From Myxococcota bacterium (GTDB lineage Bacteria > Myxococcota_A > UBA9042 > PHBI01 > JAWLBL01), in contig JAWLBL010000008.1 in the NCBI GenBank assembly GCA_041687695.1, positions 32,074-96,073 of the forward strand: a stretch of DNA of 64,000 nt, in the 5' to 3' direction. Positions 1 to 64,000 of this stretch are shown piece by piece (within the stretch, counting starts at the first letter, position 1; every line of letters starts with the position of its first letter). The notes beneath the pieces were generated by a model. That model was not told the DNA's origin. It searched no databases and saw only the letters and a program-made list of their open reading frames with translations. The translations under genes were made by a program, and so were the position numbers.

Positions 1-264
1 CCCGCTCGATGCGCAGGCGCGTCCGGCGCGGCCCGAGGGAGCTTCGGGCCGGTAGGGGGCGCGTGGGGCGGCTTGTCCAAGAGCTGCCCCTGACGTTTGC
101 ACGACCCATGCCAAGGGGGCCTCGCCCACCGCTGGCGCCGAGACCCACCCGCCCGGTGCGCGGCCGCCCGGGCGAAGCGCGGACCAGTCCCCGCCTCCCG
201 AGCGGGATTTTCACCACGCGCGGCCCGCGTGCTTCGAGCCCCGCCCTCTGCTACAAGCCATCCG

Positions 265-1173
265 ATGCGCCTCCGCACCTTCGCCTGCTCCGTCCTGCTC
301 GCGCTGGCCGCGGTCTCCTGCGGCCACACGGGCACCCTCCCCGGCCGCATCGGCAGCTTCGAGGGCACCCCGGTCGACGAGTCCTCGGGCCTCGCCGCCA
401 GCCGCACCCAGCCCGGCGTCTTCTGGACCCACAACGACTCGGGCGACTCGGCGCGCGTCTTCGCCGTCACCGCCCACGGCCAGCTCCTCGCCGAGGTCGC
501 CCTCACCGGCGCCACCCACGTCGACTGGGAAGACATCGCCACCGACGCCGCCGGCCACGTCTACGTCGCCGACTGCGGCAACAACGACAACGATCGCAAG
601 GACCTCGTCGTCTATCGCTTCGTCGAGCCGCAGCTCTCCCTGGGCGCCGCCCCCGCCAAGCTCGCCGTCGGGGTCGACCGCCAGCTGCGCTTCCGCTACC
701 CCGACCAGCAGAAGTTCCCCGACGAGACCCGCCTCAACTTCGACTGCGAGGCCCTCTTCTTCGCCCAGGGCAAGCTCTACCTGCTGACCAAGCACCGCAG
801 CGACACGCGCACGACCCTCTACCGCTTCCCGAACCTCAGCGGCACCGCCGAGCTGTCCCTCGACTACCTGGGCGAGTTCGACCTCGGCGGCGCCGACAAG
901 GACTTCGGCGGCCGCGCCACCGCCGCCGACGCCACCCCCGACGGCCAGACGCTCGCGGTCCTCAGCTATCACGCCCTCTTCCTGTTCGCCCGCCCCGCCG
1001 ACAGCGACCTCTACCTGACCCGGCCGCTCCACCGCATCGACCTCGACCAGCGCGTCACCGATCAGGCCGAGGCCGTCGCCTGGGACGGCGACTCGCTCCT
1101 CCTCACCAGCGAAAGTGGCGACATCTTTCGCATCGAGCGCCCGCTCGACCCGGCGACGACCGCCTTCCCCTGA
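265..1173 (+). CDS. Putative lipoprotein with beta-propeller-like repeats (possible phytase-like/SdiA-regulated-type domain)
   Basis: Internal ATG (M57 of ORF 97..1173, which opens at an upstream TTG) gives MRLRTFACSVLLALAAVSCG, a signal peptide plus lipobox; repeated NDSGDS / DCGNNDN motifs; high GC3 coding bias. Functional call weak. Confidence 0.5.
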   Translation: MRLRTFACSVLLALAAVSCGHTGTLPGRIGSFEGTPVDESSGLAASRTQPGVFWTHNDSGDSARVFAVTAHGQLLAEVALTGATHVDWEDIATDAAGHVYVADCGNNDNDRKDLVVYRFVEPQLSLGAAPAKLAVGVDRQLRFRYPDQQKFPDETRLNFDCEALFFAQGKLYLLTKHRSDTRTTLYRFPNLSGTAELSLDYLGEFDLGGADKDFGGRATAADATPDGQTLAVLSYHALFLFARPADSDLYLTRPLHRIDLDQRVTDQAEAVAWDGDSLLLTSESGDIFRIERPLDPATTAFP

Positions 1174-1295
1174 TCGCCCCCCGGCGAACGCCACGATCCG
1201 GGTGGCTCCCGGCTGGCGTTGCGCCGCCGCGCTCTGCTAGCCTCCGGCCCCGGTCTCCGCCTCGTCCGCCCCGCCACCGGCCTCAGGTACGCGCC

Positions 1296-3890
1296 TTGCA
1301 CCGTCCCGCCCTCCTCGCGCTCCTGGTCCTGCTCCTCGCCCTGCCGCCCCGCCCCGCTGCGGCGCAACAGGTGACCCCGCCCAAGCTGGTCACCTTCGTG
1401 CAGGCCACCCTCCCAGCGGACGCCCCCCGCCGCGCCGCCGACGTCGTCCTCCTCATCACCATCGGCGCGGACGGCGCCGTGACCGAGGTCGAGATCCGCC
1501 AAGGCGCTGGCGAACCCTGGGACACCGCCGCCATGGCCGCCGCGCGCCAGTTCGTCTTCGAGCCGGCCCTGGTCGACGGCGCCCCGGTCCCGGTCAAGGT
1601 CCCCTTCACCTACACCTTCCGCGTCCCCGTCCGCCGCGGCCCCATCGTCCCGCAGCCGCAGGCCCGCCGCGACACCGAGCGCTCCCCCGAGGGCCGCGTC
1701 GTCTCGGGCCGCATCGCCGAGCGCGGCTCGCGCACCCCGCTCGGCGGCGTGCAGATCAACGTCCGCGACCCGCGCACCGACCGCACCTGGACCACCATCA
1801 CCGACTCGAACGGCCGCTACGCCCTCGAGGATCTCCCGGCCGGCCGCCTCGAGCTGACCGTCCTCAGCGGCGACCACCAGACCCTGACCCGCCCCGTCAC
1901 CCCGGCCCCGCGCGCCGCCGACGGCGCCGTCCCCGCGGGCGACACGCTCTACCTCGCGCCGGGCACCTGGACCGGCTACGGCACGGTCGTCAAGGCCGAT
2001 CGCCGCCCCGAGGCCGCCAGCGAGATCGCCCTGACCGACGACGAGCTGCGCAAGATCCCCGGCACCTTCGGCGACCCGACCCGCGTCGTCCAGACCCTCC
2101 CCGGCGTCTCGCGCTCGCCCTTCGGCCTCGGCTACTACGTCGTGCGCGGCGCCTCCTTCGAGAACACCGGCTTCTTCATCGACGGCCACCCGGCCTACTA
2201 CCTCTACCACCTGCTCGGCGGGCCCAGCGTCATCCACCCGCAGCTGGTCGGCCGCCTCAACTTCTATCCGGGCGGCTACCCGGCCCGCTACGGCCGCTTC
2301 GCGACCGGCATCATCTCCCTCGAGACCGCCGAGCCGCCCGACGACCGCTGGCACCTCGACCTCGAGCTCGACTACTTCCGCGCCGGCGCGATGTTCTCGA
2401 CCCCCTTCGACGACAAGAAGGGGCAGCTGACGGTCTCGCTGCGCCGCTCCTACTACGATCTGCTGCTGCCGCTGTTCGTCGACAACTTCTCGTTCGGTTT
2501 CACGGACTACCAGCTGCGCCTCAGCTACGATCTGGCCCCCGGCGTGCGCGCCTTCTTCGGCCTGCTGGGCGCGATGGACTTCCTCGACGCCGAGCAGACC
2601 GAGCCCGGCGACCGCCCCAACAGCAGCGACGCGGACCTGGGCTTCCACCGCATCTACGGTGGCGTCGACGTCGACCTGAACAAGCACCTGACCTGGAAGA
2701 ACAGCCTCGCCTGGGAGTACGACTACACCAGCTCGCGCCGCACCGCCGAAGGCGAGGACAGCATCAACGCCGCCGTCGACGGCTGGTACGCCAACCTGCG
2801 CTCGGGGCTGGTCTACACGCCGCTGAAGAACCTGATGATCGAGGGCGGCCTCGACGCCTTCTACGTGACCGTCAACGCCGACCTCAAGGTCCCCAGCCTG
2901 CCGCCGCTGGGCGATCCGCGCCCGCCCGAGTTCGACCCGCTGACGGTCGCCTTCCGCGTCACCACGCCCATGGCCTCGGTCGCGCCGTACGTGCTGGCCG
3001 ACTGGGAGGTCGTCAGCGGCGTCCGGCTGCTGCCGGGCCTGCGCGTGACGGGCGACTTCTGGGGCGGCGAGGTGCACTGGTCGGCCGACCCCAAGCTGGC
3101 GGTGCGCTGGCAGCTCGACGACCAGTGGACGCTCAAGACCATGGCGGCCATCGCCCACCAGCCGCCGGCCCCCTTCCAGGCCGACGAACCCTTCGGCGAT
3201 CCCAACATCCCGCCCGTGCGCGGCTCGCAGGCCTCGCTGGGCTTCGAGTGGGTCTCGCCCGACACCTCCTGGGAGATCAGCGTCGAGGGCTTCTTCAACT
3301 ACCTCCACAACATGGCCCGCCCGGCCAACGCCATCACCAGCGACGACGGCGAGCTCGAGCGCGTCTTCTTCGCGTCGGACATGGAGGGCCGCGCGTTCGG
3401 CGGCGAGGTCCTCATCCGAAAGCGCATGGGCGGCCGCCACTTCGGCTGGCTCTCCTACACCATCGCGCGCTCCGAGCGCCTGCGCCCGCCCGAGGACTGG
3501 GAGCTGTTCGAACTCGACCAGACCCACAACCTCTCGCTCGCCTGGAGCGTCCTGCTCGGCAACGAGTGGACCTTCGGGGCCCGCTTCAACCTGACCAGCG
3601 GCAACCCCTACTACCCCATCGTCGGCTCGCGCTACGACGCCGACCGCGACAGCTACGAGCCCATCTACGCGCAGCGCCCCGACCGCATCGAGGTCTTCCA
3701 CCGCCTCGACGTCCGCCTCGACAAGCGCATCCGCTTCGAGACCTGGATGATGGAGGTCTACCTGGACATCCAGAACCTCTACAACGCCGGCAACCCGGAG
3801 TCGCCGCGCTACAGCTACGACTTCAGCTACAAGACCGACGGCCTGTCCATCCCCATCCTCCCGACGCTCGGCGTTCGGGCCGCCTTCTGA
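1296..3890 (+). CDS. Oar-like TonB-dependent receptor family outer-membrane protein with N-terminal TonB_C-like domain and carboxypeptidase-regulatory-like domain
   Basis: C-terminal ~865 aa of ORF 9..3890. Signal peptide LLALLVLLLALPPRPAAAQQ; TonB C-terminal-like segment (VVLLITIGADGAVTEVEIRQGAGEPWDTAAMAAARQFVFEPALVDGAPV); CarboxypepD_reg-like segment (GRVVSG...TDSNGRYALEDLPAGRLELTVL); plug and barrel motifs; C-terminal aromatic residue (…RAAF). Start assigned to in-frame TTG with AGGT upstream, uncertain. Confidence 0.7.
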   Translation: MHRPALLALLVLLLALPPRPAAAQQVTPPKLVTFVQATLPADAPRRAADVVLLITIGADGAVTEVEIRQGAGEPWDTAAMAAARQFVFEPALVDGAPVPVKVPFTYTFRVPVRRGPIVPQPQARRDTERSPEGRVVSGRIAERGSRTPLGGVQINVRDPRTDRTWTTITDSNGRYALEDLPAGRLELTVLSGDHQTLTRPVTPAPRAADGAVPAGDTLYLAPGTWTGYGTVVKADRRPEAASEIALTDDELRKIPGTFGDPTRVVQTLPGVSRSPFGLGYYVVRGASFENTGFFIDGHPAYYLYHLLGGPSVIHPQLVGRLNFYPGGYPARYGRFATGIISLETAEPPDDRWHLDLELDYFRAGAMFSTPFDDKKGQLTVSLRRSYYDLLLPLFVDNFSFGFTDYQLRLSYDLAPGVRAFFGLLGAMDFLDAEQTEPGDRPNSSDADLGFHRIYGGVDVDLNKHLTWKNSLAWEYDYTSSRRTAEGEDSINAAVDGWYANLRSGLVYTPLKNLMIEGGLDAFYVTVNADLKVPSLPPLGDPRPPEFDPLTVAFRVTTPMASVAPYVLADWEVVSGVRLLPGLRVTGDFWGGEVHWSADPKLAVRWQLDDQWTLKTMAAIAHQPPAPFQADEPFGDPNIPPVRGSQASLGFEWVSPDTSWEISVEGFFNYLHNMARPANAITSDDGELERVFFASDMEGRAFGGEVLIRKRMGGRHFGWLSYTIARSERLRPPEDWELFELDQTHNLSLAWSVLLGNEWTFGARFNLTSGNPYYPIVGSRYDADRDSYEPIYAQRPDRIEVFHRLDVRLDKRIRFETWMMEVYLDIQNLYNAGNPESPRYSYDFSYKTDGLSIPILPTLGVRAAF

Positions 3891-3901
3891 GGGTGACCGC
3901 C

Positions 3902-4909
3902 ATGCCTCGCCACCCCGCTCGTCGTCTCCTCGCGCTCGCCCTGGCCCTGCCCGCTCTCGGCCCGCTCACCGGCTGCCTCGAGGAGCTGCCCGAGCCCAGC
4001 AAGATCGACCGCCTGCGCGTCCTCGCCATCCGCGCCGAGCCTCCCGAGGCCATGCCTGGCGAGGCCGTGCAGCTCTCGGCCCTGGTGGTCGACCCGGCCG
4101 GCCGCACCGTCACCACCCAGTGGTCGGCCTGCCTGCTGCCCGAGCGCGCCTTCGGCTTCTTCGGCGGCGGCTCGCAGACCAGCTCCAGCGGCGGCAAGGG
4201 CTACACCCTCGACGACGCCGGCTCGTGCGCCGAGGCGCTGGCCAAGGGCGCCGAGGGCGTCGACGATCTCGGCAGCGGCCTGTCGGTCCAGACCTCCATC
4301 CCCGACGACTTCATGAGCGACGAGGCCATCCGAGCGGCCTATCGGCTGCCCGAGGACCTCGAGATCCCCGGCGAGGCCCTGCTCGGCATCCAGCTCGTCG
4401 CCGGCATCAACATGAGCGTGTCGCTGGTCGTGCAGGCCGGCGGCGACCGCCTCGAGGCCGACAAGCGCATCAACGTCTCCAGCCTGGGCGAGAACGAGAA
4501 CCCCACCGACGTCGCCTTCCACATCGCGCCCGTGGGCGACGCCGGCGATCCGCCCACCACCGGCCCCGTCCCGGCTGACGGCCGCTGCTTCGCCGAGCCG
4601 GTCACCGTCGACGCGGGGCGCACCTACCGCCTCCGCGCGCTGAACATCCCCGACCCGCAGGTCACCTACCCGGTGCTGCTGCTCGGCAACTTCGGCGACC
4701 CCATCGCCGAGGACACCGAGGTCTACTACTACTCGTATTTCAGCACCCACGGCGTCTTCGATCGCAACACCATCAAGTCCAGCAGCGGCGAGACGCAGAC
4801 CTGGACCATCCCCGACGACGCGCCCGCCACCATCCCGCTGTGGATCGTCACCCGCGACGGGCGGGGCGGCACCACCTGGTGCGAGGACGAGATCGCCGTC
4901 ACGCGCTGA
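3902..4909 (+). CDS. Lipoprotein of unknown function, probably co-transcribed with the TonB-dependent receptor gene
   Basis: ATG 11 nt after the TBDR stop; signal peptide plus lipobox LALALPALGPLTGC; no recognised catalytic motif. Confidence 0.6.
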   Translation: MPRHPARRLLALALALPALGPLTGCLEELPEPSKIDRLRVLAIRAEPPEAMPGEAVQLSALVVDPAGRTVTTQWSACLLPERAFGFFGGGSQTSSSGGKGYTLDDAGSCAEALAKGAEGVDDLGSGLSVQTSIPDDFMSDEAIRAAYRLPEDLEIPGEALLGIQLVAGINMSVSLVVQAGGDRLEADKRINVSSLGENENPTDVAFHIAPVGDAGDPPTTGPVPADGRCFAEPVTVDAGRTYRLRALNIPDPQVTYPVLLLGNFGDPIAEDTEVYYYSYFSTHGVFDRNTIKSSSGETQTWTIPDDAPATIPLWIVTRDGRGGTTWCEDEIAVTR

Positions 4910-4970
4910 GCGCGGGTGGCGTTGCTCGGACCGGGTCACGGTGGTATCCCCCCCGCGGGGAGAGACAACC

Positions 4971-6599
4971 ATGACCAACGCCACCTCGCGCATCTTCGCC
5001 GCCGCCGCGGCCGTGTTCCTCTTTGCTGCCTGCGAGCCGGGCGCCGGCTCGGGATCGGGCGGGCCCCTGTGCCAGCCGGGGGTCGCCGCGCCGTGCGCGT
5101 GCCCGGGCGGCGGCCAGGGTCAGGCGACCTGCAGCGCGCAGGGCCTGCCCGGCGCCTGCGAGGGTTGCGCGGCCGCCGACGTCGGGGGCGACACCCTGGC
5201 CGACGTCGCCGGGCCGGCCGATGTCGACGAGCCGGACACGATCGCGCCGCCCGACACCAAGGGCCCCGACGTCGTCGGGACCGACCTCGGCGCGCCGGAC
5301 GAGGGGCCCGACGCGGTGGCCTGCGTGCCCGACTGCGCCGGGCGCGAGTGCGGCGACGACGGCTGCGGCGGCGTGTGCGGCAGCTGCCCGGCGGCGGCGC
5401 CGATCTGCGACGACGGCCTGTGCGCCGTCAGCTGCCAGCCCGCGTGCGCCGGCAAGCAGTGCGGGCCCGACGGCTGCGGCGGCACCTGCGGCGCGTGCAC
5501 GGGCGAGGCCACCTGCGACGCCGCCGGGGTGTGCCAGCCGCCGGTGTGCTCGCCCCAGTGCGGCGGCAAGGAGTGCGGCGACGACGGGTGCGGCGGCGCG
5601 TGCGGCGCTTGCCCTGGCGGGTACGCCTGCGACGCGGCCTTCCAATGCGTGTCGACCTGCGCGCCCTCGTGCGTCGGCAAGCAGTGCGGCGACGACGGCT
5701 GCGGCGGCTCGTGCGGCGCGTGCTCGGGCGGTTCGTCCTGCGCGGCCGGCCAGTGCGTGACCGAAAACCCGCTGCCCGCGACCGTGAACCTCGAGATCCT
5801 GGGCGTGCTGGTCGGCCCGGCCAAGGCCTCGGGCGAGGCGTGGGACGGGGGCGGCTTCATCTCGCAGGCGACGCTGAACGCCGTCTTCGAGGCGATGATC
5901 GGCGACAGCCCGTACTCCGACGTCCTCTCGGTGATGACGTCGGCGGGCATCGCCGCCCTGGCCATGCCCGATCCGATGGGCGTGGCCGAGATCGACGTCG
6001 GCAACGGCTTCGAGACGCCCACCTCGCTCGCCGTCGCCGCCAACAACACCGAGAACACCTTCGCCCCCACCTGGCCGGCCCCGCCGCCGCCGGGCTGGAT
6101 CCAGGCGCCGGTCAGCCCGCAGCTGCGCGTCCGGATCACCCTGGAGGACGAGGACGTCGTCTTCCACGACGCCATCGGGACCGCCGTCCTGACCTACGAT
6201 CACATCCTGGCGACGTGGAACAAGGGCGGCGCCGCGCACATCGCGGTCGACGACCAGACCGACGGCCAGCTGCTGTTCGTCACGCTGGCGGTCAAGCCCG
6301 GCTGCACCCCGCAGTGCCAGGGCAAGGCCTGCGGCGACAACGGCTGCGGCGGCGAATGCAGCAAGTGCCCCAGCGGCACCGCCTGCAACGGCGTCCAGTG
6401 CGTCGCGGCTTCCTGCGGCGCCATCGGCTTCGAGGGCTGCTGCCAGTCGGGCGACCTGTACTGGTGCGAGGGCGGCCAGCTCATCGGCCTGGCCTGCCAC
6501 AAGAACCCCTCGTGCGGCTGGTCGGCCCAGGGCTACTATGACTGCGGCACCGACGGCGCCTCCGATCCGTCGAACACCTTCCCCAAGTCCTGCCCCTGA
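4971..6599 (+). CDS. Cysteine-rich repeat lipoprotein (myxobacterial Cys-rich repeat family-like)
   Basis: ATG at 4971 preceded by GGGAGAG; lipobox FLFAAC; five copies of module C-x-P-x-C-x-GK-x-CG-x-DGCGG-x-CG-x-C (four in tandem) and a C-terminal Cys-rich domain. Confidence 0.7.
   Translation: MTNATSRIFAAAAAVFLFAACEPGAGSGSGGPLCQPGVAAPCACPGGGQGQATCSAQGLPGACEGCAAADVGGDTLADVAGPADVDEPDTIAPPDTKGPDVVGTDLGAPDEGPDAVACVPDCAGRECGDDGCGGVCGSCPAAAPICDDGLCAVSCQPACAGKQCGPDGCGGTCGACTGEATCDAAGVCQPPVCSPQCGGKECGDDGCGGACGACPGGYACDAAFQCVSTCAPSCVGKQCGDDGCGGSCGACSGGSSCAAGQCVTENPLPATVNLEILGVLVGPAKASGEAWDGGGFISQATLNAVFEAMIGDSPYSDVLSVMTSAGIAALAMPDPMGVAEIDVGNGFETPTSLAVAANNTENTFAPTWPAPPPPGWIQAPVSPQLRVRITLEDEDVVFHDAIGTAVLTYDHILATWNKGGAAHIAVDDQTDGQLLFVTLAVKPGCTPQCQGKACGDNGCGGECSKCPSGTACNGVQCVAASCGAIGFEGCCQSGDLYWCEGGQLIGLACHKNPSCGWSAQGYYDCGTDGASDPSNTFPKSCP
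5322..5765 (+). repeat. Four tandem ~111-120 bp coding repeats (Cys-rich modules) inside CDS 4971..6599
   Basis: Repeating peptide modules CVPDCAGRECGDDGCGGVCGSCP / CQPACAGKQCGPDGCGGTCGACT / CSPQCGGKECGDDGCGGACGACP / CAPSCVGKQCGDDGCGGSCGACS read from the translation. Confidence 0.7.
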
Positions 6600-6610
6600 G
6601 GCCGTCCGAC

Positions 6611-6880
6611 ATGACCGCACCGACTCCGCCGACTCCGCCGTCCCCCTCGGGTGACGCCGACGAGCCCCGCTTCGAGCGCCTGCTGACCGACCTCGAGGAC
6701 GTGGTGGGCCGCCTCGAGCGCGGCGAGCTCCCCCTCGACGAGGCGCTGGCCGCCTTCGAGCGCGGCATGACCCTGGCCAAGCGCGCCGGCGCCCTGCTCG
6801 ACGCCGCCGAGGCCCGCGTCGACCAGCTGCTCGAGGAGCGCGACGGCTCGACGCGCGAGGTCCCCTTCGGCGACCGCTGA
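6611..6880 (+). CDS. xseB: Exodeoxyribonuclease VII small subunit
   Basis: 89 aa; ERLEDVVGRLERGELPLDEALAAFERGMTLAKRAGALLDAAEARVDQL matches the XseB family. Confidence 0.9.
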   Translation: MTAPTPPTPPSPSGDADEPRFERLLTDLEDVVGRLERGELPLDEALAAFERGMTLAKRAGALLDAAEARVDQLLEERDGSTREVPFGDR

Positions 6881-6884
6881 GCGG

Positions 6885-7664
6885 GTGCCGCGCCCCCCCG
6901 ACAAGCCCGCCCGGCCGGCCAAGGAGCGCCTCGACGCGCTGCTGGTCGCCCGCGGCCTGGCCGAGACCCGCACGCGGGCGCAGGCCCTCATCCTGGCCGG
7001 CAAGGTCGTCGTCGACCAGCGGCGCCGCGACAAGCCCGGCGAGCGCTTCGCCGTCGACGCCGAGGTCACCGTCAAGGACGACGACGGCTGGGCCTCGCGC
7101 GGCGCCTACAAGCTGCTCGGCGCGCTCGAGGCGTGGCCGTGGCTGCGCGAGCGCGTCGCCGGCGCGTCCTGCCTGGACATCGGCGCCTCGACCGGCGGCT
7201 TCACCGACGTGCTGCTGCGCCATGGCGCCGAGCGGGTCGTCGCCCTGGACGTCGGCTACGGCCAGCTGCACTGGCGCCTACGGTCCGACCCGCGCGTCGT
7301 CGTCCTGGACCGCACCAACGTCCGCACCCTCGCGCCCGGCGCGCTGCCCTTCGCGCCGACGCTGGCGACCTGCGACGCCTCGTTCATCAGCGTGCGCCGC
7401 TTCCTGGACGTGGTCTACCGCGAGCTCGCGCCCGGGGGCCTGTTCGTCGTGCTGGTCAAGCCGCAGTTCGAGGTCGGCCCCGAGCGGGTCGGCAAGGGCG
7501 GCGTCGTCCGCGACGAGCAGGCGCGCCAGGACGCGCTGGCGCAGGTGCGCGCCGACGCGGCGGCCCTCGGGTTCATCGACCGCGGCGCCGTCGAGTCGCC
7601 CCTGCCCGGCCCCGAGGGCAACCGCGAGTTCCTGCTGGCCCTCGAGAAGCCGGCCGTGCCGTGA
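6885..7664 (+). CDS. tlyA: TlyA-family rRNA 2'-O-methyltransferase (S4 domain + FtsJ-like methyltransferase)
   Basis: GTG start; RLDALLVARGLAETRTRAQALILAGKV (S4 domain); GAYKLLGALEAW...CLDIGASTGGFTDVLL...LDVGYGQLHWRLR...KPQFE motifs. Confidence 0.85.
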   Translation: MPRPPDKPARPAKERLDALLVARGLAETRTRAQALILAGKVVVDQRRRDKPGERFAVDAEVTVKDDDGWASRGAYKLLGALEAWPWLRERVAGASCLDIGASTGGFTDVLLRHGAERVVALDVGYGQLHWRLRSDPRVVVLDRTNVRTLAPGALPFAPTLATCDASFISVRRFLDVVYRELAPGGLFVVLVKPQFEVGPERVGKGGVVRDEQARQDALAQVRADAAALGFIDRGAVESPLPGPEGNREFLLALEKPAVP

Positions 7665-7673
7665 CGGCGGCGC

Positions 7674-8180
7674 TCAGCGAGGCGGCGCCGCGCCCAGCCG
7701 CGCGGCCAGCGCCGTCGCGTAGCGGTCGATGAAGCGGTGCTGCGACAGGAACCGGACGCGCAGACGCTCGAAGGCCGGGCGCACGGCGACGTCCTCGATG
7801 ATCTCGACCCGCGTCCCGTCGCCCGAGGGCGTCAGCGTGATGGTGCGGTGCACCAGCGCCGGAGCGTCCGGCTCTCCGACCCTCAGCACCAGGCGATGCG
7901 GCGCCGCGCACTCCTCGACCCGGTAGACGATGCTGGTGCCGCCGTGGTGGTGCTCGCGCCACGACGTGCCCACCTCGACCGCCGCCGGCCCTGCGATGCC
8001 CTTGAGCTCGCGCCGCCAGCCGGGCTGCCCGTGCCAGTCGGTGACGACGTGCCAGACCACTTCGGGTGGCGGCGGCACCTCGAGCGCCCGCGACACCTGC
8101 GCCCGGTCGGGCAGCCGCCGCCCCCACAGCCACAGCGCGCTGCCCGCGGCCGCGGCGCCGGCCACCAGCCAGCCGAACAT
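7674..8180 (-). CDS. SRPBCC (START/polyketide cyclase-like) domain protein
   Basis: 168-aa C-terminal part of ORF 7674..8966 starting at internal ATG (MFGWLVAG...); its ATG overlaps the stop of the upstream gene (ATGA-type coupling); SRPBCC-like composition. Confidence 0.65.
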   Translation of the reverse strand: MFGWLVAGAAAAGSALWLWGRRLPDRAQVSRALEVPPPPEVVWHVVTDWHGQPGWRRELKGIAGPAAVEVGTSWREHHHGGTSIVYRVEECAAPHRLVLRVGEPDAPALVHRTITLTPSGDGTRVEIIEDVAVRPAFERLRVRFLSQHRFIDRYATALAARLGAAPPR

Positions 8181-8950
8181 CAGCCCCCCGCGCCCGGCTC
8201 GGCCATCAGGATCTTCTCGGGGTCGCGCGGGTCCTCGAACCAGCGGCCGGGCTGCTTGGGCGGGGCGAGATCGAGGTGGTAGTGGTTGGCGTGGCCCGCG
8301 TCGTACTCGGGGTCGAGCACGTTGGTGAAGACCCGCTCGGCGCGTAGCCGCTCGGCCAGCCGCCTCAGGAACTCGCGGCGCTTGGCGTGCCAGGGCCTGG
8401 TGCTGTGCCAGTGCTTCTTCAGGTCCACGATGCCGTAGCCCTTGATGACGAAGCTCGCGACGTCGATGGCGTTGCCGAAGCTGTGCTGGCTCTGCGCCTC
8501 GGGCCGCAGCCGCAGCCGGCGGCAGTTGTTCGTGCCGTACTGGACGATGTACTTGATGGTCTTGCCCTCGCCGAAGACCCGCTCGCTCTCCTCCTGCGCG
8601 ATGGCCTCGAACTTCGCCATCGCCAGCGCCATGGCGCAGCTCATCTTCGGATACCCCGAGTAGCGGATGTCGCCGGGGCCGCGCTGGTACAGCAGCGCCT
8701 GCGGCGTGTAGCAGGCCATGTCCGGGTACTGCACCCCGCGCCAGCGGTAGCCCTTGAGCACTCGTGGCCGGCTCTGGGGCAAGAAGCGGTACTTCGTGAC
8801 CCCCGCCTCCTCGAGCCTGGCCTTGCAGTCCTCGACGAACAGCGCCTCCCAGGGCGCCGCGTCGAAGCCGCGGGGCAGGGGAGGCGGGGGCGCCGGCTCG
8901 GTGGGCGGCGCGGAGAGCAGCATCAGGGCGATGAGCGTCAGCGGGGGCAT
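8180..8950 (-). CDS. Secreted hypothetical protein (possible extensin-like C-terminal / M15-like fold)
   Basis: Signal peptide MPPLTLIALMLLSAPP; balanced amino-acid composition unlike GC-shadow ORFs; HANHYHLD motif near C-terminus; translationally coupled to the downstream SRPBCC gene. Confidence 0.6.
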   Translation of the reverse strand: MPPLTLIALMLLSAPPTEPAPPPPLPRGFDAAPWEALFVEDCKARLEEAGVTKYRFLPQSRPRVLKGYRWRGVQYPDMACYTPQALLYQRGPGDIRYSGYPKMSCAMALAMAKFEAIAQEESERVFGEGKTIKYIVQYGTNNCRRLRLRPEAQSQHSFGNAIDVASFVIKGYGIVDLKKHWHSTRPWHAKRREFLRRLAERLRAERVFTNVLDPEYDAGHANHYHLDLAPPKQPGRWFEDPRDPEKILMAEPGAGG

Positions 8951-9153
8951 CCGGCGTCCTCGTCACGCGACCCGGGGTCCCATCCCTCGGGTCGCCGGGA
9001 ACGCTGGCACACCGGCCCCGCCGTGTCCAAATGCTTGGCGCCGCTGCGTCGGCGACGTCGCTCCGCGCGCGATGGGCGCCAAGGCGGGATCACCGCGTCT
9101 TTCCGGCCCGCGCAGCCCCGCTCGGCGCCTCGACCCGCCGCCGCGCCCGCCGC

Positions 9154-9747
9154 TCAGCTGCGCAGCATGAACCAGGCCACGCCGGCCGCCACCACGATCG
9201 CCACGGCGACCAGCACGGCCGCGCCCGACCCACCCTCGGCCTCGTCGCCCCGGCTCACGCGCGCGTGCATCCTCACGTCCGGCCGCGCCGGGGAGGACGG
9301 CGGCGCCCCGTACCCGCCCTGCGGCATCGGCAGCTTGCGCGAGGCCTGCAGGCGCTGGATCTCCTCGGGCGTCAGGGCCAGCGTCGGGTCCACCTGCCGC
9401 GTCACCTTCACCGGGCCCGAGCCGTCGCCGTCCTCGCTCAGCTCATCCAGGCTCGGCCCGGCGCTCGCGTCGAAGCGGATGACGAACTTGCCGATGCCGA
9501 TCTCGTCACCGTCGTTCAGGCGCTGCGCCTGCGTCGACAGCCCGTTGACGAACACGCCGTTGCTGCTGCCGGCGTCGACCACCGTGAAGCCGCCGCCCTC
9601 GAACCGCACCATCGCGTGCTGGCGCGAGATGCCGCGGTTGTCGATGACGATGTCGTTGCCGTCGTCGCGGCCGATGACCATCAGCGTCTTGCGGATGGGC
9701 ACCCGCTGCAGCTCGCGACCCTTGAGTGTGACGATCAGCTCGGGCAT
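9154..9747 (-). CDS. FHA domain-containing protein with C-terminal transmembrane anchor
   Basis: Internal ATG with GGGGG RBS; FHA core GRDDGNDIVIDNRGISRQHAMVRFEGGGFTVVDAGSSNGVFVNG; C-terminal hydrophobic stretch AAVLVAVAIVVAAGVAWF. Confidence 0.75.
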   Translation of the reverse strand: MPELIVTLKGRELQRVPIRKTLMVIGRDDGNDIVIDNRGISRQHAMVRFEGGGFTVVDAGSSNGVFVNGLSTQAQRLNDGDEIGIGKFVIRFDASAGPSLDELSEDGDGSGPVKVTRQVDPTLALTPEEIQRLQASRKLPMPQGGYGAPPSSPARPDVRMHARVSRGDEAEGGSGAAVLVAVAIVVAAGVAWFMLRS

Positions 9748-9840
9748 GTCCGTTCCCCCCGGGACCCGCGGATTATGGATTTGCCCGCTTCGCACGGTCA
9801 AGCGCGCCGCCCGCCGCCGACCGTGATACAACGCGGCGCC

Positions 9841-10842
9841 ATGCACACCGGTCCCCTGCACGTCGCCGTCACCCGCCGCGTCCCCGAGCCCGGCCTCGCC
9901 CTGCTCCGCGAGGCCGGCTTCGAGGTCCGGGTCAACCCCCACGACCGGGTCCTCGGCCCGGACGAGCTGCGCGCCTTCGTCGCCGGGGCCGCCGGCCTGC
10001 TGACCACCCTGGCCGACCGAGTCGACGCGGCCGTGCTCGAGGCCTCGGGCGCACGGGTCGTAGCCAACTACGCGGTCGGCTTCAACAACGTCGACGTCGC
10101 CGAGGCCACCCGCCGCGGGGTCGCCGTGACCAACACGCCCGACGTCCTGACCGAGGCCAGCGCCGACCTGACCTGGGCGCTGCTGCTGGCCGTCGCGCGC
10201 CGCGTGGTCGAGGGCGACGCCATGATGCGGGCCGGCGCCTTCCACGGCTGGGCGCCGCTGCTGCTGCTCGGCGCCGACGTCCACGGCAAGACCCTGGGCA
10301 TCGTCGGCGCAGGACGCATCGGCCGCGCCGTCGCCCGCCGCGCGGTCGGCTTCGGCATGCGCATCCTGTACGCCGGCCGCCGCGACCAGCCCGACCTCGA
10401 GGCCCAGACCGGCGCCCGGCGCGTGCCGCTCGACGCGTTGGTCCGCGAAGCCGATTTCCTGACGCTCCACTGCCCGCTGACCCCCGAGACGCGCGGCCTG
10501 CTCTCGCGCGACCTCGTCGCGTCGATGAAGCCGGGCGCCTTCGTCGTCAACACCGCCCGCGGCGAGGTCGTCGACGAGGACGCCCTGCTCGACGCCCTGG
10601 CCGCCGGCCGCCTGGGCGGCGTCGCCCTGGACGTCTACCGCGGCGAGCCCGACGCCATCGACCCGCGCTGGGCCCGGGTCGACCCCTCGCGCGTGGTCCT
10701 GGCCCCCCACATCGGCTCGGCCACCCACGAGACCCGCGCCGCCATGGCCGTCCTGGCCGCGACCGATCTCCGCCTGGCCCTGACCGGTCAGCGCCCGCGC
10801 CACCTCGTCAACCCAGACGCCTGGCCCAGCGAGACCCCATGA
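9841..10842 (+). CDS. D-isomer-specific 2-hydroxyacid dehydrogenase (glyoxylate/hydroxypyruvate reductase-like)
   Basis: ATG at 9841 inside ORF 9031..10842; NAD-binding GIVGAGRIGRAVARRA; catalytic region …NTARGEVVDEDALLDAL…. Confidence 0.85.
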   Translation: MHTGPLHVAVTRRVPEPGLALLREAGFEVRVNPHDRVLGPDELRAFVAGAAGLLTTLADRVDAAVLEASGARVVANYAVGFNNVDVAEATRRGVAVTNTPDVLTEASADLTWALLLAVARRVVEGDAMMRAGAFHGWAPLLLLGADVHGKTLGIVGAGRIGRAVARRAVGFGMRILYAGRRDQPDLEAQTGARRVPLDALVREADFLTLHCPLTPETRGLLSRDLVASMKPGAFVVNTARGEVVDEDALLDALAAGRLGGVALDVYRGEPDAIDPRWARVDPSRVVLAPHIGSATHETRAAMAVLAATDLRLALTGQRPRHLVNPDAWPSETP

Positions 10843-11783
10843 CCCGCATCGGCGTCATCGTCAACACCACCGCCAAGTACCACCGCCGCCACCCGCGCGC
10901 CGTCGACGCCATGCGCCGCGCCGTGGGCGAGCACGGCCTGCTCGCCGAGACGCGCACCCTCGACGAGCTCGAGGCCGCGGCCGCCGACTTTCAGCGCCAG
11001 GGCGTCGACCTCCTGGCCGTGGGCGGCGGCGACGGCACGACCTCGCTGACCCTGACCACCTTCGCCGGGGTCTACGGCGTCGGCGCGCTGCCGCCGGTCG
11101 CCATGCTGCGCGGCGGCACCATGAACACCATCGCCAACTCGGTCGGCGTCCGCCGAGCCAGCCCGCTGCGCCTGCTGTCGGACCTGGTCCAGGGCGCGGC
11201 CGCCGGCCGGCCGCTGCGCACGACCGAGCGCCTCGCCATCGACGTGAACGGCCGCCTGGCCTTCCTGACCGGCACCGGCGCCGTGTACGGCTTCCTCCAC
11301 GAGTACTACTCGGCCGGCAACCCCTTCCCGACGCCCTGGACGGCGGTCAAGACGCTGGCGCGCGGCGTCGGCAGCGCCATCGTCATGGGCGAGACCGTCC
11401 GCCGCATGGCCGCGCCCATCGAGGCCACGGTCACGGTCGACGGCGGCGAGCCGTGGCCGCTGCGCAAGTACATCAGCGTCGCCGCGGGCACGGTCGACCA
11501 GATCGGCCTGGGCTTCCGCCCGTTCTACCGCGCGACCGAGGATCTGCAGCGCTTCCACCTGCTGGGCATCCACACGTCGCCGGCGGGCCTGGTCGCGCGC
11601 TTGCCCCGCGTCTGGCGCGCCAAGCCCATCGGTGGCGAGCGCCACGTCCACGAGGCGCTCGCCACCGAGGCTGTCATCGAGACCGCCTCAGGGCGCGTCA
11701 ACTACATGGTCGACGGCGACGTCACGCACACCGAGGGCCCGCTCGTCCTGCGCGCGGGCCCTCGGGTGCGCTTCGTAGTCTGA
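10839..11783 (+). CDS. Diacylglycerol-kinase-family lipid kinase (DAGK_cat / YegS-like)
   Basis: ATG overlaps upstream stop (ATGA); GVIVNTTAK…LLAVGGGDGTTS signature of DAGK catalytic domain. Confidence 0.8.
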   Translation: MTRIGVIVNTTAKYHRRHPRAVDAMRRAVGEHGLLAETRTLDELEAAAADFQRQGVDLLAVGGGDGTTSLTLTTFAGVYGVGALPPVAMLRGGTMNTIANSVGVRRASPLRLLSDLVQGAAAGRPLRTTERLAIDVNGRLAFLTGTGAVYGFLHEYYSAGNPFPTPWTAVKTLARGVGSAIVMGETVRRMAAPIEATVTVDGGEPWPLRKYISVAAGTVDQIGLGFRPFYRATEDLQRFHLLGIHTSPAGLVARLPRVWRAKPIGGERHVHEALATEAVIETASGRVNYMVDGDVTHTEGPLVLRAGPRVRFVV

Positions 11784-11801
11784 CTCCGTCGGCCGCGCCG
11801 C

Positions 11802-14484
<2,683 letters not shown>

Positions 14485-14492
<8 letters not shown>

Positions 14493-15348
14493 TCGGGGAC
14501 TCCTCGGTCAGTCTCGCGATCTCCTTGCGGATGATCTCCTCCGCAAGCTCGGGAACCACCTTCCACGCGATGTCTTCCGCCTTCGGCCCGACCGCCTCGG
14601 CCACCGCCGCGCGCATCGCCGCCTCGGCCTTCGGCCCCATCCCGTAGGCCGCGTGCTCGACCACGTCGGGCATCGCCCGCGCGATGGCCGCGTCGATGGA
14701 CAGCTGCATCTGCGGCTCGGCCAGCCGCGCCAGGTGCTCGGTCAGGCGCTCCTCGATGAGCGCCCCGACCAGCGCCGGCAGCCGCGCCTCGACCGCCCGC
14801 GTCACCGCCGCCTCGACCGCCGCCCCGAGCAGCCCCGGCAGGCGCCGCTCCACCTCGGCCGCGACCATGCCCTCGACCTCGGCCGGCGCGACCGTCGCCG
14901 CTGCCGCGCTCGCGGGCGCCGCCTCCGCCGCCGCGTCACCCCACCCGGGCCCCTCGAGGTCGGCCTCGGGCAGCGGCTCGGGCGCCTGCTCGAGCAGGGC
15001 CCGCACCCGCTCGAGCAGGGCGTGCCGCTCGAAGGGCTTGGTCAGCACGTCCGTGACCCCGGCCTCGCTGATGCGCGCCAGATCGGGGCTCTCGTAGTCG
15101 GCCAGCGTCAGCAGCACCGGCGTGTCGCGCAGCAGCGGGTCGCGCCGCAGCGCCGCCGTCAGATCGTAGCCGTCCAGCCCCGGCAGCCTCGCGTCCACGA
15201 TGACCAGCCGCGGCCGGCGGGCGCGCGCGGTCGACAGCGCGTCACGACCGTTGGCGACGAACTCCAGCGCGACGTCGTCGGCTGCCAGCGTCAGCCGAAT
15301 CAGCGTCGTCAGCGTGCGGCTCGGCTCGGCGACGAGGATGCGCGACAC
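14485..15348 (-). CDS. Response regulator receiver protein with Ala-rich C-terminal extension
   Basis: GTG start (VSRILVAEPSR…) inside ORF 14485..16281; receiver motifs VIVDARLPGLDG…TKPF; 3' end overlaps valS start by 8 nt. Confidence 0.7.
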
Positions 15349-15407
15349 GGCGCGCGTCCCGGTGGCCTGCGTCCCGACGCCGCCCTGGCCATCGCGACCG
15401 CTCGGGC

Positions 15408-15749
15408 TCACGCTCCGCCGCTCTCCTCGCCCCAGGGGCGCACCTCGGAGGGGTCGGGCAGGAAGAAGGCCGCGACCTCCATCAGGATGACCCGCAGCTT
15501 GTCCGCCTCTCCGGCCGCCAGCACCTCGAGCGGCGTCTGGCCGTCCAGGTTGGGGATGGGGTTGGCCAGCCAGACCTCGGGCTCCTGGAAGATCAGCAGC
15601 GCCGTGCGCCACAGATCCTCGGGCACCTCGGGATCGCCCTCGGGCGCGCCCTGCCGGCCGCTCGTCCGCAGCTCGGGCGGCACGCTGGGCCAGTAGATCT
15701 CCATGAGCGACGCGTAGAACGCGTCCCACTGCGCGATGGTGGCTTGCAT
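15408..15749 (-). CDS. MbcA/ParS-type antitoxin C-terminal domain (DUF2384-like) protein, orphan
   Basis: 113 aa; C-terminal WLANPIPNLDGQTPLEVLAAGEADKLRVILMEVAAF matches the W..SPN..L...P.DL...GE...V...L pattern of Xre/MbcA/ParS toxin-binding domains; no RES-toxin gene adjacent. Confidence 0.55.
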   Translation of the reverse strand: MQATIAQWDAFYASLMEIYWPSVPPELRTSGRQGAPEGDPEVPEDLWRTALLIFQEPEVWLANPIPNLDGQTPLEVLAAGEADKLRVILMEVAAFFLPDPSEVRPWGEESGGA

Positions 15750-15849
15750 GCGCGCCTCTATACCACGCCGCTTCCGCGGCTGGGTATCTCGATTCGCGCC
15801 AGCCCCTCAGGGCCCCTCCGCCCGGCCCGACCCACGGCCACCCCTCCGA

Positions 15850-16165
15850 CCGACCCCCTCGGCCTCGGCCTCGGCCCCGGCTCCCGGCTCCCGGCCTCGG
15901 CTCCCGGCCCCGGCCTCGGCTCCCGGCCCCGGCCTCGGCTCCCGGCCCCGGCCTCGGCTCCCGGCCTCGGCCCCGGCCTCGGCCCCGGCTCCCGGCTCCC
16001 GGCTCCCGGCCCCGGCCCCGGCCTCGGCCCCGGCTCCCGGCTCCCGGCTCCCGGCCCCGGCCCCGGCTCCCGGCTCCCGGCTCCCGGCCCCGGCCTCGGC
16101 CCCGGCCCCGGCCTCGGCCTCGGCCCCGGCCCCCGACCCCGGCCTCGGCCCCCGACCCCGGCCCC
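15850..16165. repeat. GC-rich hexamer/heptamer microsatellite (CCTCGG / CCCCGG / CTCCCGG units, ~50 units)
   Basis: Read directly: cggcctcggcctcggccccggctcccggctcccggcctcgg… continuous for ~315 bp between the rnpB terminator and the MbcA-like gene; heptamer units break any reading frame. Confidence 0.85.
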
Positions 16166-16200
16166 AACGAAAAAAGCCCCCGACCCGCGAGGGTCGGAGG
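16166..16200 (-). terminator. Rho-independent terminator of rnpB
   Basis: Minus strand: GCCTCCGACCCTCGCGGGTCGGGGGCTTTTTTCGTT; 7-bp GC stem CCGACCC/GGGTCGG, loop TCGC, then T6. Confidence 0.6.
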
Positions 16201-16204
16201 CTTC

Positions 16205-16648
16205 GGACGCAGCATGAGCAGCCTGTAAGCCGAGTTCTGTCCCGACGGTCGGTCGCCCTCCCGCCGGCGATGGCCATTCATCTAGGCGACGGATTGCTCC
16301 GCCGCTCGAGCGATACTACCCGGGGGACGCGGACGGGCCGTCCGTGGCTTCCGCTCTCGCGGCCGCCAGCCCCACGATTGATCTTGCTCCAGGTGGGGTT
16401 TACCGACCCCCCAGGTCACCCTGGGCGGTCCGTGAGCTCTTACCTCACGCTTTCACCCTGACCTCCTGGGAGGCTCCTGTCGCCAGGATCCTCCGGGAGG
16501 CGGACTGCTCTCTGTGGCACTTTCCCTGGGGTCGCCCCCGCTGGCCGTTAGCCAGCACCATTGCCCTGTGGAGCTCGGACTTTCCTCCCGCCGCGGCGCC
16601 GTGAGACGCCCCGACCGGCGGCCATCCGGTCTACTCATGCTGCGAGCC
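16205..16648 (-). ncRNA. rnpB: RNase P RNA (bacterial type A)
   Basis: Minus strand has GGAGGAAAGTCCGAGCTCCACAGGGCA (P4/CR-I), P1 pairing GCAGCATGAG…CTCATGCTGC, and 3' region CTAGATGAATG…ACAGAACTCGGCTTA as in E. coli M1 RNA. Confidence 0.85.
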
Positions 16649-16652
16649 CGAC

Positions 16653-16683
16653 TTGATACGCACCCGGGAGGGCGCGGTCAATC
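16653..16683 (-). promoter_or_regulatory. Sigma70-like promoter for rnpB (-35 TTGACC, 17 nt spacer, -10 TATCAA)
   Basis: Minus strand: TTGACCgcgccctcccgggtgcgTATCAAgtcgggctcGCAGCATGAG places the TSS at the predicted mature 5' end. Confidence 0.4.
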
Positions 16684-16744
16684 GAAAGCCACGCGGACGC
16701 GCGGGCCGGCCGGGCAGGGGGCCGCCCGGTCGACCGCCCGCGGC

Positions 16745-17500
16745 TCAGCTCTGCAGGTGCGAGAGCTCGGCCACGTCGAAGTTCGCGTCCGGGTAGTCCT
16801 CCATGTAGAGGAAGCGCTGGCAGCTCGGGCAGCTCTGCAGGGTCTCGCCGCGCTGGACCAGGATGTAGGTCTGAGGCGGCAGCCGCATCTGGCAGCCGGT
16901 GCACTTGCCGTTCTCGCCCACCGACACGACGGCCTTGCCCTCGCGGCGGTCGAGCACCCGCTCGTAGCGGGCCAGCAGCGACCGGTTGATGCGGGCCCGC
17001 ACGCCGGCCTTCTGCGCGCCGACGTCGCCGATGGCGGCGTCGAGCTCGCGGAGCCGGTCCGCGCTCGCCTGCTCCTCGCGCTCGACCTCGCCCTCGAGGT
17101 TGGACAGCTTGTCCTCCTCGGAGGCGATGGAGCGCTTGTACTCCTCGATGGCCTCGGAGAGCCGCGTCAGCTCGGCCTCGTCCTCGGAGTACTTCTTGCG
17201 CAGCGTATCCAGCTCGCGCTGCATCGCCGCGTACTCCTTGGTCCGCGTCACCGTGGCGAGCTTCTGCTTGGCCCGGGCGAGGCGATCGCCGTCGGCCTGC
17301 AGGTCGATCTGCTTTTCCTGATGGAACCGCTGCGCCTCGACCAGCTTGTCCCGCTTGTCTTCGAGCTCCGAGCCCATCCGTCCGAGGATGGCCTTGAGGC
17401 GCTCGATGTTCGCGGTCATCTCGTCGCGTTGCAGCTTGTGCACGCGGATCGCGTCATCGATCCGCTGCAGCTCGATCAGTGCTTCGATGGTATCCTTCAC
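16745..17500 (-). CDS. C4-type zinc-ribbon domain protein (COG1579/DUF164-like), coiled-coil N-terminus
   Basis: GTG start with GGGGGG RBS (VKDTIEALIELQRIDD…); long coiled coil; C-terminal CTGCQMRLPPQ…CPSCQRFLY two-CxxC zinc ribbon. Confidence 0.75.
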   Translation of the reverse strand: MKDTIEALIELQRIDDAIRVHKLQRDEMTANIERLKAILGRMGSELEDKRDKLVEAQRFHQEKQIDLQADGDRLARAKQKLATVTRTKEYAAMQRELDTLRKKYSEDEAELTRLSEAIEEYKRSIASEEDKLSNLEGEVEREEQASADRLRELDAAIGDVGAQKAGVRARINRSLLARYERVLDRREGKAVVSVGENGKCTGCQMRLPPQTYILVQRGETLQSCPSCQRFLYMEDYPDANFDVAELSHLQS

Positions 17501-17647
17501 GACGCCCCCCAACACGCACGCGCACGCGTCTGCCCTTGAAAGCACAAGGGCGCCACCCTGAACGGATGGCGCCCGTAGCGCTCACTGCGGTAGTTGTCGG
17601 CTGCGTATCGGCCATTCGACAAACTGAGTCGCCTTGTTTCCAATCCG

Positions 17648-17720
17648 TGGGCCCACCTGGATTCGAACCAGGGACCAACCGGTTATGAGCCGGCGGCTCT
17701 CACCGCTGAGCTATAGGCCC
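17648..17720 (-). tRNA. tRNA with CAU anticodon; elongator-type with C4-G69/C5-G68, likely tRNA-Ile2 (lysidine, ileX-like) rather than tRNA-Met
   Basis: Minus strand GGGCCTATAGCTCAGCGGTGAGAGCCGCCGGCTCATAACCGGTTGGTCCCTGGTTCGAATCCAGGTGGGCCCA folds as cloverleaf (7-bp acceptor, TTCGAAT T-loop, anticodon loop CTCATAA); lies downstream of rpoD as ileX does in E. coli; CCA not encoded. Confidence 0.85.
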
Positions 17721-17924
17721 GTGCCTACAGGGTCGGGACCGTAACGCCATCGTTCGCGCCAAGTCAACAAGAGGTTGAGCCCCTCGCCGCCCTGCCACGA
17801 CGATGTCCGCCGCCGGCCTGTGCGGGCTGAAACCCACCCCCGGAGGCTTCATTCCCAGAGGCTCTCTGGGCGTCGGCGGCCCCGTCGGCCGGCTCCCGTC
17901 CGAGCCGCGATCTTCCCATCGAAG

Positions 17925-18440
17925 CGACGACGGCCAGAGCGCCTGGACGCTCCGGCCGCGCCGTGCCCGGGACCCCGGCGCCTCGGTGTCGATCCCGGAC
18001 CGACGACGGCCAGAGCGCGTGGACGCTCCGGCCGCGCCGTGCCCGGGCCCCCGGCGCCTCGCTGTCGATCCCGGAGCCGACGATGGCCAGAGCGCCTGGA
18101 CGCTCCGGCTGCCCCGTGCCCGGGGCCGCGGCGCCTGGGTGTCGATCCCGGAAACGACGACGGCCAGAGCGTCTGGACGCTCCGGCCGTGCCGTGCCCGG
18201 CGCCTCGGTGTCGATCCCGGAAACGACGACGGCCAGAGCGTCTGGACGCTCCGGCCGTGCCGTGCCCGGCGCCTCGGTGTCGATCCCGGAAACGACGACG
18301 GCCAGAGCGCGTGGACGCTCCGGCCGCGCCGTGCTCGGGCCCCGGTGCCTCGGTGTCGATCCCGGAAACGACGACGGCCAGAGCGCCTGGACGCTCCGGC
18401 CGTGCCGTGTCCGGGACTCCGGCGCCCGAGCGCCGAGCCC
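17925..18440. repeat. Tandem array of 7 near-identical 69-78 bp units, each with a strong GC hairpin (GGCCaGAGCGTCtgGACGCTCcGGCC), filling the rpoD-to-tRNA intergenic region
   Basis: Units begin at about 17925, 18001, 18079, 18157, 18226, 18295 and 18371: cgacgacggccagagcg(y)ctggacgctccggccg(y)gccgtgcccgg…cctcggtgtcgatcccggaaa. Variation is concentrated in the loop (tc/cc/cg) while stems are conserved. Array abuts the rpoD stop. Confidence 0.85.
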
Positions 18441-18444
18441 GATC

Positions 18445-20204
<1,760 letters not shown>

Positions 20205-20217
<13 letters not shown>

Positions 20218-22082
20218 CGCGTCCCTCGGGTGCCCTTCAGCGTGTTGAGCTGTTCCTGAATCTTCGCTTCTTCGACCAGGATCTGGATCAGATCCGTCTC
20301 GCGACCGGCGCGCGACAGGTCGCGCCGGCGCTGACTGAGCTCATGTTGTTGTCGTTTCAGCGCTTCGATCCGGAGTGCGGTCTCCAGCCCATCGAGATCT
20401 CGCCGCCAGTCTTGAGGCGGTGGTTGGGTCGTCATGGCCTGGAGGAGCGATGCGCGTAGCTCGACGTCTTCGAGCGCAGCTATGTAGTCATTGACGTTCA
20501 GCGTCTCTTCCGTCTCTCTGGACACCGCCAGAGCGTCGGCGGCTCTCTTAATGCGTTCGCTGGTCAACAGATTTCCGATTTCGTGTCCGAGGTAGACGAG
20601 CGAGGCGTCTGGGGCCAGCGTCAGCAGCACGAGGAGCTTGAGCTCGAGCACCGGCGGCGGGACCTTCGGGGCCGCTGGCGCGGACGCGCGGGGGGGCGGC
20701 GCGTCGGACCGGACTGGGGCGCCGCCCAGACGGGCGAGCGCGTCGCGCACGAACCGGGCGGTCTCAGCCTCCGACAACCCGAGGGCTTCGGCGAGGTGTC
20801 GGCCATAAAGCGACCGCTCGCGTCGGTCCTCGACCCGCCCCAGCACCGGCGCGAGCGCGTCGATGGCACGGACCTTGCCCTGCTGGCTGTCGCGCGCTCG
20901 CGTCTCCGCGGTCACCGCGTCGACCAGGAACTCCCAGCCGGGCAGGGCGCGGGCGATCAAGGCGTCGAGCGCCTCCTTGCCCTGGGCCCGGACGAAGGTG
21001 TCCGGGTCCTCGCCGTCCGGGAGCTGCACCACCGCGACCTGCAGCCCCTCGGCGAGGGCCATCGGGATCGCCTTGATCGTGGCCGCCTGGCCCGCCCGGT
21101 CGCCGTCGTACAGCAGGACGACCTGCGGCACGAAGCGCCTGAGCAGCCGGCACTGCGGCTCGGTGAGCGCGGTGCCCAGCGGCGCCACGACGGCCTCGAC
21201 GCCCTCTTGCGAAAGGCGCATCACGTCCACGTTGCCCTCGACGAGGACCGCGTGGCCGGCGACGCGCATCGCCTTTCGCGCCTCGTGCAAGCCGAAGAGC
21301 ATGGCGCCCTTGGTGTACACGGGGGTCTCGGGCGAGTTGACGTACTTGGCGACGTCCTTCTCGGTCGACAGCGTGCGCCCGGAGTAGGCGACGATGTCCC
21401 CCGAGAGGGTGCGGATCGGGAACATGAGCCGGTTGCGGAACCGGTCGTAGTGCCCGCCGCCGGACTCTCCACCACGCTGGCGCGGGACGCAGAAGCCCAG
21501 CGTCTCGGCGAGACGAAGATCTTGACTCTGGCTGACAAAGAACGTGCTGAGGCCGTCCCAGCGGTCCGGCGCGAAGCCGAGCCCGAAGCGATCGACGGTC
21601 GGGAGCGTCAGGCCGCGCTCGCGGAGGTAGGCGCGGCAGGGCTGCCCTTCGGCGGCCCCGAGCGCGTCCACGAAGAAGCGCTGCGCGAGGCGCGCCATGG
21701 CGTAGCACGCGTCCTTGAACCCGCGCGGCGCCGAGGCGCCGTCGCCGCCCCGACCGCCCGCCCGACGGCGGCCGTCGGCGGGCTCCTCGGGGATGTCGAT
21801 CCCCGCGCGCCCGGCGAGGTGGCGCACCGCTTCGACGAAGCTGTAGCCGTTGATCTCGCGGAGGAACGAGATCACGTCCCCGCCGGTCTGGCACCCAAAA
21901 CAGTAAAAGAACTGACGGTCCTCGTGGACCGTGAAGGACGGGCTCTTCTCGGCGTGGAAGGGACACAGGCCCTTCCACGACGTCCCGGCCTTCTTCAGCG
22001 AGACGTAGTCGCCGATGACCGCCACGATGTTGTTGCGGTCACGGACCTCTTGCAGGAGCGCGTCATCGAACCGCCCGGACAC
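20205..22082 (-). CDS. dnaG: DNA primase
   Basis: Zinc-binding [13 protein letters not shown]…[16 protein letters not shown]; TOPRIM region; 3' end overlaps rpoD start (classic dnaG-rpoD arrangement). Confidence 0.95.
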
Positions 22083-22154
22083 GCTCGTTCCCCCTCCCCA
22101 CTCGGCCGCCGCGTGGCGTAGAGCGGCCCAAGGGTAGGGATCGCGAGGGTGGTG

Positions 22155-22853
22155 TCAAGCATCGGGACCGCGCGGGGCCGGCGCCGGGGCTAGAGGCACG
22201 CGCGCGGGCCCCGGCCGCGGGCGCCCGAGGCCGCCCGGGCAGGGCGGCAAGAGCGTGGCGAACACGCCCAGGACGGAGTTCATGTCGCCGTCGATCCGGA
22301 TCTTGCCGGTGAAGAAGGCCGTCTGTGGGTTCTCGCGCCCGGCGGCCATGTCGACCAGATCGGTCAGGGCGACGGTCACCTTGGCGAGCGGGGCGTCGGG
22401 GTTCGGGGTCTGCCCGCCGGTCGCGAGCGTCACCTTGAACTCCTGGTTCTCCTCGCGGTCGTCGATGACCAGCTGCAGGTCGCCCGCCAGGCCCTTCATC
22501 GCCTCGACCTTGTCGGCGTTGCGATAGAGCTTGGCCAGCATCTTGGGGTCGACGGCGACCTTGCCGACGGCCGCCTTCAGGGTGTCGCGGATGCGGCCGG
22601 CGACGACCTCGCGCCAGTCGGCGACGGTCAGCTGGACGTGCAGGCCGGGGCTCGAGACCGTGCCCGGCTCGAGCTGCAGGTGCTGGCCCACCACGCCGAT
22701 GGTCCAGCTGCCGCCGCCCGCGCCGGTCAGGGTCACCTGCCCCTTGTCACGGCTGGCGTTGTCCGGGACCGGCTCGGTCGACAGGACCTGGTTGACCAGG
22801 GTCGCGAAGTCTTCGGGGACGATGTGGCGCGGCAGATCGGCGAAGTCGGTCAC
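22155..22853 (-). CDS. SCP2 sterol-binding domain protein with Pro-rich tail
   Basis: 232 aa, ATG start; SCP2-like lipid-binding signature weakly recognisable; high GC3. Confidence 0.55.
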   Translation of the reverse strand: MTDFADLPRHIVPEDFATLVNQVLSTEPVPDNASRDKGQVTLTGAGGGSWTIGVVGQHLQLEPGTVSSPGLHVQLTVADWREVVAGRIRDTLKAAVGKVAVDPKMLAKLYRNADKVEAMKGLAGDLQLVIDDREENQEFKVTLATGGQTPNPDAPLAKVTVALTDLVDMAAGRENPQTAFFTGKIRIDGDMNSVLGVFATLLPPCPGGLGRPRPGPARVPLAPAPAPRGPDA

Positions 22854-22967
22854 GGCGACGGCTCACGGGGCAAGGGTTCATCGGGCGGACGGGGCCAGGA
22901 AGGCCCGGAACCTAGGGACGGCGCCCCTCGTTGTCAAGGCGTGCCGCGCCATGCTAACCCCGGGCCC

Positions 22968-23642
22968 ATGCCCCGCTGCTTCGTCCCGTCGCTGCTCGTC
23001 GCCCTGACCCTGTCGCTGCTCCCCGCCGCGACCTCCGCCGCCGTCCCCGCCAGCGACGCCGTCGTGGCCAAGGCGCGGACCGTCCACGTGGCGCCGCCAG
23101 CGGACCACGCCCTGGTCCTGGTGCTCACCGAGCGCGCCGCCGAAGGCCAGCCCCGGCGCGTCCTTCGTGTCGTGCGCGCGCGCGGCGAGCGCTGGCTCGA
23201 GGTCGAGGCCTTCGGGGCGCCGGTCCCGTGGCCCGTCGAGGAGACGCCGCCGGCCGATCTCCCGCGCCTGACCGACTGGGTCGACTGGCTCCACGCCGGC
23301 CCCAGCGACGCCGTCCTGGCGCAGGCCGGCGTCGATCGCGGCCGCACCTCGCTCGGCCTCGCCGGCCGCACCGTGCTCTGGGTCGTGGGCGCGGGCCCGC
23401 GCGAGCCCGCCCGCCCTCAGGTCGCCATCGAGCGCGCCACCGGGCGCCTCCGGCGTTGGCACACCCCCCTCGTCCAGGTGACCTTCGACGGCGCCGCCCA
23501 CGAGGCGCGCTGGCCCGCCCTCGTCACCTTCACCCGCGACGGGCGACCGCCGCTCGCCTTCGAGCTGACCGAGGTCCGGCTCGTGCCCGACGCGCTGGCC
23601 CCGGCGCCGCCCGCGCCGCGCACGGTCCCGCCCGGGCCGTGA
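22968..23642 (+). CDS. Secreted hypothetical protein
   Basis: Internal ATG of ORF 22638..23642; signal peptide MPRCFVPSLLVALTLSLLPAATSAA; stop overlaps priA start (GTGA). Confidence 0.5.
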   Translation: MPRCFVPSLLVALTLSLLPAATSAAVPASDAVVAKARTVHVAPPADHALVLVLTERAAEGQPRRVLRVVRARGERWLEVEAFGAPVPWPVEETPPADLPRLTDWVDWLHAGPSDAVLAQAGVDRGRTSLGLAGRTVLWVVGAGPREPARPQVAIERATGRLRRWHTPLVQVTFDGAAHEARWPALVTFTRDGRPPLAFELTEVRLVPDALAPAPPAPRTVPPGP

Positions 23643-25879
23643 CGCGCCGCTTCGTCCAGGTCGCGGTCCCGGTCCCGCTGCACCAGACCTTCACCTACGG
23701 CCTGCCGGCCGGCCTCGACGCCCAGCCCGGCGTGCGCGTGCAGGTCCCGTTCGGCCCGCGCCGGCTGGTCGGCCTGGTCGTCGAGCCCCCCAGCGACAGC
23801 CCGTCGGGGGGCTTCGACCCCAAACGCATCCGGGACGTGCTGGCCGTCCTCGACCCGGCCCCGGTGCTCGGCGCCGACCTGCTGGCCCTGTCGCGCTGGT
23901 TGGCCGACTACTACCACGCGCCGCCAGGCGAGGCCTTCCTGCTGCCGCTGCCGCCCGCCATGAGCGGCGGCAAGAAGGGCGAGGCCCGCGAGCACGCACC
24001 CAAGACCGAGTCCATCGCCCGCTTCGTCGCGCGGCCGCCGGACGACGCGCGCCTGGGCGACAAGATGGACGCGGCGCTCAGCTGGCTCGAGACCGTCGGC
24101 GTCGCCAGCCTGCGCGAGGTGCGCGACGCGACCGGCGCCGACCGCGGCGTCATGACGCGGCTCGAGACGCGAGGCCTGGTGACGCTCGAGCAGCGCGAGG
24201 TCGCGCGCGACCCGTTCGCGGCGATGCCGACGACGCCCGACGCGGCGCCGCCGCCGACCGACGAGCAGGCCGCCGCGGTCCAGACCATCTCGGCCAGCTT
24301 CGGCGCCTACCGCGGGCACCTGCTGCACGGCGTGACCGGCAGCGGCAAGACCGAGGTCTACCTGGCCCTCATCGACGACGTCCTGGCCCGCGGCGAGGCC
24401 GCGATCGTGCTGGTGCCCGAGATCGCACTGACCCCGCAGCTGGTCGGCCGCTTCCGCGCGCGCCTGGGCGACCGGGTCGCCGTCCTGCACTCGGGGCTGG
24501 ACCCGGCCGCGCGCCATGAGCAGTGGCTGCGCATCGCCGCCGGTGAGCTGCCCGTCGTCATCGGCGCCCGCTCGGCCCTGTTCGCGCCCACGCCGCGGCT
24601 CGGCCTCATCGTCGTCGACGAGGAGCACGAGCCCAGCTTCAAGCAGGACTCGGCCCCCCGGTATCACGCCCGCGACCTCGCGCTCGTCCGCGGCTCGCTG
24701 GCCGGCGCGCCCGTCGTCCTGGGCAGCGCCACCCCCTCGCTCGAGACCTGGGCCAACGTCGCGCGCGGCAAGCTGACCCGCGTCACCCTGGCCCAGCGCG
24801 TGCACGCCCGCCCGCTGCCCGAGGTCGCGCTGGTCGACCTGCGCACCGCCGAGGTGGCCGACCCCGACGGGATGCTCTCGACCGAGCTCGTCACGGCGCT
24901 GACCGACACGGTCGCGCGCGGCGAGCAGGCCATCCTCTTCCTCAACCGCCGCGGCTTCGCGGCCTTCGTCCTGTGCCGCGCCTGCGGCGCTCGCATGGCC
25001 TGCCCCGCCTGCAGCGTCAGCTACACCTGGCACCGCCGCCGCGCCCGCCTGGTGTGCCACTACTGCGATCGCGTCGAGCCGCTGCCGCCGCGCTGCCCCG
25101 GCTGCCACGACGACGCCCTGCAAGAGGTCGGCTTCGGCACCGAGCGCGCCGAGGCCCTGCTCGAGACCTTGCTCCCGGGCGCGCGCGTCGGCCGCATGGA
25201 CCGCGACACGACACGCGGGCAGGCCCTGCTCTCCCTGCTCGATCGCTTCCGCCGGCGCGAGCTGGACGTCCTGGTCGGCACCCAGATGGTCGCCAAGGGC
25301 CACGACTTCCCTGGCGTCACCCTGGTCGGGGTCCTGCTGGCCGAGCAGGGGCTGGGCATGCCCGATCCGCGCGCCGCCGAGCGCACCTTCCAGCTCCTGA
25401 CCCAGATCGCCGGCCGCGCGGGCCGCGCCGACAAGCCGGGGCGCGTGCTGGTCCAGACCTTCGAGCCGGCCCACTATGCGCTGACCTATGCCGCGCGCCA
25501 CGACGCGACGGGCTTTCTGGATGACGAGCTGGCCCGCCGCCACGAGCGCGCCCTGCCGCCTTGGGCCCACCTGGCCTTGCTGCGCGTCTCGGGGCCCGAT
25601 CGGGATCGGGCCGAGGACGAGGCCCACCGGGTGGCCGAGCTCCTGCACGAGGCGCTGCGCGCCGACTCCGAGGCGCGGCGCGTCTCGGTGGTCATCGGCC
25701 CGCGCCCGGCCATCGTCGAGCGCATCGCCGGCCGCTGGCGCCACCAGATCCTGCTCAAGTCCGGCACCCGCGCCGCGCTGCACGCCACCCTGCGCCGCGC
25801 GACCGCCGCCCTCGACGCGGCGCCCCTGCCGTCGTCCGTGCAGCTGGCGCTGGACGTGGACCCGCTGAGCTTTCTGTAG
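23639..25879 (+). CDS. priA: Primosomal protein N' (replication restart helicase)
   Basis: GTG start; Walker A GVTGSGKTEVYL; DEEHE box; Cys-rich zinc-binding region CRACGARMACPACSVSYTWHRRRARLVCHYCDRVEPLPPRCPGC. Confidence 0.9.
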   Translation: MTRRFVQVAVPVPLHQTFTYGLPAGLDAQPGVRVQVPFGPRRLVGLVVEPPSDSPSGGFDPKRIRDVLAVLDPAPVLGADLLALSRWLADYYHAPPGEAFLLPLPPAMSGGKKGEAREHAPKTESIARFVARPPDDARLGDKMDAALSWLETVGVASLREVRDATGADRGVMTRLETRGLVTLEQREVARDPFAAMPTTPDAAPPPTDEQAAAVQTISASFGAYRGHLLHGVTGSGKTEVYLALIDDVLARGEAAIVLVPEIALTPQLVGRFRARLGDRVAVLHSGLDPAARHEQWLRIAAGELPVVIGARSALFAPTPRLGLIVVDEEHEPSFKQDSAPRYHARDLALVRGSLAGAPVVLGSATPSLETWANVARGKLTRVTLAQRVHARPLPEVALVDLRTAEVADPDGMLSTELVTALTDTVARGEQAILFLNRRGFAAFVLCRACGARMACPACSVSYTWHRRRARLVCHYCDRVEPLPPRCPGCHDDALQEVGFGTERAEALLETLLPGARVGRMDRDTTRGQALLSLLDRFRRRELDVLVGTQMVAKGHDFPGVTLVGVLLAEQGLGMPDPRAAERTFQLLTQIAGRAGRADKPGRVLVQTFEPAHYALTYAARHDATGFLDDELARRHERALPPWAHLALLRVSGPDRDRAEDEAHRVAELLHEALRADSEARRVSVVIGPRPAIVERIAGRWRHQILLKSGTRAALHATLRRATAALDAAPLPSSVQLALDVDPLSFL

Positions 25880-25978
25880 CGGGCGTTCGAAACGCGAAAT
25901 GCGCGGTCGCCGACCCGTTGTCCGGGGAGGCGCCGCGCCGTTCGCTGCAGGGGATGGGGAACCGAAAGGAGCCGGCGA

Positions 25979-26680
25979 TCAGCCGCGCATCACGTACTCG
26001 ACCGCCAGCTCGACCTCTTCGACCATGGCGCCGTTGCCCTTGCCGTCGAGGCGGAAGCTGGTCCACTTCATCGGCCAGGCGTCGATGAATCGATAGGTCG
26101 ACACGTAGGTCTGCCCATCGTCGGCGATGAGGTGGATGGCGCCGGTCTTGCGCGAGACCGAGCCGTCCATCAGCTCCTTGCACCAGTCCCAGAGCTTGGA
26201 GTTGGGCGTGTAGCCCTTGGTCAGCTTGATCGACCCGAACTTCTTCATGCCCGGGCGCTTCTTCGGGTACGGGTCCATGCTGTCGCGCCACTCGATGAGG
26301 TCGAACTCGACCGAGAGGCCGTCGCACTTCTGGAAGCGCCCCGCGTTCAGGCCGTCGATCTCGAGGACGAAGTTGAAGTCGCCCCAATGGTCGTCGACGC
26401 GGTTGTGCTCGCCCTTGCGCTCGAGCGGCGTGATCGTGACGCCCGGCGACTCGTGTCCGTTGGTCCCGCCGCTGGTGGTCGCCAGGTTCGTCTTGGTCAC
26501 GCCGCCGTGGTAGACGCCCGCGGTCCCGCCGTTCGTCGGAGAGAGCGTCGTCTTGGTCACGCCGCCGTGGTACACGCCCGTCGTCGGGACGCCCTTGGGG
26601 GCGCTACCCTGCGTCGGGACGAGCTTCGTCGTCGTCACGGATCGGCCGACCACCTTGTTCCATTGATCGCTGAATCCCAT
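25979..26680 (-). CDS. Phage T4 gp19-like tail-tube family protein (eCIS/Afp tube-like) with N-terminal repeat extension, orphan
   Basis: AGGAG RBS 7 nt upstream of ATG; C-terminal ~140 aa (NFVLEIDGLNAGRFQKCDGLSVEFDLIEWRD…GAIHLIADDGQTYVSTYRFIDAWPMKWTSFRLDGKGNGAMVEEVELAVEYV) matches conserved phage tail-tube (TIGR02241/PF06841-like) pattern; N-terminus carries duplicated GVYHGGVTKT(T/N)L segment; no sheath, baseplate or spike genes nearby. Confidence 0.7.
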   Translation of the reverse strand: MGFSDQWNKVVGRSVTTTKLVPTQGSAPKGVPTTGVYHGGVTKTTLSPTNGGTAGVYHGGVTKTNLATTSGGTNGHESPGVTITPLERKGEHNRVDDHWGDFNFVLEIDGLNAGRFQKCDGLSVEFDLIEWRDSMDPYPKKRPGMKKFGSIKLTKGYTPNSKLWDWCKELMDGSVSRKTGAIHLIADDGQTYVSTYRFIDAWPMKWTSFRLDGKGNGAMVEEVELAVEYVMRG

Positions 26681-26791
26681 CGGGTCCTGCTCCTATCCCC
26701 TGGAGAGTGGTCGGACAGCGCGCACGGATGGGAGGATAGATCGGGCCAGTTCCAGGATGCAAGCGGTCCAACCTCGTTGTATCGTGCGCGC

Positions 26792-27862
26792 ATGGATCAC
26801 CCTGTCGACACTGACGAAATCCGTCTGACCACCCTGGTCACGACCGGCGGTTGAGCGGCCAAGCTGGGTCCGGCGGACCTGGCCCGCGTCCTCGAACGCC
26901 TCCCGGTCGCGACCGACCCCCGCGTGCTCGTGGGGTTCGGTCACAGCGACGACGCCGCGGTGTATCTCGCGGCGCCGGATCTGGCCGTGGTGCAGTCCAT
27001 CGACATCTTCGGGCCCGTCGTCGACGACCCGTTCGACTTCGGGCGCATCGCGGCCGCCAACGCGCTCAGCGACCTGTACGCCATGGGCGTCGAGCCGGCG
27101 TTCGCCCTGGCCTTCGTCGGCTTCCCGATGGGCGATCTGCCCGAGAGCGTGCTCGAGGCGATCCTCGCCGGCGGCGCCGAGGCGTGTCGGCAGGCCGGCG
27201 CGTCGATCATCGGCGGCCACTCCATCCGCGACAAGGAGCCCAAGTACGGCCTCGCCGTCACCGGCTTCGGGCGCCCCGACGCGATCGTCACCAACGCGGG
27301 CGGCCGCCCGGGCGACGCCCTGGTCCTCACCAAGCCCCTGGGCTCGGGCATCCTGACCACCGCGCTCAAGCGCCAGCTGCTCGGCCCCGACGCCGTCCGC
27401 GACGTCACCGAGCTGATGGCCACCCTCAACCGCGGCGCTTCGGCCGCCGCGCGCGCCGCCGGCGTCCACGCGATGACCGACGTGACCGGCTTCGGCCTGC
27501 TGGGCCACCTCGCCGAGCTGGCGCGCGCCTCGGGCGTCGCCGCCGAGGTGGACGCCGCCGCCGTGCCGCTGCTGCCCGGCGTCCTGACCTTCGCGGGCTC
27601 CGGCGTCGTGCCGGGGGGCAGCCGCCGCAACCTCACCGATCTGGGCCCGGCCGTCCGGTTCGACGACGCGGTGCCCGAGCCGCTGCGCCTCGCGCTCGGC
27701 GACGCCCAGACCTCGGGCGGGCTGCTCATCGCCGTCGCCCCCGAGCGCCTCCCCGCGCTGCTGGCCGGCCTGGGCCCGCCCCACTCCCCGGCCGCCGCCG
27801 TCATCGGCCGCCTCGTCGCGCGGGCGCACCCCGACACCGCGCCCCTCATCCACGTCCGCTAG
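26792..27862 (+). CDS. selD: Selenide, water dikinase (selenophosphate synthetase), selenocysteine-containing form with in-frame TGA at 26852..26854
   Basis: ORF track starts at 26924 (GTG), but reading the same frame upstream gives MDHPVDTDEIRLTTLVTTGG-[TGA]-AAKLGPADLARVLERL… which aligns with E. coli SelD [25 protein letters not shown]; the TGA sits exactly at the catalytic Cys/Sec position; rest of protein (DDAAVY…, GGHSIRDKEPKYGLAVTG, MTDVTGFGLLGH) is typical SelD. Confidence 0.85.
26857..26884 (+). other. Candidate SECIS-like stem-loop immediately 3' of the selD UGA
   Basis: GGCCAagctgGGTCCggcGGACCTGGCC forms outer 5-bp and inner 5-bp stems starting 3 nt after the TGA; no fold computed. 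Confidence 0.3.
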
Positions 27863-27952
27863 CGTCGCCGCCCGCTGCTCGCGCATTGTCGTTTGTGGCG
27901 AGCCCTGACAAGCTGCTAGCCTATCGCGCCCGGACGAGGCGGAGGAGCTTCG

Positions 27953-30058
27953 ATGAGGACGAGACCGTGGGCGGCGGCGTCCGCCCTGGCCCTGCTGTTG
28001 GCGACCGCGCTGCACGCGTGCAGCGACGGGTCGAACCCGGGCCCCTGTGATCCCAGCGAGCCGTTCTGCCTGACCGAGGCGGCCGATCTCGAGGTCGAGC
28101 CGGTCGACCGCGTGGTCCTCGTGTCCAACGAGGCCGTGCCGCAGGGCGACTCGCTCGAGCAGGTCGTCCGCCTCGTCAATACCGGCGACGGCACCCTGCA
28201 GGTCAGCTCGGTGCAGCTCGAGTACGCGCCGCCCGCGGGCGCGTCCGATGGCGCCAAGCCCGCCTTCACCCTGGTCGATCCGGTCTTTTCGTTTCCGGCC
28301 AAGGTGCACACCCTCGGCGGCGCCGACTTCCCGCAGGGCGTCGAGCTGCGCGTCGTCTACACCCGCCCGCCGGACAGCGCGCCCCGCTCGGGCCGCCTGG
28401 TCATCAAGTCGAACGACCCGGTCGAGCCGACGGTCACCGTCGATCTCCGCGCCGAGGCGGGCTCGCCGGTCCTGACGACCGACAAGAAGACCCTCGACTT
28501 CAAGCTCGTCCCGATGGACGAGGCCCACAGCTTCAAGCTCAACCTCCTCAACATCGGCACGATGCCGCTCAACGTCAGCGGCTTCGCCCTCGCCGGCGAC
28601 ATCCGCTTCGGCGCCAAGGGGCCGGGCTTCGACATCGGCGGCGGGCCCAACAAGATCCGCTCGATCGATCTGCCGCAGGCCATCCCGGTCCCGGCCGGCG
28701 AGACCCGCAGCGTCGACGTGACCTTCGCCTCCGACGCCCCGACCCCCGCCGAAGGCGTCCTGCGCATCTTCTCGAACGACCCCGGCTCGGGCGCGACGGG
28801 CTACGAGGTCAACCTGGTGGCCAACAAGTCCGGCCCCTGCGTCCAGATCTCGCCACGCAACGTGCAGTTCGGCGGCAAGCTGGTCGGCTCGGTGGCCACC
28901 ATCGACGTCGAAGTCACCAGCTGCGGGTCCGAGCCGCTGAGGATCACGTCCTTCGCCATCGACCCGGCGTCCTCCTCGGACTTCGGCGTCAACACCAGCA
29001 AGCTCCCCGTCGGCACGCCCGAGGGGGGGCCGACCGAGGCCGCGCCCCTGGTGGTGCCGGTCAACGAGAGCGTCGTCATCGGCGTCGACTTCGTCCCGGA
29101 CGAGGTCAACCCCAAGGACGCCGACAACAAGCCCATCCCGGACACGGGGACGCTCCTCATCCAGTCGAACGCCTTCGAGTCGCTGGCGAAGATCCCGCTC
29201 AGCGGGGCCGGCGCGGAGAGCGAGTGCCCGGTGCCGGTCATCAAGGTCGCCGAGGGCGACGAGGTCATCCCGCAGACGGTCCTGCACCTCGACGGCCGGC
29301 AGAGCTATGCCGCTTTCGGCGGCATCGTCCAGTACCAGTGGTCCGTCGCGCAGCCCGACGGCAGCCAGTCGACGCTGGTCCCGTCGGTCACCGACCCGCA
29401 GCCGGTGTTCGAGGCCAACGTCGTGGGCGTGTACACGTTCAAGCTCGACGTCTGGGACGAGAGCAACACCAAGTCCTGCGAGTCCGCCGAGTACCAGGTC
29501 CTGGTGCAGCCCGATCAGGCCATCCACGTCGAGCTGACCTGGGTGACGCCCGGCGACGCCGACGAGACCGACACCGGCGAGGGCAAGGGCAGCGACATGG
29601 ATCTGCACTTCGCGCATCCCAACGCGACGGGCCCCGATCTGGACGGCGACGGCGCGCCCGACCCCTGGTTCGACGAGCAGTGGGACGCCTTCTGGTACAA
29701 CCCCAACCCCAACTGGGGCAGCTTCGACCCCAACGCCAACGACGACCCGTCGCTCGACCGCGACGACACCGACGGCGCCGGGCCCGAGAACCTGAACCTG
29801 GGCGTGCCCGAGGAGGTGGGCTACCGCGTCGCCGTGCACTACTGGGACGACCACGGCTTCGGCGACGCCCTCGCCTCGGTGCGCATCTACTCCTACGCGA
29901 CCCTCATCTACGAGCGGCTGGACGTGCCGCTCAACGAGCGCGACCTGTGGTGCGTCGGCGAGGTGCTGTGGCCCGAGGCCGAGGTCGTCGACTGCGGCGA
30001 CGTCGAGGGCGGGATCATCGTCCCCGACTACGTGAACCCGTTCTTCCTCCAGCCTTGA
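27953..30058 (+). CDS. Large secreted lipoprotein with multiple beta-sandwich/Ig-like segments
   Basis: 701 aa; signal peptide plus lipobox LLLATALHACS; repeated ~100-aa beta-rich segments; D/N-rich, probably Ca-binding, C-terminal region. Confidence 0.7.
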   Translation: MRTRPWAAASALALLLATALHACSDGSNPGPCDPSEPFCLTEAADLEVEPVDRVVLVSNEAVPQGDSLEQVVRLVNTGDGTLQVSSVQLEYAPPAGASDGAKPAFTLVDPVFSFPAKVHTLGGADFPQGVELRVVYTRPPDSAPRSGRLVIKSNDPVEPTVTVDLRAEAGSPVLTTDKKTLDFKLVPMDEAHSFKLNLLNIGTMPLNVSGFALAGDIRFGAKGPGFDIGGGPNKIRSIDLPQAIPVPAGETRSVDVTFASDAPTPAEGVLRIFSNDPGSGATGYEVNLVANKSGPCVQISPRNVQFGGKLVGSVATIDVEVTSCGSEPLRITSFAIDPASSSDFGVNTSKLPVGTPEGGPTEAAPLVVPVNESVVIGVDFVPDEVNPKDADNKPIPDTGTLLIQSNAFESLAKIPLSGAGAESECPVPVIKVAEGDEVIPQTVLHLDGRQSYAAFGGIVQYQWSVAQPDGSQSTLVPSVTDPQPVFEANVVGVYTFKLDVWDESNTKSCESAEYQVLVQPDQAIHVELTWVTPGDADETDTGEGKGSDMDLHFAHPNATGPDLDGDGAPDPWFDEQWDAFWYNPNPNWGSFDPNANDDPSLDRDDTDGAGPENLNLGVPEEVGYRVAVHYWDDHGFGDALASVRIYSYATLIYERLDVPLNERDLWCVGEVLWPEAEVVDCGDVEGGIIVPDYVNPFFLQP

Positions 30059-30063
30059 GGCGC

Positions 30064-31449
30064 ATGCTGCATCGCAGCATGGGGGCGTGGGGTATCGCCG
30101 TCGCCGTCGCCGTCGCCGGATGCGCGACCGACGGCACGCCGCGCGAGCAGCGCTCGGCCGCCGACCGGCTGGCCGAGCTCGAGGCCCCGGCGTTGAAGCC
30201 GGTCGAGCCCGCGCCCCTCGGGGCGGCCGGCGTGGTCGTCATGCGCAACGCGGTCGTGTGGACCGCCGCGGGGCAGCGGCACGACCCCGGCTTCGTGGTG
30301 CTGCGCGGCGAGCGCATCGAGGCCGTCGGAGCGGGCGAGCCGCCGGCCGTGGCGGGGGCGCACGTCATCGACGTCGAGCGGCGCTTCGTGACGCCCGGCC
30401 TCATCGACACGCACTCGCACCTGGGCGTCTACCCGTCGCCGTCGGCCCGCGCCCACGCCGACGGCAACGAGATGACCAGCCCCAACACGGCGGACGTCTG
30501 GGCCGAGCACGGCTCGTGGCCTCAGGATCCCGGCTTTCAGCGGGCCCTCGCGGGAGGCGTCACCACGCTGCAGGTGCTGGAGGGGTCGGCCAACCTCATC
30601 GGCGGACGCGCGGTGACGCTGCGGACGGTCCCGGCCCGGGGCACGCGGGCGATGAAGTTCCCGGGGGCGCCGGTCGGCGTGAAGATGGCCTGCGGAGAGA
30701 ACCCCAAGCGCGTGTACGGCGGCCGCAACCAAGCGCCGCAGACGCGCATGGCCAACGTCCGGGGGCAGCGGCAGGCCTTCTTGAAGGCCCAGAAGCTGGT
30801 GCGCGAGCTCGAGGCCGGCAAGACGCCGGAGCGCGATCTGGCCAGCGAGACGCTGGCGGGCCTTCTGACCGGACGCCTCGTCGCGCACGTCCACTGCTAC
30901 CGCGCGGACGACATGCTGGCCTTCTTGGCCATCGCCGACGAGTTCGGCTTCCAGGTGCGCTCGTTCCACCACGCGCTCGAGGCCTACAAGATCGCGGACG
31001 TTTTGGCGGCGCGCGGCATCTCGGTGTCGACCTGGGCCGACTGGTGGGGCTCCAAGCTCGAGATGTTCGACGGCGTCCCCGACAACGCCGCCCTGGTGGC
31101 GGCGGCGGGCGGGCGGGCCATCATCCACTCGGACTCGTCCAGGGACATCCAGCGGCTCAACCAGGAGGCGGCCAAGGCCCTGGTCGCCGGCCAGCGCGCC
31201 GGGCTGCGCCTGACCGAAGAGGACGCGCTGCGCTGGGTCACAGCCAACCCGGCCTGGGCGCTGGGCATCGACGGGCAGACGGGCACGCTCGAGGCGGGCA
31301 AGCGCGCGGACGTGGTCGTCTGGGACGGGCACCCGCTGAGCGTGTACGGGCAGGCGCGCTGGGTCTTCGTCGACGGCGCGCTGAGGTACGACCGGACGCG
31401 GCCCGGCGCGCCCTGGAGCGACTTCGAGCTGGGGCAGGGCGCGCCGTGA
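30064..31449 (+). CDS. Amidohydrolase-family metal-dependent hydrolase (lipoprotein)
   Basis: Internal ATG of ORF 29224..31449; lipobox VAVAGC; HSH metal-binding motif (TPGLIDTHSHLG) and downstream His/Asp residues typical of PF01979. Confidence 0.8.
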   Translation: MLHRSMGAWGIAVAVAVAGCATDGTPREQRSAADRLAELEAPALKPVEPAPLGAAGVVVMRNAVVWTAAGQRHDPGFVVLRGERIEAVGAGEPPAVAGAHVIDVERRFVTPGLIDTHSHLGVYPSPSARAHADGNEMTSPNTADVWAEHGSWPQDPGFQRALAGGVTTLQVLEGSANLIGGRAVTLRTVPARGTRAMKFPGAPVGVKMACGENPKRVYGGRNQAPQTRMANVRGQRQAFLKAQKLVRELEAGKTPERDLASETLAGLLTGRLVAHVHCYRADDMLAFLAIADEFGFQVRSFHHALEAYKIADVLAARGISVSTWADWWGSKLEMFDGVPDNAALVAAAGGRAIIHSDSSRDIQRLNQEAAKALVAGQRAGLRLTEEDALRWVTANPAWALGIDGQTGTLEAGKRADVVVWDGHPLSVYGQARWVFVDGALRYDRTRPGAPWSDFELGQGAP

Positions 31450-32699
31450 TGTTGCAGTGCGTCATGGCCGGGCTGATCGCCCTGCTGGGGGCCGTCGAGC
31501 CGCCGTGCACGGCATTGACCGGCGGACGTGTCTTCGCCGAGGGGCGGCTGCAAGAGGGGCTGACCGTCGTCATCGAGGGCGAGCGGGTAGCGGCGGTGGC
31601 CGCGGGCGCGGTGGCGCCGGCGCGGTGTCGGACGCTGGACGTGTCGGGCCAGGTGGTCACGCCGGGGCTCATCGATCCGTTCACCCGGTTGGGTGCGCTC
31701 GAGGTCCCGCTCGAGCCGGCGACGGTCGACCACGACGCTGGCGCCGCGGCCGGCCCGGTGAGGGCCGCCTTCCAGGTCGCCGACGCCTACAACCCGCGCT
31801 CGGTGCTCATCCCGGTCGCCCGCCGCGAGGGCGTGACCGCCGTGCTCACCCTCCCGGTCGGCGGCGTGGTCAGCGGACGGTCGGCCTTCGCCGAGCTGGA
31901 CGGCGCGACGCAGCGGCAGGCCGTGCGGCGTTCCGTGACCGCTCTGCACGCGAGCATCGGTGGCGGCGACGGCTCGCGGGCCGCCTCCTGGGCGCTGCTG
32001 CGCCAGCTGTTCGAGGAGGCCGCGCTCTTCCAGCGGACGCGCGCCCAGTGGGAGCGCAACGCCAGCCGGCCCTTCGCCAACCACTGGCGTGACCTCGAGG
32101 CGGTCCAGGCCGCGCTCGCGCGCGAGGTCCCGCTGGTCGTGCAGGCCGACCGCGCCTCGGACATCGAGGCCGCGCTGGCGCTGGCGCGGGCCCACGACCT
32201 GCGGCTGGTCGTCGCCGGCGGCGCCGAGGCGTGGCTGCTGGCGGACGCCCTGGCCGAGCGGCGCGTCGGCGTCATCGTCGACCCGCTGCTCTATGGGCCC
32301 GGGAGCTTCGACCAGGTGCACGCGCGCGTGGACAACGCGGCCATGCTGCGGGCGCGGGGGGTGCCCGTGATGCTCAGCACCTTCGACGCGCACAACGTCC
32401 GGCGGCTGCGGCAGATCGCGGGGAACGCGGTGCGCGGCGGGCTGCCCTGGGAGGCGGCGCTCGAGGCCATCACCAGGACGCCGGCCGAGGTGTTCGGCTG
32501 GCCCGACCAGGGACGGCTGCAAGCCGGCGCGGTCGCGAACGTGGTCGTCTGGAGCGGCGACCCGCTGGAGCTGTCGACGCGGGCCGAGCGGGTGTTCGTC
32601 CGGGGGCGCGAGGTGTCGCTGGAGACACGCCAGACGAAGCTGCGCGACCGTTACCTGACGTTGCCGGGGACGCCGGCGCCGCCGCTGCCGCTGCCTTGA
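31449..32699 (+). CDS. Amidohydrolase-family protein (second member of adjacent pair)
   Basis: C-terminal part of ORF 30087..32699; ATG overlapping upstream stop (TGATG); amidohydrolase-like composite-domain signature, less canonical. Confidence 0.75.
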   Translation: MLQCVMAGLIALLGAVEPPCTALTGGRVFAEGRLQEGLTVVIEGERVAAVAAGAVAPARCRTLDVSGQVVTPGLIDPFTRLGALEVPLEPATVDHDAGAAAGPVRAAFQVADAYNPRSVLIPVARREGVTAVLTLPVGGVVSGRSAFAELDGATQRQAVRRSVTALHASIGGGDGSRAASWALLRQLFEEAALFQRTRAQWERNASRPFANHWRDLEAVQAALAREVPLVVQADRASDIEAALALARAHDLRLVVAGGAEAWLLADALAERRVGVIVDPLLYGPGSFDQVHARVDNAAMLRARGVPVMLSTFDAHNVRRLRQIAGNAVRGGLPWEAALEAITRTPAEVFGWPDQGRLQAGAVANVVVWSGDPLELSTRAERVFVRGREVSLETRQTKLRDRYLTLPGTPAPPLPLP

Positions 32700-32702
32700 G
32701 CG

Positions 32703-33383
32703 TCAGGGCAGCTCGGGCGGGGGCTCGCCCAGCTCGTCACCCAGCTGCAGCAGGAAGGCGCGCATGAGATCGGCGCGGCGCTCGGCCTCGGCCCTGCCAG
32801 CGGCGGTGTTCATCGTGGCGGGCAGGCGCAGCAGCTTGGTGAAGAAGTGGTCGACCGAGAAGCGCCGGTCGTCGAGCGGGCGCTCGCGGGCCCAGGGGTC
32901 CTCGGTGTCGAAGTAGTGCGCGCCCATGCGGGTGCCGGTCGAGATGGTGCGGCAGATGCCGATGGCGCCGACGGCCTCGAGGCGGTCGGCGTCCTGCAGG
33001 GCCTTGCCCAGGGGCGTGCGCGGGGTGGCGCCGCGGGAGTAGCTGTGGTCGCGGATGGCCTCGCAGATGTCGGCGACCTCGTCGTCCTCGAAGCCGTGGC
33101 GGGCCAGCAGATCGCGGGCGGCGGCGGCGCACAGCTCGCTGGCGCGGGCGCGGTCGGGCGAGTCCTTGGGGACGTTGACGATGTCGTGCAGCAGGGCCGC
33201 CGCGATGGCGTGGCGCGGGTCGACGTCGGGCGCGCCGATGCGCAGGGTCCACAGGGCGACGCGCAGGACGTGCGCGAGGTCGTGGCCGGGGTCGTCGTCC
33301 ATCAGCTGCCGGACGTCGTCGTACAGGGCCGACAGGGCCGGGTCGTGGGCGATGAGCGACAGGAGGGCGTGGCGGCTGTCCAT
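32703..33383 (-). CDS. HD-domain phosphohydrolase
   Basis: 226-aa C-terminal part of ORF 32703..34079 from internal ATG; HD…D signature (LAHVLRVALW…LLHDIV). Confidence 0.75.
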   Translation of the reverse strand: MDSRHALLSLIAHDPALSALYDDVRQLMDDDPGHDLAHVLRVALWTLRIGAPDVDPRHAIAAALLHDIVNVPKDSPDRARASELCAAAARDLLARHGFEDDEVADICEAIRDHSYSRGATPRTPLGKALQDADRLEAVGAIGICRTISTGTRMGAHYFDTEDPWARERPLDDRRFSVDHFFTKLLRLPATMNTAAGRAEAERRADLMRAFLLQLGDELGEPPPELP

Positions 33384-33394
33384 GCGGGCACTCG

Positions 33395-34036
33395 CTAGGA
33401 GGCTGTAGTCAGGGCGAAGAGGAGCTGGGCGCCATAGTACAGCGGCAGGCCCCACAGGCGGTTGAGCAGCGTCGCATGGACGAAGCGCTCGCGGGCCACG
33501 GCGAGATCGGAGAGATAGAACGCGAAGGCGGCGACGAGCAGCCGCAGGTCCGGAGCGACCGCGAAGGTGGCGGTGGCGAGGGCGACCATGGCCGTAATGA
33601 CGGCGATGTACAGGACGACCGGGGTGCGGAGGGCGCCGCGGACGTGCGCGAGCAGCCAGCGGCCGACCAGGGCGGCGACGAGCCCGAGGGCGGCCAGGGC
33701 GATGGCGACGACGGTGGGGTCTACGCCGCGCAGGACGAAGGCCCAGGCGTAGGCGACGTGGCCCAGGAGAAAGGCGACCAGGCCCGCGAGGAACCAGCGC
33801 TTGTCGCGTGAGATGAGGCAGACGTCGCCGACGAAGGACAGGGCCAGCGCGACGAGGACGACGCGGCCGTAGGGGGTCGCCATGGCGTCGACGGCGACGG
33901 CGGCGAGCAGGAAGCCCGTGGAGGCGACGACCTTGCTGGCCCCGGAAGCCGCGGGCAGGCCGCGCCACTGAAACAGCAACATCCCGAAGACGCCCAGCAC
34001 GGTCATGGCCGCGCCGACGAGCAGCAGCGTGTTCAT
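33395..34036 (-). CDS. YhhN-family (lysoplasmalogenase-like) integral membrane protein
   Basis: 213 aa, ~7 predicted TM helices; YhhN-like FLLGHVAYAWAF motif. Confidence 0.75.
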   Translation of the reverse strand: MNTLLLVGAAMTVLGVFGMLLFQWRGLPAASGASKVVASTGFLLAAVAVDAMATPYGRVVLVALALSFVGDVCLISRDKRWFLAGLVAFLLGHVAYAWAFVLRGVDPTVVAIALAALGLVAALVGRWLLAHVRGALRTPVVLYIAVITAMVALATATFAVAPDLRLLVAAFAFYLSDLAVARERFVHATLLNRLWGLPLYYGAQLLFALTTAS

Positions 34037-37000
34037 CGGTCACCCCATCCGCCGCCGCCCGGCGTGGCGACCCTGACACGGTCGCCCGGGGCGAGCGCCA
34101 CGGAGGCGCCGTCCCAGGCCCGCCAGGCGCCCGCGGTGAAGACCTGGTCCTGGCCGGGTTGGCCGGGCGCGCCGCCGTCGAGCCCGGGCGCGCCGCGATC
34201 GCGTCGCGTGGCGAGCAGCGCGGCTGTGCCGGGGGCGAGGACCTCCAGCTCTCGCACGAGGCCGTCGCCGCCGGCGTGCCGGCCGTCTCCGCCGCTGCCG
34301 CGGCGGATGGCGAAGCCGCGGACGCGCAGGGGCAGACTGGCTTCGAGCACCTCTACGTCGGTGATGCGGGTGTTGGTCATGTGGACCTGGCGGCCGTCCG
34401 GTCCAGGGCCGGCGGGCGAGGCGCCGGTGCCGCCGCCCACCGTCTCGTAGAGCGACCAGCCTTGGCCGCCGAGGGTCAGGTTGTTCATGGTCCCCTGTGA
34501 GGCCGCGCGCGCGCCCGCGGCGGCGAAGAAGAGGTCGACCAGACGCTGCGAGGTCTCGACGTTGCCGCCAACGACGGCGGCGTCCGGCGGCGGGGCGACC
34601 AGGGAGGGGGAGGGCGCGACGAGGTCGACCCGGCGGAGGGCGCCCTCGTTGAGCGGGATGGGGCGGCCGACCAGGACGCGCAGGGCGTACAGGACGGCGG
34701 CGCGCAGCACGGCGGGCGGGGCGTTCAGGTTGCCCGGGTGCGGGCCGCCGGTGCCGGTGAGATCGACCCGCAGGCGGCCGTCCGAGACCGACAGGGCCAG
34801 GGCGAGCGGCAGGCCGGCCAGCGTGTCGTGGGCCCGGCCGGGGCGCAGCGTGGTCAGGACCTGGGCGACCGCCTCGTCGGCGACGTCGGCGAGGTGGGCC
34901 ATCCAGGTGTCGAGGAGGTCCGGCGGGCCCAGGGCGGTCAGCAGGCGGGCGGCGTGGGCGTTCGCGGCGACCTGGGCCTCGAGGTCGGCCAGGACCAGGT
35001 CGGGCTGGCGGCAGCCGACCAGGGCGGCGGCGACCTCGGGGCGCAGGGCGCCTTGTCGCAGCAGGGGCAGGTGCCGGACGACGAAGCCTTCGTCGGCCAG
35101 GCGGCGGGAGTGCGGCGGCATCGAGCCGGGGGTGAGGCCGCCGACGTCGACGTGGTGGCCGCGCGAGGCGACGAACCAGCGCGAGTCGCCGGCGTGGACC
35201 GCGGTGACCACCGTCAGATCGGGCAGGTGCGAGCCGCCGGCGGCGGGATCGTTGGTCAGCCACGCCTGGCCGGCCGGCGGGTCGGGCAGGTGACGCAACA
35301 GATCGCGCACCGTCTCGCCCATCGCGCCCAGGTGGACGGGGATGTGCGGGGCGTTGGCGACCAGCTGGCCCGCGCCGTCGAAGACCGCGCACGAAAAGTC
35401 CAGGCGCTCGCGGATGTTCACCGAGCGGGCGAGGCGCTGCAGCGTGACGCCGGCCTCCTCGGCGACCGCCTGGAAGCGGTTGGCCCACAGCTCGACGGCG
35501 TACGGCGTTCGGTCGGTCGGCAGCTCGGGGGCGGGCGGGGCGGTCGCCTGGAGCCACAGCAGGCCCCGGTGGCGGCGCGCGGTCCAGCCGGGCGGCACCC
35601 AGACCGACGTGGTCCGCGTCGCCAGCAAGCGGGGCCCGGCGACCTGCGCGTCGGCCAGACCCCAGGGATCGTCGTCGACGGGCGGCAGCGGCGAAGCCGG
35701 ACCGCGGACCCGCAGGCGGACGTTGACCAGCTCGACGGCCTGACCCGGGCGGTCGAAGCCGAAGCGGCGCCGGTGCTCGTCCGCGAAGGCGGCCAGGGCC
35801 GCGTCGGGGCCGGCCTCGGGGCCGACGAAGACCTCGACGGCGTGATCGGTCCCGGCGTGGCGCAGCTCCAGGCTGGGGCGGCGCTCGGGGAAGCCCTGCG
35901 CCGCCGTCGGCAGCTGCGCCTCGAGCTCGCGCCAGGCGGCCTGTGCCTCGGGCCAGGCCTGGGGCATCGGCCGCCAGACCGCGCGCACGCCGTGCTCCTC
36001 GGGCCGCGCCAGGGCCTGCCCCCACGCGCAGAGGACCGAGGCGCACGGATGCACGAGCACCGTGCGGACACCCAGGCGGGCCGCGACCTCGGCGGCGTGC
36101 TGGCCGGCGGCCCCGCCGTACGAGACCAGCGCGTGGTCGCGCACGTCGACGCCGCGCGCGGCGGCCAGCTGGCGCACGGCCTGGGCCATCGCTTCGCGGG
36201 CGATGGACAGGAACTCGGCGGCCTCGCCAGGCAGGGCGACGCGGGTCGGGTCCAGCGGCGGGTCGAAGGCGAGCGGGTCGACCAGCCCCTCGACGAGGGC
36301 CGCGTCGGTCAGGGTCGGCGGGCCGCCGCGTCCGTAGCACTGCGGCCCCGGGTTCGCGCCGGCGGACGCTGGGCCGACGCGCAGCCGCAGGCCGTCGCTG
36401 GTCAGGATCGACCCGCCTCCGGCCGCGATGGTGTCGACCTCGAGCATGGGGCGCCGCACCCGCACGCCGGCCACGCGGACGTCGCCCTCGCGCCGTGGCA
36501 GCTGGCCGACGTCGACCCGGCAGATGTCGGTCGAGGTGCCGCCCATGTCCAGCCCGATGGCCCGCTGGAAGCCCGCCTGCGCGGCGATGGCCTCGACGGC
36601 GAGGACCCCGCCGGCCGGCCCGGACAAGACCGCCTCGGGGGCGTGCAGCGCCGCGGCCGGCGCGTGGCTGCCGTCCGAGCGCATGGCGCGGGCGTCGGGC
36701 GCGATGCGGTCCCGCGTGAGCGCGGCCTTCAGCGCGGGCGTGATGGCGGCGTCGACCAGCGTGGTCTCGATGCGGGCGAGGTAGCCGACCTCGGGCGACG
36801 CCTCGTGGCCGAGGGCGACGTATGGGACCCCCAGCCGCCGCAGGTGATCGCCGGCAGCGCGCTCGTGGGAGGGGTCGGCGTAGCTGCCGACCAGCACCAC
36901 GGCGGCGGCCTCGAAGCCGGCCACGGCCTCGGCGGTCAGGGGCGACAGGTCCAGCGCTTCGACCTCGGCGCCGTCGGGGGCGTGGCGGCCGCCGATCTCG

Positions 37001-37302
37001 ATCGCCGCGGCGCACAGCGGCGCCGGCCAGCGCGCGTCCGGATCGAACAGGGCGGGGCGGGCCTGGTCGCCGATCCACGCGAGGTCCGCGAGCCCGCGCG
37101 AGGCGACCAGCAGGGTGCGGACGCCCTTGCCCTCGAGCAGGGCGTTGGTCGCCACGGTCGTCCCGAAGGTCAGCTCGCCCACCGCGAGCGCCCCCACCAC
37201 GGCGGCGTCGGACGGCACCTTGCGCACCTCGACGCGGCCGTCGTCGTGCGCGATGACGACGTCGGTGAAGGTGCCTCCCCGGTCGACGAAGGTTCGGGCC
37301 AT
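34033..37302 (-). CDS. Fused hydantoinase A/B (5-oxoprolinase-like, HyuA-HyuB) family protein
   Basis: 1089 aa; N-terminal hydantoinase-A region ([16 protein letters not shown]…) and C-terminal hydantoinase-B/oxoprolinase region. Confidence 0.9.
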
Positions 37303-37378
37303 CGCGAGCGCCCCTTCGAAAGACGAAGGCCCCGGGAGCGCGCCCCCGAGGCCGTCGACGTGCCGTGAGGTCAGGGGC

Positions 37379-37780
37379 TCACTGACCGAAGGTCATGCGC
37401 CACTGCTCGTTCGAGCGGGGGTCGCGCAGGGTCAGCGTGCGCGGGTCCCACGCGATCTGGTAGCTCAGGACGCGGTCGTTGCCCTGGGCGTCCTTGAGGT
37501 ACAGGTTGTTGCGCTGCAGCGTGTAGGTGCCCGTGGTCTTGGTGCTGGGGCACGGCGGCTGGCCACAGGGGCGGATGAGCTCCCAGGTGTAGCGGCCGTC
37601 GGCCTGCAGCGAGATGCGGCTGTTCGCCGCGCCCCACGAGCCGATGATGGCCTCGGAGTCCGGGGGCCGCTGGACTTGGGTCGGCCCGGGATCCGGCTGG
37701 ACCGTCTCCTTGTCGCCGCAAGCGGCCGTCGACAGGGTCAGGCTGAGGGCGACGAGGCCCAGGACTCGAACGAGGCGCAT
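37379..37780 (-). CDS. Small lipoprotein of unknown function
   Basis: Internal ATG of ORF 37379..37909: MRLVRVLGLVALSLTLSTAACGDKE lipobox; 133 aa. Confidence 0.55.
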   Translation of the reverse strand: MRLVRVLGLVALSLTLSTAACGDKETVQPDPGPTQVQRPPDSEAIIGSWGAANSRISLQADGRYTWELIRPCGQPPCPSTKTTGTYTLQRNNLYLKDAQGNDRVLSYQIAWDPRTLTLRDPRSNEQWRMTFGQ

Positions 37781-37951
37781 CGGTTCCTCCCGGTAGGCAG
37801 GGGGCTGTGGAGCGTTCGACGCCGCGGCGCAGGACCTGCCCGCGGGGCCACTCTCCAGGGTAGGTTGCGTGGTCCGCGCGAACTTACGTGCTCGCGCGGC
37901 CAGCGTCAACGAGCGTCGTCGTGGCCGTTGGCGACCGGCGCGCGCGTCGCC

Positions 37952-38740
37952 TCAGCGCTTGGACCCCGAGTCCGGCAGGTGCACGAACATCGCGCGCACC
38001 GGGTCGGTGTCGTCGCCGTAGAGGTACGCGGGCCCCAGCGAGTTGCCTCGCAGCGAGGCGTCGACCTTGGTCAGCCCGTCCTCGAGCTGCGGGCCGCGGC
38101 GGTTCTTCCAGCCCGCGCGCTCGTTCTCCTGCTGCTGCGCCCACTGCGCCTGCAGCATGATGAGGTCCTGCAGCCGGTCGGGCAGCTGCGCCGCGAGCGC
38201 GTACAGGACCAGGCCGGCCACCTCGGCGTCGGCCGCCGCGCGGTGCGCGTTGGTCAGCTCGATGCCCAGGCGCGCGGCGACGGCGCCCAGGTTGGCCGCG
38301 CCCTGGCCGCGGTGCAGCTCGCGCGCGAAGACCAGCGGGTCGACGTACTGCGTGTCGACCCAGGTCAGGCCGGCCCGCTCGAGCTCCGCGCGGATGAAGG
38401 CGCGGTCGAAGGCCAGGTTGTAGGCGCAGAAGACGTGCCCGTCGAGCCGCCGGCGGACCTCGGACGCGATGGCGCCGAACGTCGGCGCGCCGACCAGCTC
38501 CTCGGGCTGGATGCCCGTGATGCGGACGGCGTCCTCGGGGACCTCGCGCTCGGGGTTGACCAGCGTGCTCCAGCGCTCGACGACCTGGCCGCCGCACATG
38601 TGGATGATCGCTATCTCGATGACGCGATCGACCGCCGGGTCGAGGCCCGTGGTCTCGACGTCCACCACGGCCAGCGGGCAGGCGTTCCAGAGATCGGTCA
38701 GCGAAAATCGCGCCGCGGACGGGGCGGTCGTGGCGGTCAT
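37952..38740 (-). CDS. DnaQ-like 3'-5' exonuclease (DEDDh family)
   Basis: Exo I VVDVETTGLDP, exo II and exo III (HRAAADAEV) motifs. Confidence 0.8.
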   Translation of the reverse strand: MTATTAPSAARFSLTDLWNACPLAVVDVETTGLDPAVDRVIEIAIIHMCGGQVVERWSTLVNPEREVPEDAVRITGIQPEELVGAPTFGAIASEVRRRLDGHVFCAYNLAFDRAFIRAELERAGLTWVDTQYVDPLVFARELHRGQGAANLGAVAARLGIELTNAHRAAADAEVAGLVLYALAAQLPDRLQDLIMLQAQWAQQQENERAGWKNRRGPQLEDGLTKVDASLRGNSLGPAYLYGDDTDPVRAMFVHLPDSGSKR

Positions 38741-38753
38741 GTCGTGGGGCTCC

Positions 38754-39527
38754 TCAGGTTTCGCCGTCGATGCGGATGGCGATCTGATACACGCGCCGCC
38801 GGCTCACGCCCAGCCTGTCGGCGATCTCCTGGGCCGCCTCCTTCTTGCGGACGCCGCCGCCGAGCAGCGGCAGCAGCGCCTGCGCGATGTCGCGGTCCGA
38901 CACCTCGCCGTCGCTGGCCGCGCGGTGCACCAGCAGCACCGCCTCGCCCTTGAGCCCTTCGGTGATCTGACGGCTCAGCTCGCGCGCCGTGCCGCGGTAC
39001 CAGGACTCGTGACGCTTGGTCAGCTCGCGCGCGACGACCGTCGGCGCGTCCGGCAACGCCTCGGCCACGTCCGCCAGGATGTCGGGCAGATCCCGGGCCG
39101 GACAGAAGAAGACGTGCGTCCCCACGGTCAGCGACGACAACAGGGACACGCGCTCGCCGGGCTTCTTCGGGGCGAAGCCGTGGAAGACGAAGCGGTCGGT
39201 GGGCAGCCCCGCGACCGACAGGGCGGTGGTGACCGCGCTGGCCCCGGGCACCGGCACGACCTCGAACCCCGCGGCCAGCGCCGCGGCGACCAGGCGCTGA
39301 CCCGGATCCGAGATGGCGGGCGTGCCGGCGTCGGTGACCAGGGCCACCGAGCGCCCCTGTCGGAGCAGCTCGACGAGCCCCTCGGTGCTGGCCGCCTCGT
39401 TGTGCGCCTCGTGGCGCAGCAGCGGCGTCTCGATGCCGTACTGCTCGCACAGGACGCGGGTCACCCGCGTGTCCTCGCACGCGATGCGGTCCACCTCACG
39501 GAGGATCCGCACCGCGCGAAAGGTCAT
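38754..39527 (-). CDS. rsmI: 16S rRNA (cytidine1402-2'-O)-methyltransferase RsmI; true start appears to lie upstream of the ORF-track ATG (to about 39590)
   Basis: RsmI family motifs. The conserved N-terminal block …GALYVVATPIGNLED is encoded in-frame immediately upstream (39528..39575) of the first ATG, but no ATG/GTG/TTG precedes it before the TAG stop of the upstream TPR gene at 39590..39592; a G7 homopolymer (plus-strand C7 at 39569..39575) lies in this segment. Confidence 0.8.
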   Translation of the reverse strand: MTFRAVRILREVDRIACEDTRVTRVLCEQYGIETPLLRHEAHNEAASTEGLVELLRQGRSVALVTDAGTPAISDPGQRLVAAALAAGFEVVPVPGASAVTTALSVAGLPTDRFVFHGFAPKKPGERVSLLSSLTVGTHVFFCPARDLPDILADVAEALPDAPTVVARELTKRHESWYRGTARELSRQITEGLKGEAVLLVHRAASDGEVSDRDIAQALLPLLGGGVRKKEAAQEIADRLGVSRRRVYQIAIRIDGET

Positions 39528-39589
39528 GTCCTCGAGGTTCCCGATGGGGGTCGCGACGACGTACAGCGCCCCCCCTGTGACCTGCCCGC

Positions 39590-42500
39590 CTATTCGAACA
39601 TCTCCGAGTACTCGATCTGGATGCCCATGTACTGCCGCAGGCTCAGGTACTGGTCGCTCATCGCGTACATCACCAGATCCTTGAGCTTGTCGGCCTTCTT
39701 GAGCTTGGACGTGCCGGCGACCTCCTCGCGCAGCAGGTGCCCGGCCAGCTCGACGTCGTCACACACGAGCAGCGCCGCGTGGATGGCCGTCAGCTCGACC
39801 TGGCGATGCCACAGGCCGATGTGCGGCACCCGCCCGGACTGCTTCATCTCGGCGATGACCTGCGCGAGCTGCGTGCGGTTCTGCGGCGTGATGTCCTTGT
39901 CGAGCGCGGCGCGCGTCTCCCCGACCTGCTGCGCGATCTGCATCTTCAGCTCGTCGGGCATGTCCGCCTGCAGCTGCAGCTTGTAGCTCGGGTCGATGAG
40001 CGCCTCGGCCGCCATGAACATGATGTCGAGCTGCTCACGCTGGAACAGCGCCGCCATGATGTGCGTGTTGGTCAGGTACATCAGGCGCCGGGCGAGGTGG
40101 AACGCGAGGTCCTTTTCGCCCTTGCCCTGCAGCATGTCCGGCCCGATGGACAGGACCGGCGGCTGCGTGTCGAGGATCTCGATGCCCATGCGGGTCGAGC
40201 TGCGGTAGACCTCGGGCGGCTGCAGCCCGAGGATGCGGCAGACCGAGTTGATGACCGAGCAGATGAGCAGGCCCTCGCTCAGATCGATGCGGTCCTTCTT
40301 CTTGAGCCCGTGCTCCTTGAGCTGCTTGAGCGGCAGGCTCTTGTACAGGGACGCGTAGAGGATCGCGAAGACCTGCCCGAGGTACGGGTCCTCCTGCTGG
40401 CTGGCGACCAGCTGCGACATCGCCGTGGCGTCGACGATGCGGTTGGTCTCGGCCACCGCGGCCGACTGATGGTCGCGGTAGAACCGCTCCTCGTCCGGCT
40501 CGGCCCGGTTGAGCGCCACCAGCAGCCCGGCCATGACCCACGCCTTGTCGTAGGCCTTCATCCGCTTATAGAGCTCGACCAGCTTGTGGTAGCTGTCGAA
40601 GCGGTCCGGGTGCTGCCGGATGAGGTAGCGGTGCTCCTCGACGGCCTTGTCCAGCTGGTCCGGCGTCGACTCGTACAGCCCCGCCAGGATCTCGTGGATG
40701 GCCTCGTCGTCCGGCTTGATCTTCCGCGCCAGCTCGAACGCGCTGATGGCGTAGTCCGTGCGCTTGAGGCGCGAGCGGTAGATCTCGCCCAGGTTGCGGT
40801 AGAGCATGAAGTTCACCGCGCCGTACTTGGGCCAGCTGGCGCCCGCCTTCTGCACGCGCTGCAGCATGCGGCGGTAGTTCTGCTCGAGCGGCTTCCACTC
40901 CTTGGCGTGCGTCAGCAGCTCGTCGATGGCGCGGAACGCCTCGAGCTTCTCGATGTTGTAGTCCAGCGTCAGGTTCAAGTACTTGATGGCCGACTCGCGG
41001 TCACCGACCTCGTCGCGGTAGGTGACGGCCGCCGTGTAGGCCCAGGTGGACTTGCGCCCGGCGTCCTCCTCGATCTCGATGATCTTGTTGATCCACCGGA
41101 TCGCCTCGTCGAAGTTGCGCCGCTCGATGTGCACCTGCACCAGCTGCATCAGCGGCGCCTTCGAGAAGTTCCCGTAGCCGACGGCCTTCTGGTAGGCCTC
41201 GACGGCCTTGTCCGGCTGGCGCAGGTTGTCGCGGAAGATGTCGGCGATCTTCAGCTGGATGTTGAACTTCGCGAGCGGCTCGGACTTGAGCGCCAGCAGC
41301 TGCTGCATGTAGCTGATGGCCCCCGCCCAGTCGCCGTGCGCCTCGAGCACCTCGACGATGCGCTCGATGGCGCCCGCGTTGTTCGGCTGGTGCTGGATGA
41401 CCCGCGACAGGTACGTCTGCGCCACCGAGATGCGGCCCAGCTTCAGCGCGCTCTCGCCGAGGTTCAGGTACAGCAGGACGAAGTCCTCGTCGCTGAGCTC
41501 GGACCCGTAGGTGTCGATGACCTGCTGGTAGTAGCGCAGCGCCTCGGAGTAGTTCTGCTTCTTGAAGTGCAGCCGGGCGAGGCCCCGCAGCGTCTCCTTG
41601 TCGGGGCTCGCGTGCTCCACCGCGGCCGAGTACTCGTCGAGCGCGCGGTCGTCGTCGTAGACGGCCTCGGCGCACTGGCCCAGGCGCTTGTGCACCTGCG
41701 CCAGCCGCTCGCGGTCGCCGCGCGCGTCGAGCTTGTCGACCAGCACGTCGAGCAGCGGCATCGCCTTGGTCCAGTTCCGCGTCGCCATGTAGTGGTCGGC
41801 GAGCGGCCACAGCGTCTCCTCGGACTCCGGGTTGGCCTGGACCGACAGCTCGAGGTGCTCGAGGGCGCGGCCCTCGTCGTGCAGCTTGTCGCGGAACAGC
41901 GACGCCAGCTCGACGTGCACGTCGGCGCGCGCGACGTCGTCCTGCGCGTGCTGCAGCTTGTGCTCGAGGGTCTCGAGCACCAGATCGAAGCGCTCCTCGT
42001 AGCTGTACAGATCGATGAGCGCCTGCACCGGCTGCGGGTGTCCCGGCCACTCGGCCAGCGCCTGCTTGTAGTGCTCGGCCGCCCCGAAGGCGTCGTTCAG
42101 CTCGTCGCGCCGGACCGAGCCCTGCTCGCAGTGCAGCGCGAGCCGCTCCTCGTGGCCCGACTCCACCGCCAGCGTGCGGTCGAGCGTCCCGATGAGCTGC
42201 TCCCACAGCCCCTGCTCGCGGTACAGATCCCGCAGCGCGTCCAGCGCCGGCCGGTGCCCGGGCGCCTCGCTCAGCGCGCGCTCGTAGCTGCCGATGGCGC
42301 TGTCCAGATCGCCGATCTGGTCGCGGTAGACCGCCGCCATCGCCATCAGCGCCTGCGCCCGCTCCTCGGCGGTCTGCGCCACGCCGCGCTTCTTCTCGTA
42401 CAGGTCGACCAGATCGTCCCAGCGCGACGTCTCGGCGAAGATGCGCTCCAAGGCCTCGATGGCCTCGGCGTCGTCCGGCACGATGTACAGGATGCGCTGG

Positions 42501-45500
42501 AAGGCCTCGGCCGCCTGCTCGGCGTCCTTGAACACCTCCTGCTGCAGCAGGGCGATGTTGCGGCACGCCTCGACGCGCTGCTCGTCGTTGGTCGCCGCGC
42601 CGTAGCTGCGCTCGAAGACGTCGACCAGCTTCGCCCAGTCGTTGCGCTCGCCGTAGATGCCCTGCAGCGCCTCGATGGCCACCGCGTTGTTCGGGTCGAC
42701 CGCCAGGACATCCTCGTAGACGCCGATGGCCTCGTCGATCTCGCCCAGGTTGCCTTCGAGGATCTGCGCGACGCGCAGCTTCAGCTCGCTCTCGCGCTGC
42801 GGCTCGACCCGCGAGACCCGCTCGAGGACGTCGATGAGCGCGCGCCAGTCGCCGCGCTCGGTGTGCAGCCGCTCGAGCGCGCCGAGCGCCTCGCGGTTGC
42901 TCTCGTCGACCTCGCAGATGGCCTCGTACGCGCCGACGGCCCGCTCACGGTCGCCGATGTTGTGCTCGAAGACCTCGGCCGCGCTCGACAGCAGGACCAC
43001 CTTCTCCTGGTAGTCCATCGTCACGTAGCTGAGGCGCTGCAGCACGTCGACGAGCTTCTCGAACTGCTCCAGATCGATGTTCAGGTCGACCAGCGCGCGC
43101 AGCGCAGGCTCGCTGTCCTCGGCGTGCTCGAGCACGCGCTCGAAGTAGGCCGCGGCGCTCGCCGGGTCCTGCAGCTTGTCGCGCTGCACGTAGGCGGCCT
43201 TCAGCATCGCGTCGAGGGCCGCGTCCGGATCGAGGTGCTCGATGACCCGGTCGTAGATGGCCAGCATCTCGGGCCACAGGCCCGTCAGCTCGGCCAGCCG
43301 CGCCAGCTCGCTCAGGACGTGCGGCTCCTCGGGCGCCTCGTCGATGGCCGACTCGAGGACCATGAACGCCCCGTCGGCCTGGCCGAGCTTGTGCTCGTAG
43401 AGGCCGGCCAGCCGCTGGAGGTTCATCAGGCGATCTTCCATGTCGCCCAGATGCGCGTTGCGGCTCGTCAGCAGCTGCGCCAGATCCGCCCACTGCTCGA
43501 AGGCCTCGTAGATCGCCTCGAGCCGCTGGCTCGCCTCGACGTTGTCGGGGGCGTGCGTCAGGATCTCGACGTAGGTCCCGGCGGCGGCCGCCTGGTCCTG
43601 CAGGCGCTCCTCCTGGATGGACGCCATGTGCAGCCAGGTCTCGATCTGCTGCGCCGCGTCCTCGGTGTAGCCCAGCTTCACCCGGTACAGCTCGACCAGA
43701 TCCGCCCAGCGCTCCTCGGACTCGTACAGGTTCTCGAGGTTCTCGATGGCGTCGGGCGCCCCGGGGGCCAGCTCCAGCACCGCCCGCCACGCGTCGATGC
43801 CCGCGGGCCGGTCGCCCAGCGGCTCGGTCCGCAGCTCGGCCAGCTCGCGCCACAGCGCGACCTGCGCCTCGACGTCGTAGTGGCCGCTCTCGAGCCGCGC
43901 CTCGATGCACCCGGCCAGCGCCTCGTGCGCGTAGTTGTCGCGGTAGATGACGTGCAGCGCCTCGAGGGTCTCGGCGTCGAACGCGTCCTCGGCCCGCGCC
44001 TTCTCCCAGTACATCTGCGCCTGCAGCCCGTCCTCGAGCTGCTGCTGCCAGGTGCGGCCGATGCGCTTGAACAGATCCAGCCGCCGCGCGGCGTCGCCCT
44101 GGCCCATCGCCAGCTCGCGCTCGTACGCCTCGACCAGCCCGTTCCAGTCCTCCTGGCCCTCGCGCAGCCGCTGCAGCTGCTGGACGGCCTCGAAGCTCTG
44201 CGGCGTGACCGCGAGCACGTCCTCCCACAGGTTGATGGCGTCCTCGACCTTGCCGAGGCACACCTCGGCGATCTCGGCCATGTCCGCCATGTAGCCGGCG
44301 CGCTCGGCGTCGTCGCCCGTCGTCTCCGACAGCTGCTGGAGGATCTCGAACAGGGCGGGCCAGTTCTCGTCCTCGTGGTACATCGTGCGCAGCGCCTGCA
44401 GCGCCTCGCCGTGCGTGTCGTTGATGTCGAGCACGCGCTTCCAGGCGTCGATGGCGTCCTCGCGGCGCCCCAGGCGGTCGCGGTACAGCTCGGCGAGCCG
44501 CACCAGCAGCTTCATGCGCTCGTCGTCGAACTCGGCGACGTCGGCCTCGCGGGCCAGCACGCCCTCGAGATCCTCCCAGCGCTCGGCGGCGACGTAGATG
44601 CGGTCCAGCGCCTGCAGCGCCGGGAAGTTCTCGCCGTCCTGGCCCAGGATGAGCAGGTAGACGCGCTCGGCCTCGGCGATGTCACCCAGGCGATCGCGCG
44701 TGATGGCGGCCGCGCGGCCCCACAGCTCGACCCGGCGCTCGTCGTCCTGCACGGCGTCGGCGCCGTCCATCAGGATGACCTTCACCTCGTCCCAGCGGTC
44801 GGTCTCCTCGGCGAGCGTGCGCAGCTGGACCAGCAGGCCCTCGTCCTCGGGGTCGAGGCGGAAGGCGTGGCCGAACCAGGCGATGGCCTCGGGCTTGCTG
44901 CCCAGGCGCTCGAGGTTCAGCTCGGCCAGCTGCCGCATGATCTGCAGGCGGTCGAGCGGGTCCTCGAGGACCTCGAGCTTGAGCTCGAGCAGCCCGTGCA
45001 GCTCCTCCCAGGCCCCGCGGCCCGTGTAGATGGGCTCCAGGCGCTCGGCGATGTCCAGGCGGTGGACGCCCGCCACGTACAGGCGCTGCAGCTCGGCGAT
45101 CGCGTCCTCGGACTGCTCGTCGAGGTACAGGACCTCCATGTAGGCGTCGAAGGCCCCGTCGGTGTCCTCGAGGCAGGCCTCGCAGACCTGCGCGAGCTTG
45201 AAGAGGAAGCCCATCTTCTCGGCGGGCTCGGTCTGCGTCTCGATCTGCTGGCGCAGCACCTCGACCAGCGGCTCGTACTGGCCCTGGGCCTCGTACAGGG
45301 CGTGCAGCCGCGCCAGGACCTCCTGGTGATCCGGGTAGTCCTCGAAGATCTTCTTGTAGACGTCGGTCGCGCGCGCCGCGTCCTGGACGCGGTCCATCAG
45401 CAGCGCGCCGGTCTTGAGGCGCAGCCGCTGCGCGAGCAGCTCGTCGTCGGTGTCCTCGGCGCCGGCCGCGTACAGCGCGACCAGGGCCTCGATCATCTCG

Positions 45501-48500
45501 TGCTCGTCGGCCAGCCGCTCGAGCTCGGCCACCGTCGTCGGGTGCTGCCGGTCCAGCTCGAAGGCGCGCGCCTGCGCCTCGAAGGCCCGCGTCGCGTCGA
45601 ACAGGCGCTTTTCGGCCAGCTGCGCCATCTGGTGCAGCGTCTCGACCTTGCGGAACGGGTCGTCCGACTGGTGCGCCGCGATGATCTCGTACTGCTGCCA
45701 CAGCGGCTCGAAGGCGTTCATCTCGGCCAGGACCGGGCGCAGCACCTCGAAGGCGGCCTCGCGCTCGTCGCGGCTCTCGATGATGGCCTCGAGCGACGCG
45801 ATGGCGCCCTCGTGGCCGGGCACGCGGCCCAGCAGCTCGCCGTAGGCGGCGATGGCCTGGCGCGGATCGCCCAGGCGCTCGTCGTCCTCGAACAGCTTGG
45901 CGACGCGGAACTGCGCCTCGGCCCAGCCGGCCTCGTCGAGCAGCGCCTGCATCTTCTGCAGGACGTCCAGCAGGTTGAACCAGTCCTCCTGCCGCGTGTA
46001 CAGCCCGTCCAGCTCGTGCAGGGCGCCCAGCTCGGCCGGATCCCACTCGAGGATCATCCGCCAGGTCATGACGGCGTCGTCGAGGCTCTCCTGCTTGCCG
46101 GCCTGCACGTGGCCCATGAGCGACGCGTAGTACTTGCGCGTGTCGAGGTCGGCCGCCCGCTCGATCTTCTGGCGGTATACGCCGATGAGCTGCTCCCAGT
46201 CCTCGACCCGCTCGTACAGCCCCTCGAGGGCCTCGAGGGCCAGATCGCCCGTCGTGTCGAGGTTATGCAGCGTCTCGTAGATCTCGATGGCGCTCTCGGG
46301 CGCGTCGAGCACGGTCGCGCTCAGCTCGCCGGCCTCGGCGTACAGGGCCTGCTTGTCGGCCATGTCGCCGACCATCGGCGCCTTGACCAGCAGCATCTCG
46401 ACCAGCTTGTCCGAGCGCTCGAGCTGGCGGTACAGCGCGACGAGGGCCTCGATGGCCGGCATGTCGCCCGGATCGAGCTCGAGGATGGCGCGCAGGTGCG
46501 CCTCGGCGCCCTCGACGTCGTGCGTCGTGTCGCGGCACAGGCTGGCGATGGTGCGGTGCGTCTCTCGGCGCCGGTAGTCGTCGTCGATGTCGTCGACCAG
46601 CCCCTTGAGCGACAGCACCAGCTCGCCGTGGTTGCCCAGCACGTCGGCGAGGCGCAGCAGGTGCGACAGCGTCCCCTCGCTGGCCGGATCGAGCGCGGCG
46701 GCCGCCAGGTAGTGCTCGAAGGCGGCGTCGGGGCGCTCGCCCATCGCCTCGTACAGATCGGCGATCTTGTAGCGCCAGTCGACCTTCTCGAAGACGTCGT
46801 CCGAGGCGGCCTCGCGGACCGTGTAGACGTCGATGAGCTTCACCCAGTCGCCGACGCGGTCGTAGTAGGGCTGCAGGATGGGCGCGATGGCCGGGGCGTG
46901 CTCGGGCGCCTCGAACAGGCGCTCCAGGGCCTCGACCGTGCCCATGTGCTCGGGCTCGAGGGTCAGGTTCTCGGCGTAGAGCGAGATGGCCGTCGCCACG
47001 TCCTCGAGCACGGTCTCGTGCAGGCTGGCGAGGCGCGTCTGGTAGACCACGTGCCGCGGCACGTCGCCGCGGACCAGGTTGATGGCGTCCTCGAGGATCT
47101 GCGCCAGCTCGGTCCACTGCTCGGTCGCCGTGTACAGCTCGTCGAGCCGCAGCAGGGCGTCCATGTTGCCGGGGACCAGGTCCAGCGCCTCGCGCGCCGC
47201 GACCACGGCCTCGTCGTGCTTGCCAAGCCCGTCGCGCAGCAGATCGCTGGTCCGGAACAGGTACTGCAGCTTCTGCTCGACGTCCTGGCTCAGCTCGATC
47301 TTGCGGCGGTAGATGTCGAGCAGATCCTCGGAGCGGTCGAGCGCCGCGTAGATGCCCTCGAGCGCGTCGATGGCCTCCTTGTGCTCGGGCTCCTCGTCGA
47401 GGACCTTGTGGTAGAACTGCCGCGCGTGCTCGAGGTCCTGCTCGCGGCGGTGGTAGGCGCGCGCCACCTCGAGCTTGATCGCCAGGCGCGCCAGCGGGTC
47501 GCCCGCCTCCTCGGCGTGCTCGGCGTACAGCGCGATGAGGGCCGGCCAGCGCTCGAGCTGCGCGGTCAGGCGCTGGAACTCGCCGCGCACGTCGGCGCGG
47601 TGCGGCTCGTGGGCGAACCAGCGGCCGTAGGTGCGCCAGGCGAGATCCAGGTCGTCCAGCGAGCTCTTGTACAGATCGGCCAGGCGCTCGAGCAGCGAGA
47701 CCTGCTCGTAGACGTCCTCGTCGGCCGCCGCGGCCAGCAGCTGGATCTCGAAGACCTCGGCCAGGCGCGCCCACTCGGCGCGGTCGCGGTAGACCGGCTC
47801 GAGGATGCGGGTGATGCGCAGGCGCTCGTCCTCGTCGGCGAGCAGCTCTTCCAGGCGCGCGACCGACTCGAGGTGCTGCGCGTCGTGACGCAGCGCCGCC
47901 TCGTAGTGATCGACCGCGACGCGCACGCCCTCGGCGTCGGGCTGCACGCCGTAGGCCAGCATGCCCAGCTCGCACTCGAGGTCGGCCAGGACCACGGCGT
48001 GCGCGCCCTGGGCGGCCAGGATGTCGCGCTTGCGCTCGAGGACCTCGCGCAGCGGCGCCCACCGCTGCTGCTCGAGCTGGATGGCGATGAGCGCGTCGTG
48101 GACCCGCGTCTCGTCCGGGAAGTCGTCCAGCATCTCCCGGTAGATGGCCTCGGCCTCCTCGGCCTGCCCCAGCGCCTCGCGCCAGACCGCCGCCAGCTGG
48201 AACAGCGTCTCCTTGCGCTCGTCGCCGCCCTGCGCGATGCGCAGCTGCTTGTCGTAGACGACGATCAGCTGGTCCCACGCGCCCAGGTCCCGGTACAGCC
48301 CCTCGAGCGCGGCCAGCGCGGCCCGGTTGCCGTCGTCGAGCTCGACGACGCGGTTGAAGAAGGTCAGCGCCGTCTCGGCGAGGCCCACGTGGTCGCGGTA
48401 GACGTGGCCGATCTCCAGCAGGACGCCGACCTTGTGGCCCTCGTCCTCGATGAGGTCGACCGTCTCCTGCAGGACCATCACGTAGCTGTCCCAGTTGCCC

Positions 48501-50410
48501 GACGCCTCGGCGAGGCGGCGCAGCTCGGGGTGCAGCGACACGGCGTTCGGCGACTCCTGGACCGCCTGCACGTAGGCGAAGAAGGCCGAGTCGACGTCCG
48601 AGAGGTGCTGCTCCTGGACCTCGGCCAGCGCGAGCAGGAGCTGCTGGCGCTCGGCGCGGTCCTCGGTCGCCTCGAGCACGATGTCGTAGACGTTGGGCAG
48701 CTCGGCCCACGACCCGACCTCGCGGTAGATCGGCACCATCATGCGCGCGGCGCCCGCGTGGCGCGGCTCGATCTCGAGCACGGACTCGAGGTTCTTGACG
48801 GCGCGGCGCGTGTCGCCCAGCTCGTCTTGCCACACCGCCGCCGCCTTGAAGAGCAGCGTCGTCGTCTCGGCCGGATCCTCGAGGCTCTTGGCCTGCGACT
48901 CGAGCGTGCGGACCCAGTCCTGCGCCGAGGCGTAGGTCCGGAAGAACCACTCGAGGTTGTCCCAGTCGCGCTCGGCCGTGTACTTCTTCTTGAGTTCGGC
49001 CTGCGCCTTGCGGTGCTCGGCGTCGAGCTCGAGCACGCGGCGCCAGACCTCGGCGGCGCGCGCGTCGTCCTCGAGGCGCGACGAGTAGACCTGGCCCAGC
49101 TTCTCGAGCAGCGCCACCTTGTCGGGGGCGAAGTCGCTCAGCTCGGCGCGGCGGTCGAGGATGCGGGCGAGGTCCTCGAAGCTCTTCTCGCGCTCGTAGA
49201 GCGTCTCGAGCTCACCCAGGGCCTCGGCGTGGTCGGGGTCGATGGTGAGGACCCGCTCCCACAGCGCGATGGGCGTCTGCGGCTTGCGGATGCGCTCGGA
49301 GGCCAGCTTGGCCAGCTTGATGTAGGCCGCGTCGCGATCGGCGCCCTCGGGCAGCAGGCCGACCTCGCGCTCGGCGACGACGATGTAGCTGTCCCAGTCG
49401 TGCCGGCTCTCGTAGATCTCTTTGAGGACGTCGATGCCCTTGCGGTTGGTCGGATCGATCTCGAGGATGGCCTCGTAGCTCTTGATGGCCTCGCTCGAGT
49501 TGTTGAACTTGTCGAGCATGATGGTGGCGACGCGCTCGTGCAGCGCGATCACCTGCGCCGTTTCGGCCTCGTGCTCGATCTTCTGCTTGAGCACCTTGAC
49601 CAGATCCGGCCACCGCTTCATCTCGTCGTACTCGGCGGCGAGCGCGTCGAGCGCCTGCGTGTTGCCGGGCTCGAGCTCGAGGATCGCCTGCCAGGACCCG
49701 ACCACCTTCGACGCCGCGTTGAGGTGCGTCTTGAAGATGTCGATCATCTCGAGGTGCAGCGCGATGGCCTCGCTCACCTGATCCGCGCCGAGGCGGCCCA
49801 GGTTGTTCTTGAGCAGATCCACCATCGCGTGCCACTTGCCGACCTCGGCGAACAGGCGCCGCAGCGCGCCCTCGGCCTCGAGATCGTTCGGGTCCGCGGT
49901 GTACACGGCCTGCCAGAAGCCGACCGCCTTGTCCGGCTTGCCCCGCTCCTCGGCGAGGCGGGCGAGGACGCGCTTGCACTCGACCGGGTCCTCGATGCCG
50001 CCCATCTGCGGCTCGCTCAGGAACTGCTCGAGGCGCCGCCAGTTGTCCTGCTCGACGTAGAAGTCGATGTAGAACTCGCGCAGCAGCGACGGATCGCTGG
50101 GCGCGCTCTTCATCTTGCGGAACATCATCTCGGCCTTCTGGGCCGAGTCGAACGCCTTCCACAGCAGCAGGCCGTTCTGGTAGTGCAGGTAGGACGCGAC
50201 GTCGTCGTCCTTGGCCGTGCGCGCCTGCTGCGCCAGGATCTGGAACAGGCGGCTGGCCTCGCCCTCGGGCGCCCACTCGGGCAGCGAGGCGTAGAGGCTC
50301 CCCAGGGTGCCCTGGTCGTTCTCCGTGACCAGGTGTTTCACCAACGCTTCGAAAGCCTTGTGATCCGTAGGGTTGGCTTTGAAGGCTTCGAAGAGCTCGG
50401 TAGTGCTCAT
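39590..50410 (-). CDS. Giant tetratricopeptide-repeat protein (3606 aa; ~85 degenerate 38-40-aa TPR-like repeats plus a ~400-aa non-repeat C-terminal domain)
   Basis: Uninterrupted 10.8-kb ORF with diverse, protein-like composition and high GC3; recurring pattern A…W.RVLE.DP.N.EAL..L..LY……W..L; the co-located plus-strand 3597-aa ORF is the R/L/V/G-rich antisense shadow. Confidence 0.85.
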   Translation of the reverse strand: MSTTELFEAFKANPTDHKAFEALVKHLVTENDQGTLGSLYASLPEWAPEGEASRLFQILAQQARTAKDDDVASYLHYQNGLLLWKAFDSAQKAEMMFRKMKSAPSDPSLLREFYIDFYVEQDNWRRLEQFLSEPQMGGIEDPVECKRVLARLAEERGKPDKAVGFWQAVYTADPNDLEAEGALRRLFAEVGKWHAMVDLLKNNLGRLGADQVSEAIALHLEMIDIFKTHLNAASKVVGSWQAILELEPGNTQALDALAAEYDEMKRWPDLVKVLKQKIEHEAETAQVIALHERVATIMLDKFNNSSEAIKSYEAILEIDPTNRKGIDVLKEIYESRHDWDSYIVVAEREVGLLPEGADRDAAYIKLAKLASERIRKPQTPIALWERVLTIDPDHAEALGELETLYEREKSFEDLARILDRRAELSDFAPDKVALLEKLGQVYSSRLEDDARAAEVWRRVLELDAEHRKAQAELKKKYTAERDWDNLEWFFRTYASAQDWVRTLESQAKSLEDPAETTTLLFKAAAVWQDELGDTRRAVKNLESVLEIEPRHAGAARMMVPIYREVGSWAELPNVYDIVLEATEDRAERQQLLLALAEVQEQHLSDVDSAFFAYVQAVQESPNAVSLHPELRRLAEASGNWDSYVMVLQETVDLIEDEGHKVGVLLEIGHVYRDHVGLAETALTFFNRVVELDDGNRAALAALEGLYRDLGAWDQLIVVYDKQLRIAQGGDERKETLFQLAAVWREALGQAEEAEAIYREMLDDFPDETRVHDALIAIQLEQQRWAPLREVLERKRDILAAQGAHAVVLADLECELGMLAYGVQPDAEGVRVAVDHYEAALRHDAQHLESVARLEELLADEDERLRITRILEPVYRDRAEWARLAEVFEIQLLAAAADEDVYEQVSLLERLADLYKSSLDDLDLAWRTYGRWFAHEPHRADVRGEFQRLTAQLERWPALIALYAEHAEEAGDPLARLAIKLEVARAYHRREQDLEHARQFYHKVLDEEPEHKEAIDALEGIYAALDRSEDLLDIYRRKIELSQDVEQKLQYLFRTSDLLRDGLGKHDEAVVAAREALDLVPGNMDALLRLDELYTATEQWTELAQILEDAINLVRGDVPRHVVYQTRLASLHETVLEDVATAISLYAENLTLEPEHMGTVEALERLFEAPEHAPAIAPILQPYYDRVGDWVKLIDVYTVREAASDDVFEKVDWRYKIADLYEAMGERPDAAFEHYLAAAALDPASEGTLSHLLRLADVLGNHGELVLSLKGLVDDIDDDYRRRETHRTIASLCRDTTHDVEGAEAHLRAILELDPGDMPAIEALVALYRQLERSDKLVEMLLVKAPMVGDMADKQALYAEAGELSATVLDAPESAIEIYETLHNLDTTGDLALEALEGLYERVEDWEQLIGVYRQKIERAADLDTRKYYASLMGHVQAGKQESLDDAVMTWRMILEWDPAELGALHELDGLYTRQEDWFNLLDVLQKMQALLDEAGWAEAQFRVAKLFEDDERLGDPRQAIAAYGELLGRVPGHEGAIASLEAIIESRDEREAAFEVLRPVLAEMNAFEPLWQQYEIIAAHQSDDPFRKVETLHQMAQLAEKRLFDATRAFEAQARAFELDRQHPTTVAELERLADEHEMIEALVALYAAGAEDTDDELLAQRLRLKTGALLMDRVQDAARATDVYKKIFEDYPDHQEVLARLHALYEAQGQYEPLVEVLRQQIETQTEPAEKMGFLFKLAQVCEACLEDTDGAFDAYMEVLYLDEQSEDAIAELQRLYVAGVHRLDIAERLEPIYTGRGAWEELHGLLELKLEVLEDPLDRLQIMRQLAELNLERLGSKPEAIAWFGHAFRLDPEDEGLLVQLRTLAEETDRWDEVKVILMDGADAVQDDERRVELWGRAAAITRDRLGDIAEAERVYLLILGQDGENFPALQALDRIYVAAERWEDLEGVLAREADVAEFDDERMKLLVRLAELYRDRLGRREDAIDAWKRVLDINDTHGEALQALRTMYHEDENWPALFEILQQLSETTGDDAERAGYMADMAEIAEVCLGKVEDAINLWEDVLAVTPQSFEAVQQLQRLREGQEDWNGLVEAYERELAMGQGDAARRLDLFKRIGRTWQQQLEDGLQAQMYWEKARAEDAFDAETLEALHVIYRDNYAHEALAGCIEARLESGHYDVEAQVALWRELAELRTEPLGDRPAGIDAWRAVLELAPGAPDAIENLENLYESEERWADLVELYRVKLGYTEDAAQQIETWLHMASIQEERLQDQAAAAGTYVEILTHAPDNVEASQRLEAIYEAFEQWADLAQLLTSRNAHLGDMEDRLMNLQRLAGLYEHKLGQADGAFMVLESAIDEAPEEPHVLSELARLAELTGLWPEMLAIYDRVIEHLDPDAALDAMLKAAYVQRDKLQDPASAAAYFERVLEHAEDSEPALRALVDLNIDLEQFEKLVDVLQRLSYVTMDYQEKVVLLSSAAEVFEHNIGDRERAVGAYEAICEVDESNREALGALERLHTERGDWRALIDVLERVSRVEPQRESELKLRVAQILEGNLGEIDEAIGVYEDVLAVDPNNAVAIEALQGIYGERNDWAKLVDVFERSYGAATNDEQRVEACRNIALLQQEVFKDAEQAAEAFQRILYIVPDDAEAIEALERIFAETSRWDDLVDLYEKKRGVAQTAEERAQALMAMAAVYRDQIGDLDSAIGSYERALSEAPGHRPALDALRDLYREQGLWEQLIGTLDRTLAVESGHEERLALHCEQGSVRRDELNDAFGAAEHYKQALAEWPGHPQPVQALIDLYSYEERFDLVLETLEHKLQHAQDDVARADVHVELASLFRDKLHDEGRALEHLELSVQANPESEETLWPLADHYMATRNWTKAMPLLDVLVDKLDARGDRERLAQVHKRLGQCAEAVYDDDRALDEYSAAVEHASPDKETLRGLARLHFKKQNYSEALRYYQQVIDTYGSELSDEDFVLLYLNLGESALKLGRISVAQTYLSRVIQHQPNNAGAIERIVEVLEAHGDWAGAISYMQQLLALKSEPLAKFNIQLKIADIFRDNLRQPDKAVEAYQKAVGYGNFSKAPLMQLVQVHIERRNFDEAIRWINKIIEIEEDAGRKSTWAYTAAVTYRDEVGDRESAIKYLNLTLDYNIEKLEAFRAIDELLTHAKEWKPLEQNYRRMLQRVQKAGASWPKYGAVNFMLYRNLGEIYRSRLKRTDYAISAFELARKIKPDDEAIHEILAGLYESTPDQLDKAVEEHRYLIRQHPDRFDSYHKLVELYKRMKAYDKAWVMAGLLVALNRAEPDEERFYRDHQSAAVAETNRIVDATAMSQLVASQQEDPYLGQVFAILYASLYKSLPLKQLKEHGLKKKDRIDLSEGLLICSVINSVCRILGLQPPEVYRSSTRMGIEILDTQPPVLSIGPDMLQGKGEKDLAFHLARRLMYLTNTHIMAALFQREQLDIMFMAAEALIDPSYKLQLQADMPDELKMQIAQQVGETRAALDKDITPQNRTQLAQVIAEMKQSGRVPHIGLWHRQVELTAIHAALLVCDDVELAGHLLREEVAGTSKLKKADKLKDLVMYAMSDQYLSLRQYMGIQIEYSEMFE

Positions 50411-50512
50411 GTATCCCCTCGACGACCCGCGATGCGACGAACGACCCGAGACTGGTCAGCCCGGAAGGTCGCTAAGTCACTCGGAAAAGCGGCCCTTCCG
50501 GGGGCAGTCCGG

Positions 50513-50540
50513 GTCATAGCACAGCCCTGACGGGATTCCA
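50513..50540 (-). promoter_or_regulatory. Candidate sigma70-like promoter for the giant TPR gene (-35 TTGGAA, -10 TATGAC)
   Basis: Minus strand TTGGAAtcccgtcagggctgtgcTATGAC about 100 nt upstream of the ATG; weak consensus. Confidence 0.25.
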
Positions 50541-50549
50541 ACCGCACCC

Positions 50550-50582
50550 CCGGTTACGACGGCTTGCAAAGGTCGTAACCGG
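50550..50582. other. Perfect 11-bp inverted repeat CCGGTTACGAC-n11-GTCGTAACCGG, hairpin or dimeric operator
   Basis: Read directly; lies ~30 nt 3' of the upstream minus-strand gene stop and ~140 nt 5' of the TPR gene ATG; no U-tract follows on the minus strand. Confidence 0.5.
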
Positions 50583-50613
50583 AAGGATACGCGGCGCGCC
50601 CCGTCGGCCCGGA

Positions 50614-51681
50614 TCAGGGTAGGCCCAGCAGATCCCGCACCGCGTCGTGGAACCAGGGCCGGAAGGCCTTGATCCCGACCTCGCTCCCCGGGCCGCGATC
50701 GACGCGGTTGGTCAGCAGGACCACGACCAGCCGGTGGCGGCGGTCGATCCAGACGCTGGTCCCCGTGAAGCCCAGGTGGCCGATCGCGTCCAGCGGCACG
50801 CGGGTGCCGGCCGAGCTGGCGCCGGGCGAGGGCAGCGTCCAGCCGAGGACCCACGGCGCGTCGTGCGGGCGCGCGGCGGGATCCCAGAAGGCGCGCAAGG
50901 TGGCGCCGAGCGGGTCGCCGGGCGTCTCGGTGCGGCGCTCGAGATCGAGCGCCCAGGCGCCCACGGCCTCGGCCGTCGCGAACAGGCCGGCGTGCCCGGC
51001 GACGCCGCCCAGCGCCCAGGCGTTGAGATCGTTGACCTCGCCGAACAGCCGCCGGCCGCGCCGTGGACACACGCCGGTCGGCGCGTAGCGGGCCGGATCC
51101 GCGGGCGGCGCGACCCCGCCGAAGTGACCGCGAAAGCCCACGCGATCGCGAACCAGCGCGGGCAGCGGGCGGCCCAGGGCGCGCTCGAGGTGCCAGCCGA
51201 GCAGGATGTAACCGAGATCGCTGTAGACGACGCCGCGGGACGGGTCGGCCTGCCGGGCAAGGGCCGAGACGCGGGCCTCGATGACGGACCGCGTCTCGGG
51301 GGCGCCGGGCGTCCAGGCGCCGAACGTGGCGTCGAGGTGGGCGGGCAGGTCGTCGAGGGCGGGCAGGCCGGAGGTGTGGCCCAGCAGCGCGCGCACCGTC
51401 AGGCCGGCCCCGGACGGGTGGGCGCAGGGGGCGTCCAGGTCGAGCGCGCCCTCGCTGGCGAGCTGGGCGACGAGCGTGCCGACGGCGACGGGCTTGGTCA
51501 GCGACGCCAGATCGAACCAGGTCTCCGGGTGGGCGGCCCCGGCGGCGGCCACGGCGCGCGGGGTCCCAGCCTGGGCCACGAAGGCCGAGGCGGCGGGGAA
51601 GGCGCCGTCGGCCACGCCCCGGGCGAGCAGGGCGGCCAGCTCGCGGGACAGGGGCGCGTCGTGCGCGGGCGGCGTCGTCAC
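50614..51681 (-). CDS. Serine hydrolase of the beta-lactamase / penicillin-binding-protein family
   Basis: GTG start overlapping upstream stop (GTGA); SxxK active-site motif FDLASLTKPV; 355 aa. Confidence 0.8.
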   Translation of the reverse strand: MTTPPAHDAPLSRELAALLARGVADGAFPAASAFVAQAGTPRAVAAAGAAHPETWFDLASLTKPVAVGTLVAQLASEGALDLDAPCAHPSGAGLTVRALLGHTSGLPALDDLPAHLDATFGAWTPGAPETRSVIEARVSALARQADPSRGVVYSDLGYILLGWHLERALGRPLPALVRDRVGFRGHFGGVAPPADPARYAPTGVCPRRGRRLFGEVNDLNAWALGGVAGHAGLFATAEAVGAWALDLERRTETPGDPLGATLRAFWDPAARPHDAPWVLGWTLPSPGASSAGTRVPLDAIGHLGFTGTSVWIDRRHRLVVVLLTNRVDRGPGSEVGIKAFRPWFHDAVRDLLGLP

Positions 51682-52655
51682 GCGGGGGCGCCTGCGGGCT
51701 CGAAGGACAGCCGCGCCGGGCCGCCGTCGGCCGGGACCTCGAGCACGCCGCGCAGGTGGCTGCCGCGGCCGAAGGGCAGGGGGGCGTTGGCCGAGTCGTG
51801 GGTCACGGGGGCGCCGGCGGCCACCGGGATGCCCAGGCGGGGCGCGAGGTCGGCGAAGAACGCGTCGATCAGGACGCGCTGGTCGTCCGAGACGGCCGTG
51901 AAGCCGCCCAGGACCAGGCCGGCGGCTTCCTCGAGCCCGCCCGACAGGCGGAGCTGGGTGAAGAGGCGATCGATCTTGTAGACCGGCTCGCCCGTGTCCT
52001 CGAGGACGACGATGCGGCCCCGGAGATCGGCGGCGAAGGGCGTGCCGACCAGCGAGCTGACGACGCAGAGGTTGCCGCCGGCCAGGGCGCCCGTCGCGCG
52101 GCCGGGGGCGAGGGGGCGCAGGCCCTCGAGGGGTGCGACGTGGCCGGCGTGCCAGGCGGCGCGCACGCGGGCGAGGCTGGTCGTGTCCAGGCGCGAGAAC
52201 TGGCTGAGCGGGGGCCCGTGCCAGGCGGGCCAGCCGAGGCGGTCCCAGGCGGCCAGCAGGGCCGTGCCATCGCTGAAGCCCCACAGCGGTGCGGGCGGCG
52301 AGGCGGCGAGGCGTTCGCCCAGCGTCTCGAGGGTGCGCACGGCGCCGTAGCCGCCGCGGACCATCCAGAGGGCGGCGGGTTGCTCGGCGAGCGCGGCGAG
52401 GAGCTCGTCGGCGCGCCGGGCGTCGGAGCCGGCCAGGTAGTCGCCGGTCGCCAGGACGCCGGCGGCGTCGCCCGGCGCGTGCTCGTCGCCGTCCCAGGCG
52501 AGCGGGATGCCCAGGGCCTGCATGGCCGCGAGGCCCTCGTCGAAGGTGACCCGCTTGATCGGGCCGCTGGGCGCGACGAGGCGGGCGAGGGCGCGCGCGG
52601 CCGGCGCGTCCTCCCGCGCGTCATCGGGCGGCGGCGTGGACGGCGGCGCCGCCAA
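51678..52655 (-). CDS. LD-carboxypeptidase (peptidase S66, LdcA-like)
   Basis: S66-like layout (ARLVAPSGPI… N-terminal region, GGYGAVR, C-terminal catalytic region); start assigned to in-frame TTG, uncertain. Confidence 0.7.
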   Translation of the reverse strand: MAAPPSTPPPDDAREDAPAARALARLVAPSGPIKRVTFDEGLAAMQALGIPLAWDGDEHAPGDAAGVLATGDYLAGSDARRADELLAALAEQPAALWMVRGGYGAVRTLETLGERLAASPPAPLWGFSDGTALLAAWDRLGWPAWHGPPLSQFSRLDTTSLARVRAAWHAGHVAPLEGLRPLAPGRATGALAGGNLCVVSSLVGTPFAADLRGRIVVLEDTGEPVYKIDRLFTQLRLSGGLEEAAGLVLGGFTAVSDDQRVLIDAFFADLAPRLGIPVAAGAPVTHDSANAPLPFGRGSHLRGVLEVPADGGPARLSFEPAGAPA

Positions 52656-52657
52656 GG

Positions 52658-54013
52658 TCAGCGGCCCCCGGAGACGAGGCGCAGGCCGGGCTTGCGGGCG
52701 CGTTCGGTGGCCTGGGCGGCCTCGGCGGCCTGCTTGGGCTGCGACTCCTTGAGGAAGTCGGCGCCGTCGCCCATGCGCGACAGGCCGACGTCCATGCCGT
52801 AGGCGGCGAAGATCTTGCGCAGCGTCTCGTAGTGCTTCTCGAGCGAGGCGCGCACCGACTCGTAGCCGTGCTGGGCGGCCTCCTGCCGGCGCCAGAAGGC
52901 GACCGGGTTCATCGCGAAGAAGCGCGAGTCGGTCTCGGTCGGCTCGATGAGGATGACGTCGCCGCGGAAGCTGTCGTCGAGGCGCAGCTTCTCGATGCCC
53001 AGGCGCAGTCGACTGTGCAGCAGCGTGCGGAAGGCCTGGTTGATGATGGCCCACATGCCCAGATCCGCGATGGACCGCCGGTCGCTGGAGGTCAGGCGGT
53101 GGCGGTAGTTCACGAACGGGCGGAAGGGGTTGTAGCAGACGACGAGATCGGCGCCGTGGCGCACCGCCGTCGAGATGTTGGCGGTCTTGCGGACGGCGGC
53201 GTCGAGGTAGTCCTGCTCGCGGCCGGCCGGGCCCACGCGGGCCGGCTTGAAGAAGCCCGGGATGGCGGTGGAGGCCTGCACGGCCTCGCTGATGGTGACC
53301 GAGGTGTCCTCGTCGTGGCCGAAGACGACGCCCTGGGCCGTGTTGAGGTTGGTCGCGCCGATGTAGAGGCTCTTGCCCGTCTGCAGCTTGAGCTGGCGGA
53401 AGTTGTTGGGCAGCTCGTTGCGCTCGAGGTTGTGGCGGATGTAGCGCTCGATGCGCGCGTTGTCGAACAGGCCCGAGGGCAGGTAGCCGCCGCGCTGGCC
53501 CCAGGGGCGCTCGAGCAGCTCCGCGACGAAGGGCTCGAGCAGGGCCTCGGCCAGCTCGAGCGAGGGCTCGTCCAGAAAGCGCCGGGCGCGGCGGCGGAGA
53601 TCCCGCTGGTGGCGGGGCAGCAGCTGCAGGCACTTGTAGCCCAGGCGCGGGCCGTAGGTGACGAGATCGTGGGCCAGGTTGGTCGGCCGGGTGACGAACT
53701 CGCGCCAGTTGGGCAGGTAGAAGTCGACCGGCTTGAACATGGTCAGGCGCCCGGTCGAGCCGCGGATGGCGGCGACGAGCTCCTCGGCGGCGAAGCCGGC
53801 CGACAGGGGCGCGGCGAGGAAGGCCCCCGCCGAGATGCCCATGTACATGTCGAAGTCGGTGACCTTGAACTGCGAGAAGAACCGGTCGAGGGCGAGCAGG
53901 CCGCCCACCTTGAACGCGCCGCCCGAGATGGCGCCGCCGGCGAGCACGAGGGCGCGGCGGGCGTTGGGTCGCGGGCGCGACAGGTCCGACTTCTGGACGA
54001 TGGTGATGCCCAA
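52658..54013 (-). CDS. Patatin-like phospholipase
   Basis: TTG start with GGAGG 8 nt upstream; oxyanion GGAISGG and nucleophile elbow GISAG; DGG/DAA-type catalytic Asp region downstream. Confidence 0.8.
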   Translation of the reverse strand: MGITIVQKSDLSRPRPNARRALVLAGGAISGGAFKVGGLLALDRFFSQFKVTDFDMYMGISAGAFLAAPLSAGFAAEELVAAIRGSTGRLTMFKPVDFYLPNWREFVTRPTNLAHDLVTYGPRLGYKCLQLLPRHQRDLRRRARRFLDEPSLELAEALLEPFVAELLERPWGQRGGYLPSGLFDNARIERYIRHNLERNELPNNFRQLKLQTGKSLYIGATNLNTAQGVVFGHDEDTSVTISEAVQASTAIPGFFKPARVGPAGREQDYLDAAVRKTANISTAVRHGADLVVCYNPFRPFVNYRHRLTSSDRRSIADLGMWAIINQAFRTLLHSRLRLGIEKLRLDDSFRGDVILIEPTETDSRFFAMNPVAFWRRQEAAQHGYESVRASLEKHYETLRKIFAAYGMDVGLSRMGDGADFLKESQPKQAAEAAQATERARKPGLRLVSGGR

Positions 54014-54150
54014 GCAGGCCTCCGTGACGCGGTCAGGCGCCTGATAGTCTAGGGGCCCTCGCGGCCGCGCGGCAAGAAGCCCGCCGCGCGACCGGCGTCG
54101 TGGCCCAGGGGTACAGCCGCGCCGAGCGCGTCCGCATTCCCGGCGGGCGC

Positions 54151-54786
54151 TCAGCGTCGCTTGGCTTCGCGCAGCGGCCGATCGGGGTCGAGGTCCAGCA
54201 GGTGACAGGCGATGTCCGTCACGAGGGCCAGGATCTCGACGCGCGCCGCCTCGACGGAGGCCGCGCCGAGCATGATCCGGTTGTCCTCGGGGCGGTTGGT
54301 CACGAAGCGCGTGACGAGGTGCACCAGCGCGACCACGGCCCGCCGGACGGCCGGGACCGGCCGATCGATGGTGCGCGCGATGAGGTGCGCCAGCATGTCG
54401 GTGGTCGGGCCGACGCGACGCTCGCGCAGCTTCCAGTCGAGGCCGCCGCCCTCCATGATGCCGCGGATGAGGACGCGCACCGCGTCCCGGTGCACCTCGG
54501 CGAAGGCGAAGATCGCCTCGACGATCACCGCGGGCGGGGCGCCGAGGTCGAGCTCGCGGGCGAGGCGCGACACGTCGCCGTAGATCCGGTCGACGACCGC
54601 GTCGTACAGGCCCTGCTTGTCGCCGAAGTGATAGCTCAGCGCGGCTGGCGTGACGCCGGCGCGTGTGGCAATCTGATGCAGCGAGCCCCCGCTGTAGCCG
54701 GCGTCCGCGAAGACGGTCGTCGCCGCCTCCAGCGCCGCCTCGCGCGTCGCCTCGCGCGTCCTGCCCTTGATGCGTGCCATGGTCAC
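54151..54786 (-). CDS. TetR/AcrR-family transcriptional regulator
   Basis: N-terminal helix-turn-helix AALEAATTVFADAGYSGGSLHQIATRAGVTPAALSYHFGDK. Confidence 0.85.
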   Translation of the reverse strand: MTMARIKGRTREATREAALEAATTVFADAGYSGGSLHQIATRAGVTPAALSYHFGDKQGLYDAVVDRIYGDVSRLARELDLGAPPAVIVEAIFAFAEVHRDAVRVLIRGIMEGGGLDWKLRERRVGPTTDMLAHLIARTIDRPVPAVRRAVVALVHLVTRFVTNRPEDNRIMLGAASVEAARVEILALVTDIACHLLDLDPDRPLREAKRR

Positions 54787-55254
54787 CCCCCTCGGTGGCG
54801 CTGGACCCGATCAATGAATTAAACGCTATGTTAATTTTGCGCAAGGCCACGGAGCGCTTTCACAGACCTGATCGGTCAGCGGTGGCGGTGACCCCTTTCC
54901 GAGTCCGCTGACCGAATCCGTGGCCCGGCTCCGTGGCTGTGTCGGCGCACCGATTCCGTCCGCCGTAGCCGCGCTACGACCGCCGCCGCCGCTCCGACCG
55001 CCAGCGATTCAGCCTGGAGGGAGCGGCCGTTCCGAACCACACCTTCGTTCTGCAGGGGGAGCCATCCTTTCGTGTCAGTGGATGTGGCCCCACCCCTGCG
55101 ACCCTCCCGCGTCCTCTGACGCGATGGATGGCTTCCTCAGCGACGAGGCCTGTGCCCAGCCCAGCTCAGCGCCCGACCGAGCGCGCAGCGAGCTGCGCGA
55201 CCCACGAGCACGAGCAAGCTCGTGCAGTCCGACCGAAGCGTCCCGATGATGACC

Positions 55255-55560
55255 GTGGCCACGGCCTACGGCCTCGGCGACGGCCACGGCCTACGGCCTC
55301 GGCCACGGCCTACGGCCTCGGCCACGGCCTACGGCCTCGGCGACGGCCACGGCCTACGGCCTCGGCGACGGCCTCGGCGACGGCCACGGCCTACGGCCTC
55401 GGCGACGGCCTCGGCGACGGCCACGGCCTACGGCCTCGGCCACGGCCTACGGCCTCGGCGACGGCCTACGGCCTCGGCGACGGCCACGGCCTACGGCCTC
55501 GGCGACGGCCACGGCCTACGGCCTCGGCCACGGTCTCGGCGACGGCCACGGTAGCCGGCC
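55255..55560. repeat. GC-rich hexamer/heptamer microsatellite (CCACGG / CCTACGG / CCTCGG / CGACGG units), related to the array at 15850..16165
   Basis: Read directly: ggccacggcctacggcctcggcgacggccacggcctacggcctcggcc… for ~300 bp between tetR (start 54786) and the 3' end of the FAAL gene; mixed 6/7-nt units preclude coding. Confidence 0.85.
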
Positions 55561-55767
55561 TTGAGCGAAGTCGTGCAGCTGAGCCCTTGGATCATGAACA
55601 AGCCCGGACCGCCAGCATCCACGCTACGAGCCGCCCGGTTGCCGAGCCCGATCACCAATCAGGTCTAGGCGCTTTCGTGGGCGCGACGCGTAACCTTCGT
55701 CGGCGCTGGCTGACTCGAGGGCGCTGGCACGCGCGCGGGTGCGGGCGCCCCGCGCGCCTCGCCGGCC

Positions 55768-57567
55768 TCAGCGACGGCCCAGGGCGACGCGGCCGATGAA
55801 GCTGCGGACGTAGGCCAGTTGGCTCGAGGCGAGGTGCTTGACCGCCGTGAGGCGTCCGGCCTCGGCCGTCAGGCGACCCAGCGTGCCCTCGGCGTACAGC
55901 TCGGCGGCCTTGCGCCGCTGCAGCTTGCCCGAGCTGGTCTTCGGCAGGCCGCCCGGCGGCAGGACGACGATGTCCGCCACCTTCAGGCCCATCCCCTCGC
56001 TCACCGCCGCGCGCACGCTCTGCGCGACCTCCTCGTGGTCGGCGTCCTTGCGCGCCTCGAGGACCAGCACCAGCTCCTCGGTGTCGCCGCGCGCGGCGCC
56101 GAAGGCGATGGCGTTGCCGGTGCGCACCCCGGGCAGCTCCCAGACCAGGTGCTCGATGTCCTGCGGGTAGTAGTTCTTGCCGCCGATGATGATGAGCTCC
56201 TTTTTGCGCCCGCAGACGTAGACCTCGCCATCGGCGATGTAGCCAAGGTCGCCCGTGTGCAGCCAGCCGCCCCGCAGGACCTGGGCCGTGGCTTCGGCGT
56301 TGTCGAAGTAGCCCGGCATGATGCTGGGGCCGCGCACCACGATCTCGCCCACGGCGCGCTCGCCCAGCTGGCGCCCGGCGTCGTCGACCACGGCGATGGC
56401 GTGCTTGGAGAAGGGCTTGCCGCAGCTGACGATGCGCTGCGCTTCGCCGTCGGGCAGGGGCCGCGCCGCCTCGTGGCGGTGCACCAGCGCCTGCGCGTCG
56501 ACCAGATCGGTGCGCATCCCGGTGCCCGGGTCGGCGAAGCTGACCGCCAGCGTCGCCTCGGCCATGCCGTACGACGGGAACAGGCTGCTCGCCGAGAAGC
56601 CGGCGGGGCCGAAGCGGTCCACGAAGGCCTCGAGGGTGTCGGGGCGGATGGGCTCGGCGCCGCAGCCGGCGATGCGCCAGCTCGACAGATCCAGGCGGGC
56701 CAGCTGCTCGTCGCGCACACGCCGGGTGCACAGGCCGTAGGCGAAGTTCGGCGCGTAGGTGATGGTGCCCTTGTGACGGCTGATGGCCTCGAGCCACAGG
56801 TGCGGGCGCTTCAGGAAGGTCAGCGGCGCCATGCTGACCATGCGGACCTGATAGAAGAAGGGGGTCAGCACGAAGCCGATGAGCCCCATGTCGTGGTACA
56901 GCGGCAACCACGACACGCCGCAGTCGTCCGGGCCGACGCTCAGCGCCTCGCCGCCGATGCAGCGGCTGTTCTCGGCGAGGCCCCCGTGGGTGACCATCAC
57001 GCCCTTGGGGCGCGAGGTGGAGCCCGAGGTGAACTGGATGAAGCACAGGTCCTCGGGCGCGACCTCGGCCATCGGCGCCTCGGGGCCCGGGCCGGTCAGC
57101 GCGTCGACGACGGCGACCTCGCGCAGATCGGGGCACTGCACGAGCAGGCTGCCGAGCACCTTGTGGACCGTCTTGTCGGTGACGACGCCCTTGGCGCGGG
57201 CGGCGCGGACGATGTGGACCGCGTTGTCCAGGTAGCCGCCCAGCTTGCCGAGGCCCAGCGGGGGGTAGATGGGCACCGGGACCACGCCGGTCCAGATGGC
57301 GCCCAGGAACACCGACAGGAAGTCCTCGGTCTCGGGCAGCACCACGACCAGCCGGTCACCTTTGCGGTAACCGCGTTGCCCCAGCTGGTGGGCCACGCGG
57401 CGGGCGCGCCGGACCAGCTCCGCATAGGGCACCATGCGCTCGCCGCCGGCTTCGTCGATGAACGTGTATCCGTGGGACTCGACCGCGCCGGCCGCGGCGA
57501 TGGCCGCGCTGAGGGTCGGGTGGGGGGGCTCGCAGGCGGGGGCGGGGCCCTCTAGGATGACCGCCAT
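55768..57567 (-). CDS. Fatty acyl-AMP ligase-like adenylate-forming enzyme (candidate acyl-ACP synthetase)
   Basis: 599 aa; AMP-binding motifs FTSGSTSRPKGVMVTH, YGMAEA, GWLHTGDLG, and FAAL-type N-terminus; near the ACP and AOS genes. Confidence 0.85.
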   Translation of the reverse strand: MAVILEGPAPACEPPHPTLSAAIAAAGAVESHGYTFIDEAGGERMVPYAELVRRARRVAHQLGQRGYRKGDRLVVVLPETEDFLSVFLGAIWTGVVPVPIYPPLGLGKLGGYLDNAVHIVRAARAKGVVTDKTVHKVLGSLLVQCPDLREVAVVDALTGPGPEAPMAEVAPEDLCFIQFTSGSTSRPKGVMVTHGGLAENSRCIGGEALSVGPDDCGVSWLPLYHDMGLIGFVLTPFFYQVRMVSMAPLTFLKRPHLWLEAISRHKGTITYAPNFAYGLCTRRVRDEQLARLDLSSWRIAGCGAEPIRPDTLEAFVDRFGPAGFSASSLFPSYGMAEATLAVSFADPGTGMRTDLVDAQALVHRHEAARPLPDGEAQRIVSCGKPFSKHAIAVVDDAGRQLGERAVGEIVVRGPSIMPGYFDNAEATAQVLRGGWLHTGDLGYIADGEVYVCGRKKELIIIGGKNYYPQDIEHLVWELPGVRTGNAIAFGAARGDTEELVLVLEARKDADHEEVAQSVRAAVSEGMGLKVADIVVLPPGGLPKTSSGKLQRRKAAELYAEGTLGRLTAEAGRLTAVKHLASSQLAYVRSFIGRVALGRR

Positions 57568-57802
57568 GGCTGGGCGCCTCCGTACCGAGCAAGCGCTCGG
57601 AAAGTCAATGATTTCAAGGTTGAACGGAAGTGGCGCGGAAGCTACCCGCCCCCCCGGTGGGTGTCAAACCGAAACCACGATGGGCGCGGCGGCCGCGTCG
57701 CGGCGGGTTTCGCCAAAACGAAACGGGCGCCAGCGGCCCGGAGCCGCGCCCCCAGTGGCCGCGATGGCCCTCCAGACGCCCTGCCGGCTGGGCCGCGGGC
57801 CA

Positions 57803-57831
57803 TTGACCCCGCCGCCCGCGCCGCCTATAAG
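57803..57831 (+). promoter_or_regulatory. Sigma70-like promoter for the OmpA-TSP3 gene (-35 TTGACC, 17 nt, -10 TATAAG)
   Basis: cattgaccccgccgcccgcgccgccTATAAGcgc about 65 nt upstream of ATG 57895. Confidence 0.4.
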
Positions 57832-57894
57832 CGCCCGGTTGCAACGAGGCGGATGGCCGCGGCGCGTCGCGAGCCACCCTGCGCGGAGTGCGTG

Positions 57895-59154
57895 ATGCCC
57901 AGAGCTCTTCAGTCCCTCCTGGCCGCGGCCGTCGTCGCGGCGACCCCCGCCGTCGCGTCCGCGCAGTCGGCCGTCACCGCCCGCTCCGCCGACCTCGGCG
58001 TCGACATGGGCGGCCTGTTCTTCCTCGGCGGCGCCGAAGGCCTCAGCGACACGTTCGCCTACCGGATCGCGGGCGCCTACAACTTCACGCGCCACATCGC
58101 CGCCCACCTGGGCGTCGACTTCTCACCGCGCGAGGTCAACCAGGTCTCGGTGACCCACGTGCACCTCGCGGCCCTGTACCGCCCGCTCTCGCACGCCTGG
58201 TTCGTCCCGTTCGTCGGCGCCGGCCCCAGCCTCGCCGTGACCACGCCCAAGGACGGCGACGCCGACGTCGACCCGGCGGTCAGCGCGATGGCCGGCGTCG
58301 ACCTGTACCCCTGGGAGCGCGTCGGCTTCCGCGCCTCCACGCGCTACATGGCGCGCTTCGGCACCGACGACGACGAGACGACCTCGCACGACCTCATCGC
58401 CTCGCTGGGCATGTTCGTCACCTTCGGCGACCAGGCCCCGACCGGGCCCATCCTGCTCGACACCGACGGCGACGGCTTCCTCGATCCCGACGACCTGTGC
58501 GTCAACGTCCCGGGCCACGCCAGCGCCCAGGGCTGCCCCGACATCGACGGCGACACCATCGTCGACGCGGACGACCGCTGCCCGAACGACCCCGGCACCA
58601 AGGCCCTCGCCGGCTGCCCCGACAAGGACGGCGACGACATCGCGGATCTGGACGACCGCTGCCCCGACGTCCCCGGCACGCCGGCCCACAAGGGCTGCCC
58701 CGACCTCGACGGCGACGACATCGCCGATCTGGACGACCGCTGCCCCAAGATCCCGGGTGACAAGCGCTTCGGCGGCTGCCCGCCGCCGCCGCCCGAGGAG
58801 GTCGTCAAGAAGTACTCGGGCGCCATCGCCGGCATCACCTTCAAGTACGACTCGGCCGAGATCGAGCCCAGCTCCTTCCCGGTGCTCGACGAGGCGGCGG
58901 CCGTGCTGGCCGAGTACGCGCACCTGGTCGTGCTCATCGAGGGCCACACCTCGGCCGAGGGCAGCGCCCAGTACAACCAGGAGCTGTCGCAGCGCCGCGC
59001 CGAGTCGGTCCGCCAGTACCTGGTGGACAAGGGCATCGCGGCCGAGCGCCTGCAGGCCAAGGGCTTCGGCAAGGACAACCCGGTGGCGACCAACGACACC
59101 GAGGAAGGCCGCGCCCAGAACCGCCGCATCGAGTTCAAGATCCTCGTCCAGTAG
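57895..59154 (+). CDS. OmpA-family outer-membrane protein with thrombospondin type-3 (TSP3) Ca-binding repeats
   Basis: Internal ATG of ORF 57661..59154; signal peptide …AVASAQSA; N-terminal beta-barrel region; repeats DTDGDGFLDPDDLC / DIDGDTIVDADDRCPNDPG / DKDGDDIADLDDRCPDVPG / DLDGDDIADLDDRCPKIPG; C-terminal OmpA domain (…NQELSQRRAESV…NRRIEF). Confidence 0.85.
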   Translation: MPRALQSLLAAAVVAATPAVASAQSAVTARSADLGVDMGGLFFLGGAEGLSDTFAYRIAGAYNFTRHIAAHLGVDFSPREVNQVSVTHVHLAALYRPLSHAWFVPFVGAGPSLAVTTPKDGDADVDPAVSAMAGVDLYPWERVGFRASTRYMARFGTDDDETTSHDLIASLGMFVTFGDQAPTGPILLDTDGDGFLDPDDLCVNVPGHASAQGCPDIDGDTIVDADDRCPNDPGTKALAGCPDKDGDDIADLDDRCPDVPGTPAHKGCPDLDGDDIADLDDRCPKIPGDKRFGGCPPPPPEEVVKKYSGAIAGITFKYDSAEIEPSSFPVLDEAAAVLAEYAHLVVLIEGHTSAEGSAQYNQELSQRRAESVRQYLVDKGIAAERLQAKGFGKDNPVATNDTEEGRAQNRRIEFKILVQ

Positions 59155-59264
59155 CGTTCGAGCCTGCGGTGGCCCGCGGCGGCGCGCTCGGAGATGCCTC
59201 CGGCGCGCCGCTCGCGCATCCGGGCCCGGCCGCCAGGACCGAACGCCCGTTCTGGAAAACCCCT

Positions 59265-59293
59265 TTGACATCGCGGGCCCGGCGCCCTATGCC
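59265..59293 (+). promoter_or_regulatory. Candidate sigma70-like promoter for ACP-AOS operon (-35 TTGACA, 17 nt, -10 TATGCC)
   Basis: cctTTGACAtcgcgggcccggcgcccTATGCCggt about 65 nt upstream of ACP ATG. Confidence 0.35.
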
Positions 59294-59358
59294 GGTGCCC
59301 TCCCGAGGCCGCCCTCCGGGCGCGGCCTCTCTCCCCGAGACAGCGAGCGGAAAGAGAC

Positions 59359-59595
59359 ATGGCGAACGTGGACGTCGTGGCGCTGTTCAAGCGCGTCGCC
59401 TCCGAGGTCGAGCGCAAGGACTTCTCGAACATCACCCGCGACACGCGCGTGACCGACCTGGGCGTGGACTCCGTCACGATGATGGAGATCGTCGGGATGA
59501 TGGAGGACGAGCTCGGCATCCAGATCCCGGACACCAAGCTGTCGGGGCTGCAGACCGTGGGCGACATCGAGCGCGTCGTCCTCGAGCGCCTGTAG
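59359..59595 (+). CDS. Acyl carrier protein (stand-alone, likely dedicated to the adjacent alpha-oxoamine synthase)
   Basis: 78 aa; phosphopantetheine-attachment motif DLGVDSV. Confidence 0.85.
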   Translation: MANVDVVALFKRVASEVERKDFSNITRDTRVTDLGVDSVTMMEIVGMMEDELGIQIPDTKLSGLQTVGDIERVVLERL

Positions 59596-59605
59596 GGATC
59601 GGGCG

Positions 59606-60967
59606 ATGAGCAAGGACACGGCCGGCGAGTCGCCCGCCGGGGCCGTCGGCGCGCCGGACGCGCTGACCCCCGAGGCCGAGCAGGAGCTGTTCGCCCTGGG
59701 GCTGCGGCTCCTCAACAAGGACTACTTCGTCGGCGAGTACTGCCCGCAGAACGGCGTCGACGCCAAGGACCCCTTCGCGAAGGCGCGCCTGTTCGACGGC
59801 ATCATCGGCTCGCTCAAGGGCACCGGCCGCTTCTTGTTCGGCATGCCCATCGTGTCCAAGCCGGGCCCCCGGGTGACGGTCGAGGACCACGAGGGGCGGC
59901 GGCGCGAGCTGACCATGTTCGCGTCGAACGACTACCTGGGCCTGTCCGCCGACCCGCGCACCCACGAGGCCATCCGCGGGGCGCTCGACGAGTACGGCAT
60001 CGGCGCCGGCTCGAGCCGCGTCAACGTCGGCTACAGCGGCATCCACCGCGCGCTCGAGGCCAAGCTCGCCGACCGCTGGGGCAAGCAGGCGGCCCTGCTG
60101 TTCCCGACCGGCTTCGACGCCGTGTCCAGCACCATCGCCGCGCTGGCGGGCCCGAACGACCGCGTCATCATCGACGCGTCGAGCCACGCCTGCATCATCG
60201 ACGGCGCGCGCCGCTCGGGCGCCACGGTGCGCCTGTTCAAGCACAACGACCCCGAGCGCCTCGAGATGCAGCTGCAGCGCGCGGCCGAGGCCGAGGGCGG
60301 CACGCTGGTCGTCGTCGAGGGCGCCTACAGCATGGACGGCGACATCGCGCGCCTCGACGCCATCGTCCCGCTCTGCAAGAAGTACGGCGCACGGCTGATG
60401 GTCGACGAGGCCCACGCCATCGGCGTCCGCGGCGCCAAGGGCCACGGCGTGGCCGAGCACTTCGGCCTGTCGGACGAGGTCGACATCATCGCGGGCACCT
60501 TCTCGAAGTCGCTGGGTGCCACGGGCGGCTTCGTCGCGTCCAGCCGAGAGGTCGTCACCTACCTCAACTACCTGTCGACCCGCATCGTCTTCTCGGCCGC
60601 CTTCCCGCCCATCCTCGCCCGCGCCGTCTCGCGCGCCATCGACATCATGGAGGAGGACGAGGCCCTGCGCGGGCGCCTGTGGGACAACATCCGCTACTTC
60701 GCGGACGGCTTCCGCAAGATGGGCGTCGACATGCCCGAGGTGCAGGTCGGCGCCGTGCCGCTGCGCATCCACCGCGACGAGATCATGGTGACCTTCGCCG
60801 GGGATCTCTTCGACGCGGGCGTCTTCGCCTATCCGGTGGTCTACCCGACCGTGCCGCTGGGCAAGAGCATGTTCCGCCTGGCGATGCAGTCGGGCCACAC
60901 GCGCGCGCACCTCGACCACGCGCTCGAGGTCTTCCGGGGGCTGCTGGGCAAGTACGGCGTCCTCTAG
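59606..60967 (+). CDS. Alpha-oxoamine synthase family PLP enzyme, serine palmitoyltransferase-like (candidate Spt)
   Basis: 453 aa; PLP-lysine motif GTFSKSLGATGG; class-II aminotransferase fold as in Spt/BioF/Kbl; immediately downstream of a dedicated ACP and near an FAAL gene. Confidence 0.8.
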   Translation: MSKDTAGESPAGAVGAPDALTPEAEQELFALGLRLLNKDYFVGEYCPQNGVDAKDPFAKARLFDGIIGSLKGTGRFLFGMPIVSKPGPRVTVEDHEGRRRELTMFASNDYLGLSADPRTHEAIRGALDEYGIGAGSSRVNVGYSGIHRALEAKLADRWGKQAALLFPTGFDAVSSTIAALAGPNDRVIIDASSHACIIDGARRSGATVRLFKHNDPERLEMQLQRAAEAEGGTLVVVEGAYSMDGDIARLDAIVPLCKKYGARLMVDEAHAIGVRGAKGHGVAEHFGLSDEVDIIAGTFSKSLGATGGFVASSREVVTYLNYLSTRIVFSAAFPPILARAVSRAIDIMEEDEALRGRLWDNIRYFADGFRKMGVDMPEVQVGAVPLRIHRDEIMVTFAGDLFDAGVFAYPVVYPTVPLGKSMFRLAMQSGHTRAHLDHALEVFRGLLGKYGVL

Positions 60968-61350
60968 GTCGAGGACTCGGGCTCGTGGTCGATGATGACC
61001 GGGGGCTCGCGGCGCGCGCCCAGGGGACGCAGGCCGCGGCGCTCGCGGACCTCGTCCAGGTTGTGGCGGACCAGCTCGCCCAGATCGTCGACGATGGGGC
61101 CCAGCTTGCGGACCAGGCGCAGCTCCAGCTCGGCGACCTGCTGCAGCGTGCCGGCCACCAGATCCAGGCGGTCCATCACCTGCTCGGCGCGCCCCAGCAG
61201 GCGCAGGCCGGCCTCGCGGACCCGCGGGTCGACGGGGACGGCCTCGGCGCTGAGCAGCGCGTTCGCCAGGCGTAGCAGGCCGCGCGGGGCCGACAGCGCG
61301 CGGGGCGGCTGGGGCTCGGGCGGCGTCGGGGGCGTGTCGTCTTGGGCCAT
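60964..61350 (-). CDS. Hypothetical coiled-coil protein
   Basis: 128-aa ORF between aos and gloB; protein-like composition; no recognised motif. Confidence 0.4.
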   Translation of the reverse strand: MAQDDTPPTPPEPQPPRALSAPRGLLRLANALLSAEAVPVDPRVREAGLRLLGRAEQVMDRLDLVAGTLQQVAELELRLVRKLGPIVDDLGELVRHNLDEVRERRGLRPLGARREPPVIIDHEPESST

Positions 61351-61368
61351 GGGGGTCCTTCGCCGGCG

Positions 61369-62190
61369 TCAGCCGCGGAAGTCGTCCTTGAGCTTGCGGA
61401 TGACGGCCAGCACGGCCGCCGGGTCGGCGCCGTCGAGGGCGGCGTCCGAGGAGACGTGAGCGCAGGCGGTCGCCAGGACGCCTTCGGTGTCCGTGCGCAG
61501 GAAGGGGTTGGTCGCCCACTCCTCGGCCAGGGTCGAGGGCACCGACGGCCGCCCGGCCGCGCGCAGGGCGGCCACGCGCTCGGCGCGCTGCGCGATGGCG
61601 GGATTGTCGGGGTCGACCTCGCGCGCGAAGCGCAGGTTGCCCTCGGTGTACTCGTGGCCGAAGTAGACCTGCGTGGCCGAGGGCAGGGTGCCCAGCACCT
61701 GCCGCAGCGAGTGGGCCATCTGCGCGGGCGTGCCCTCGAACAGCCGCCCGCAGCCGGCGCCGAACAGCGTGTCGCCGGTGAAGACCGCGGCCACGTCGTC
61801 GTGGCCGGCCGCATCCACCACGAACGACACGGCGCCCGAGGTGTGCCCCGGGTTGTGCAGCACGCGGACGCCGGCGTCGCCCAGTGGGACGAAGTCGCCG
61901 TGCTGGACCGGGCGCGTCAGGCCCGGCACGCGGCCGGCGTCGCTGGCGTGGCCGACGACCTCCAGCTCGGGCAGGCGCTGTAGCAGGGCCTGGTTGCCGC
62001 CGGTGTGGTCCCAGTGGTGGTGGGTGTTCCAGATGGCGACGAGGCGCGCGCCCTGACGCTCGACCTCGGCCAGCACCGACTCGGCGTCGGCCGGGTCGAC
62101 GACCGCGGCCTGGCGCGTCCTTGGGCAGACGACCACGTAGGCGTAGTTGTCGCGCAGCTGGGGCAGCGGCGTGATGGTGAGGGCGGGCAT
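61369..62190 (-). CDS. gloB: Hydroxyacylglutathione hydrolase (glyoxalase II, MBL fold)
   Basis: HHHWDHTGG metal-binding motif, glyoxalase-II C-terminal domain. Confidence 0.85.
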   Translation of the reverse strand: MPALTITPLPQLRDNYAYVVVCPRTRQAAVVDPADAESVLAEVERQGARLVAIWNTHHHWDHTGGNQALLQRLPELEVVGHASDAGRVPGLTRPVQHGDFVPLGDAGVRVLHNPGHTSGAVSFVVDAAGHDDVAAVFTGDTLFGAGCGRLFEGTPAQMAHSLRQVLGTLPSATQVYFGHEYTEGNLRFAREVDPDNPAIAQRAERVAALRAAGRPSVPSTLAEEWATNPFLRTDTEGVLATACAHVSSDAALDGADPAAVLAVIRKLKDDFRG

Positions 62191-62434
62191 GGGGCCACTG
62201 TAGGGCCAGGCCGGGCGGCGACCAAGCCGAGAAGCGCGGCGCGCAAAGCGTCAGTCGGGGTGACAAAATGCGTCACCCACCCGTTCGAGCCAGCGTTTGC
62301 GCGGGGTTATGCGGCCTGTCGCCCGAGTGATCGCCCGGCTGGGGTGCCGTTTCCCGTCCCGTCCGCCGCGTTCGGGCGCCGCAACGTCACCGTTCGCGCC
62401 CCTATTCCCGCGCTCTGCGCGCTCCGCCCCTCGT

Positions 62435-62450
62435 TGGCACGGTCGTTGCT
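62435..62450 (+). promoter_or_regulatory. Sigma54 (RpoN) promoter, TGGCAC-N5-TTGCT, upstream of the pilin gene
   Basis: cgtTGGCACggtcgTTGCTtcat is a textbook -24/-12 match about 100 nt upstream of ATG 62550. Confidence 0.6.
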
Positions 62451-62510
62451 TCATCTCAGGGCGGAGCGTCGCGCGGACAAGGGGGTCCGGGTCGACTCTG
62501 TCTGAAGATG

Positions 62511-62526
62511 GTGCCCGAGCGGGCAC
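62511..62526. other. Perfect palindrome GTGCCCG-AG-CGGGCAC in the pilin 5' UTR
   Basis: Read directly between the sigma54 promoter and the RBS GGAGG. Confidence 0.4.
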
Positions 62527-62549
62527 ACAACGTCCTGGGAGGAACGGAC

Positions 62550-63125
62550 ATGTTGATGCGACTGAGAGAGCGCCGTGGCTTCACGCTGATCGAGCTCATG
62601 ATCGTCGTCGCGATTCTCGCCATCCTGGCGGTCGTCGCGGTTCCGGCGTTCATCAAGTACATGCGCCGCGCGAAGACGACCGAGGCCATCGATCAGCTGG
62701 ACAAGATCTACAAGGGCGCCGCGGTCTACTACACGACCCCGAAGGTCACCGCGGACGGCGCCAAGATCCCCTGCCAGTTCCCGGCCAACCAGGGCCCGAC
62801 CCCCATCGAGGCGGGCTGCTGCTCGGGCCAGGGCGCTGACACCAACAACGACGACCGCTGCGACTCGGACGCCGCGATCTGGAGCGAGCCGACCTGGGCG
62901 GCGCTGAGCTTCCAGATGACCGACGAGCACTACTTCACCTACTCGTACGTCAGCGACGGCGTGCTGGCCGACGCCGAGATGACCGCGCGCGCGAACGCCG
63001 ATCTCGACTGCGACGGCATCAAGTCGACCTTCCAGCGCACCGCCTTCGGCGACCCCGCCGCGACCTACGCGGAGTGCTCGCTGACCGGCTCCTCGGCGTT
63101 CTACGTCGAGCAAGAGACCGAGTAG
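62550..63125 (+). CDS. pilA: Type IV pilin (PilA-like major pilin / prepilin)
   Basis: Internal ATG after GGAGG; prepilin leader MLMRLRERRG|FTLIELMIVVAILAILAVVAVPAFIKY; C-terminal Cys pair. Confidence 0.8.
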   Translation: MLMRLRERRGFTLIELMIVVAILAILAVVAVPAFIKYMRRAKTTEAIDQLDKIYKGAAVYYTTPKVTADGAKIPCQFPANQGPTPIEAGCCSGQGADTNNDDRCDSDAAIWSEPTWAALSFQMTDEHYFTYSYVSDGVLADAEMTARANADLDCDGIKSTFQRTAFGDPAATYAECSLTGSSAFYVEQETE

Positions 63126-63160
63126 TCGCCCTGACCCCCTTTCTTTTCGAGGCCTGAGAC

Positions 63161-63305
63161 ACGAAGGCGTCCCACGCTACGGCGTAGGGGCGCTTTCGTG
63201 TTTGTCCGCTTCGGGGGATCGAGGGCCCTGCGTGACGAGGGCGTCCCTGGCTTGGTCGGGGGCGCCCTCTCGCGTTTCGAAGGCGTCCCGCGGGCGCTCC
63301 CCGAG
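63161..63305 (+). terminator. Three tandem GC-rich hairpin repeats sharing GA(A/G)GGCGTCCC…GGGGCGC; first followed by T-rich tract, likely pilA terminator
   Basis: acgaaggcgtcccacgctacggcgtaggggcgctttcgtGTTTGT; cgagggcgtccctggcttggtcgggggcgccctctcg; cgaaggcgtcccgcgggcgctcc. Confidence 0.4.
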
Positions 63306-63443
63306 GCCCCAGGTCCAAGCGGCCTAACCCGGGAAATCTCTTGACGCTTTCGAGAGCCCGGCAGTAGGTTCGCGCGCGCTCTTCGCCCGGGGGGAGAGCC
63401 CACCGCACGCCGTCCGCACGCCAAAATCAGCCGGAGCCCGCCC

Positions 63444-63890
63444 GTGAAGGTCAAGAAGAACACCGTCGTTCGAATCCATTACCGTATGGCGATCGAGGGC
63501 GGCGAAGAGATCGACTCGTCCTACGGCAGCGTCCCCCTCGAGTTCATCTGTGGTCGCGGCGAGGTCATCCCGGGCCTCGAGCGCGAGCTGATGGGGATGG
63601 AGCCCGGCCAGAAGAAGAGCTTCGTCGTCGCGCCCGAGGACGCCTACGGCCGCCACGACGCCGCGCTGGTCAAGGAGCTGCCGCGGGCCGGCTTCCCGGT
63701 GGACCTCAAGCTCGTCCCGGGCCAGCGCTTCAGCTACCGCTCCGAGCAGGGCGCCGAGCTGATGTACCAGGTGGTCCAGATCGGCGACGACACCATCCTC
63801 GCCGACTTCAACCACCCGCTGGCCGGCAAGCCGCTGCGCTACGAGGTCGAGATCATCGACGTCGAAGAGGACAACTTCGACAAGATCTGA
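63444..63890 (+). CDS. FKBP-type peptidyl-prolyl cis-trans isomerase (SlyD/FkpB-like)
   Basis: GTG start; FKBP-domain motifs (IHYRM…GGEEIDSS, EFICGRGEVIPGLERELMGMEPGQKKSF, FNHPLAGKPL). Confidence 0.85.
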   Translation: MKVKKNTVVRIHYRMAIEGGEEIDSSYGSVPLEFICGRGEVIPGLERELMGMEPGQKKSFVVAPEDAYGRHDAALVKELPRAGFPVDLKLVPGQRFSYRSEQGAELMYQVVQIGDDTILADFNHPLAGKPLRYEVEIIDVEEDNFDKI

Positions 63891-63919
63891 CCCGGCGCCG
63901 GCCTCACGGGGCGCGCCGT

Positions 63920-64000
63920 CAGAGGTCGCGTCGGAGCAGGGTCAGCAGGACGTACTCGTCGCTGCGCCAGTAGGCCCGCTCCAGCCGGTAACCGGCGAGC
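63920..64000 (-). CDS. 3' end of a minus-strand gene running off the window (unknown function)
   Basis: Minus-strand reading ends …LAGYRLERAYWRSDEYVLLTLLRRDL* with stop at about 63920; partial. Confidence 0.3.

Follow-up and report, generated by a model that had tools for sequence, protein, structure and literature searches.

The window analysed here is a stretch of 64,000 nucleotides from a Myxococcota bacterium. Three genes lie in a row on its forward strand, and all three are predicted to encode exported products:

1296..3890, + strand: g1, a predicted TonB-dependent transporter with a compound periplasmic N-terminal extension (TTG start, 864 aa)
3902..4909, + strand: g2, a putative partner lipoprotein (ATG start, 335 aa, lipobox LTGC)
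4971..6599, + strand: g3, a predicted Cys-rich mosaic lipoprotein (ATG start, 542 aa, lipobox FAAC, 55 Cys)

The lengths of the three genes match the public gene calls (GCA_041690335.1, JAWLHM010000004.1), and GC3 is 0.96-0.97 for all of them alike. The spacing of 11 nt between g1 and the next gene, given in the initial annotation, agrees with the gene coordinates (3890/3902); 61 nt separate g2 from g3, and another 11 nt separate g3 from xseB, which is the first gene of an xseB-tlyA pair. On the + strand no terminator-like site was found between g1, g2, and g3. Searches for a σ70-like promoter at the locus, for an inverted repeat in the region upstream of g1, and for an Rfam element in positions 1-8000 (a riboswitch or other RNA that might offer a clue to the substrate) were likewise negative. 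As the short spacing runs on into xseB-tlyA, proximity or co-transcription at this locus is no sign of shared function. None of the related loci has a relative of the gene that lies upstream in the window, at 265-1173, and xseB and tlyA are found near a g1-g2-type pair in no other locus.

The product of g1 is made up of seven segments, all encoded on the + strand:

1296..1367, + strand: signal peptide, aa 1-24, read from the sequence, with predicted cleavage between MHRPALLALLVLLLALPPRPAAA and QQ (model helix at aa 3-15)
1371..1619, + strand: TonB_C-like domain, aa 26-108 (PF03544, TIGR01352, MxcH-model match, profile search, AlphaFold model)
1620..1694, + strand: linker with the basic motif RRG(R/P), predicted to be disordered (conservation in alignment A2; pLDDT <50 at aa 113-129)
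1695..1955, + strand: CarboxypepD_reg domain (Ig-like, "Oar-type"), aa 134-220 (PF13620; β-sandwich strands in the model)
1977..1997, + strand: putative TonB box, Y-G-T-V-V-K-A, aa 228-234 (conservation in 96 homologues)
2028..2309, + strand: plug domain, aa 245-338 (PF07715)
2352..3890, + strand: 22-strand β-barrel, aa ~353-864 (DSSP strands of the model; Foldseek)

Judged by its sequence and its model, g1 is a conventional TonB-dependent transporter with a plug, a barrel, and a TonB box, and it is predicted to bind TonB. The plug (PF07715, aa 245-338, 30.5 bits against a cut-off of 23.9) is the best-conserved part of the family. The putative TonB box lies about 15 residues ahead of the plug core, and among 96 homologues T230 is found in 77, V/I231 in 76, and V/I232 in 91. 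In the linker, R90, R91, and G92 (alignment A2 numbering) are invariant or nearly so. The AlphaFold model of g1 (pLDDT 89.6) has a barrel of 22 strands, in the same compact size class as FptA and BtuB, and a Foldseek search with this model returned FptA, FpvA, FepA, FhuA, and BtuB at E values of 5e-24 to 1e-21, so that the nearest solved structures are those of ordinary importers. Comparison at the sequence level against the PDB, by whole-protein phmmer for g1 and g3 and with a profile for g2, gave nothing useful. The signal peptide, the carboxypeptidase-regulatory-like domain, and the barrel that had been read from the letters alone were all recovered, the second of these as PF13620 at aa 136-204 (42.5 bits against a cut-off of 32.3). 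Of the families proposed for a domain search, PF03544, PF13620, and PF07715 exceed their cut-offs; PF00593 has no match on g1 itself, though it matches many homologues. The description of g1 as Oar-like stands only in the sense that it has a CarboxypepD_reg N-terminal extension.

[quoted passage not shown] It matches TonB_C (PF03544) over aa 45-107 with 38.5 bits against a curated cut-off of 24.6, and TIGR01352 (tonB_Cterm) with 39.6 bits against 27.1. A profile of the g1 N-terminal segment reaches the solved TonB C-terminal domains 6fip (E 1.2e-5), 6i97, 2k9k, and 1u07, as well as TolA. [quoted passage not shown] The structural comparison that had been suggested for the N-terminus agrees, with AlphaFold modelling a β-β-α-β fold at pLDDT >90. 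Some residues of the domain are invariant, and its β3 edge strand, V-x-V-P-F-T-Y, is strongly conserved. The domain is present in 65 of 73 receptors adjacent to a g2-like gene, and four of the eight misses are truncated contigs; among the 69 evaluable receptors it has been kept by 65, whereas identity between their barrels has dropped to about 30%. The initial annotation suggested that the receptor may use this domain to interact with itself or a partner. One form of this, docking of the TonB box onto the domain in cis, was considered. It finds no support in the monomer model, in which the box is coil (pLDDT 64-75) and not a β-strand, and the disordered linker after the domain likewise gives none.

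The same extension is found beyond this receptor family. It heads the curated model of MxcH, the myxochelin receptor (NF038079), as well as hundreds of Myxococcota proteins. The first ~105 positions of the MxcH model match g1 at aa 28-130 with an E value of 1.2e-19, but over the whole protein g1 reaches 69.9 bits where the cut-off is 925; the extension is all that the two have in common, and the barrel is of a different family. Related Myxococcaceae receptors were ruled out as MxcH by the same measure (87 bits against 925). The TonB_C-like domain is typical of the lineage and, shared with MxcH, is a third kind of N-terminal extension on receptors. Many homologues carry the public label "TonB family protein," which is misleading because the domain is located N-terminally on an outer-membrane barrel and behind a cleavable signal peptide. 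In g1 it follows the signal peptide and precedes the plug and barrel, so that g1 is not a TonB protein proper; unlike TonB, g1 has neither an N-terminal membrane anchor nor a Pro-rich spacer. Literature searches, including on MxcH, found no published discussion of receptors with a TonB_C extension, and a TonB C-terminal domain on the receptor itself is absent from the receptor surveys searched. One such survey, covering 34,893 transporters, describes five N-terminal architectures, none of which has TonB_C (PMC6434023).

Directly 3′ of g1 lies a lipoprotein gene, as first proposed, with the lipobox LTGC read from the sequence. The signal peptide of g2 ends in GPLTG before the lipobox Cys, which is conserved in at least 90% of 22 homologues; this signal peptide and lipobox, like those of g3 (FAAC), predict lipidation. 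The protein is predicted to be mainly β, with two β-sandwich domains. Two pairs of Cys are conserved, and conservation is strong in a Gly/Ser-rich loop that would be bracketed by a disulfide between C77 and C109. It is also high in the residues that follow the lipid Cys (C-L-E-E/D-L-P) and in the first strand (LRVLAI), and this strand sits inside a confidently folded domain (pLDDT 92-97). No Pfam or NCBIfam model matches g2 above cut-off, and a Pfam scan of ten distant members of its family also found none; the family comprises more than 3,500 clusters and has no Pfam model.

The pairing of the two genes is conserved. A g1-like receptor lies directly upstream of a g2-like gene on the same strand in 69 of 79 loci from species-representative reference genomes, in 4 further loci of the 79 the receptor is adjacent in another arrangement, and the same order is present in all six metagenome loci. 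The stop and start codons of receptor and lipoprotein overlap in many relatives. Approached from the g1 side, two divergent receptors (40% and 33% identity) are each followed, at -4 to +3 nt, by a lipoprotein that matches the g2 family (E 1.6e-39 and 1.2e-11). The genes exbB-exbD(-tonB) occur within 6 kb of the cassette in seven distinct loci, and otherwise the flanking genes vary from locus to locus. Together, g1 and g2 are a conserved two-gene outer-membrane cassette across Myxococcota. Genes for a spermine-synthase-like protein and a deacetylase flank the pair at loci L003 and L007, and other loci differ. A shared flanking gene was considered as a clue to the substrate, but these genes occur in two loci only and were not counted as evidence.

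Several well-known systems resemble parts of this pair. [quoted passage not shown] Unlike the Oar-type transporters, g1 has an extra TonB_C domain before CarboxypepD_reg, its barrel is much smaller, and a lipoprotein dedicated to it is encoded downstream. The transducers FecA, FpvA, and FoxA share with g1 a globular periplasmic domain and a flexible linker N-terminal to the TonB box; in contrast to them, g1 has no STN domain (PF07660, no match at E<=1), and the neighbours scanned in annotated loci include neither a sigma nor an anti-sigma gene. A lipoprotein gene just downstream of the receptor gene and translationally coupled to it is also typical of SusC with SusD or surface glycan-binding proteins, of BtuB-BtuG, and of TbpA-TbpB. 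Tandem Ig-like β-sandwich domains are found both in g2 and in surface glycan-binding proteins, with SGBP-B of B. ovatus (6e57) among the Foldseek matches. However, g2 is related to SusD, BtuG, or TbpB neither in sequence nor by any specific fold; it is mainly β where SusD is all-α, and g1 is not a member of the SusC/RagA family (TIGR04056, 9.5 bits against 368).

Our preferred reading, to which we give a probability of roughly 60%, is that g1 and g2 are a self-contained conserved cassette of a TonB-energised receptor and an accessory lipoprotein, to which g3 is unrelated. The pair would most likely serve import. From the observed domains, folds, and synteny we infer that the two proteins form a complex, that transport is directed inward, and that the TonB_C domain has a binding role. 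The periplasmic N-terminus of g1 would carry its TonB_C-like and CarboxypepD_reg domains on flexible linkers, while g2 would be an outer-membrane lipoprotein that is translated in step with g1, as the overlapping codons of many relatives suggest. By analogy with SusC and its glycan-binding lipoproteins, BtuB-BtuG, and TbpA-TbpB, g2 may act as an accessory subunit of the receptor that captures or presents the substrate. Transport would be driven by a normal ExbB-ExbD-TonB complex acting on the TonB box. The TonB_C domain would grip a partner's strand by β-augmentation, as TonB does, and it is the conserved edge strand that suggests this. Since the extension is found on MxcH too, the role of the domain is probably not specific to g2. 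The protein g3 would be an unrelated surface or secreted lipoprotein that lies by chance between the cassette and xseB-tlyA.

TonB C-terminal domains form dimers in crystals, and peptidoglycan binding has been reported for them. It is possible, though doubtful, that in g1 the TonB_C-like domain tethers the receptor to peptidoglycan, or that it pre-docks TonB when the two C-terminal-type domains pair; its part would then be structural or one of recruitment, not the binding of cargo. Such a role would suit a domain that in the model is attached through a disordered linker of some 20 residues and that occurs on receptors of differing specificity, MxcH included; rather than an alternative to the import cassette, it would be a refinement of it.

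Known classes of receptor N-terminal extension include the STN "transducer" and the CarboxypepD_reg "Oar-like" type. A speculative reading, which we regard as unlikely, would make the TonB_C domain a third, functionally distinct class, in which the receptor has a TonB-type hand of its own that grips a partner β-strand. Candidates for the partner would be TonB, the TonB box of another receptor, or g2 during its delivery, and the domain would gate energy coupling or drive lipoprotein export.

A further rival is an export module modelled on Oar and PopC, in which the receptor would move a protein outward, for instance by flipping or secreting g2 to the cell surface, and the periplasmic TonB_C domain would catch a β-strand of this cargo. 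The high conservation of g2 after its lipid Cys and in its first strand counts in favour, but the strand belongs to a folded domain and is not a free peptide of the TonB-box kind. The barrel of g1 is small and importer-like, and MxcH, by annotation a siderophore importer, bears the same extension. We regard such an export module as unlikely.

The initial annotation had placed g1, g2, and g3 in one transport or secretion module. Their common strand, the short gaps, the lack of a terminator-like site between them on the + strand, and the export of all three products are in keeping with this proposal, but the gap to xseB equals that between g1 and g2, so that tight spacing is not function-specific here. 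The description of g3 itself as a 542-aa lipoprotein with five Cys modules was accurate. Its signal peptide ends in FLFAA before the lipobox Cys, and the remainder is a mosaic:

5322..5756, + strand: four tandem 8-Cys modules of ~37 aa each, aa 118-262 (repeat alignment; 111-bp array)
5757..6302, + strand: Cys-free middle domain, aa 263-444 (local BLASTP matches of g3)
6303..6401, + strand: fifth, isolated 8-Cys module, aa 445-477 (repeat alignment)
6402..6596, + strand: C-terminal Cys-rich module of a second type, ~65 aa (local BLASTP matches of g3)

The five modules (aa 118-151, 155-188, 193-226, 230-262, and 445-477) share 14 invariant columns, 8 of which are Cys, in the pattern C-x-P-x-C-x-G-[KR]-x-C-G-x-[DN]-G-C-G-G-x-C-x-x-C...C...C. 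Within the gene, at 5347-5731, a 111-bp unit is repeated 3.5 times in tandem, and the rest of the window has no further occurrence of the module motif. At E<=1 g3 matches no family of Pfam or NCBIfam, including the Myxococcus cysteine-rich repeat of TIGR02232/PF13948; the module is a different repeat, and an uncurated one. Literature searches on the DGCGG motif found nothing relevant. More than 1,800 proteins carry the modules alongside partner domains that are unrelated, the C-terminal module recurs in many unrelated Myxococcota proteins, and the middle domain has two weak relatives among the matches listed (P0185 and P0129, 28-29% identity). As to whether the three genes are conserved together, g1 and g2 are, but a g3-like sequence within about 6 kb was found in none of 85 related loci, which refutes the three-gene module by its own conservation test. 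The relatives of g3 lie in unrelated contexts, with no receptor near the longest-matching ones at the three loci examined. A common module of all three genes is accordingly very improbable, and g3 appears to be a lineage-specific mosaic of widely shuffled Cys-rich modules, a neighbour of the cassette but unrelated to it. It could still be co-transcribed with the cassette in this genome and have acquired a local functional link.

Finally, the view of the TonB_C-like domain as a non-functional remnant of an ancient fusion between tonB and a receptor gene, an origin made plausible by the tonB genes that adjoin some cassettes, is scarcely credible given its retention by nearly all evaluable receptors despite divergent barrels, its invariant residues and conserved edge strand, and its confident model.

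TonB-dependent transporters are classed by their periplasmic extensions, which decide between signalling, import, and, in Oar, secretion. The g1-g2 pair is an unstudied variant of a familiar kind of system. Overall, this is a well-supported comparative observation to which the Cys-rich g3, the feature that drew notice, appears to be incidental. Nearly all members of a large Myxococcota receptor family, one that is paired with a single uncharacterised lipoprotein family, have the TonB_C domain, and the partner of this domain, once known, could reveal a new form of regulation or use of TonB energy at the outer membrane. Such knowledge could also give a role to thousands of "hypothetical" lipoproteins and mend the widespread misannotation of these receptors as TonB family proteins. 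Should the receptor indeed grip a partner with its own TonB-type hand, g1 and g2 would represent a type of TonB-linked machine at the outer membrane that is new and confined to the Myxococcota.

The receptor gene (g1), the lipoprotein gene that follows it (g2) and the Cys-rich lipoprotein gene after that (g3) share a strand and GC3 values of 0.96-0.97 in surroundings of 70-77% G+C, and public gene calls (GCA_041690335.1, JAWLHM010000004.1) give identical lengths for all three proteins. The locus is laid out as follows.

265-1173, forward strand: lipoprotein gene directly 5' of g1, lipobox AVSC, product beginning MRLRTFACSVLLALAAVSC
1296-3890, forward strand: g1, TTG start, 864 aa
3902-4909, forward strand: g2, ATG start, 335 aa
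4971-6599, forward strand: g3, ATG start, 542 aa
6611-6880: xseB, 11 nt after g3
6885-7664: tlyA-like rRNA methyltransferase gene, next after xseB

The g1-g2 gap is 11 nt, as first annotated, and the g2-g3 gap is 61 nt. No σ70-like promoter was found at the locus, nor any riboswitch or other Rfam element within positions 1-8000. Elsewhere, a single ORF of about 3,620 aa on the reverse strand (39590-50455, GC3 0.98) consists almost entirely of TPR repeats, and an isolated gene for a T4 gp19-like tail-tube protein (25979-26692, reverse strand; PF06841, E 8e-31) lies in an otherwise housekeeping stretch, with priA on one side and an AIR-synthase-related gene on the other; it may be left over from, or belong to, a phage-tail-like or contractile injection system.

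Domain searches and an AlphaFold model (pLDDT 89.6, pTM 0.80; input alignment of 96 sequences) resolve the g1 protein into the following parts, completed in the model by the plug and a 22-strand barrel.

aa 26-108: β-β-α-β domain (model)
aa 45-107: TonB_C (Pfam, 38.5 bits, cut-off 24.6)
aa 113-129: disordered linker (model)
aa 134-220: Ig-like sandwich (model)
aa 136-204: CarboxypepD_reg (Pfam, 42.5 bits, cut-off 32.3)
aa 228-234: TonB-box-like motif Y-G-T-V-V-K-A, coil in the model
aa 245-338: Plug (Pfam, 30.5 bits, cut-off 23.9)

The T-V-V core of the TonB-box-like motif is kept in 76-91 of 96 homologues. Pfam and NCBIfam searches found no STN domain, the signalling domain of TonB-dependent transducers, and ruled out SusC/RagA. 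On this evidence g1 is a genuine TonB-dependent transporter that has a TonB box and, in the periplasm, an extension of two domains. Foldseek places the modelled barrel closest to FptA (E 5e-24), followed by FpvA, FepA, Cir, FhuA and BtuB, so that as modelled it appears among ordinary importers, with no special affinity to any single one.

The TonB_C similarity proposed in the initial annotation is borne out above both Pfam and NCBIfam cut-offs (tonB_Cterm, 39.6 bits against 27.1). A profile of the N-terminal segment, built from 26 homologues, finds solved TonB C-terminal domains (6fip, E 1.2e-5; 6i97, 2k9k, 1u07 and 2gsk) as well as TolA. [quoted passage not shown] The same extension is present in the myxochelin siderophore receptor MxcH, whose curated NCBIfam model matches aa 28-130 with its positions 1-105 (E 1.2e-19); g1 is not itself MxcH, however, as the whole protein scores only 69.9 bits where the cut-off is 925. 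In an alignment of the family's N-terminal segment (A2), conservation is strong in the edge strand V-x-V-P-F-T-Y, which corresponds to the strand through which TonB pairs with TonB boxes, and a basic R-R-G-(R) motif right behind the domain is almost invariant. This motif lies within the predicted-disordered linker (1620-1694; aa 109-133) and might serve for binding or processing. Because the domain is shared with MxcH and kept across deep divergence, and because its edge strand and the R-R-G motif are conserved, it is predicted to be functional, and is probably a general feature of myxobacterial receptors, not tied to g2 in particular. In the monomer model, nothing points to binding of the receptor's own TonB box; the domain's partner may be TonB, peptidoglycan, another TonB box or the g2 lipoprotein.

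The g2 protein (lipobox LTG/C) belongs to a large family. A word-indexed search returned only 26 relatives, all without Pfam domains, while a profile against 1.84 billion cluster representatives retrieved 3,567 at E<=1e-3 and 1,701 at E<=1e-10; ten distant members likewise matched no Pfam family. The alignment conserves L-E-E/D-L-P after the lipid Cys, four further Cys (C77, C109, C229, C327), a C-terminal W-x-V-x-R-D-G-R-G-G and, strongly, a Gly/Ser-rich FFGGG..T..SGG.GY between C77 and C109. This loop (aa 77-109; 4130-4228) is the most conserved stretch of g2 and the sole part modelled with pLDDT below 50, and is a candidate ligand-binding or receptor-insertion loop.

A TonB_C-bearing receptor lies immediately 5' in all six metagenome or genome loci found from g2 by exact look-up, with stop and start codons overlapping in four. 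Scanning a single genome for each GTDB species with g2 produced 79 loci, of which 69 have a g1-like receptor directly 5' on the same strand and four have it adjacent in another arrangement; it was not found in six, in at least one of which (L081) the g2 match sits at the extreme end of the stored sequence. Adjacency persists at g2 identities of 23-29% and barrel identity of about 30%, and a TonB_C-segment HMM detects the domain in 65 of the 73 adjacent receptors; of the eight in which it was missed, four lie on 5'-truncated contigs. In the search from the g1 side, a g2-family lipoprotein gene (E 1.6e-39 and 1.2e-11) begins at -4 to +3 nt after each of two divergent homologues (40% and 33% identity). 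The named records among the 79 loci are Myxococcota save three (L082, L035, L037), which have myxobacterial gene content and 67-73% G+C yet are labelled 'Comamonas sp. KCTC 72670' or 'uncultured Enterobacteriaceae' and are probably mislabelled or mis-binned.

Genes flanking the pair differ widely; xseB-tlyA occurs nearby only in the window's own record, and no consistent metabolic neighbour was found in the exact-look-up loci. An exbB-exbD(-tonB) cluster lies within 6 kb in seven distinct loci (L004/L012, at 8086-9989, and L014, L017, L034, L035, L037 and L082), in L004 directly after the lipoprotein gene. Two loci (L003, L007) carry a divergent spermine-synthase-like gene upstream and a histone-deacetylase-family gene downstream, the latter possibly an acetylpolyamine amidohydrolase; these flanks might hint at polyamines, or merely reflect kinship of both genomes.

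Joint conservation, which the initial annotation had set as the decisive check, did not support the proposal that all three genes form one transport or secretion module: none of 85 related loci carries anything similar to the g3 repeats, to its middle domain or to its C-terminal module, and no receptor is present in three loci that encode g3's longest-matching relatives. As judged from these comparisons, the conserved unit is g1 plus g2, and g3 is a positional neighbour. The 265-1173 product has no Pfam match and no relatives across related loci, and lineage-specific lipoprotein genes thus border the pair on either side. The g3 protein (lipobox FAA/C, 55 Cys) has five modules sharing 14 invariant columns, 8 of them Cys; four form a tandem 111-bp array at 5347-5731 and the fifth stands alone (aa 445-477). 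More than 1,800 proteins, mainly from uncultured Myxococcota, contain such modules, joined to unrelated domains such as M23 peptidase, peptidyl-arginine deiminase, FGE-sulfatase and TIG. A second type of Cys-rich module, CG..G..GCC..G.L.WC..G....C.....CGW......Y.CG, makes up the C-terminal 65 residues (aa 478-542; 6402-6596); many Myxococcota proteins carry it, in up to four copies each. Among the matches listed, the Cys-free middle domain (aa 263-444) has just two weak relatives; g3 matches nothing in Pfam, NCBIfam or PDB, and neither the 37-aa nor the ~65-aa module has a Pfam or NCBIfam model.

Most economically, g1 and g2 would be a TonB-energised import pair, the lipoprotein serving as an accessory subunit of the receptor, much as in SusC with its surface glycan-binding lipoproteins, BtuB-BtuG and TbpA-TbpB. 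Export in the manner of Oar-PopC (PMC6434023) is an unlikely alternative that nothing here supports. The architecture of the proposed import pair's receptor is already visible in databases, in the MxcH model and in hundreds of auto-named proteins. Many full-length homologues are called 'TonB family protein' (NCBI, JGI) because of the N-terminal TonB_C match, others 'TonB-dependent receptor'; the former label systematically misannotates outer-membrane transporters as TonB. The searchable literature describes two extension types alone, transducer (STN) and Oar-like (PMC1790865), and yielded no paper on the g2 family, the g3 repeat or the joining of TonB_C to a receptor. None of the five N-terminal architectures distinguished among 34,893 transporters in one survey includes TonB_C (PMC6434023). 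The g1-g2 pair is therefore a well-supported, unstudied receptor-lipoprotein cassette bearing a third type of N-terminal extension.

Follow-up and report, generated by a model that had tools for sequence, protein, structure and literature searches.

Hairpin-containing intergenic repeats arranged head to tail at a single locus have been described in Wolbachia (VNTR-105 and VNTR-141; PMC3287509), with a period of approximately 70-140 bp, one or two palindromic hairpins per period and internal deletions in some of the periods. Within a strain, the periods of these VNTRs are homogenized, and the differences between close strains, including the internal-deletion variants, have been attributed to slippage and concerted evolution. 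The array described here, which lies downstream of rpoD in a 64,000-nucleotide stretch of a Myxococcota contig (hereafter, the window), shares these features and also has traits in common with other described systems. As in intrinsic terminators, a G+C-rich stem-loop with a 4-nt loop and a U-containing tail stands on the sense strand directly after a stop codon, and the SPRITE of Streptococcus pneumoniae illustrates that terminator-like modules can be repeated elements. The REP and BIME sequences of enterobacteria and pseudomonads likewise are imperfect, G+C-rich palindromes that lie outside genes, at their 3' ends, and can stabilize the upstream mRNA; at mRNA 3' ends, REP sequences form a barrier to 3' exonucleases (PMC3184786). 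The MIRU-VNTRs of Mycobacterium also consist of 40-100-bp units repeated in tandem between the genes of a high-G+C genome; they are co-oriented and transcribed with the flanking operon and, like the present array, are absent from the homologous site in related species.

The array and its gene neighborhood

Seven direct, hairpin-forming units fill positions 17920-18444 of the window head to tail on the minus strand, after rpoD. Tandem Repeats Finder (TRF) detected the array at 17921-18426 with a period of 76, 6.8 copies, 88% matches and a score of 724, the one long-period array of this kind in the window, which has a G+C content of 72%. A repeat search returned seven copies with successive spacings of 76, 77, 77, 69, 69 and 76 nt. 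When the unit borders were set by anchoring on the palindrome, the units on the minus strand were U1 (18444-18364, 81 nt), U2 (18363-18288, 76 nt), U3 (18287-18219, 69 nt), U4 (18218-18150, 69 nt), U5 (18149-18073, 77 nt), U6 (18072-17997, 76 nt) and U7 (17996-17920, 77 nt). Six distinct sequences were found among these seven, two adjacent units being identical, and a covariance model built from the units scored each of the seven at 83-102 bits. Taken together, TRF, the repeat search, the unit extraction and the covariance model confirmed the existence and the coordinates of the array given in the preliminary description. In addition, the repeat search and the motif positions revealed a partial eighth copy on the minus strand (17893-17919), in which the flank GATGGGAAGATCGCGGCTCGG... 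resembles the start of U1 (GATCGGGCTCGG); the repeat search listed 17893-17997 as a 70% copy of a 105-nt reference. Such a partial copy at the distal edge is expected at the border of a local tandem duplication.

Upstream of the array on the minus strand are dnaG (20205-22082, identified by Pfam) and rpoD (18445-20217), which encodes a primary sigma-70 factor of 590 aa with the Pfam Sigma70 regions 1.1, 1.2, 2, 3 and 4. The rpoD translation ends in ...KLKSFVDN*, the stop codon TGA occupies 18447-18445, and the first base of U1 (18444) directly follows it. The last base of U7 (17920) lies 200 nt before a tRNA with the anticodon CAU (17647-17720, minus strand; Rfam tRNA, 68 bits), so that the extent initially described, from the rpoD stop to about 200 nt before the tRNA, was borne out to the base at its upstream end. 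ARAGORN called this tRNA Met; it is probably a tRNA-Ile2 of the lysidine type, judging from its best E. coli matches (80-82%, full-length), which are annotated as tRNA-Ile. The next genes, again on the minus strand, encode a Zn_ribbon_9/CT398-like coiled-coil protein (16745-17545; Pfam and exact protein look-up, with the start placed at 17500 by the gene caller) and the RNase P RNA of bacterial class A (rnpB, 16211-16637; Rfam RF00010, 243 bits). All of the genes in the block are thus on one strand, as the preliminary description had stated, with the correction that this strand, which is also the sense strand of the array, is the minus one.

A promoter-like element was recognized from the sequence upstream of the tRNA (17738-17767, minus strand), consisting of TTGACT (17767-17762), 18 nt and TACGGT (17743-17738). 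The TTGAC box lies 47 nt upstream of the tRNA 5' end and is found at the same distance in the relatives L023, L024, L026, L054, L055 and L056; it was not picked up by a strict consensus scan. Since the box is conserved in the window and in the relatives, the tRNA very probably has its own promoter, and the array is therefore to be regarded as the 3' end of rpoD. The earlier view of the array as a spacer co-transcribed with the tRNA is accordingly not a necessary one.

The window also contains other G+C-rich tandem arrays that are apparently non-coding, a hexamer array at 15860-16165 (306 nt long, versus about 400 nt in the sister assembly described below) and another at 55257-55551.

All six reading frames are open across the rpoD array. 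By our own estimate, this is to be expected for a repeated 76-nt unit that, with 11% A and 11% T, happens to be without six trinucleotides (P ~0.2). The sense strand of the array contains no ATG, GTG or TTG, a unit length of 76/77 nt is not divisible by 3 and shifts the frame between units, and the indels between strains (8, 1 and 8 nt) do not keep the frame. These properties exclude a coding repeat or a read-through extension of RpoD, in agreement with the initial claim that the array does not serve coding.

Two further assignments were rejected. A CRISPR array does not apply, since the repeat spans the entire 69-77-nt period, with a mean column identity of 87%, and there are no unique spacers. 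The 76-nt period next to a tRNA could recall tRNA-derived units; ARAGORN found only the real tRNA, and the Rfam tRNA model, at E values of up to 10, matched only 17648-17720.

Unit structure, folding and termination signals

The sense-strand consensus of the unit is GGGAUCGACACCGAGGCGCC(GGGGNCC)CGGGCACGGCGCGGCCGGAGCGUCCAGGCGCUCUGGCCGUCGUCGUUUCC, and the two 69-nt units are without 7-8 nt (GGGGNCC) located between two CCGGG repeats. A 26-nt palindrome, GGCCAGAGCGNNTGGACGCTCCGGCC, occurs seven times in the window at 0-1 mismatch, all within the array, and its pattern had no match in 100 shuffles (0 expected versus 7 found). Pattern search, RNAalifold and single-unit folds placed the core hairpin of U1 at 18376..18401 and those of the other six units at 18300-18325, 18231-18256, 18162-18187, 18085-18110, 18008-18033 and 17932-17957, all on the minus strand. 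On the sense strand, the hairpin reads GGCCGGAGCGU-CCAG/CCAC-GCGCUCUGGCC and is followed by the tail UCGUCGUUUCC; the first hairpin begins 40 nt past the rpoD stop. The preliminary description had assigned a palindrome with a 'tg' center to each unit. A palindrome is indeed present in all of them, but the extended form ...GAGCGTC-tg-GACGCTC... is carried only by the two 69-nt units, and the others have a 10+10 stem with a 6-nt center (plus strand).

RNAalifold analysis of 11 distinct units from two strains predicted a 13-bp stem (columns 42-54/59-71) with a CCAG or CCAC tetraloop, and in the single-unit folds the stem was often lengthened to 17-18 bp via the flanking ACGGC/GUCGU. The single units folded at -40 to -45.5 kcal/mol in the sense orientation (z -2.3 to -3.6) and at -35 to -41 kcal/mol as the reverse complement (z -0.2 to -2.4). 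The 740-nt region covering the whole rpoD-tRNA spacer folded at -498 kcal/mol on the sense strand (z -9.6) and at -417 kcal/mol on the opposite strand (z -3.5). Folding of the single units and of the whole array, which had been proposed as a check, thus predicted strong hairpins that form far better on the sense strand. This bias arises because three imperfect stem positions are G·U on the rpoD-sense strand and A·C on the other strand. In a partition-function fold of the whole array, almost every base was paired, including the GGGA at the unit starts (unpaired probability ~0), and only the CCAG/CCAC tetraloops and a GACA segment were open; long inter-unit duplexes were also predicted.

All of the units have a stem of at least 5 bp and a loop of 3-8 nt on the sense strand after the stop codon, as intrinsic terminators do. 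We then applied a terminator scan, in which the U-tract requires at least 5 T in the 8 nt directly 3' of the stem. The scan flagged the terminators of the tRNA (17548-17574, minus strand; GGGCGCCAUCCGUUCAGGGUGGCGCCC then UUGUGCUUUC) and of rnpB (16204-16173, minus strand; textbook type) and none of the seven units, and it detected no canonical terminator between rpoD and the tRNA in the window. The unit tail (UCGUCGUU, TCGTCGTT) has 4 T in 8, one under the threshold, and the tRNA terminator tail UUGUGCUU has 5 T in its first eight. The textbook terminators of the tRNA and rnpB indicate that the organism uses hairpin plus U-tract signals. With 13-18 bp and an energy near -30 kcal/mol, the predicted stems of the array units exceed typical terminator hairpins in length and strength, and some of the U-containing unit tail is itself predicted to pair.

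Variation between strains and distribution

An identical RpoD protein is encoded in a second NCBI MAG, GCA_041690335.1 (contig JAWLHM010000004.1; L022), which is 99.7% identical to the window over 6145 nt upstream and 97.4% identical downstream. The L022 array is at the same place and is broken by 100 N, the gap being flanked by a 99-nt identical overlap. When the two sides were merged, the spacer was 709 nt long and collinear with the 724 nt of the window, with seven units in the same order. The two assemblies are both MAGs, in which short-read assembly leaves the phasing of variants among the units uncertain. Between the two strains, the array differs by 13 substitutions and the three indels mentioned above in 525 nt (2.5%), versus 1 substitution in the 199 nt next to it and 19 over the 6145 nt upstream (0.3-0.5%); the divergence of the array is thus about 8 times that of the flanks, hairpin included. 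Of the 13 substitutions, 6 are in the hairpin, roughly in proportion to the fraction of the unit that it occupies, and purifying selection on the hairpin is therefore not detectable. The units that carry or lack the 7-8-nt indel (GGGGNCC) are not the same in the two strains, and several of the between-strain 'substitutions' turn a unit into the state of its neighbor. Close strains of a minisatellite (VNTR) differ in unit number or internal structure; here the internal structure differs and the unit number is the same.

We also compared the units within the window. Variable columns amounted to 20 of 37 in the 5' part, 4 of 10 in the tail, 4 of 26 in the stem (1 of 20 in its core) and 1 of 4 in the loop. 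The preliminary description had located the differences in the loop, with the stems kept; this holds only inside the palindrome, and most of the unit-to-unit differences lie outside the hairpin. Among the 11 distinct units from the two strains, none of the 23 predicted pairs showed a compensatory double change. The stem variation consisted of a few one-sided Watson-Crick/wobble changes, together with two unit types that have two broken pairs each. The lack of compensatory pairs is in itself uninformative, because the units are recent copies of one another. With no compensatory pair and a divergence that does not spare the hairpin, the 'signature of selection on RNA structure' originally read from the units was not sustained. 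Judged from these comparisons, the pattern is that of minisatellite slippage and gene conversion, unlike that of a constrained structured RNA, and both the number of copies and the detailed unit sequence look neutral, with gene conversion and slippage keeping the units alike.

Apart from that of L022, the closest RpoD proteins, encoded in Myxococcota/'Deltaproteobacteria' MAGs, share only 75-78% identity with the one in the window. Seven relatives (L023, L024, L026 and L054-L057) keep the order SCP2 gene, dnaG, rpoD, tRNA(CAU) and Zn-ribbon gene, with a rpoD-to-Zn-ribbon spacer of 256-614 nt versus 900 nt here. No comparable array was found in any of their seven rpoD-tRNA loci, and the comparison of this spacer in related genomes, another of the proposed checks, thus gave no positional conservation of the array beyond the species. 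In L023, L026, L055 and L057, a single G+C hairpin plus T-run stands right after the rpoD stop. The unit and L023 share CGGGATCGA...CCGAGCACGGC, and the comparison of the unit with the rpoD 3' regions of the relatives gave p ~0.002-0.006, uncorrected over 21 comparisons, and a covariance-model E of 2, a marginal hint that the unit may have descended from the rpoD 3' region seen in the relatives.

No further copy of the unit was found in the 64-kb window using the pattern with up to 3 mismatches, blastn-short or the covariance model, and outside the array the covariance model had no significant hit either in the window or in the loci of the relatives. A scan with the stem pattern returned 21 matching stretches in 185,579 species genomes, 27 in metagenome contigs and 1 in viral contigs, all of them singletons. 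In full-unit blast searches against the matched genome and metagenome loci, the similarity was limited to the 26-40-nt palindrome that the pattern selects, indicating that the matches outside the locus are singleton chance palindromes. Since no other copy was found in the window or in the scanned collections, the unit is not a generic dispersed REP, a possibility that the preliminary description had raised. As far as seen in these searches, the array is limited to one locus of one species.

Explanations of the array and comparison with known systems

With moderate confidence, we favor the explanation that the rpoD 3' end contains a species-specific hairpin minisatellite whose units would act as serial weak terminators and 3'-end protectors. 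A stretch of ~76 bp in the 3' untranslated region of rpoD would have been duplicated locally and in tandem, through slippage or unequal recombination, and the resulting array would be transcribed from the rpoD strand as the tail of a dnaG-rpoD mRNA. The predicted fold of each unit is a G+C-rich hairpin of 13-18 bp and very high stability, with UCGUCGUUUCC after it, and the row of hairpins would most likely do the job of the single hairpin plus U-run found after rpoD in relatives. RNA polymerase would be stopped by a series of individually weak intrinsic terminators, and the hairpins would block 3'-exonucleases; the rpoD 3' end would thereby be defined and stabilized ahead of the tRNA(CAU) promoter. 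The number of copies probably arose neutrally, as a side effect of slippage. Among the roles suggested in the preliminary description, a terminator or RNA-stability element thus appears to be the most reasonable one, with the reservation that the units miss the canonical terminator consensus.

A purely neutral minisatellite (VNTR), that is, a product of slippage that has no function itself, with the rpoD transcripts ended by Rho or other signals, is a possible but somewhat unlikely alternative. The hairpin would then be whatever was duplicated and would promote further slippage, as in the explanation given for the Wolbachia VNTRs (PMC3287509). The absence of the array from all seven relatives, the ~8-fold faster divergence than the flanks with the hairpin not spared, the lack of compensatory covariation and the other variable G+C-rich tandem arrays in the same window (15860-16165 and 55257-55551) are all consistent with neutrality. 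However, the array is exactly where relatives have the rpoD terminator, with no other terminator present, and transcription of the array, if it occurs, could therefore hardly leave the rpoD 3' end unaffected. In addition, within one genome the units vary least in the hairpin (core stem 1 of 20 columns versus 20 of 37 in the 5' part), and the order of the seven units is kept in the two strains.

It seems improbable that the seven hairpins constitute a selected, graded multi-terminator or RNA-stability device that sets the rpoD output, or a source of 3'UTR-derived small RNAs. As a device, the array would tune, through copy number or internal variants, the half-life of the rpoD mRNA and the read-through into tRNA-Ile2(CAU), the Zn-ribbon gene and rnpB. 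As a small-RNA source, it would be cut, for example by RNase III, on the predicted long inter-unit duplexes.

We regard as decidedly improbable a regulatory RNA that tunes sigma-70 or other targets, whether in the form of tandem sRNA genes, 3'UTR-derived sRNAs or a sponge for an RNA-binding protein, even though every unit of the array has a stable hairpin with a short U-containing tail on the transcribed strand, and the array lies on the mRNA of a global regulator. In tandem sRNA genes of the NsiR1 type, each repeat has its own promoter and terminator. Our scan found no promoter-like hexamer pairs in 16000-20500, a weak test since it also misses the likely tRNA promoter; within the units there were no promoter-like hexamers, and the TCGACA of each unit is without a -10 partner. 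Sponges of the CsrB/RsmZ type expose repeated GGA motifs in hairpin loops or single-stranded linkers. Here, the GGA motifs are predicted to be paired, with an unpaired probability of ~0 for GGGA, which argues against a CsrA-type sponge; nearly all bases of the array are paired, and only the CCAG/CCAC tetraloop recurs as an exposed loop. Furthermore, the array belongs to no known RNA family in Rfam, which gave only sub-threshold miRNA-precursor hairpin matches that we consider noise, and it is absent from the relatives.

An array that works at the DNA level is very unlikely. It would consist of palindromic sites for a dimeric nucleoid, partition or regulatory protein, or of a gyrase/IHF-type target like the BIMEs of E. 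coli. Each unit does contain a near-palindrome of 10+10 bp (12+12 bp in two units), and the REP clusters of E. coli bind IHF, Pol I and gyrase (PMC3184786). The half-sites are, however, consistently asymmetric (A versus G at position 5), giving G·U on one RNA strand, and the folding is strongly strand-biased. Moreover, the spacing of 69 or 76-77 bp does not keep one constant helical phase, the array is at a single locus with no equivalent in the relatives, and no candidate binding protein was identified.

An assembly artefact, namely an over-expanded or chimeric repeat from short-read metagenome assembly, is highly unlikely. Both sources are MAG contigs, the sister assembly has the N gap with its duplicated flank within the array, and two of the window units are identical, so that sequence alone cannot fix their number. 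However, the six distinct unit sequences of the window require at least six units, and the merged sister array is collinear, with seven units, the same order and unit-specific markers; the two assemblies differ by SNPs in the flanks and therefore share no consensus. The distinct units and the collinear sister array together rule out a gross assembly artefact, which the preliminary description had named as a concern.

Finally, a cluster of REP/REPIN-type or MITE-type mobile palindromes inserted after rpoD is extremely unlikely: G+C-rich extragenic palindromes do occur at gene 3' ends and REP clusters (BIMEs) exist, but the unit has no other copy in the 64 kb and only singleton chance palindromes as matches in the 185,579 species genomes and the metagenome and viral contigs, the copies are all direct and head to tail with a whole-unit period instead of alternating in orientation, the partial edge copy is what local duplication predicts, and no terminal inverted repeats or target-site duplications were seen.

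If the favored explanation of serial weak terminators is true, the array would be a natural case in which termination strength comes from copy number, not from one strong signal, and this on the transcript that encodes the primary sigma factor, with a tRNA and the RNase P RNA directly downstream. As a species-specific and fast-evolving marker, the array could separate strains of this uncultured Myxococcota lineage, and it illustrates how such repeats break or blur MAG assemblies.

The locus can now be set against the known systems. It differs from the Wolbachia VNTRs in that its sequence and host phylum are unrelated to theirs, the rpoD unit abuts the stop codon and looks terminator-like, and the copy number is the same (seven) in the two available strains, which differ only in internal indels. 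The rpoD unit departs from intrinsic terminators by its tail, with only 4 U in the first 8 nt, and by its unusually long stem; terminators and SPRITE occur as single or dispersed copies, whereas the rpoD array consists of seven tandem copies at one locus. REPs are dispersed in hundreds of copies and alternate in orientation within BIMEs; in contrast, the rpoD array occupies one locus, all seven of its copies are direct and the whole 69-77-nt unit is repeated. Neither many dispersed copies nor an alternating orientation with conserved linkers was found in the 64-kb window and the public collections. The array matches the MIRU-VNTRs in unit size and orientation (69-81 nt, on the same strand as rpoD and the tRNA). 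However, MIRUs are found at ~40-50 loci and contain small ORFs that overlap the stop/start of the flanking genes, unlike the rpoD array, which is at one known locus, has no start codons on its sense strand and is followed by a tRNA gene. On present evidence, the array is a lineage-specific curiosity and not a new mechanism; rather than being a REP, BIME, MIRU or CRISPR, it falls within known kinds, the intergenic hairpin VNTRs of bacteria and the terminator-like repeats.

Hexanucleotide microsatellite beside rnpB

Next to rnpB, a hexanucleotide microsatellite of ~306 nt occupies window positions 15860-16165 in minus-strand sense and consists of ~50 copies of the units (GGCCGG/GGCCGA/GGAGCC)n, beginning a few bases downstream of the rnpB terminator (16204-16173). 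Its equivalent in L022, the sister assembly of the same species, spans ~400-416 nt (8239-8654), and the length of the microsatellite therefore varies from strain to strain. Gene calling on L022 left it uncalled, yet a long ORF (14485-16281) crosses the microsatellite.

Other tandem repeats in the window

Tandem repeats seem to arise readily between the genes of the source genome. A G+C-rich tandem array at 55257-55551 (consensus GGCCACGGCCTACGGCCTCGGCGAC), with periods of 19, 25 and 137 and ~12-16 copies, is located in apparently non-coding DNA, crossed by low-complexity ORFs only. In addition, Tandem Repeats Finder (TRF) detected two long-period repeats, at 5347-5731 (111 nt, 3.5 copies) and 58458-58781 (81 nt, 3.1-3.6 copies), and these may be internal to protein-coding genes, because both periods are multiples of three.

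Gene order and identity of the tRNA(CAU)

The order of the SCP2 gene, dnaG, rpoD, tRNA(CAU) and the Zn_ribbon_9/CT398-like gene was kept in all seven relatives examined, including the loci L023, L026 and L054-L057. In the window, rnpB (16211-16637) directly follows the Zn_ribbon_9/CT398-like gene (16745-17545). The contig of a further relative, L025 (ENA ERZ6864376, contig c_000005306356), stops 14 nt past the rpoD stop codon.

ARAGORN called the tRNA(CAU), encoded on the minus strand at 17647-17720, as tRNA-Met. Its top E. coli matches, which cover the full length at 80-82% identity, are annotated as tRNA-Ile, and judging from this similarity the gene probably encodes a lysidine-type tRNA-Ile2. 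In E. coli, ileX is located near rpoD as well, and the linkage between rpoD and tRNA-Ile2 may therefore be of ancient origin.

Follow-up and report, generated by a model that had tools for sequence, protein, structure and literature searches.

The described proteins closest to the one reported here are tube subunits of contractile injection systems (CIS): Afp1 of the Serratia Afp, Pvc1 of the Photorhabdus PVC, Alg1 of AlgoCIS, All3324 of the Anabaena tCIS and Cis1a of Streptomyces, which share with it both family and fold. The same tube-fold superfamily takes in the Afp5/Pvc5/CIS5 adaptor and the Afp7/CIS_tube initiator, which form single specialised rings of a CIS, and phage T4 gp19, the namesake of the Pfam family, has the same core fold. 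Two further points of comparison come from the T6SS. In 'evolved' Hcp (Hcp-ET), the tube subunit carries an extra polypeptide that would travel with the tube, in this case a C-terminal folded toxin domain. In orphan Hcp, exemplified by hcp1/hcp2 of Pseudomonas fluorescens MFE01 and by the Hcp paralogs of APEC, a tube gene lies away from the main cluster; such orphan genes serve a single T6SS (PMC5256989, PMC7286023) and are thought to specialise the tube (PMC5256989, PMC7286023, PMC5874247).

The tube gene described here likewise stands on its own, in a 64-kb stretch of Myxococcota DNA (positions 1-64000, hereafter the window), with the following features in and around it:

25979..26680, minus strand: tube-family protein gene, an ATG-started ORF of 233 aa with its stop codon at 25979-25981.
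26405..26680, minus strand: N-terminal extension (the tail), residues 1-92, with the helix motif MGFSDQWNKVVG followed by a Thr/Gly-rich linker predicted to be disordered.
26462..26521 and 26522..26581, minus strand: tandem duplication of 2 x 60 nt (20 aa each), 82% identical, from a repeat search.
25982..26404, minus strand: tube domain, residues 93-233, recognised by PF06841, TIGR02241, AF2 and Foldseek.
26690..26694, minus strand: Shine-Dalgarno sequence AGGAG with a 9-nt spacer to the ATG of the tube gene, from an RBS scan.
26710..26727, minus strand: alternating purine-pyrimidine element CCGTGCGCGCTGTCCGAC, conserved, about 45 nt upstream of the tube ATG.
25970..25984, minus strand: weak terminator-like hairpin overlapping the tube stop codon, a consensus-scan match with weak evidence.
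25879: end of priA, which is convergent with the tube gene.
27953..30058, plus strand: predicted lipoprotein of 701 aa (N-terminus MRTRPWAAASALALLLATALHAC) with Pfam PKD and ASH/HYDIN-type Ig domains.

The tube gene is monocistronic, converging on priA and diverging from selD. An earlier note, made from the sequence alone, had credited it with native GC3 usage and a strong AGGAG ribosome-binding site, and both descriptions hold: GC by codon position is 0.56/0.46/0.95, matching the clear genes of the window (GC content 72%), and the RBS lies 9 nt from the ATG, with comparable sites found in orthologs by the same scan. An identical copy of the 233-aa protein is encoded on contig JAWLHM010000004.1 (GCA_041690335.1). 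A sigma-70 promoter scan returned no site. The purine-pyrimidine element, with the consensus (C/T)GTGTG(T)GCGC(G)CTG, recurs 40-47 nt upstream in related loci L002, L005, L012, L016 and L017 and 75-98 nt upstream in L008, L013, L015 and L020, and is a putative operator or 5'-leader element; when a regulon was sought in the window, the element gave 12 matches against 14 expected by chance and hence no enrichment.

Assignment of the protein as a tail-tube homolog, first proposed in that note, was confirmed by profile searches above cut-off and by structural comparison. PF06841 (Phage_T4_gp19) matched residues 101-230 over profile positions 2-133 of 134 (E = 7.6e-31; 107.1 bits, cut-off 28.2), TIGR02241 (NCBIfam) scored 90 bits against a cut-off of 62.4, and a PHROG tail-tube family also matched. 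The protein fell below the cut-offs of the CIS5 family adaptor model NF053770, an equivalog (64.1 bits against 260), and of the T6SS Hcp/TssD model PF17642 (12.4 bits against 25.8; E = 0.15). An AF2 model built with 25 homologs gave the tube domain a pLDDT of 76-90 over residues ~101-233 and predicted a strand, a long hairpin, one helix and four strands. Searched against the PDB with Foldseek, the model hit AlgoCIS Alg1 (7adz) first, then Pvc1, Anabaena All3324, Afp1 and Streptomyces Cis1; probability was 1.00 to each of these and also to T4 gp19, which ranked only 19th at 14% identity, with Hcp likewise far down. A sequence profile run against PDB chains reproduced this ranking (7adz, E = 2.6e-20). 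Both rankings mark the domain, as aligned and modelled, as a complete major tube subunit of the Afp1/Pvc1/Alg1 type and not an adaptor of the Afp5 or Afp7 type. In keeping with this, it differs from Afp5 and Afp7 in falling short of the CIS5 family, in sharing 21% identity with the Afp5-like tube and in having no LysM domain, and T4 gp19 is a distant match with no phage context at the orphan locus.

In comparison with Afp1-type tubes, the orphan domain is full length, with an N-arm (RRxHD), two long beta-hairpin strands, a single alpha-helix (LWDWC) and C-terminal strands; N-arm RRxHD and helix LWxW are common to orphans and cluster-encoded tubes, and the domain aligns collinearly with the 143-145-aa cluster tubes, interrupted by one gap of one residue. 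Given this collinearity and conservation, formation of hexameric rings would be the default expectation. The orphans also have invariant signatures of their own (GAFQKCDG, DSMDPYPR, KLTKG and LWDWC), and two conserved cysteines, C119 and C167, are specific to the family, as is the loop at the hairpin tip. At the tip of the beta2-beta3 hairpin, DSMDPYPR is near-invariant in orphans, whereas cluster tubes have DGDDLTLR, with identity at two of eight consensus positions. In the tube fold, this tip mediates ring-ring contacts, so the orphans could have lost the ability to stack on a CIS tube.

The window protein also differs from Afp1-type tubes, which measure 140-150 aa, in its total length of 233 aa and its disordered N-terminal extension. 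Alignment with the 143-145-aa tubes begins at R93, making the extension 92 aa in length. The duplication within it, reported earlier in an extension of ~95 aa, was recovered as the two 60-nt copies, which encode TGVYHGGVTKTTLSPTNGGT and AGVYHGGVTKTNLATTSGGT; Tandem Repeats Finder with default scoring found no repeat in the tube gene and so missed it. The AF2 model places a helix at residues 3-11 and has pLDDT below 50 at residues 11-20 and 42-100. A degenerate motif, VTxTxL, occurs four times in the tail. The window protein lacks both signal peptide and TM segment, its maximum Kyte-Doolittle score over 19 residues being 0.11.

Tail length is hypervariable across orthologs, ranging from 0 to 124 aa, and the tail is absent from the 144-aa orthologs that occupy the same locus in L008, L013 and L015. 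Some ortholog tails are acidic, with a net charge as low as -17; others (those of the window protein, P0002, P0018, L016 and L017) are Thr/Ser/Gly-rich with [RK]xVTxTxL-like repeats, and others again (L014, L019, L023, L025, L026 and P0025) are basic with a hydrophobic 19-mer scoring above 2 on the Kyte-Doolittle scale. Applied to these hydrophobic segments, the positive-inside rule was ambiguous, as basic residues flank both sides, and we make no claim as to topology. An N-terminal motif, M-x-[FY]-[DN]-x-[AS]-[FWY], recurs in most family members and, among all ORFs of the fetched loci, was found in tube genes only. Judged by these comparisons, the tail is a hallmark of the family, yet evidently not an essential one. 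The GVYHGGVTKT(T/N)L repeats singled out in the earlier note are indeed present in the window protein; they are the product of a recent, lineage-specific duplication within a hypervariable tail, not as a family feature.

The genomic surroundings are those of a core genome. Codon statistics called 44 genes across positions 1-64000, all annotated with Pfam, and they are housekeeping genes only: they include a TonB-dependent receptor, xseB, tlyA, valS, a response regulator, rpoD, dnaG, priA and selD; a hydantoinase/oxoprolinase, two amidohydrolases, RNase T, rsmI and a 3606-aa TPR protein; a beta-lactamase-fold protein, an LD-carboxypeptidase, a patatin, TetR, an acyl-AMP ligase and OmpA; and an ACP with an aminotransferase, glyoxalase II, a pseudopilin and FKBP. 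The absence of CIS and prophage genes, noted earlier for at least 25 kb on either side, extends to the whole 64 kb, in which none of the 44 Pfam-annotated genes is for a sheath, baseplate, spike, terminase, integrase or capsid. The Rfam scan at gathering thresholds yielded just an RNase P RNA and one tRNA, both distant from the tube gene, and PADLOC returned no matches for the tube protein or for two of its neighbours.

A protein search recovered 36 homologs, and a pattern scan of species-representative genomes yielded 15 loci, all from uncultured Myxococcota or 'Deltaproteobacteria' MAGs. The gene order—hydantoinase, HD, two amidohydrolases and a ~700-aa PKD/Ig lipoprotein, then, divergent from the lipoprotein, the tube gene, converging on priA, with dnaG and rpoD beyond—recurs in ~15 other Myxococcota assemblies (tblastn and gene tables), even though RpoD in the syntenic organisms is only ~75% and PriA 53-65% identical to that of the window. 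Adjacency of lipoprotein and tube gene is kept in L002-L005, L008-9, L012-14 and L016-22 and outlasts rearrangement on the priA side in L005 and L017. A second paralog clade (L023, L025 and L026) has a different, likewise conserved neighbourhood, made up of PLD, TerB, a thiolase (FadA), FadB, Sel1, the tube gene, a metallophosphoesterase, a Ser/Thr kinase and CotH, and the MAGs PHBI01 and SBGO01 carry orphans of both types. Within ±10 kb of the orphan in ~20 related loci, including those of the paralog clade, we never found a CIS gene. A distance tree places the orphans in a single clade, separate from the cluster-encoded tubes. For close pairs, dN/dS was 0.08-0.27 in the tube domain and 0.29-0.53 in the tail. 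Values from deep pairs (window against L012 or L016, ~0.8) were discarded as unreliable, because dS is compressed at a GC3 of ~0.95 and the tails cannot be aligned. Occurrence at the same position in ~15 assemblies, together with the signature of purifying selection, points to an inherited working gene rather than a phage remnant, and on this comparative evidence the orphan is vertically inherited, with its tube domain under purifying selection. It thus also differs from Afp1-type tubes in its location, outside any CIS cluster and at a fixed core-genome position.

The clade does have CIS clusters. Homologs of 145 aa (~47% identical) belong to clusters that also encode Pvc16_N, CIS_tube, a second tube and two sheaths, and the orphans are 41-47% identical to the Afp1-like cluster tube (tube143) and ~21% to the Afp5-like one. 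In MAG PHBI01, the cluster lies on PHBI01000019.1 and orphans L014 and L026 lie on contigs 25 and 40; in MAG JACKFB01, the cluster is on JACKFB010000005.1 and orphan L013 on contig 24. The order in both clusters is Pvc16_N, sheath, tube143, a 123-aa protein, DUF6760, sheath, tube158/166 (tube166 in PHBI01), large protein(s), CIS_tube with LysM, and onward, the large protein being 1762 aa in PHBI01 and a 557-aa call after a gap in JACKFB01; Afp1-, Afp5- and Afp7-like members of the tube-type set are all encoded. The cluster sheath is 80-83% identical across many Myxococcota MAGs, and a profile built on it drew thousands of matches, the best 120 of which were 79-99% identical and included several named Myxococcota. 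An orphan therefore coexists with a complete-looking CIS elsewhere in both of the related MAGs in which this could be tested, the genome of the window organism having been seen over 64 kb only. The earlier description of the tube gene as solitary accordingly fits the locus and probably not the genome: by analogy with PHBI01 and JACKFB01, with their complete-looking CIS on another contig, the window organism probably also carries a CIS.

Our preferred explanation, adopted tentatively and held to be somewhat short of probable, is that the protein is an additional, specialised tube subunit which works in trans with the CIS of the clade. It would be a paralog born by duplication of the tube gene of the CIS carried by these Myxococcota, the copy having relocated to a core-genome site beside priA and gained a fast-evolving disordered N-terminal tail. 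The tube domain would still make Hcp-like hexameric rings, and these may enter the CIS, whose genes lie elsewhere in the genome, as a specialised, minor layer and not as bulk tube, with the tail in the tube lumen or at the tube end as built-in cargo, plug or tether; the last option would draw on the hydrophobic, possibly membrane-binding segment of some relatives. We favour a trans-acting subunit because disordered N-terminal regions are present in known CIS cargos (PMC8894135) and because orphan Hcp of the T6SS provides a precedent. The precedents are partial: compared with orphan Hcp, the window protein belongs to a different family, has no adjoining effector-immunity pair and is assigned its trans function by inference, and compared with Hcp-ET its extension is N-terminal, disordered, of low complexity, hypervariable and sometimes absent.

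Space in the lumen bears on where such a protein could sit. In AlgoCIS, 22 layers span 90.2 nm around a lumen 3.6 nm wide (PMC8894135), dimensions that give a lumen volume per ring of ~41,700 Å^3, whereas six 92-aa tails need ~74,500 Å^3. A sheathed homopolymer thus cannot hold all its tails in the lumen, so that the protein would have to be a minor or terminal layer or else part of a sheath-less assembly. Several observations argue against action in trans: the cluster already encodes a full tube-type set (Afp1-, Afp5- and Afp7-like); the orphan was never linked to CIS genes in ~20 loci; the hairpin tip is family-specific (DSMDPYPR versus DGDDLTLR); the tails do not resemble toxins, range in length from 0 to 124 aa and are missing from three orthologs; and relatives have hydrophobic segments, while other PF06841 proteins have Sec signals or lipoboxes.

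The main rival, credible though rather unlikely in our estimate, is exaptation independent of any CIS: a structural protein forming rings or short tubes at the cytoplasmic membrane or envelope, without sheath or baseplate, perhaps together with the divergently encoded PKD/Ig lipoprotein and tethered by the N-terminal helix, the linker and, in relatives, the hydrophobic segment. The lack of CIS linkage accords with this, as do the fixation of the gene at a core-genome position over deep divergence, the placing of the paralog clade likewise among housekeeping genes, the invariant signatures of the orphan family and the hydrophobic 19-mers of six relatives. Set against it are the absence of a signal peptide or TM segment from the window protein, the 41-47% identity and collinearity with a working CIS tube, which suggest the same assembly constraints, and the CIS found in both related MAGs checked. 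This last result also alters the standing of the earlier suggestion that the protein is domesticated and works apart from a CIS: with a CIS elsewhere in related MAGs, domestication becomes one possibility instead of the default. Persistence of the lipoprotein adjacency through priA-side rearrangement makes the 701-aa protein a possible partner of the tube protein; however, synteny in this clade is kept over tens of kb anyway, so the adjacency may mean little.

Exaptation also draws on a wider class of proteins. Searching 1.84 billion cluster representatives with a profile produced 5755 matches, 58 of them at E <= 1e-30, and many of the top PF06841 matches have N-terminal extensions of 20-380 aa, with at least 35 of 99 locatable top clusters extended by 40 aa or more. 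Some 8-11 have Sec signal peptides or a lipobox (e.g., P0097, P0113 and P0136), and the tube fold is evidently also put to use beyond the reach of a cytoplasmic sheath. In P0085, DUF5667 and Kazal domains accompany the tube domain; in P0158, CIS_tube and two PF06841 domains are fused with an ASH/HYDIN Ig domain, although Ig domains are promiscuous fusion partners; and L010 has an apparent outer-membrane beta-barrel gene and, after it, genes for two N-extended tube proteins (251 and 624 aa). That the window protein is an exapted ring protein, tethered to membrane or envelope by its fast-evolving disordered tail and belonging to a large, essentially undescribed class of N-extended PF06841 proteins, strikes us as doubtful to the same degree as exaptation itself.

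An improbable further explanation is that the protein regulates CIS assembly: as an Afp1-like subunit with a bulky tail, it would cap tubes or sequester subunits and so control the length, number or timing of CIS without itself being delivered. Such a role would account for the retention of the tube fold and N-arm alongside a different stacking-loop sequence, and for a tail that, by volume, is sterically incompatible with a sheathed homopolymer, while a monocistronic locus of its own with a conserved upstream element suggests separate regulation. Tail-less orthologs at the same locus count against it, as the tail then cannot be the essential inhibitory part, and the cluster already encodes a cap (Pvc16_N). 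Finally, a prophage or eCIS remnant, a misassembly or a decaying functionless pseudogene is hardly credible and was rejected on the evidence of synteny and selection: the family owes its name to phages and a decayed cassette could leave a lone tube gene, but the 64 kb contain neither phage nor mobile-element genes, GC3 is native, every ortholog has an intact ORF and an RBS, dN/dS falls well under 1, and the identical position and gene order in ~15 independent assemblies from different studies uphold the earlier view that this is no misassembled prophage fragment.

Family and fold are already known. Three things appear to be undescribed: a paralog of an Afp1-type tube that a clade keeps fixed at one core-genome locus, the hypervariable tail of this paralog, and a broader class of tube-domain proteins that are extended or exported. 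Our literature searches found only cluster-encoded Myxococcota tubes described, and no orphans (PMC11937823); in marine Myxococcota, cluster tubes are among the most highly expressed genes (PMC11937823). A paper on Myxococcota from seamounts proved to deal with cluster-encoded tubes and not with orphans. Surveys of CIS and eCIS define systems by gene clusters and therefore miss tube paralogs outside them. Here, such a paralog is as stably inherited as its housekeeping neighbours across a whole uncultured Myxococcota clade that also keeps a strongly conserved CIS. If the favoured action in trans is correct, the principle of orphan and evolved Hcp would extend from the T6SS to Afp/PVC-type systems, and tube-borne N-terminal tails would represent a natural means of loading or anchoring, relevant to the engineering of PVC-like delivery vehicles. 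If the protein is instead independent of a CIS, it would show plainly how a structural fold from phages can be taken up into core cell biology, and hundreds of extended or secreted tube-domain proteins would be flagged as an unexplored family.

The divergently transcribed neighbour, selD, starts at 26792, not 26924, and contains an in-frame TGA (putative Sec) at 26852-26854; with this start, the intergenic region between the tube gene and selD is only 111 bp. A hairpin sought after the selD UGA was no better than in shuffled sequence (z = -0.5). Divergence of the tube gene from selD, as recorded in the earlier note, is correct for the window and specific to this genome: among the syntenic loci compared, only here does selD lie between the lipoprotein and tube genes.

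The selD gene that adjoins the tube gene in the window very probably encodes a selenoprotein itself.

26792-27862, + strand: selD, with ATG at 26792 and TGA at 26852-26854

From this ATG the gene translates as MDHPVDTDEIRLTTLVTTGG-TGA-AAKLGPADL..., in the same frame as the AIRS/AIRS_C body, so that selenocysteine (Sec) would occupy the catalytic cysteine position. ORF callers place the start of selD at 26924 and thereby miss the N-terminus. A hairpin starting about 11 nt 3' of the UGA was no better than those of shuffled sequences (z = -0.5).

A tube-like gene adjoins selD in two unrelated contexts, namely in the window (26792-27862) and at L025:10683-12851, a locus of the second orphan clade in a related assembly. 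In the window, the Sec-type selD is inserted between the PKD lipoprotein gene and the tube gene; in L025, a Cys-type Pyr_redox_2::SelD fusion (CGGCAAKLG) is inserted immediately downstream of the tube paralog. In both contexts the syntenic loci lack selD. The recurrent adjacency may reflect either a real link or coincidence.

Upstream of the tube gene lies a conserved element.

26710-26727, - strand: alternating purine-pyrimidine element, consensus (C/T)GTGTG(T)GCGC(G)CTG

The same element occurs upstream in the related loci L002, L005, L008, L012, L013, L015, L016, L017 and L020, at a distance of 40-98 nt from the tube-gene start and with -10-like boxes just upstream of it, and is kept despite the hypervariable coding tail next to it. 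It is missing from the regions upstream of the tube gene in the clade L014/L018/L019/L021/L022 and shows no enrichment elsewhere in the window.

Two cysteines of the window tube protein, C119 (QKCDG) and C167 (LWDWC), are near-invariant across the main orphan clade.

about 26324-26326, - strand: C119 codon of the tube gene
about 26180-26182, - strand: C167 codon of the tube gene

The corresponding positions hold V and R in cluster tubes (those encoded beside sheath genes), while the cysteines are partly absent from the second orphan clade. C119 and C167 may be disulfide-bonded to each other, or may belong to a metal-binding or redox site.

Profile searches also recovered PF06841 proteins that carry Sec signal peptides or lipoboxes together with extra domains (Kazal, DUF5667, ASH/HYDIN Ig domain and DUF4214): P0082, P0085, P0097, P0109, P0113, P0115, P0126, P0136, P0140, P0141 and P0158. 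One of them is 1943 aa long with three tube-type domains. These architectures suggest that the tube fold also has non-canonical roles in exported proteins. Genes at another locus (L010:5124-9886) apparently form an operon: a gene for a protein of 655 aa that resembles an outer-membrane beta-barrel (it has a signal peptide and ends in ...ATLEVAW) precedes those for two tube proteins with N-terminal extensions. One of these has 251 aa and an amphipathic-helical tail; the next has 624 aa and a Gly/Ser/Pro-rich repeat tail of ~490 aa.

Uncultured Myxococcota share a strongly conserved contractile injection system (CIS) cluster, present at L035/L036 (PHBI01000019.1), L038 (JACKFB010000005.1) and L006/L007/L027. 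Its sheath is 80-83% identical among many Myxococcota MAGs, and its chromosomal surroundings (PMT_2, CHAT) are also conserved. The marine cluster L027 seems to stop after a 392-aa gene; since none of the genes near it is recognisable as gp25, VgrG, baseplate or ATPase, parts of this cluster may be dispersed.

Elsewhere in the window, 39590-50410 (- strand) holds an ORF of 3606 aa composed almost wholly of TPR-type repeats (GC3 0.98, GC2 0.36). Two RNA genes sit between rpoD and a CT398-like gene.

16211-16637, - strand: bacterial RNase P RNA class A (243 bits)
17648-17720, - strand: tRNA

The region 55768-60967 groups an acyl-AMP ligase and an OmpA-family protein with two further genes.

59359-59595: stand-alone ACP
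59606-60967: class I/II aminotransferase

The adjoining ACP and aminotransferase are, in gene arrangement, reminiscent of serine-palmitoyltransferase-type lipid synthesis.

What the first reader, a model, noticed from the sequence alone, without database searches (positions are those of the whole stretch)
26792..27862. selD is a selenoprotein here: in-frame TGA at the catalytic Cys/Sec position, split by the ORF track
Reading upstream of the annotated GTG at 26924 in the same frame gives IRLTTLVTTGG-TGA-AAKLGPADLARVLERL from an ATG at 26792. This aligns residue-for-residue with E. coli SelD around its catalytic Cys17 ([25 protein letters not shown]), so the TGA most plausibly encodes selenocysteine. 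That implies a complete Sec-incorporation system (selA, selB, tRNA-Sec) elsewhere in the genome, and naive ORF calling truncates the gene. A stem-loop follows the TGA.
Basis: partly seen in the sequence, partly recalled or inferred. Interest (0 to 1): 0.55.

Follow-up and report, generated by a model that had tools for sequence, protein, structure and literature searches.

The report
Selenocysteine-containing selD, truncated by gene callers
In this uncultured myxobacterium, the gene for the selenium-activating enzyme SelD most likely encodes selenocysteine through a UGA at its own catalytic site, a common and well-documented arrangement that automatic gene callers miss, so the finding is correct but ordinary.

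Summary
An ATG at 26792 opens a frame that runs through an in-frame TGA (26852-26854) into the ORF called from GTG 26924, ending at TAG 27862. The 356-residue read-through product is a full-length SelD (TIGR00476, 378 bits, matched from profile position 1). The TGA aligns with catalytic Cys17 of E. coli SelD and with the natural Sec position of Aquifex SelD.

The TGA is not an error or a recent nonsense mutation:
- Two separate assemblies carry it.
- A syntenic Myxococcota orthologue (61% identical) keeps the TGA and the upstream peptide, with 5 synonymous changes, plus an identical 21-nt hairpin.
- The gene sits in an all-TGA clade.
- 22 of 80 other SelD loci have TGA at the same codon.

The hairpin at 26863-26883 meets all four published bacterial SECIS criteria. 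18 of 24 TGA-type loci meet them, against 6 of 58 Cys-type loci.

Not shown: selA, selB and tRNA-Sec are absent from about 84 kb inspected, and the rest of the genome could not be reached. Sec-type selD loci are generally solitary, so this absence says little.

Sec-containing SelD is a textbook case, about 19% of prokaryotic SelD genes. This is a new member of a known kind, and interest is low.

The parts
26792..27862 (+). Full-length selD coding sequence: 356 codons including Sec21, plus the TAG stop
   Evidence: Translation. TIGR00476 378 bits (cutoff 125) and NF002098 359 bits (cutoff 299), matched from profile positions 1 and 3. Aligns with E. coli SelD 3u0o over residues 8-321.
26792..26851 (+). 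N-terminal 20 codons upstream of the UGA (MDHPVDTDEIRLTTLVTTGG), missing from the database gene call
   Evidence: Matches the SelD N-terminal motif RLT....G.G. In the syntenic orthologue L083, 10 of the 11 residues before the UGA are identical, with 5 synonymous and 1 conservative change, which indicates purifying selection on a translated peptide.
26852..26854 (+). In-frame UGA, inferred selenocysteine codon (Sec21), homologous to E. coli Cys17
   Evidence: The same codon is TGA in 22 of 80 other SelD loci and TGC/TGT in the other 58. It is present in both near-identical assemblies and in the syntenic orthologue.
26863..26883 (+). Candidate bacterial SECIS upper stem-loop: 9-bp stem, GGC apical loop at 26872-26874, 17 nt between the UGA and the loop
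   Evidence: Present in the MFE fold. The hairpin scores -13.1 kcal/mol and meets all four published bSECIS criteria; only 3.2% of 1046 TGA triplets in the window do as well. It is identical in orthologue L083 and lies inside the longest identical nucleotide run of the gene (27 nt; 9-codon run, permutation p=0.016). It contains a rare GGU Gly codon (3.5% of Gly codons) whose U pairs with an A.
26924..27862 (+). The truncated ORF as called in public data (312 aa, P0001); an annotation artefact lacking the catalytic loop
   Evidence: Its GTG start is not conserved: the orthologue is called from a different position, 48 nt after the TGA.

Best explanation
This is a selD gene (selenide, water dikinase, also called selenophosphate synthetase) of an uncultured Myxococcota bacterium, and its catalytic residue is selenocysteine. 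Translation starts at ATG 26792 (inferred). At UGA 26852 the ribosome does not terminate. Instead the hairpin at 26863-26883, lying inside the coding sequence, acts as a bacterial SECIS element. [quoted passage not shown] There, together with Lys24, it handles selenide for ATP-dependent selenophosphate synthesis. The enzyme therefore needs its own product for its own synthesis. Shown here: the frame, the homology, the position of the UGA, its conservation, purifying selection on both sides, and a hairpin that satisfies the published SECIS model. Inferred: actual Sec insertion, SelB binding, the start codon, and the presence of selA/selB/selC elsewhere in the genome.
For: (1) The read-through product is a full-length SelD. 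TIGR00476 scores 378 bits and NF002098 359 bits, both above their curated cutoffs and matched from the first profile positions.
(2) The UGA aligns with Cys17 of E. coli SelD (3u0o) and Lys24 with Lys20. The motif VTTGG-U-AAKLGPADL closely matches VRSSG-C-AAKVGPGDL of the Aquifex aeolicus SelD structure 2yye; that this Aquifex enzyme is naturally a selenoprotein crystallised as a Cys variant is my own knowledge. The DDAAVY, SIDIF, NALSDLYAMG and MTDVTGFGLLGH motifs are conserved.
(3) The syntenic orthologue L082-84 has the same gene order (CT398, RpoD, DnaG, SCP2, PriA, gp19, SelD, Ig-like protein). At 61% protein identity it keeps the TGA, the upstream peptide (10 of 11 identical with 5 synonymous changes) and an identical hairpin.
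(4) In an NJ tree the window's SelD lies in an all-TGA clade of 6, and all 25 TGA-type sequences fall in one half of the tree.
(5) The hairpin meets all four published bSECIS criteria from PMC13188914: loop of 3-9 nt, stem of 4-16 bp, G in the first two loop positions, spacing of 16-37 nt, and energy of -7.5 kcal/mol or lower. 18 of 24 TGA-type loci meet the criteria against 6 of 58 Cys-type loci, Fisher p=1.7e-8 at similar GC.
(6) TGA is an ordinary stop codon here: 16 of 23 high-confidence ORFs end in TGA. Recoding is therefore site-specific.
(7) Two assemblies differing at 31 of 19,790 bases both carry the TGA.
(8) Literature: 19% of prokaryotic SelD genes encode Sec, always at this position (PMC4561486). 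SelD and FdhA are the most widespread bacterial selenoproteins, and the myxobacterium Anaeromyxobacter has a Sec-SelD (PMC1794560).
Against: No tRNA-Sec, selA or selB was found in the window or in 10-kb extensions on both sides, about 84 kb in all. No second selenoprotein gene candidate was found in the window. Taken alone, the window's hairpin is not clearly better than background in this 72-78% GC sequence: z=-0.22 against dinucleotide shuffles and p=0.11 against synonymous recodings. No Rfam family matched the region at E<=10. No clear Shine-Dalgarno sequence precedes ATG 26792 (sequence). No experimental evidence of Sec insertion exists.
Confidence: 0.88

Rival explanations
1. The TGA is a true stop. 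The gene is a decaying pseudogene, or it is expressed only as an N-terminally truncated SelD from GTG 26924 or another internal start, for example in a lineage that has lost the Sec machinery.
For: No Sec machinery was found in about 84 kb. Public gene calls start downstream of the TGA. TGA is the commonest stop codon in this genome.
Against: The 11 codons before the TGA are under purifying selection relative to a 61%-identical orthologue that keeps the same TGA. The stretch between the TGA and the called start is conserved as protein, and the called starts differ between orthologues. A product starting at 26924 would lack the catalytic Sec/Cys-Lys loop. The motif is the Sec-type G-U-A-x-K, not the Cys-type G-C-G-C-K expected if a Cys codon had recently mutated. 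The rest of the gene is intact, with GC3 of 0.97.
Confidence: 0.07
2. The TGA is a sequencing or assembly error for TGC or TGT, and this is an ordinary Cys-type SelD.
For: A single base change would suffice, and MAG assemblies do contain errors.
Against: Two separate assemblies (99.8% identical, 31 mismatches in 19.8 kb) both have TGA. The syntenic orthologue, assembled in three ENA samples, has it too. The nearest relatives are all TGA-type. The flanking motif and the downstream hairpin are of the Sec type.
Confidence: 0.01
3. The UGA is read through without selenocysteine, either by a reassigned genetic code, by near-cognate suppression, or by Cys insertion through the Sec pathway when selenium is scarce.
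For: Stem-loops next to UGA can promote Sec-independent read-through in some SPS genes; the insect SPS1-UGA case is discussed in PMC4561486.
Against: TGA terminates 16 of 23 high-confidence ORFs here, so the code is not reassigned. No other in-frame TGA candidates exist in the window. In prokaryotic SelD the homologous residue is always Sec or Cys (PMC4561486). The hairpin fits the SelB-dependent bSECIS model.
Confidence: 0.03

Closest known systems
Sec-containing bacterial SelD, e.g. Aquifex aeolicus SelD (PDB 2ZOD/2YYE, crystallised as a Cys variant) and the Sec-SelD genes catalogued by Zhang et al. 2006 (PMC1794560) and Mariotti et al. 2015 (PMC4561486)
   Same: Same family and same position of the UGA. 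The local motif is nearly the same (G-U-A-A-K-[LV]-G-P-x-D-L), and a stem-loop lies within the coding sequence just 3' of the UGA.
   Different: Only about 45-61% identical to any sequence retrieved here. The host is an uncultured Myxococcota lineage. The exact hairpin sequence and its register (17-nt spacing) are shared by a few lineages only (L083, L031, L032). Many other Sec-SelD genes place a hairpin at a spacing of 20 or 32-33 nt.
E. coli SelD (Cys17 form; PDB 3U0O)
   Same: Aligns over residues 8-321 (E=2.7e-79). The catalytic Lys and the ATP/metal-binding motifs are conserved.
   Different: E. coli uses Cys (TGC) in a G-C-G-C-K motif and needs no recoding. The window has UGA in G-U-A-A-K.
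Bacterial SECIS consensus model (bSECISearch model, summarised in PMC13188914)
   Same: Apical loop of 3 nt starting with GG, 9-bp upper stem, 17-nt spacing, -13.1 kcal/mol. All four criteria are met.
   Different: SelB binding is untested. The loop lacks the GU dinucleotide and the stem lacks the bulged U of the E. coli fdhF element (my own knowledge). The element is not represented in Rfam.
Eukaryotic SEPHS2/SPS2
   Same: A selenophosphate synthetase that is itself a selenoprotein at the homologous position (PMC4561486).
   Different: The eukaryotic SECIS is a kink-turn element in the 3' UTR read by SBP2. Here the element is a simple hairpin inside the coding sequence.

Membership tests
SelD / selenide, water dikinase (TIGR00476, NF002098) | Whole-protein score above the curated equivalog cutoff, over the full profile length | tested here: met
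   TIGR00476 scores 378 bits against a cutoff of 125, profile positions 1-309 of 311. NF002098 scores 359 bits against 299, positions 3-338 of 347.
SelD / selenide, water dikinase (TIGR00476, NF002098) | Gly-rich N-terminal loop with catalytic Sec/Cys and a Lys three residues later (E. coli Cys17 and Lys20) | tested here: met
   GG-U21-A-A-K24 aligns with G-C17-G-C-K20 of 3u0o. The role of these residues is from my own knowledge of the SelD literature.
SelD / selenide, water dikinase (TIGR00476, NF002098) | AIRS and AIRS_C (PurM-like) domains with conserved Asp/Asn nucleotide- and metal-binding motifs | tested here: met
   PF00586 and PF02769 are recorded on P0001. The motifs DDAAVY, SIDIF, NALSDLYAMG and MTDVTGFGLLGH are conserved against 3u0o.
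SelD / selenide, water dikinase (TIGR00476, NF002098) | Selenophosphate synthetase activity | not testable with these tools
   Requires an enzyme assay.
Bacterial selenoprotein gene (UGA-Sec recoding) | In-frame UGA at a position occupied by Cys or Sec in homologues | tested here: met
   The homologous codon is TGA in 22 and TGC/TGT in 58 of 80 SelD loci, and no other codon was seen.
Bacterial selenoprotein gene (UGA-Sec recoding) | Protein-level conservation on both sides of the UGA | tested here: met
   Against syntenic orthologue L083, 10 of 11 residues upstream are identical with 5 synonymous changes, and the downstream sequence is conserved throughout (61% overall).
Bacterial selenoprotein gene (UGA-Sec recoding) | bSECIS stem-loop: 3-9 nt loop, 4-16 bp stem, G in the first two loop positions, 16-37 nt from the UGA, energy of -7.5 kcal/mol or lower | tested here: met
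   Loop GGC, 9 bp, spacing 17, -13.1 kcal/mol (criteria from PMC13188914). Specificity is limited: 18.6% of all TGAs in this GC-rich window pass the minimal criteria and 3.2% match the observed stability. The class-level contrast is 18/24 against 6/58.
Bacterial selenoprotein gene (UGA-Sec recoding) | tRNA-Sec (selC), SelA and SelB encoded in the same genome | not testable with these tools
   None was found in about 84 kb of the contig. The rest of GCA_041690335.1 could not be fetched.
Bacterial selenoprotein gene (UGA-Sec recoding) | Selenium incorporated at the UGA position | not testable with these tools
   Requires 75Se labelling or mass spectrometry.

The most novel reading that the evidence does not exclude
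The genome might lack selA, selB and tRNA-Sec. In that case a Sec-type selD would be kept under purifying selection, with a conserved hairpin, in a lineage that cannot insert Sec, which would imply SelB-independent read-through of the UGA or a function for the split product. A milder version is that SelD is the only selenoprotein of this lineage, so the whole Sec apparatus is kept solely to make the enzyme that feeds it. The evidence here excludes neither, because only about 84 kb of the genome could be inspected.
Probability: 0.04. Interest if true: 0.6.

Novelty: new member of a known kind. Interest (0 to 1): 0.15.

Why it matters
The value is mainly for annotation. The public gene call for this protein is a 312-aa fragment without its catalytic loop, and many related SelD entries are similarly short (316-326 aa). 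Pipelines would therefore score the enzyme as incomplete and miss that this Myxococcota lineage is very probably a selenocysteine user. Correcting the call flags the genome for a search for tRNA-Sec, SelA, SelB and further selenoproteins. It adds no new biology, because Sec-containing SelD and its in-frame SECIS have been known for decades and have been surveyed across thousands of genomes.

Tried and rejected
1. Rfam: the gathering search on the whole window found only RNase P RNA and tRNA-Met. A permissive search (E<=10) on 26700-27000 found nothing.
2. Single-sequence significance of the hairpin: z=-0.22 against dinucleotide shuffles and p=0.11 against synonymous recodings. These were not convincing alone, so I moved to comparative tests.
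3. One covariance model or common pair set for SelD SECIS elements: dropped, because hairpins sit in different registers in different lineages (spacings of 17, 20 and 32-33 nt). No single consensus structure would be meaningful.
4. Organism name: cluster look-ups gave no names, and literature searches for the accessions found nothing. Taxonomy was inferred from ValRS hits instead.
5. Reaching the rest of the genome: the window's genome was not among the returned genome-contig hits. Contig walking with edge genes gained only 10 kb on each side and found no sel genes. Two look-ups failed because the guessed products are not on record.
6. Third homologue search with SelA or SelB: not run. No Myxococcota query was available, and only 120 hits are listed, so this genome's copy would almost certainly not appear.
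7. Scan for other in-frame TGA selenoprotein candidates: the only hit, at 7676 on the minus strand, is the antisense shadow of a plus-strand gene.
8. tRNA-Sec next to selD in TGA-type relatives: none found.

Full report
**1. The observation**

The window sequence shows ATG at 26792 followed by 20 sense codons (MDHPVDTDEIRLTTLVTTGG). TGA follows at 26852-26854, and the frame then stays open (AAKLGPADLARVLERLPVATDPR-VLVG...). It passes through the GTG at 26924 that mechanical ORF calling takes as the start, and ends at TAG 27860-27862. The only public record of this protein is the 312-aa GTG ORF (P0001, NCBI assembly GCA_041690335.1, contig JAWLHM010000004.1). The statement that ORF calling truncates the gene is therefore also correct.

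**2. What the gene is**

With Cys substituted for the stop, the 356-residue product scores 378 bits on the SelD equivalog TIGR00476 (cutoff 125) and 359 bits on NF002098 (cutoff 299). Both matches start at the first profile positions, so the 20 upstream codons are part of the family signature.

Against solved structures, residues 8-321 align with E. coli SelD 3u0o (E=2.7e-79). The TGA falls on Cys17 and Lys24 on Lys20. The nucleotide- and metal-binding motifs (DDAAVY, SIDIF, NALSDLYAMG, MTDVTGFGLLGH) are conserved.

The local motif VTTGG-U-AAKLGPADL is nearly the same as VRSSG-C-AAKVGPGDL in the Aquifex aeolicus SelD structure 2yye. From my own knowledge, that enzyme is naturally a selenoprotein crystallised as a Cys variant.

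**3. Organism and context**

The window is 72% GC. Its ValRS is 70-74% identical to ValRS of Myxococcota and "Deltaproteobacteria" MAGs, so the source is an uncultured Myxococcota bacterium.

selD is solitary. It lies divergent from a lone T4-gp19-like tail-tube gene and upstream of a secreted Ig/PKD-like protein. The surrounding genes are housekeeping: ValRS, RNase P RNA, tRNA-Met, RpoD, DnaG and PriA.

TGA is the normal stop codon here, ending 16 of 23 high-confidence ORFs. Any decoding of the selD TGA must therefore be site-specific. No other in-frame TGA candidate exists in the window.

**4. Is the TGA real and old?**

- The window and the GCA_041690335.1 contig are separate assemblies (31 mismatches in 19,790 aligned bases, plus indels in a repeat array). 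Both carry the TGA.
- Three ENA contigs (L082-84) hold a syntenic locus with the same gene order (CT398-like, RpoD, DnaG, SCP2, an unannotated gene, PriA, gp19, SelD, Ig-like protein). Their selD is 61% identical to the window's and was also called truncated, at 317 aa.
- That orthologue has TGA at the same codon. Of the 11 residues before it, 10 are identical, with five synonymous and one conservative difference. This is the signature of a translated peptide under purifying selection.
- Its called start lies 48 nt after the TGA, against 72 nt in the window. There is thus no conserved internal start.
- Among 80 SelD loci from reference genomes, 22 have TGA and 58 have TGC or TGT at this codon.
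- In a neighbour-joining tree the window groups with the syntenic orthologue inside an all-TGA clade of six. All TGA-type sequences fall in one half of the tree.
- The motif is G-U-A-x-K as in other Sec forms, not the G-C-G-C-K of most Cys forms.

Sequencing error and recent nonsense mutation are therefore very unlikely.

**5. The RNA element**

Eight nucleotides after the UGA lies a perfect 9-bp hairpin, GCUGGGUCC-GGC-GGACCUGGC (26863-26883). It is part of the MFE fold.

The published bacterial SECIS model has four criteria (PMC13188914, Fig. 2 legend):
- an apical loop of 3-9 nt with an upper stem of 4-16 bp;
- a G in the first two loop positions;
- 16-37 nt between the UGA and the loop;
- an energy of -7.5 kcal/mol or lower.

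The hairpin meets all four: loop GGC, 9 bp, spacing 17, -13.1 kcal/mol.

Specificity in this GC-rich DNA is limited. Of all 1046 TGA triplets in the window, 18.6% pass the minimal criteria and 3.2% match the observed stability. On its own the sequence is not distinguishable from dinucleotide shuffles (z=-0.22) or from synonymous recodings (p=0.11).

The comparative evidence is stronger.
- The hairpin is identical in the 61%-identical orthologue.
- It lies within the longest run of identical nucleotides in the whole gene alignment (27 nt; nine identical codons, permutation p=0.016).
- It contains a GGU glycine codon, which makes up 3.5% of Gly codons in seven window genes. The U of that codon pairs with an A.
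- Across the family, 18 of 24 TGA-type loci have a criteria-satisfying hairpin, against 6 of 58 Cys-type loci at similar GC (Fisher p=1.7e-8). An MFE-based comparison agrees (p=0.001).
- The hairpins differ in sequence and register between lineages (spacings of 17, 20 and 32-33 nt). This is expected for bSECIS elements, and it is why I did not build a single covariance model.

**6. What could not be shown**

No tRNA-Sec, selA, selB or selU lies in the window. None lies in the 10 kb beyond either edge, which I reached by looking up edge genes.

The absence nearby is uninformative. None of 22 other Sec-type selD loci has selA, selB or selU within its flanks, whereas 34 of 58 Cys-type loci do (p=3.5e-7). 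These counts rest on motif detection, and the loci are not phylogenetically independent.

**7. Mechanism**

The best-supported account is standard bacterial Sec recoding. [quoted passage not shown] This gives a full-length SelD whose Sec21 and Lys24 loop carries out selenophosphate synthesis.

- Shown: the frame, the homology, the conservation, and the fit of the hairpin to the model.
- Inferred: Sec insertion itself, SelB binding, the start codon (no clear Shine-Dalgarno sequence; a TTG at 26777 is an alternative), and the presence of the machinery elsewhere in the genome.

**8. Comparison with what is known**

Sec-containing SelD is long established.
- In a survey of prokaryotic genomes, 19% of SelD genes encode Sec, always at this position, and all others encode Cys (PMC4561486).
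- SelD and FdhA are the two most widespread bacterial selenoprotein families, and at least one of them occurs in every selenoprotein-containing bacterium surveyed.
- The myxobacterium Anaeromyxobacter dehalogenans is listed with a Sec-SelD (PMC1794560).

**9. Verdict**

It is an ordinary new member of a well-known class, so its value is as an annotation correction. Confidence in the Sec reading is 0.88 and interest is 0.15.

Noticed in passing
window 17921-18426: Tandem array of a 76-nt unit, 6.8 copies, 88% matches. It lies between tRNA-Met (17647-17720, minus strand) and the 3' end of rpoD. The two near-identical assemblies appear to differ in the length of this array, and the syntenic relative L083 has no such array, with only about 100 nt between the two genes. 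The whole unit repeats with no spacers, so it is not CRISPR-like. Function unknown.
   Followed up: partly
L001-L080 (selD loci from reference genomes): None of 22 Sec-type selD loci has selA, selB or selU within roughly 10 kb, whereas 34 of 58 Cys-type loci do (15 with selA/selB, 19 with selU; Fisher p=3.5e-7). Sec-type selD genes appear to be systematically solitary. The counts rest on motif detection and the loci are not phylogenetically independent.
   Followed up: partly
L003, L004, L014, L023, L038, L052, L077, L085 and others, about 29-50 nt after the UGA: Many Sec-type selD genes have a second conserved hairpin, GCGCAGGUnCUGCGC, which encodes A-Q-V-L-R. It sits 32-33 nt from the UGA and has a GGU-type loop. 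The window and its orthologue lack this hairpin and have only the proximal one at a spacing of 17 nt. Which hairpin binds SelB in those lineages is unclear.
   Followed up: no
window 25979-26680 (minus strand): A solitary T4 gp19-like tail-tube protein gene (PF06841, E=7.6e-31) lies divergent from selD with no other contractile-tail genes nearby. The same position is conserved in the syntenic relative L082-84.
   Followed up: no
window 39590-50455 (minus strand): A single 3621-codon ORF with GC3 of 0.98, made almost entirely of TPR repeats.
   Followed up: no
window 55768-60967: A gene set of a fatty-acyl-AMP-ligase-like AMP-binding enzyme, an OmpA-family protein, an acyl carrier protein and a class I/II aminotransferase (AONS or serine-palmitoyltransferase-like), next to a TetR regulator and a patatin-like lipase. 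It looks like an aminolipid or sphingolipid-type biosynthetic module.
   Followed up: no
one search hit list (SelD homologues): Many of the best SelD hits are 316-326 aa long and cover only 86-88% of the query. This suggests that Sec-type SelD genes are truncated at the UGA on a large scale in public protein collections. The TGA was confirmed directly for P0048 and P0049.
   Followed up: partly
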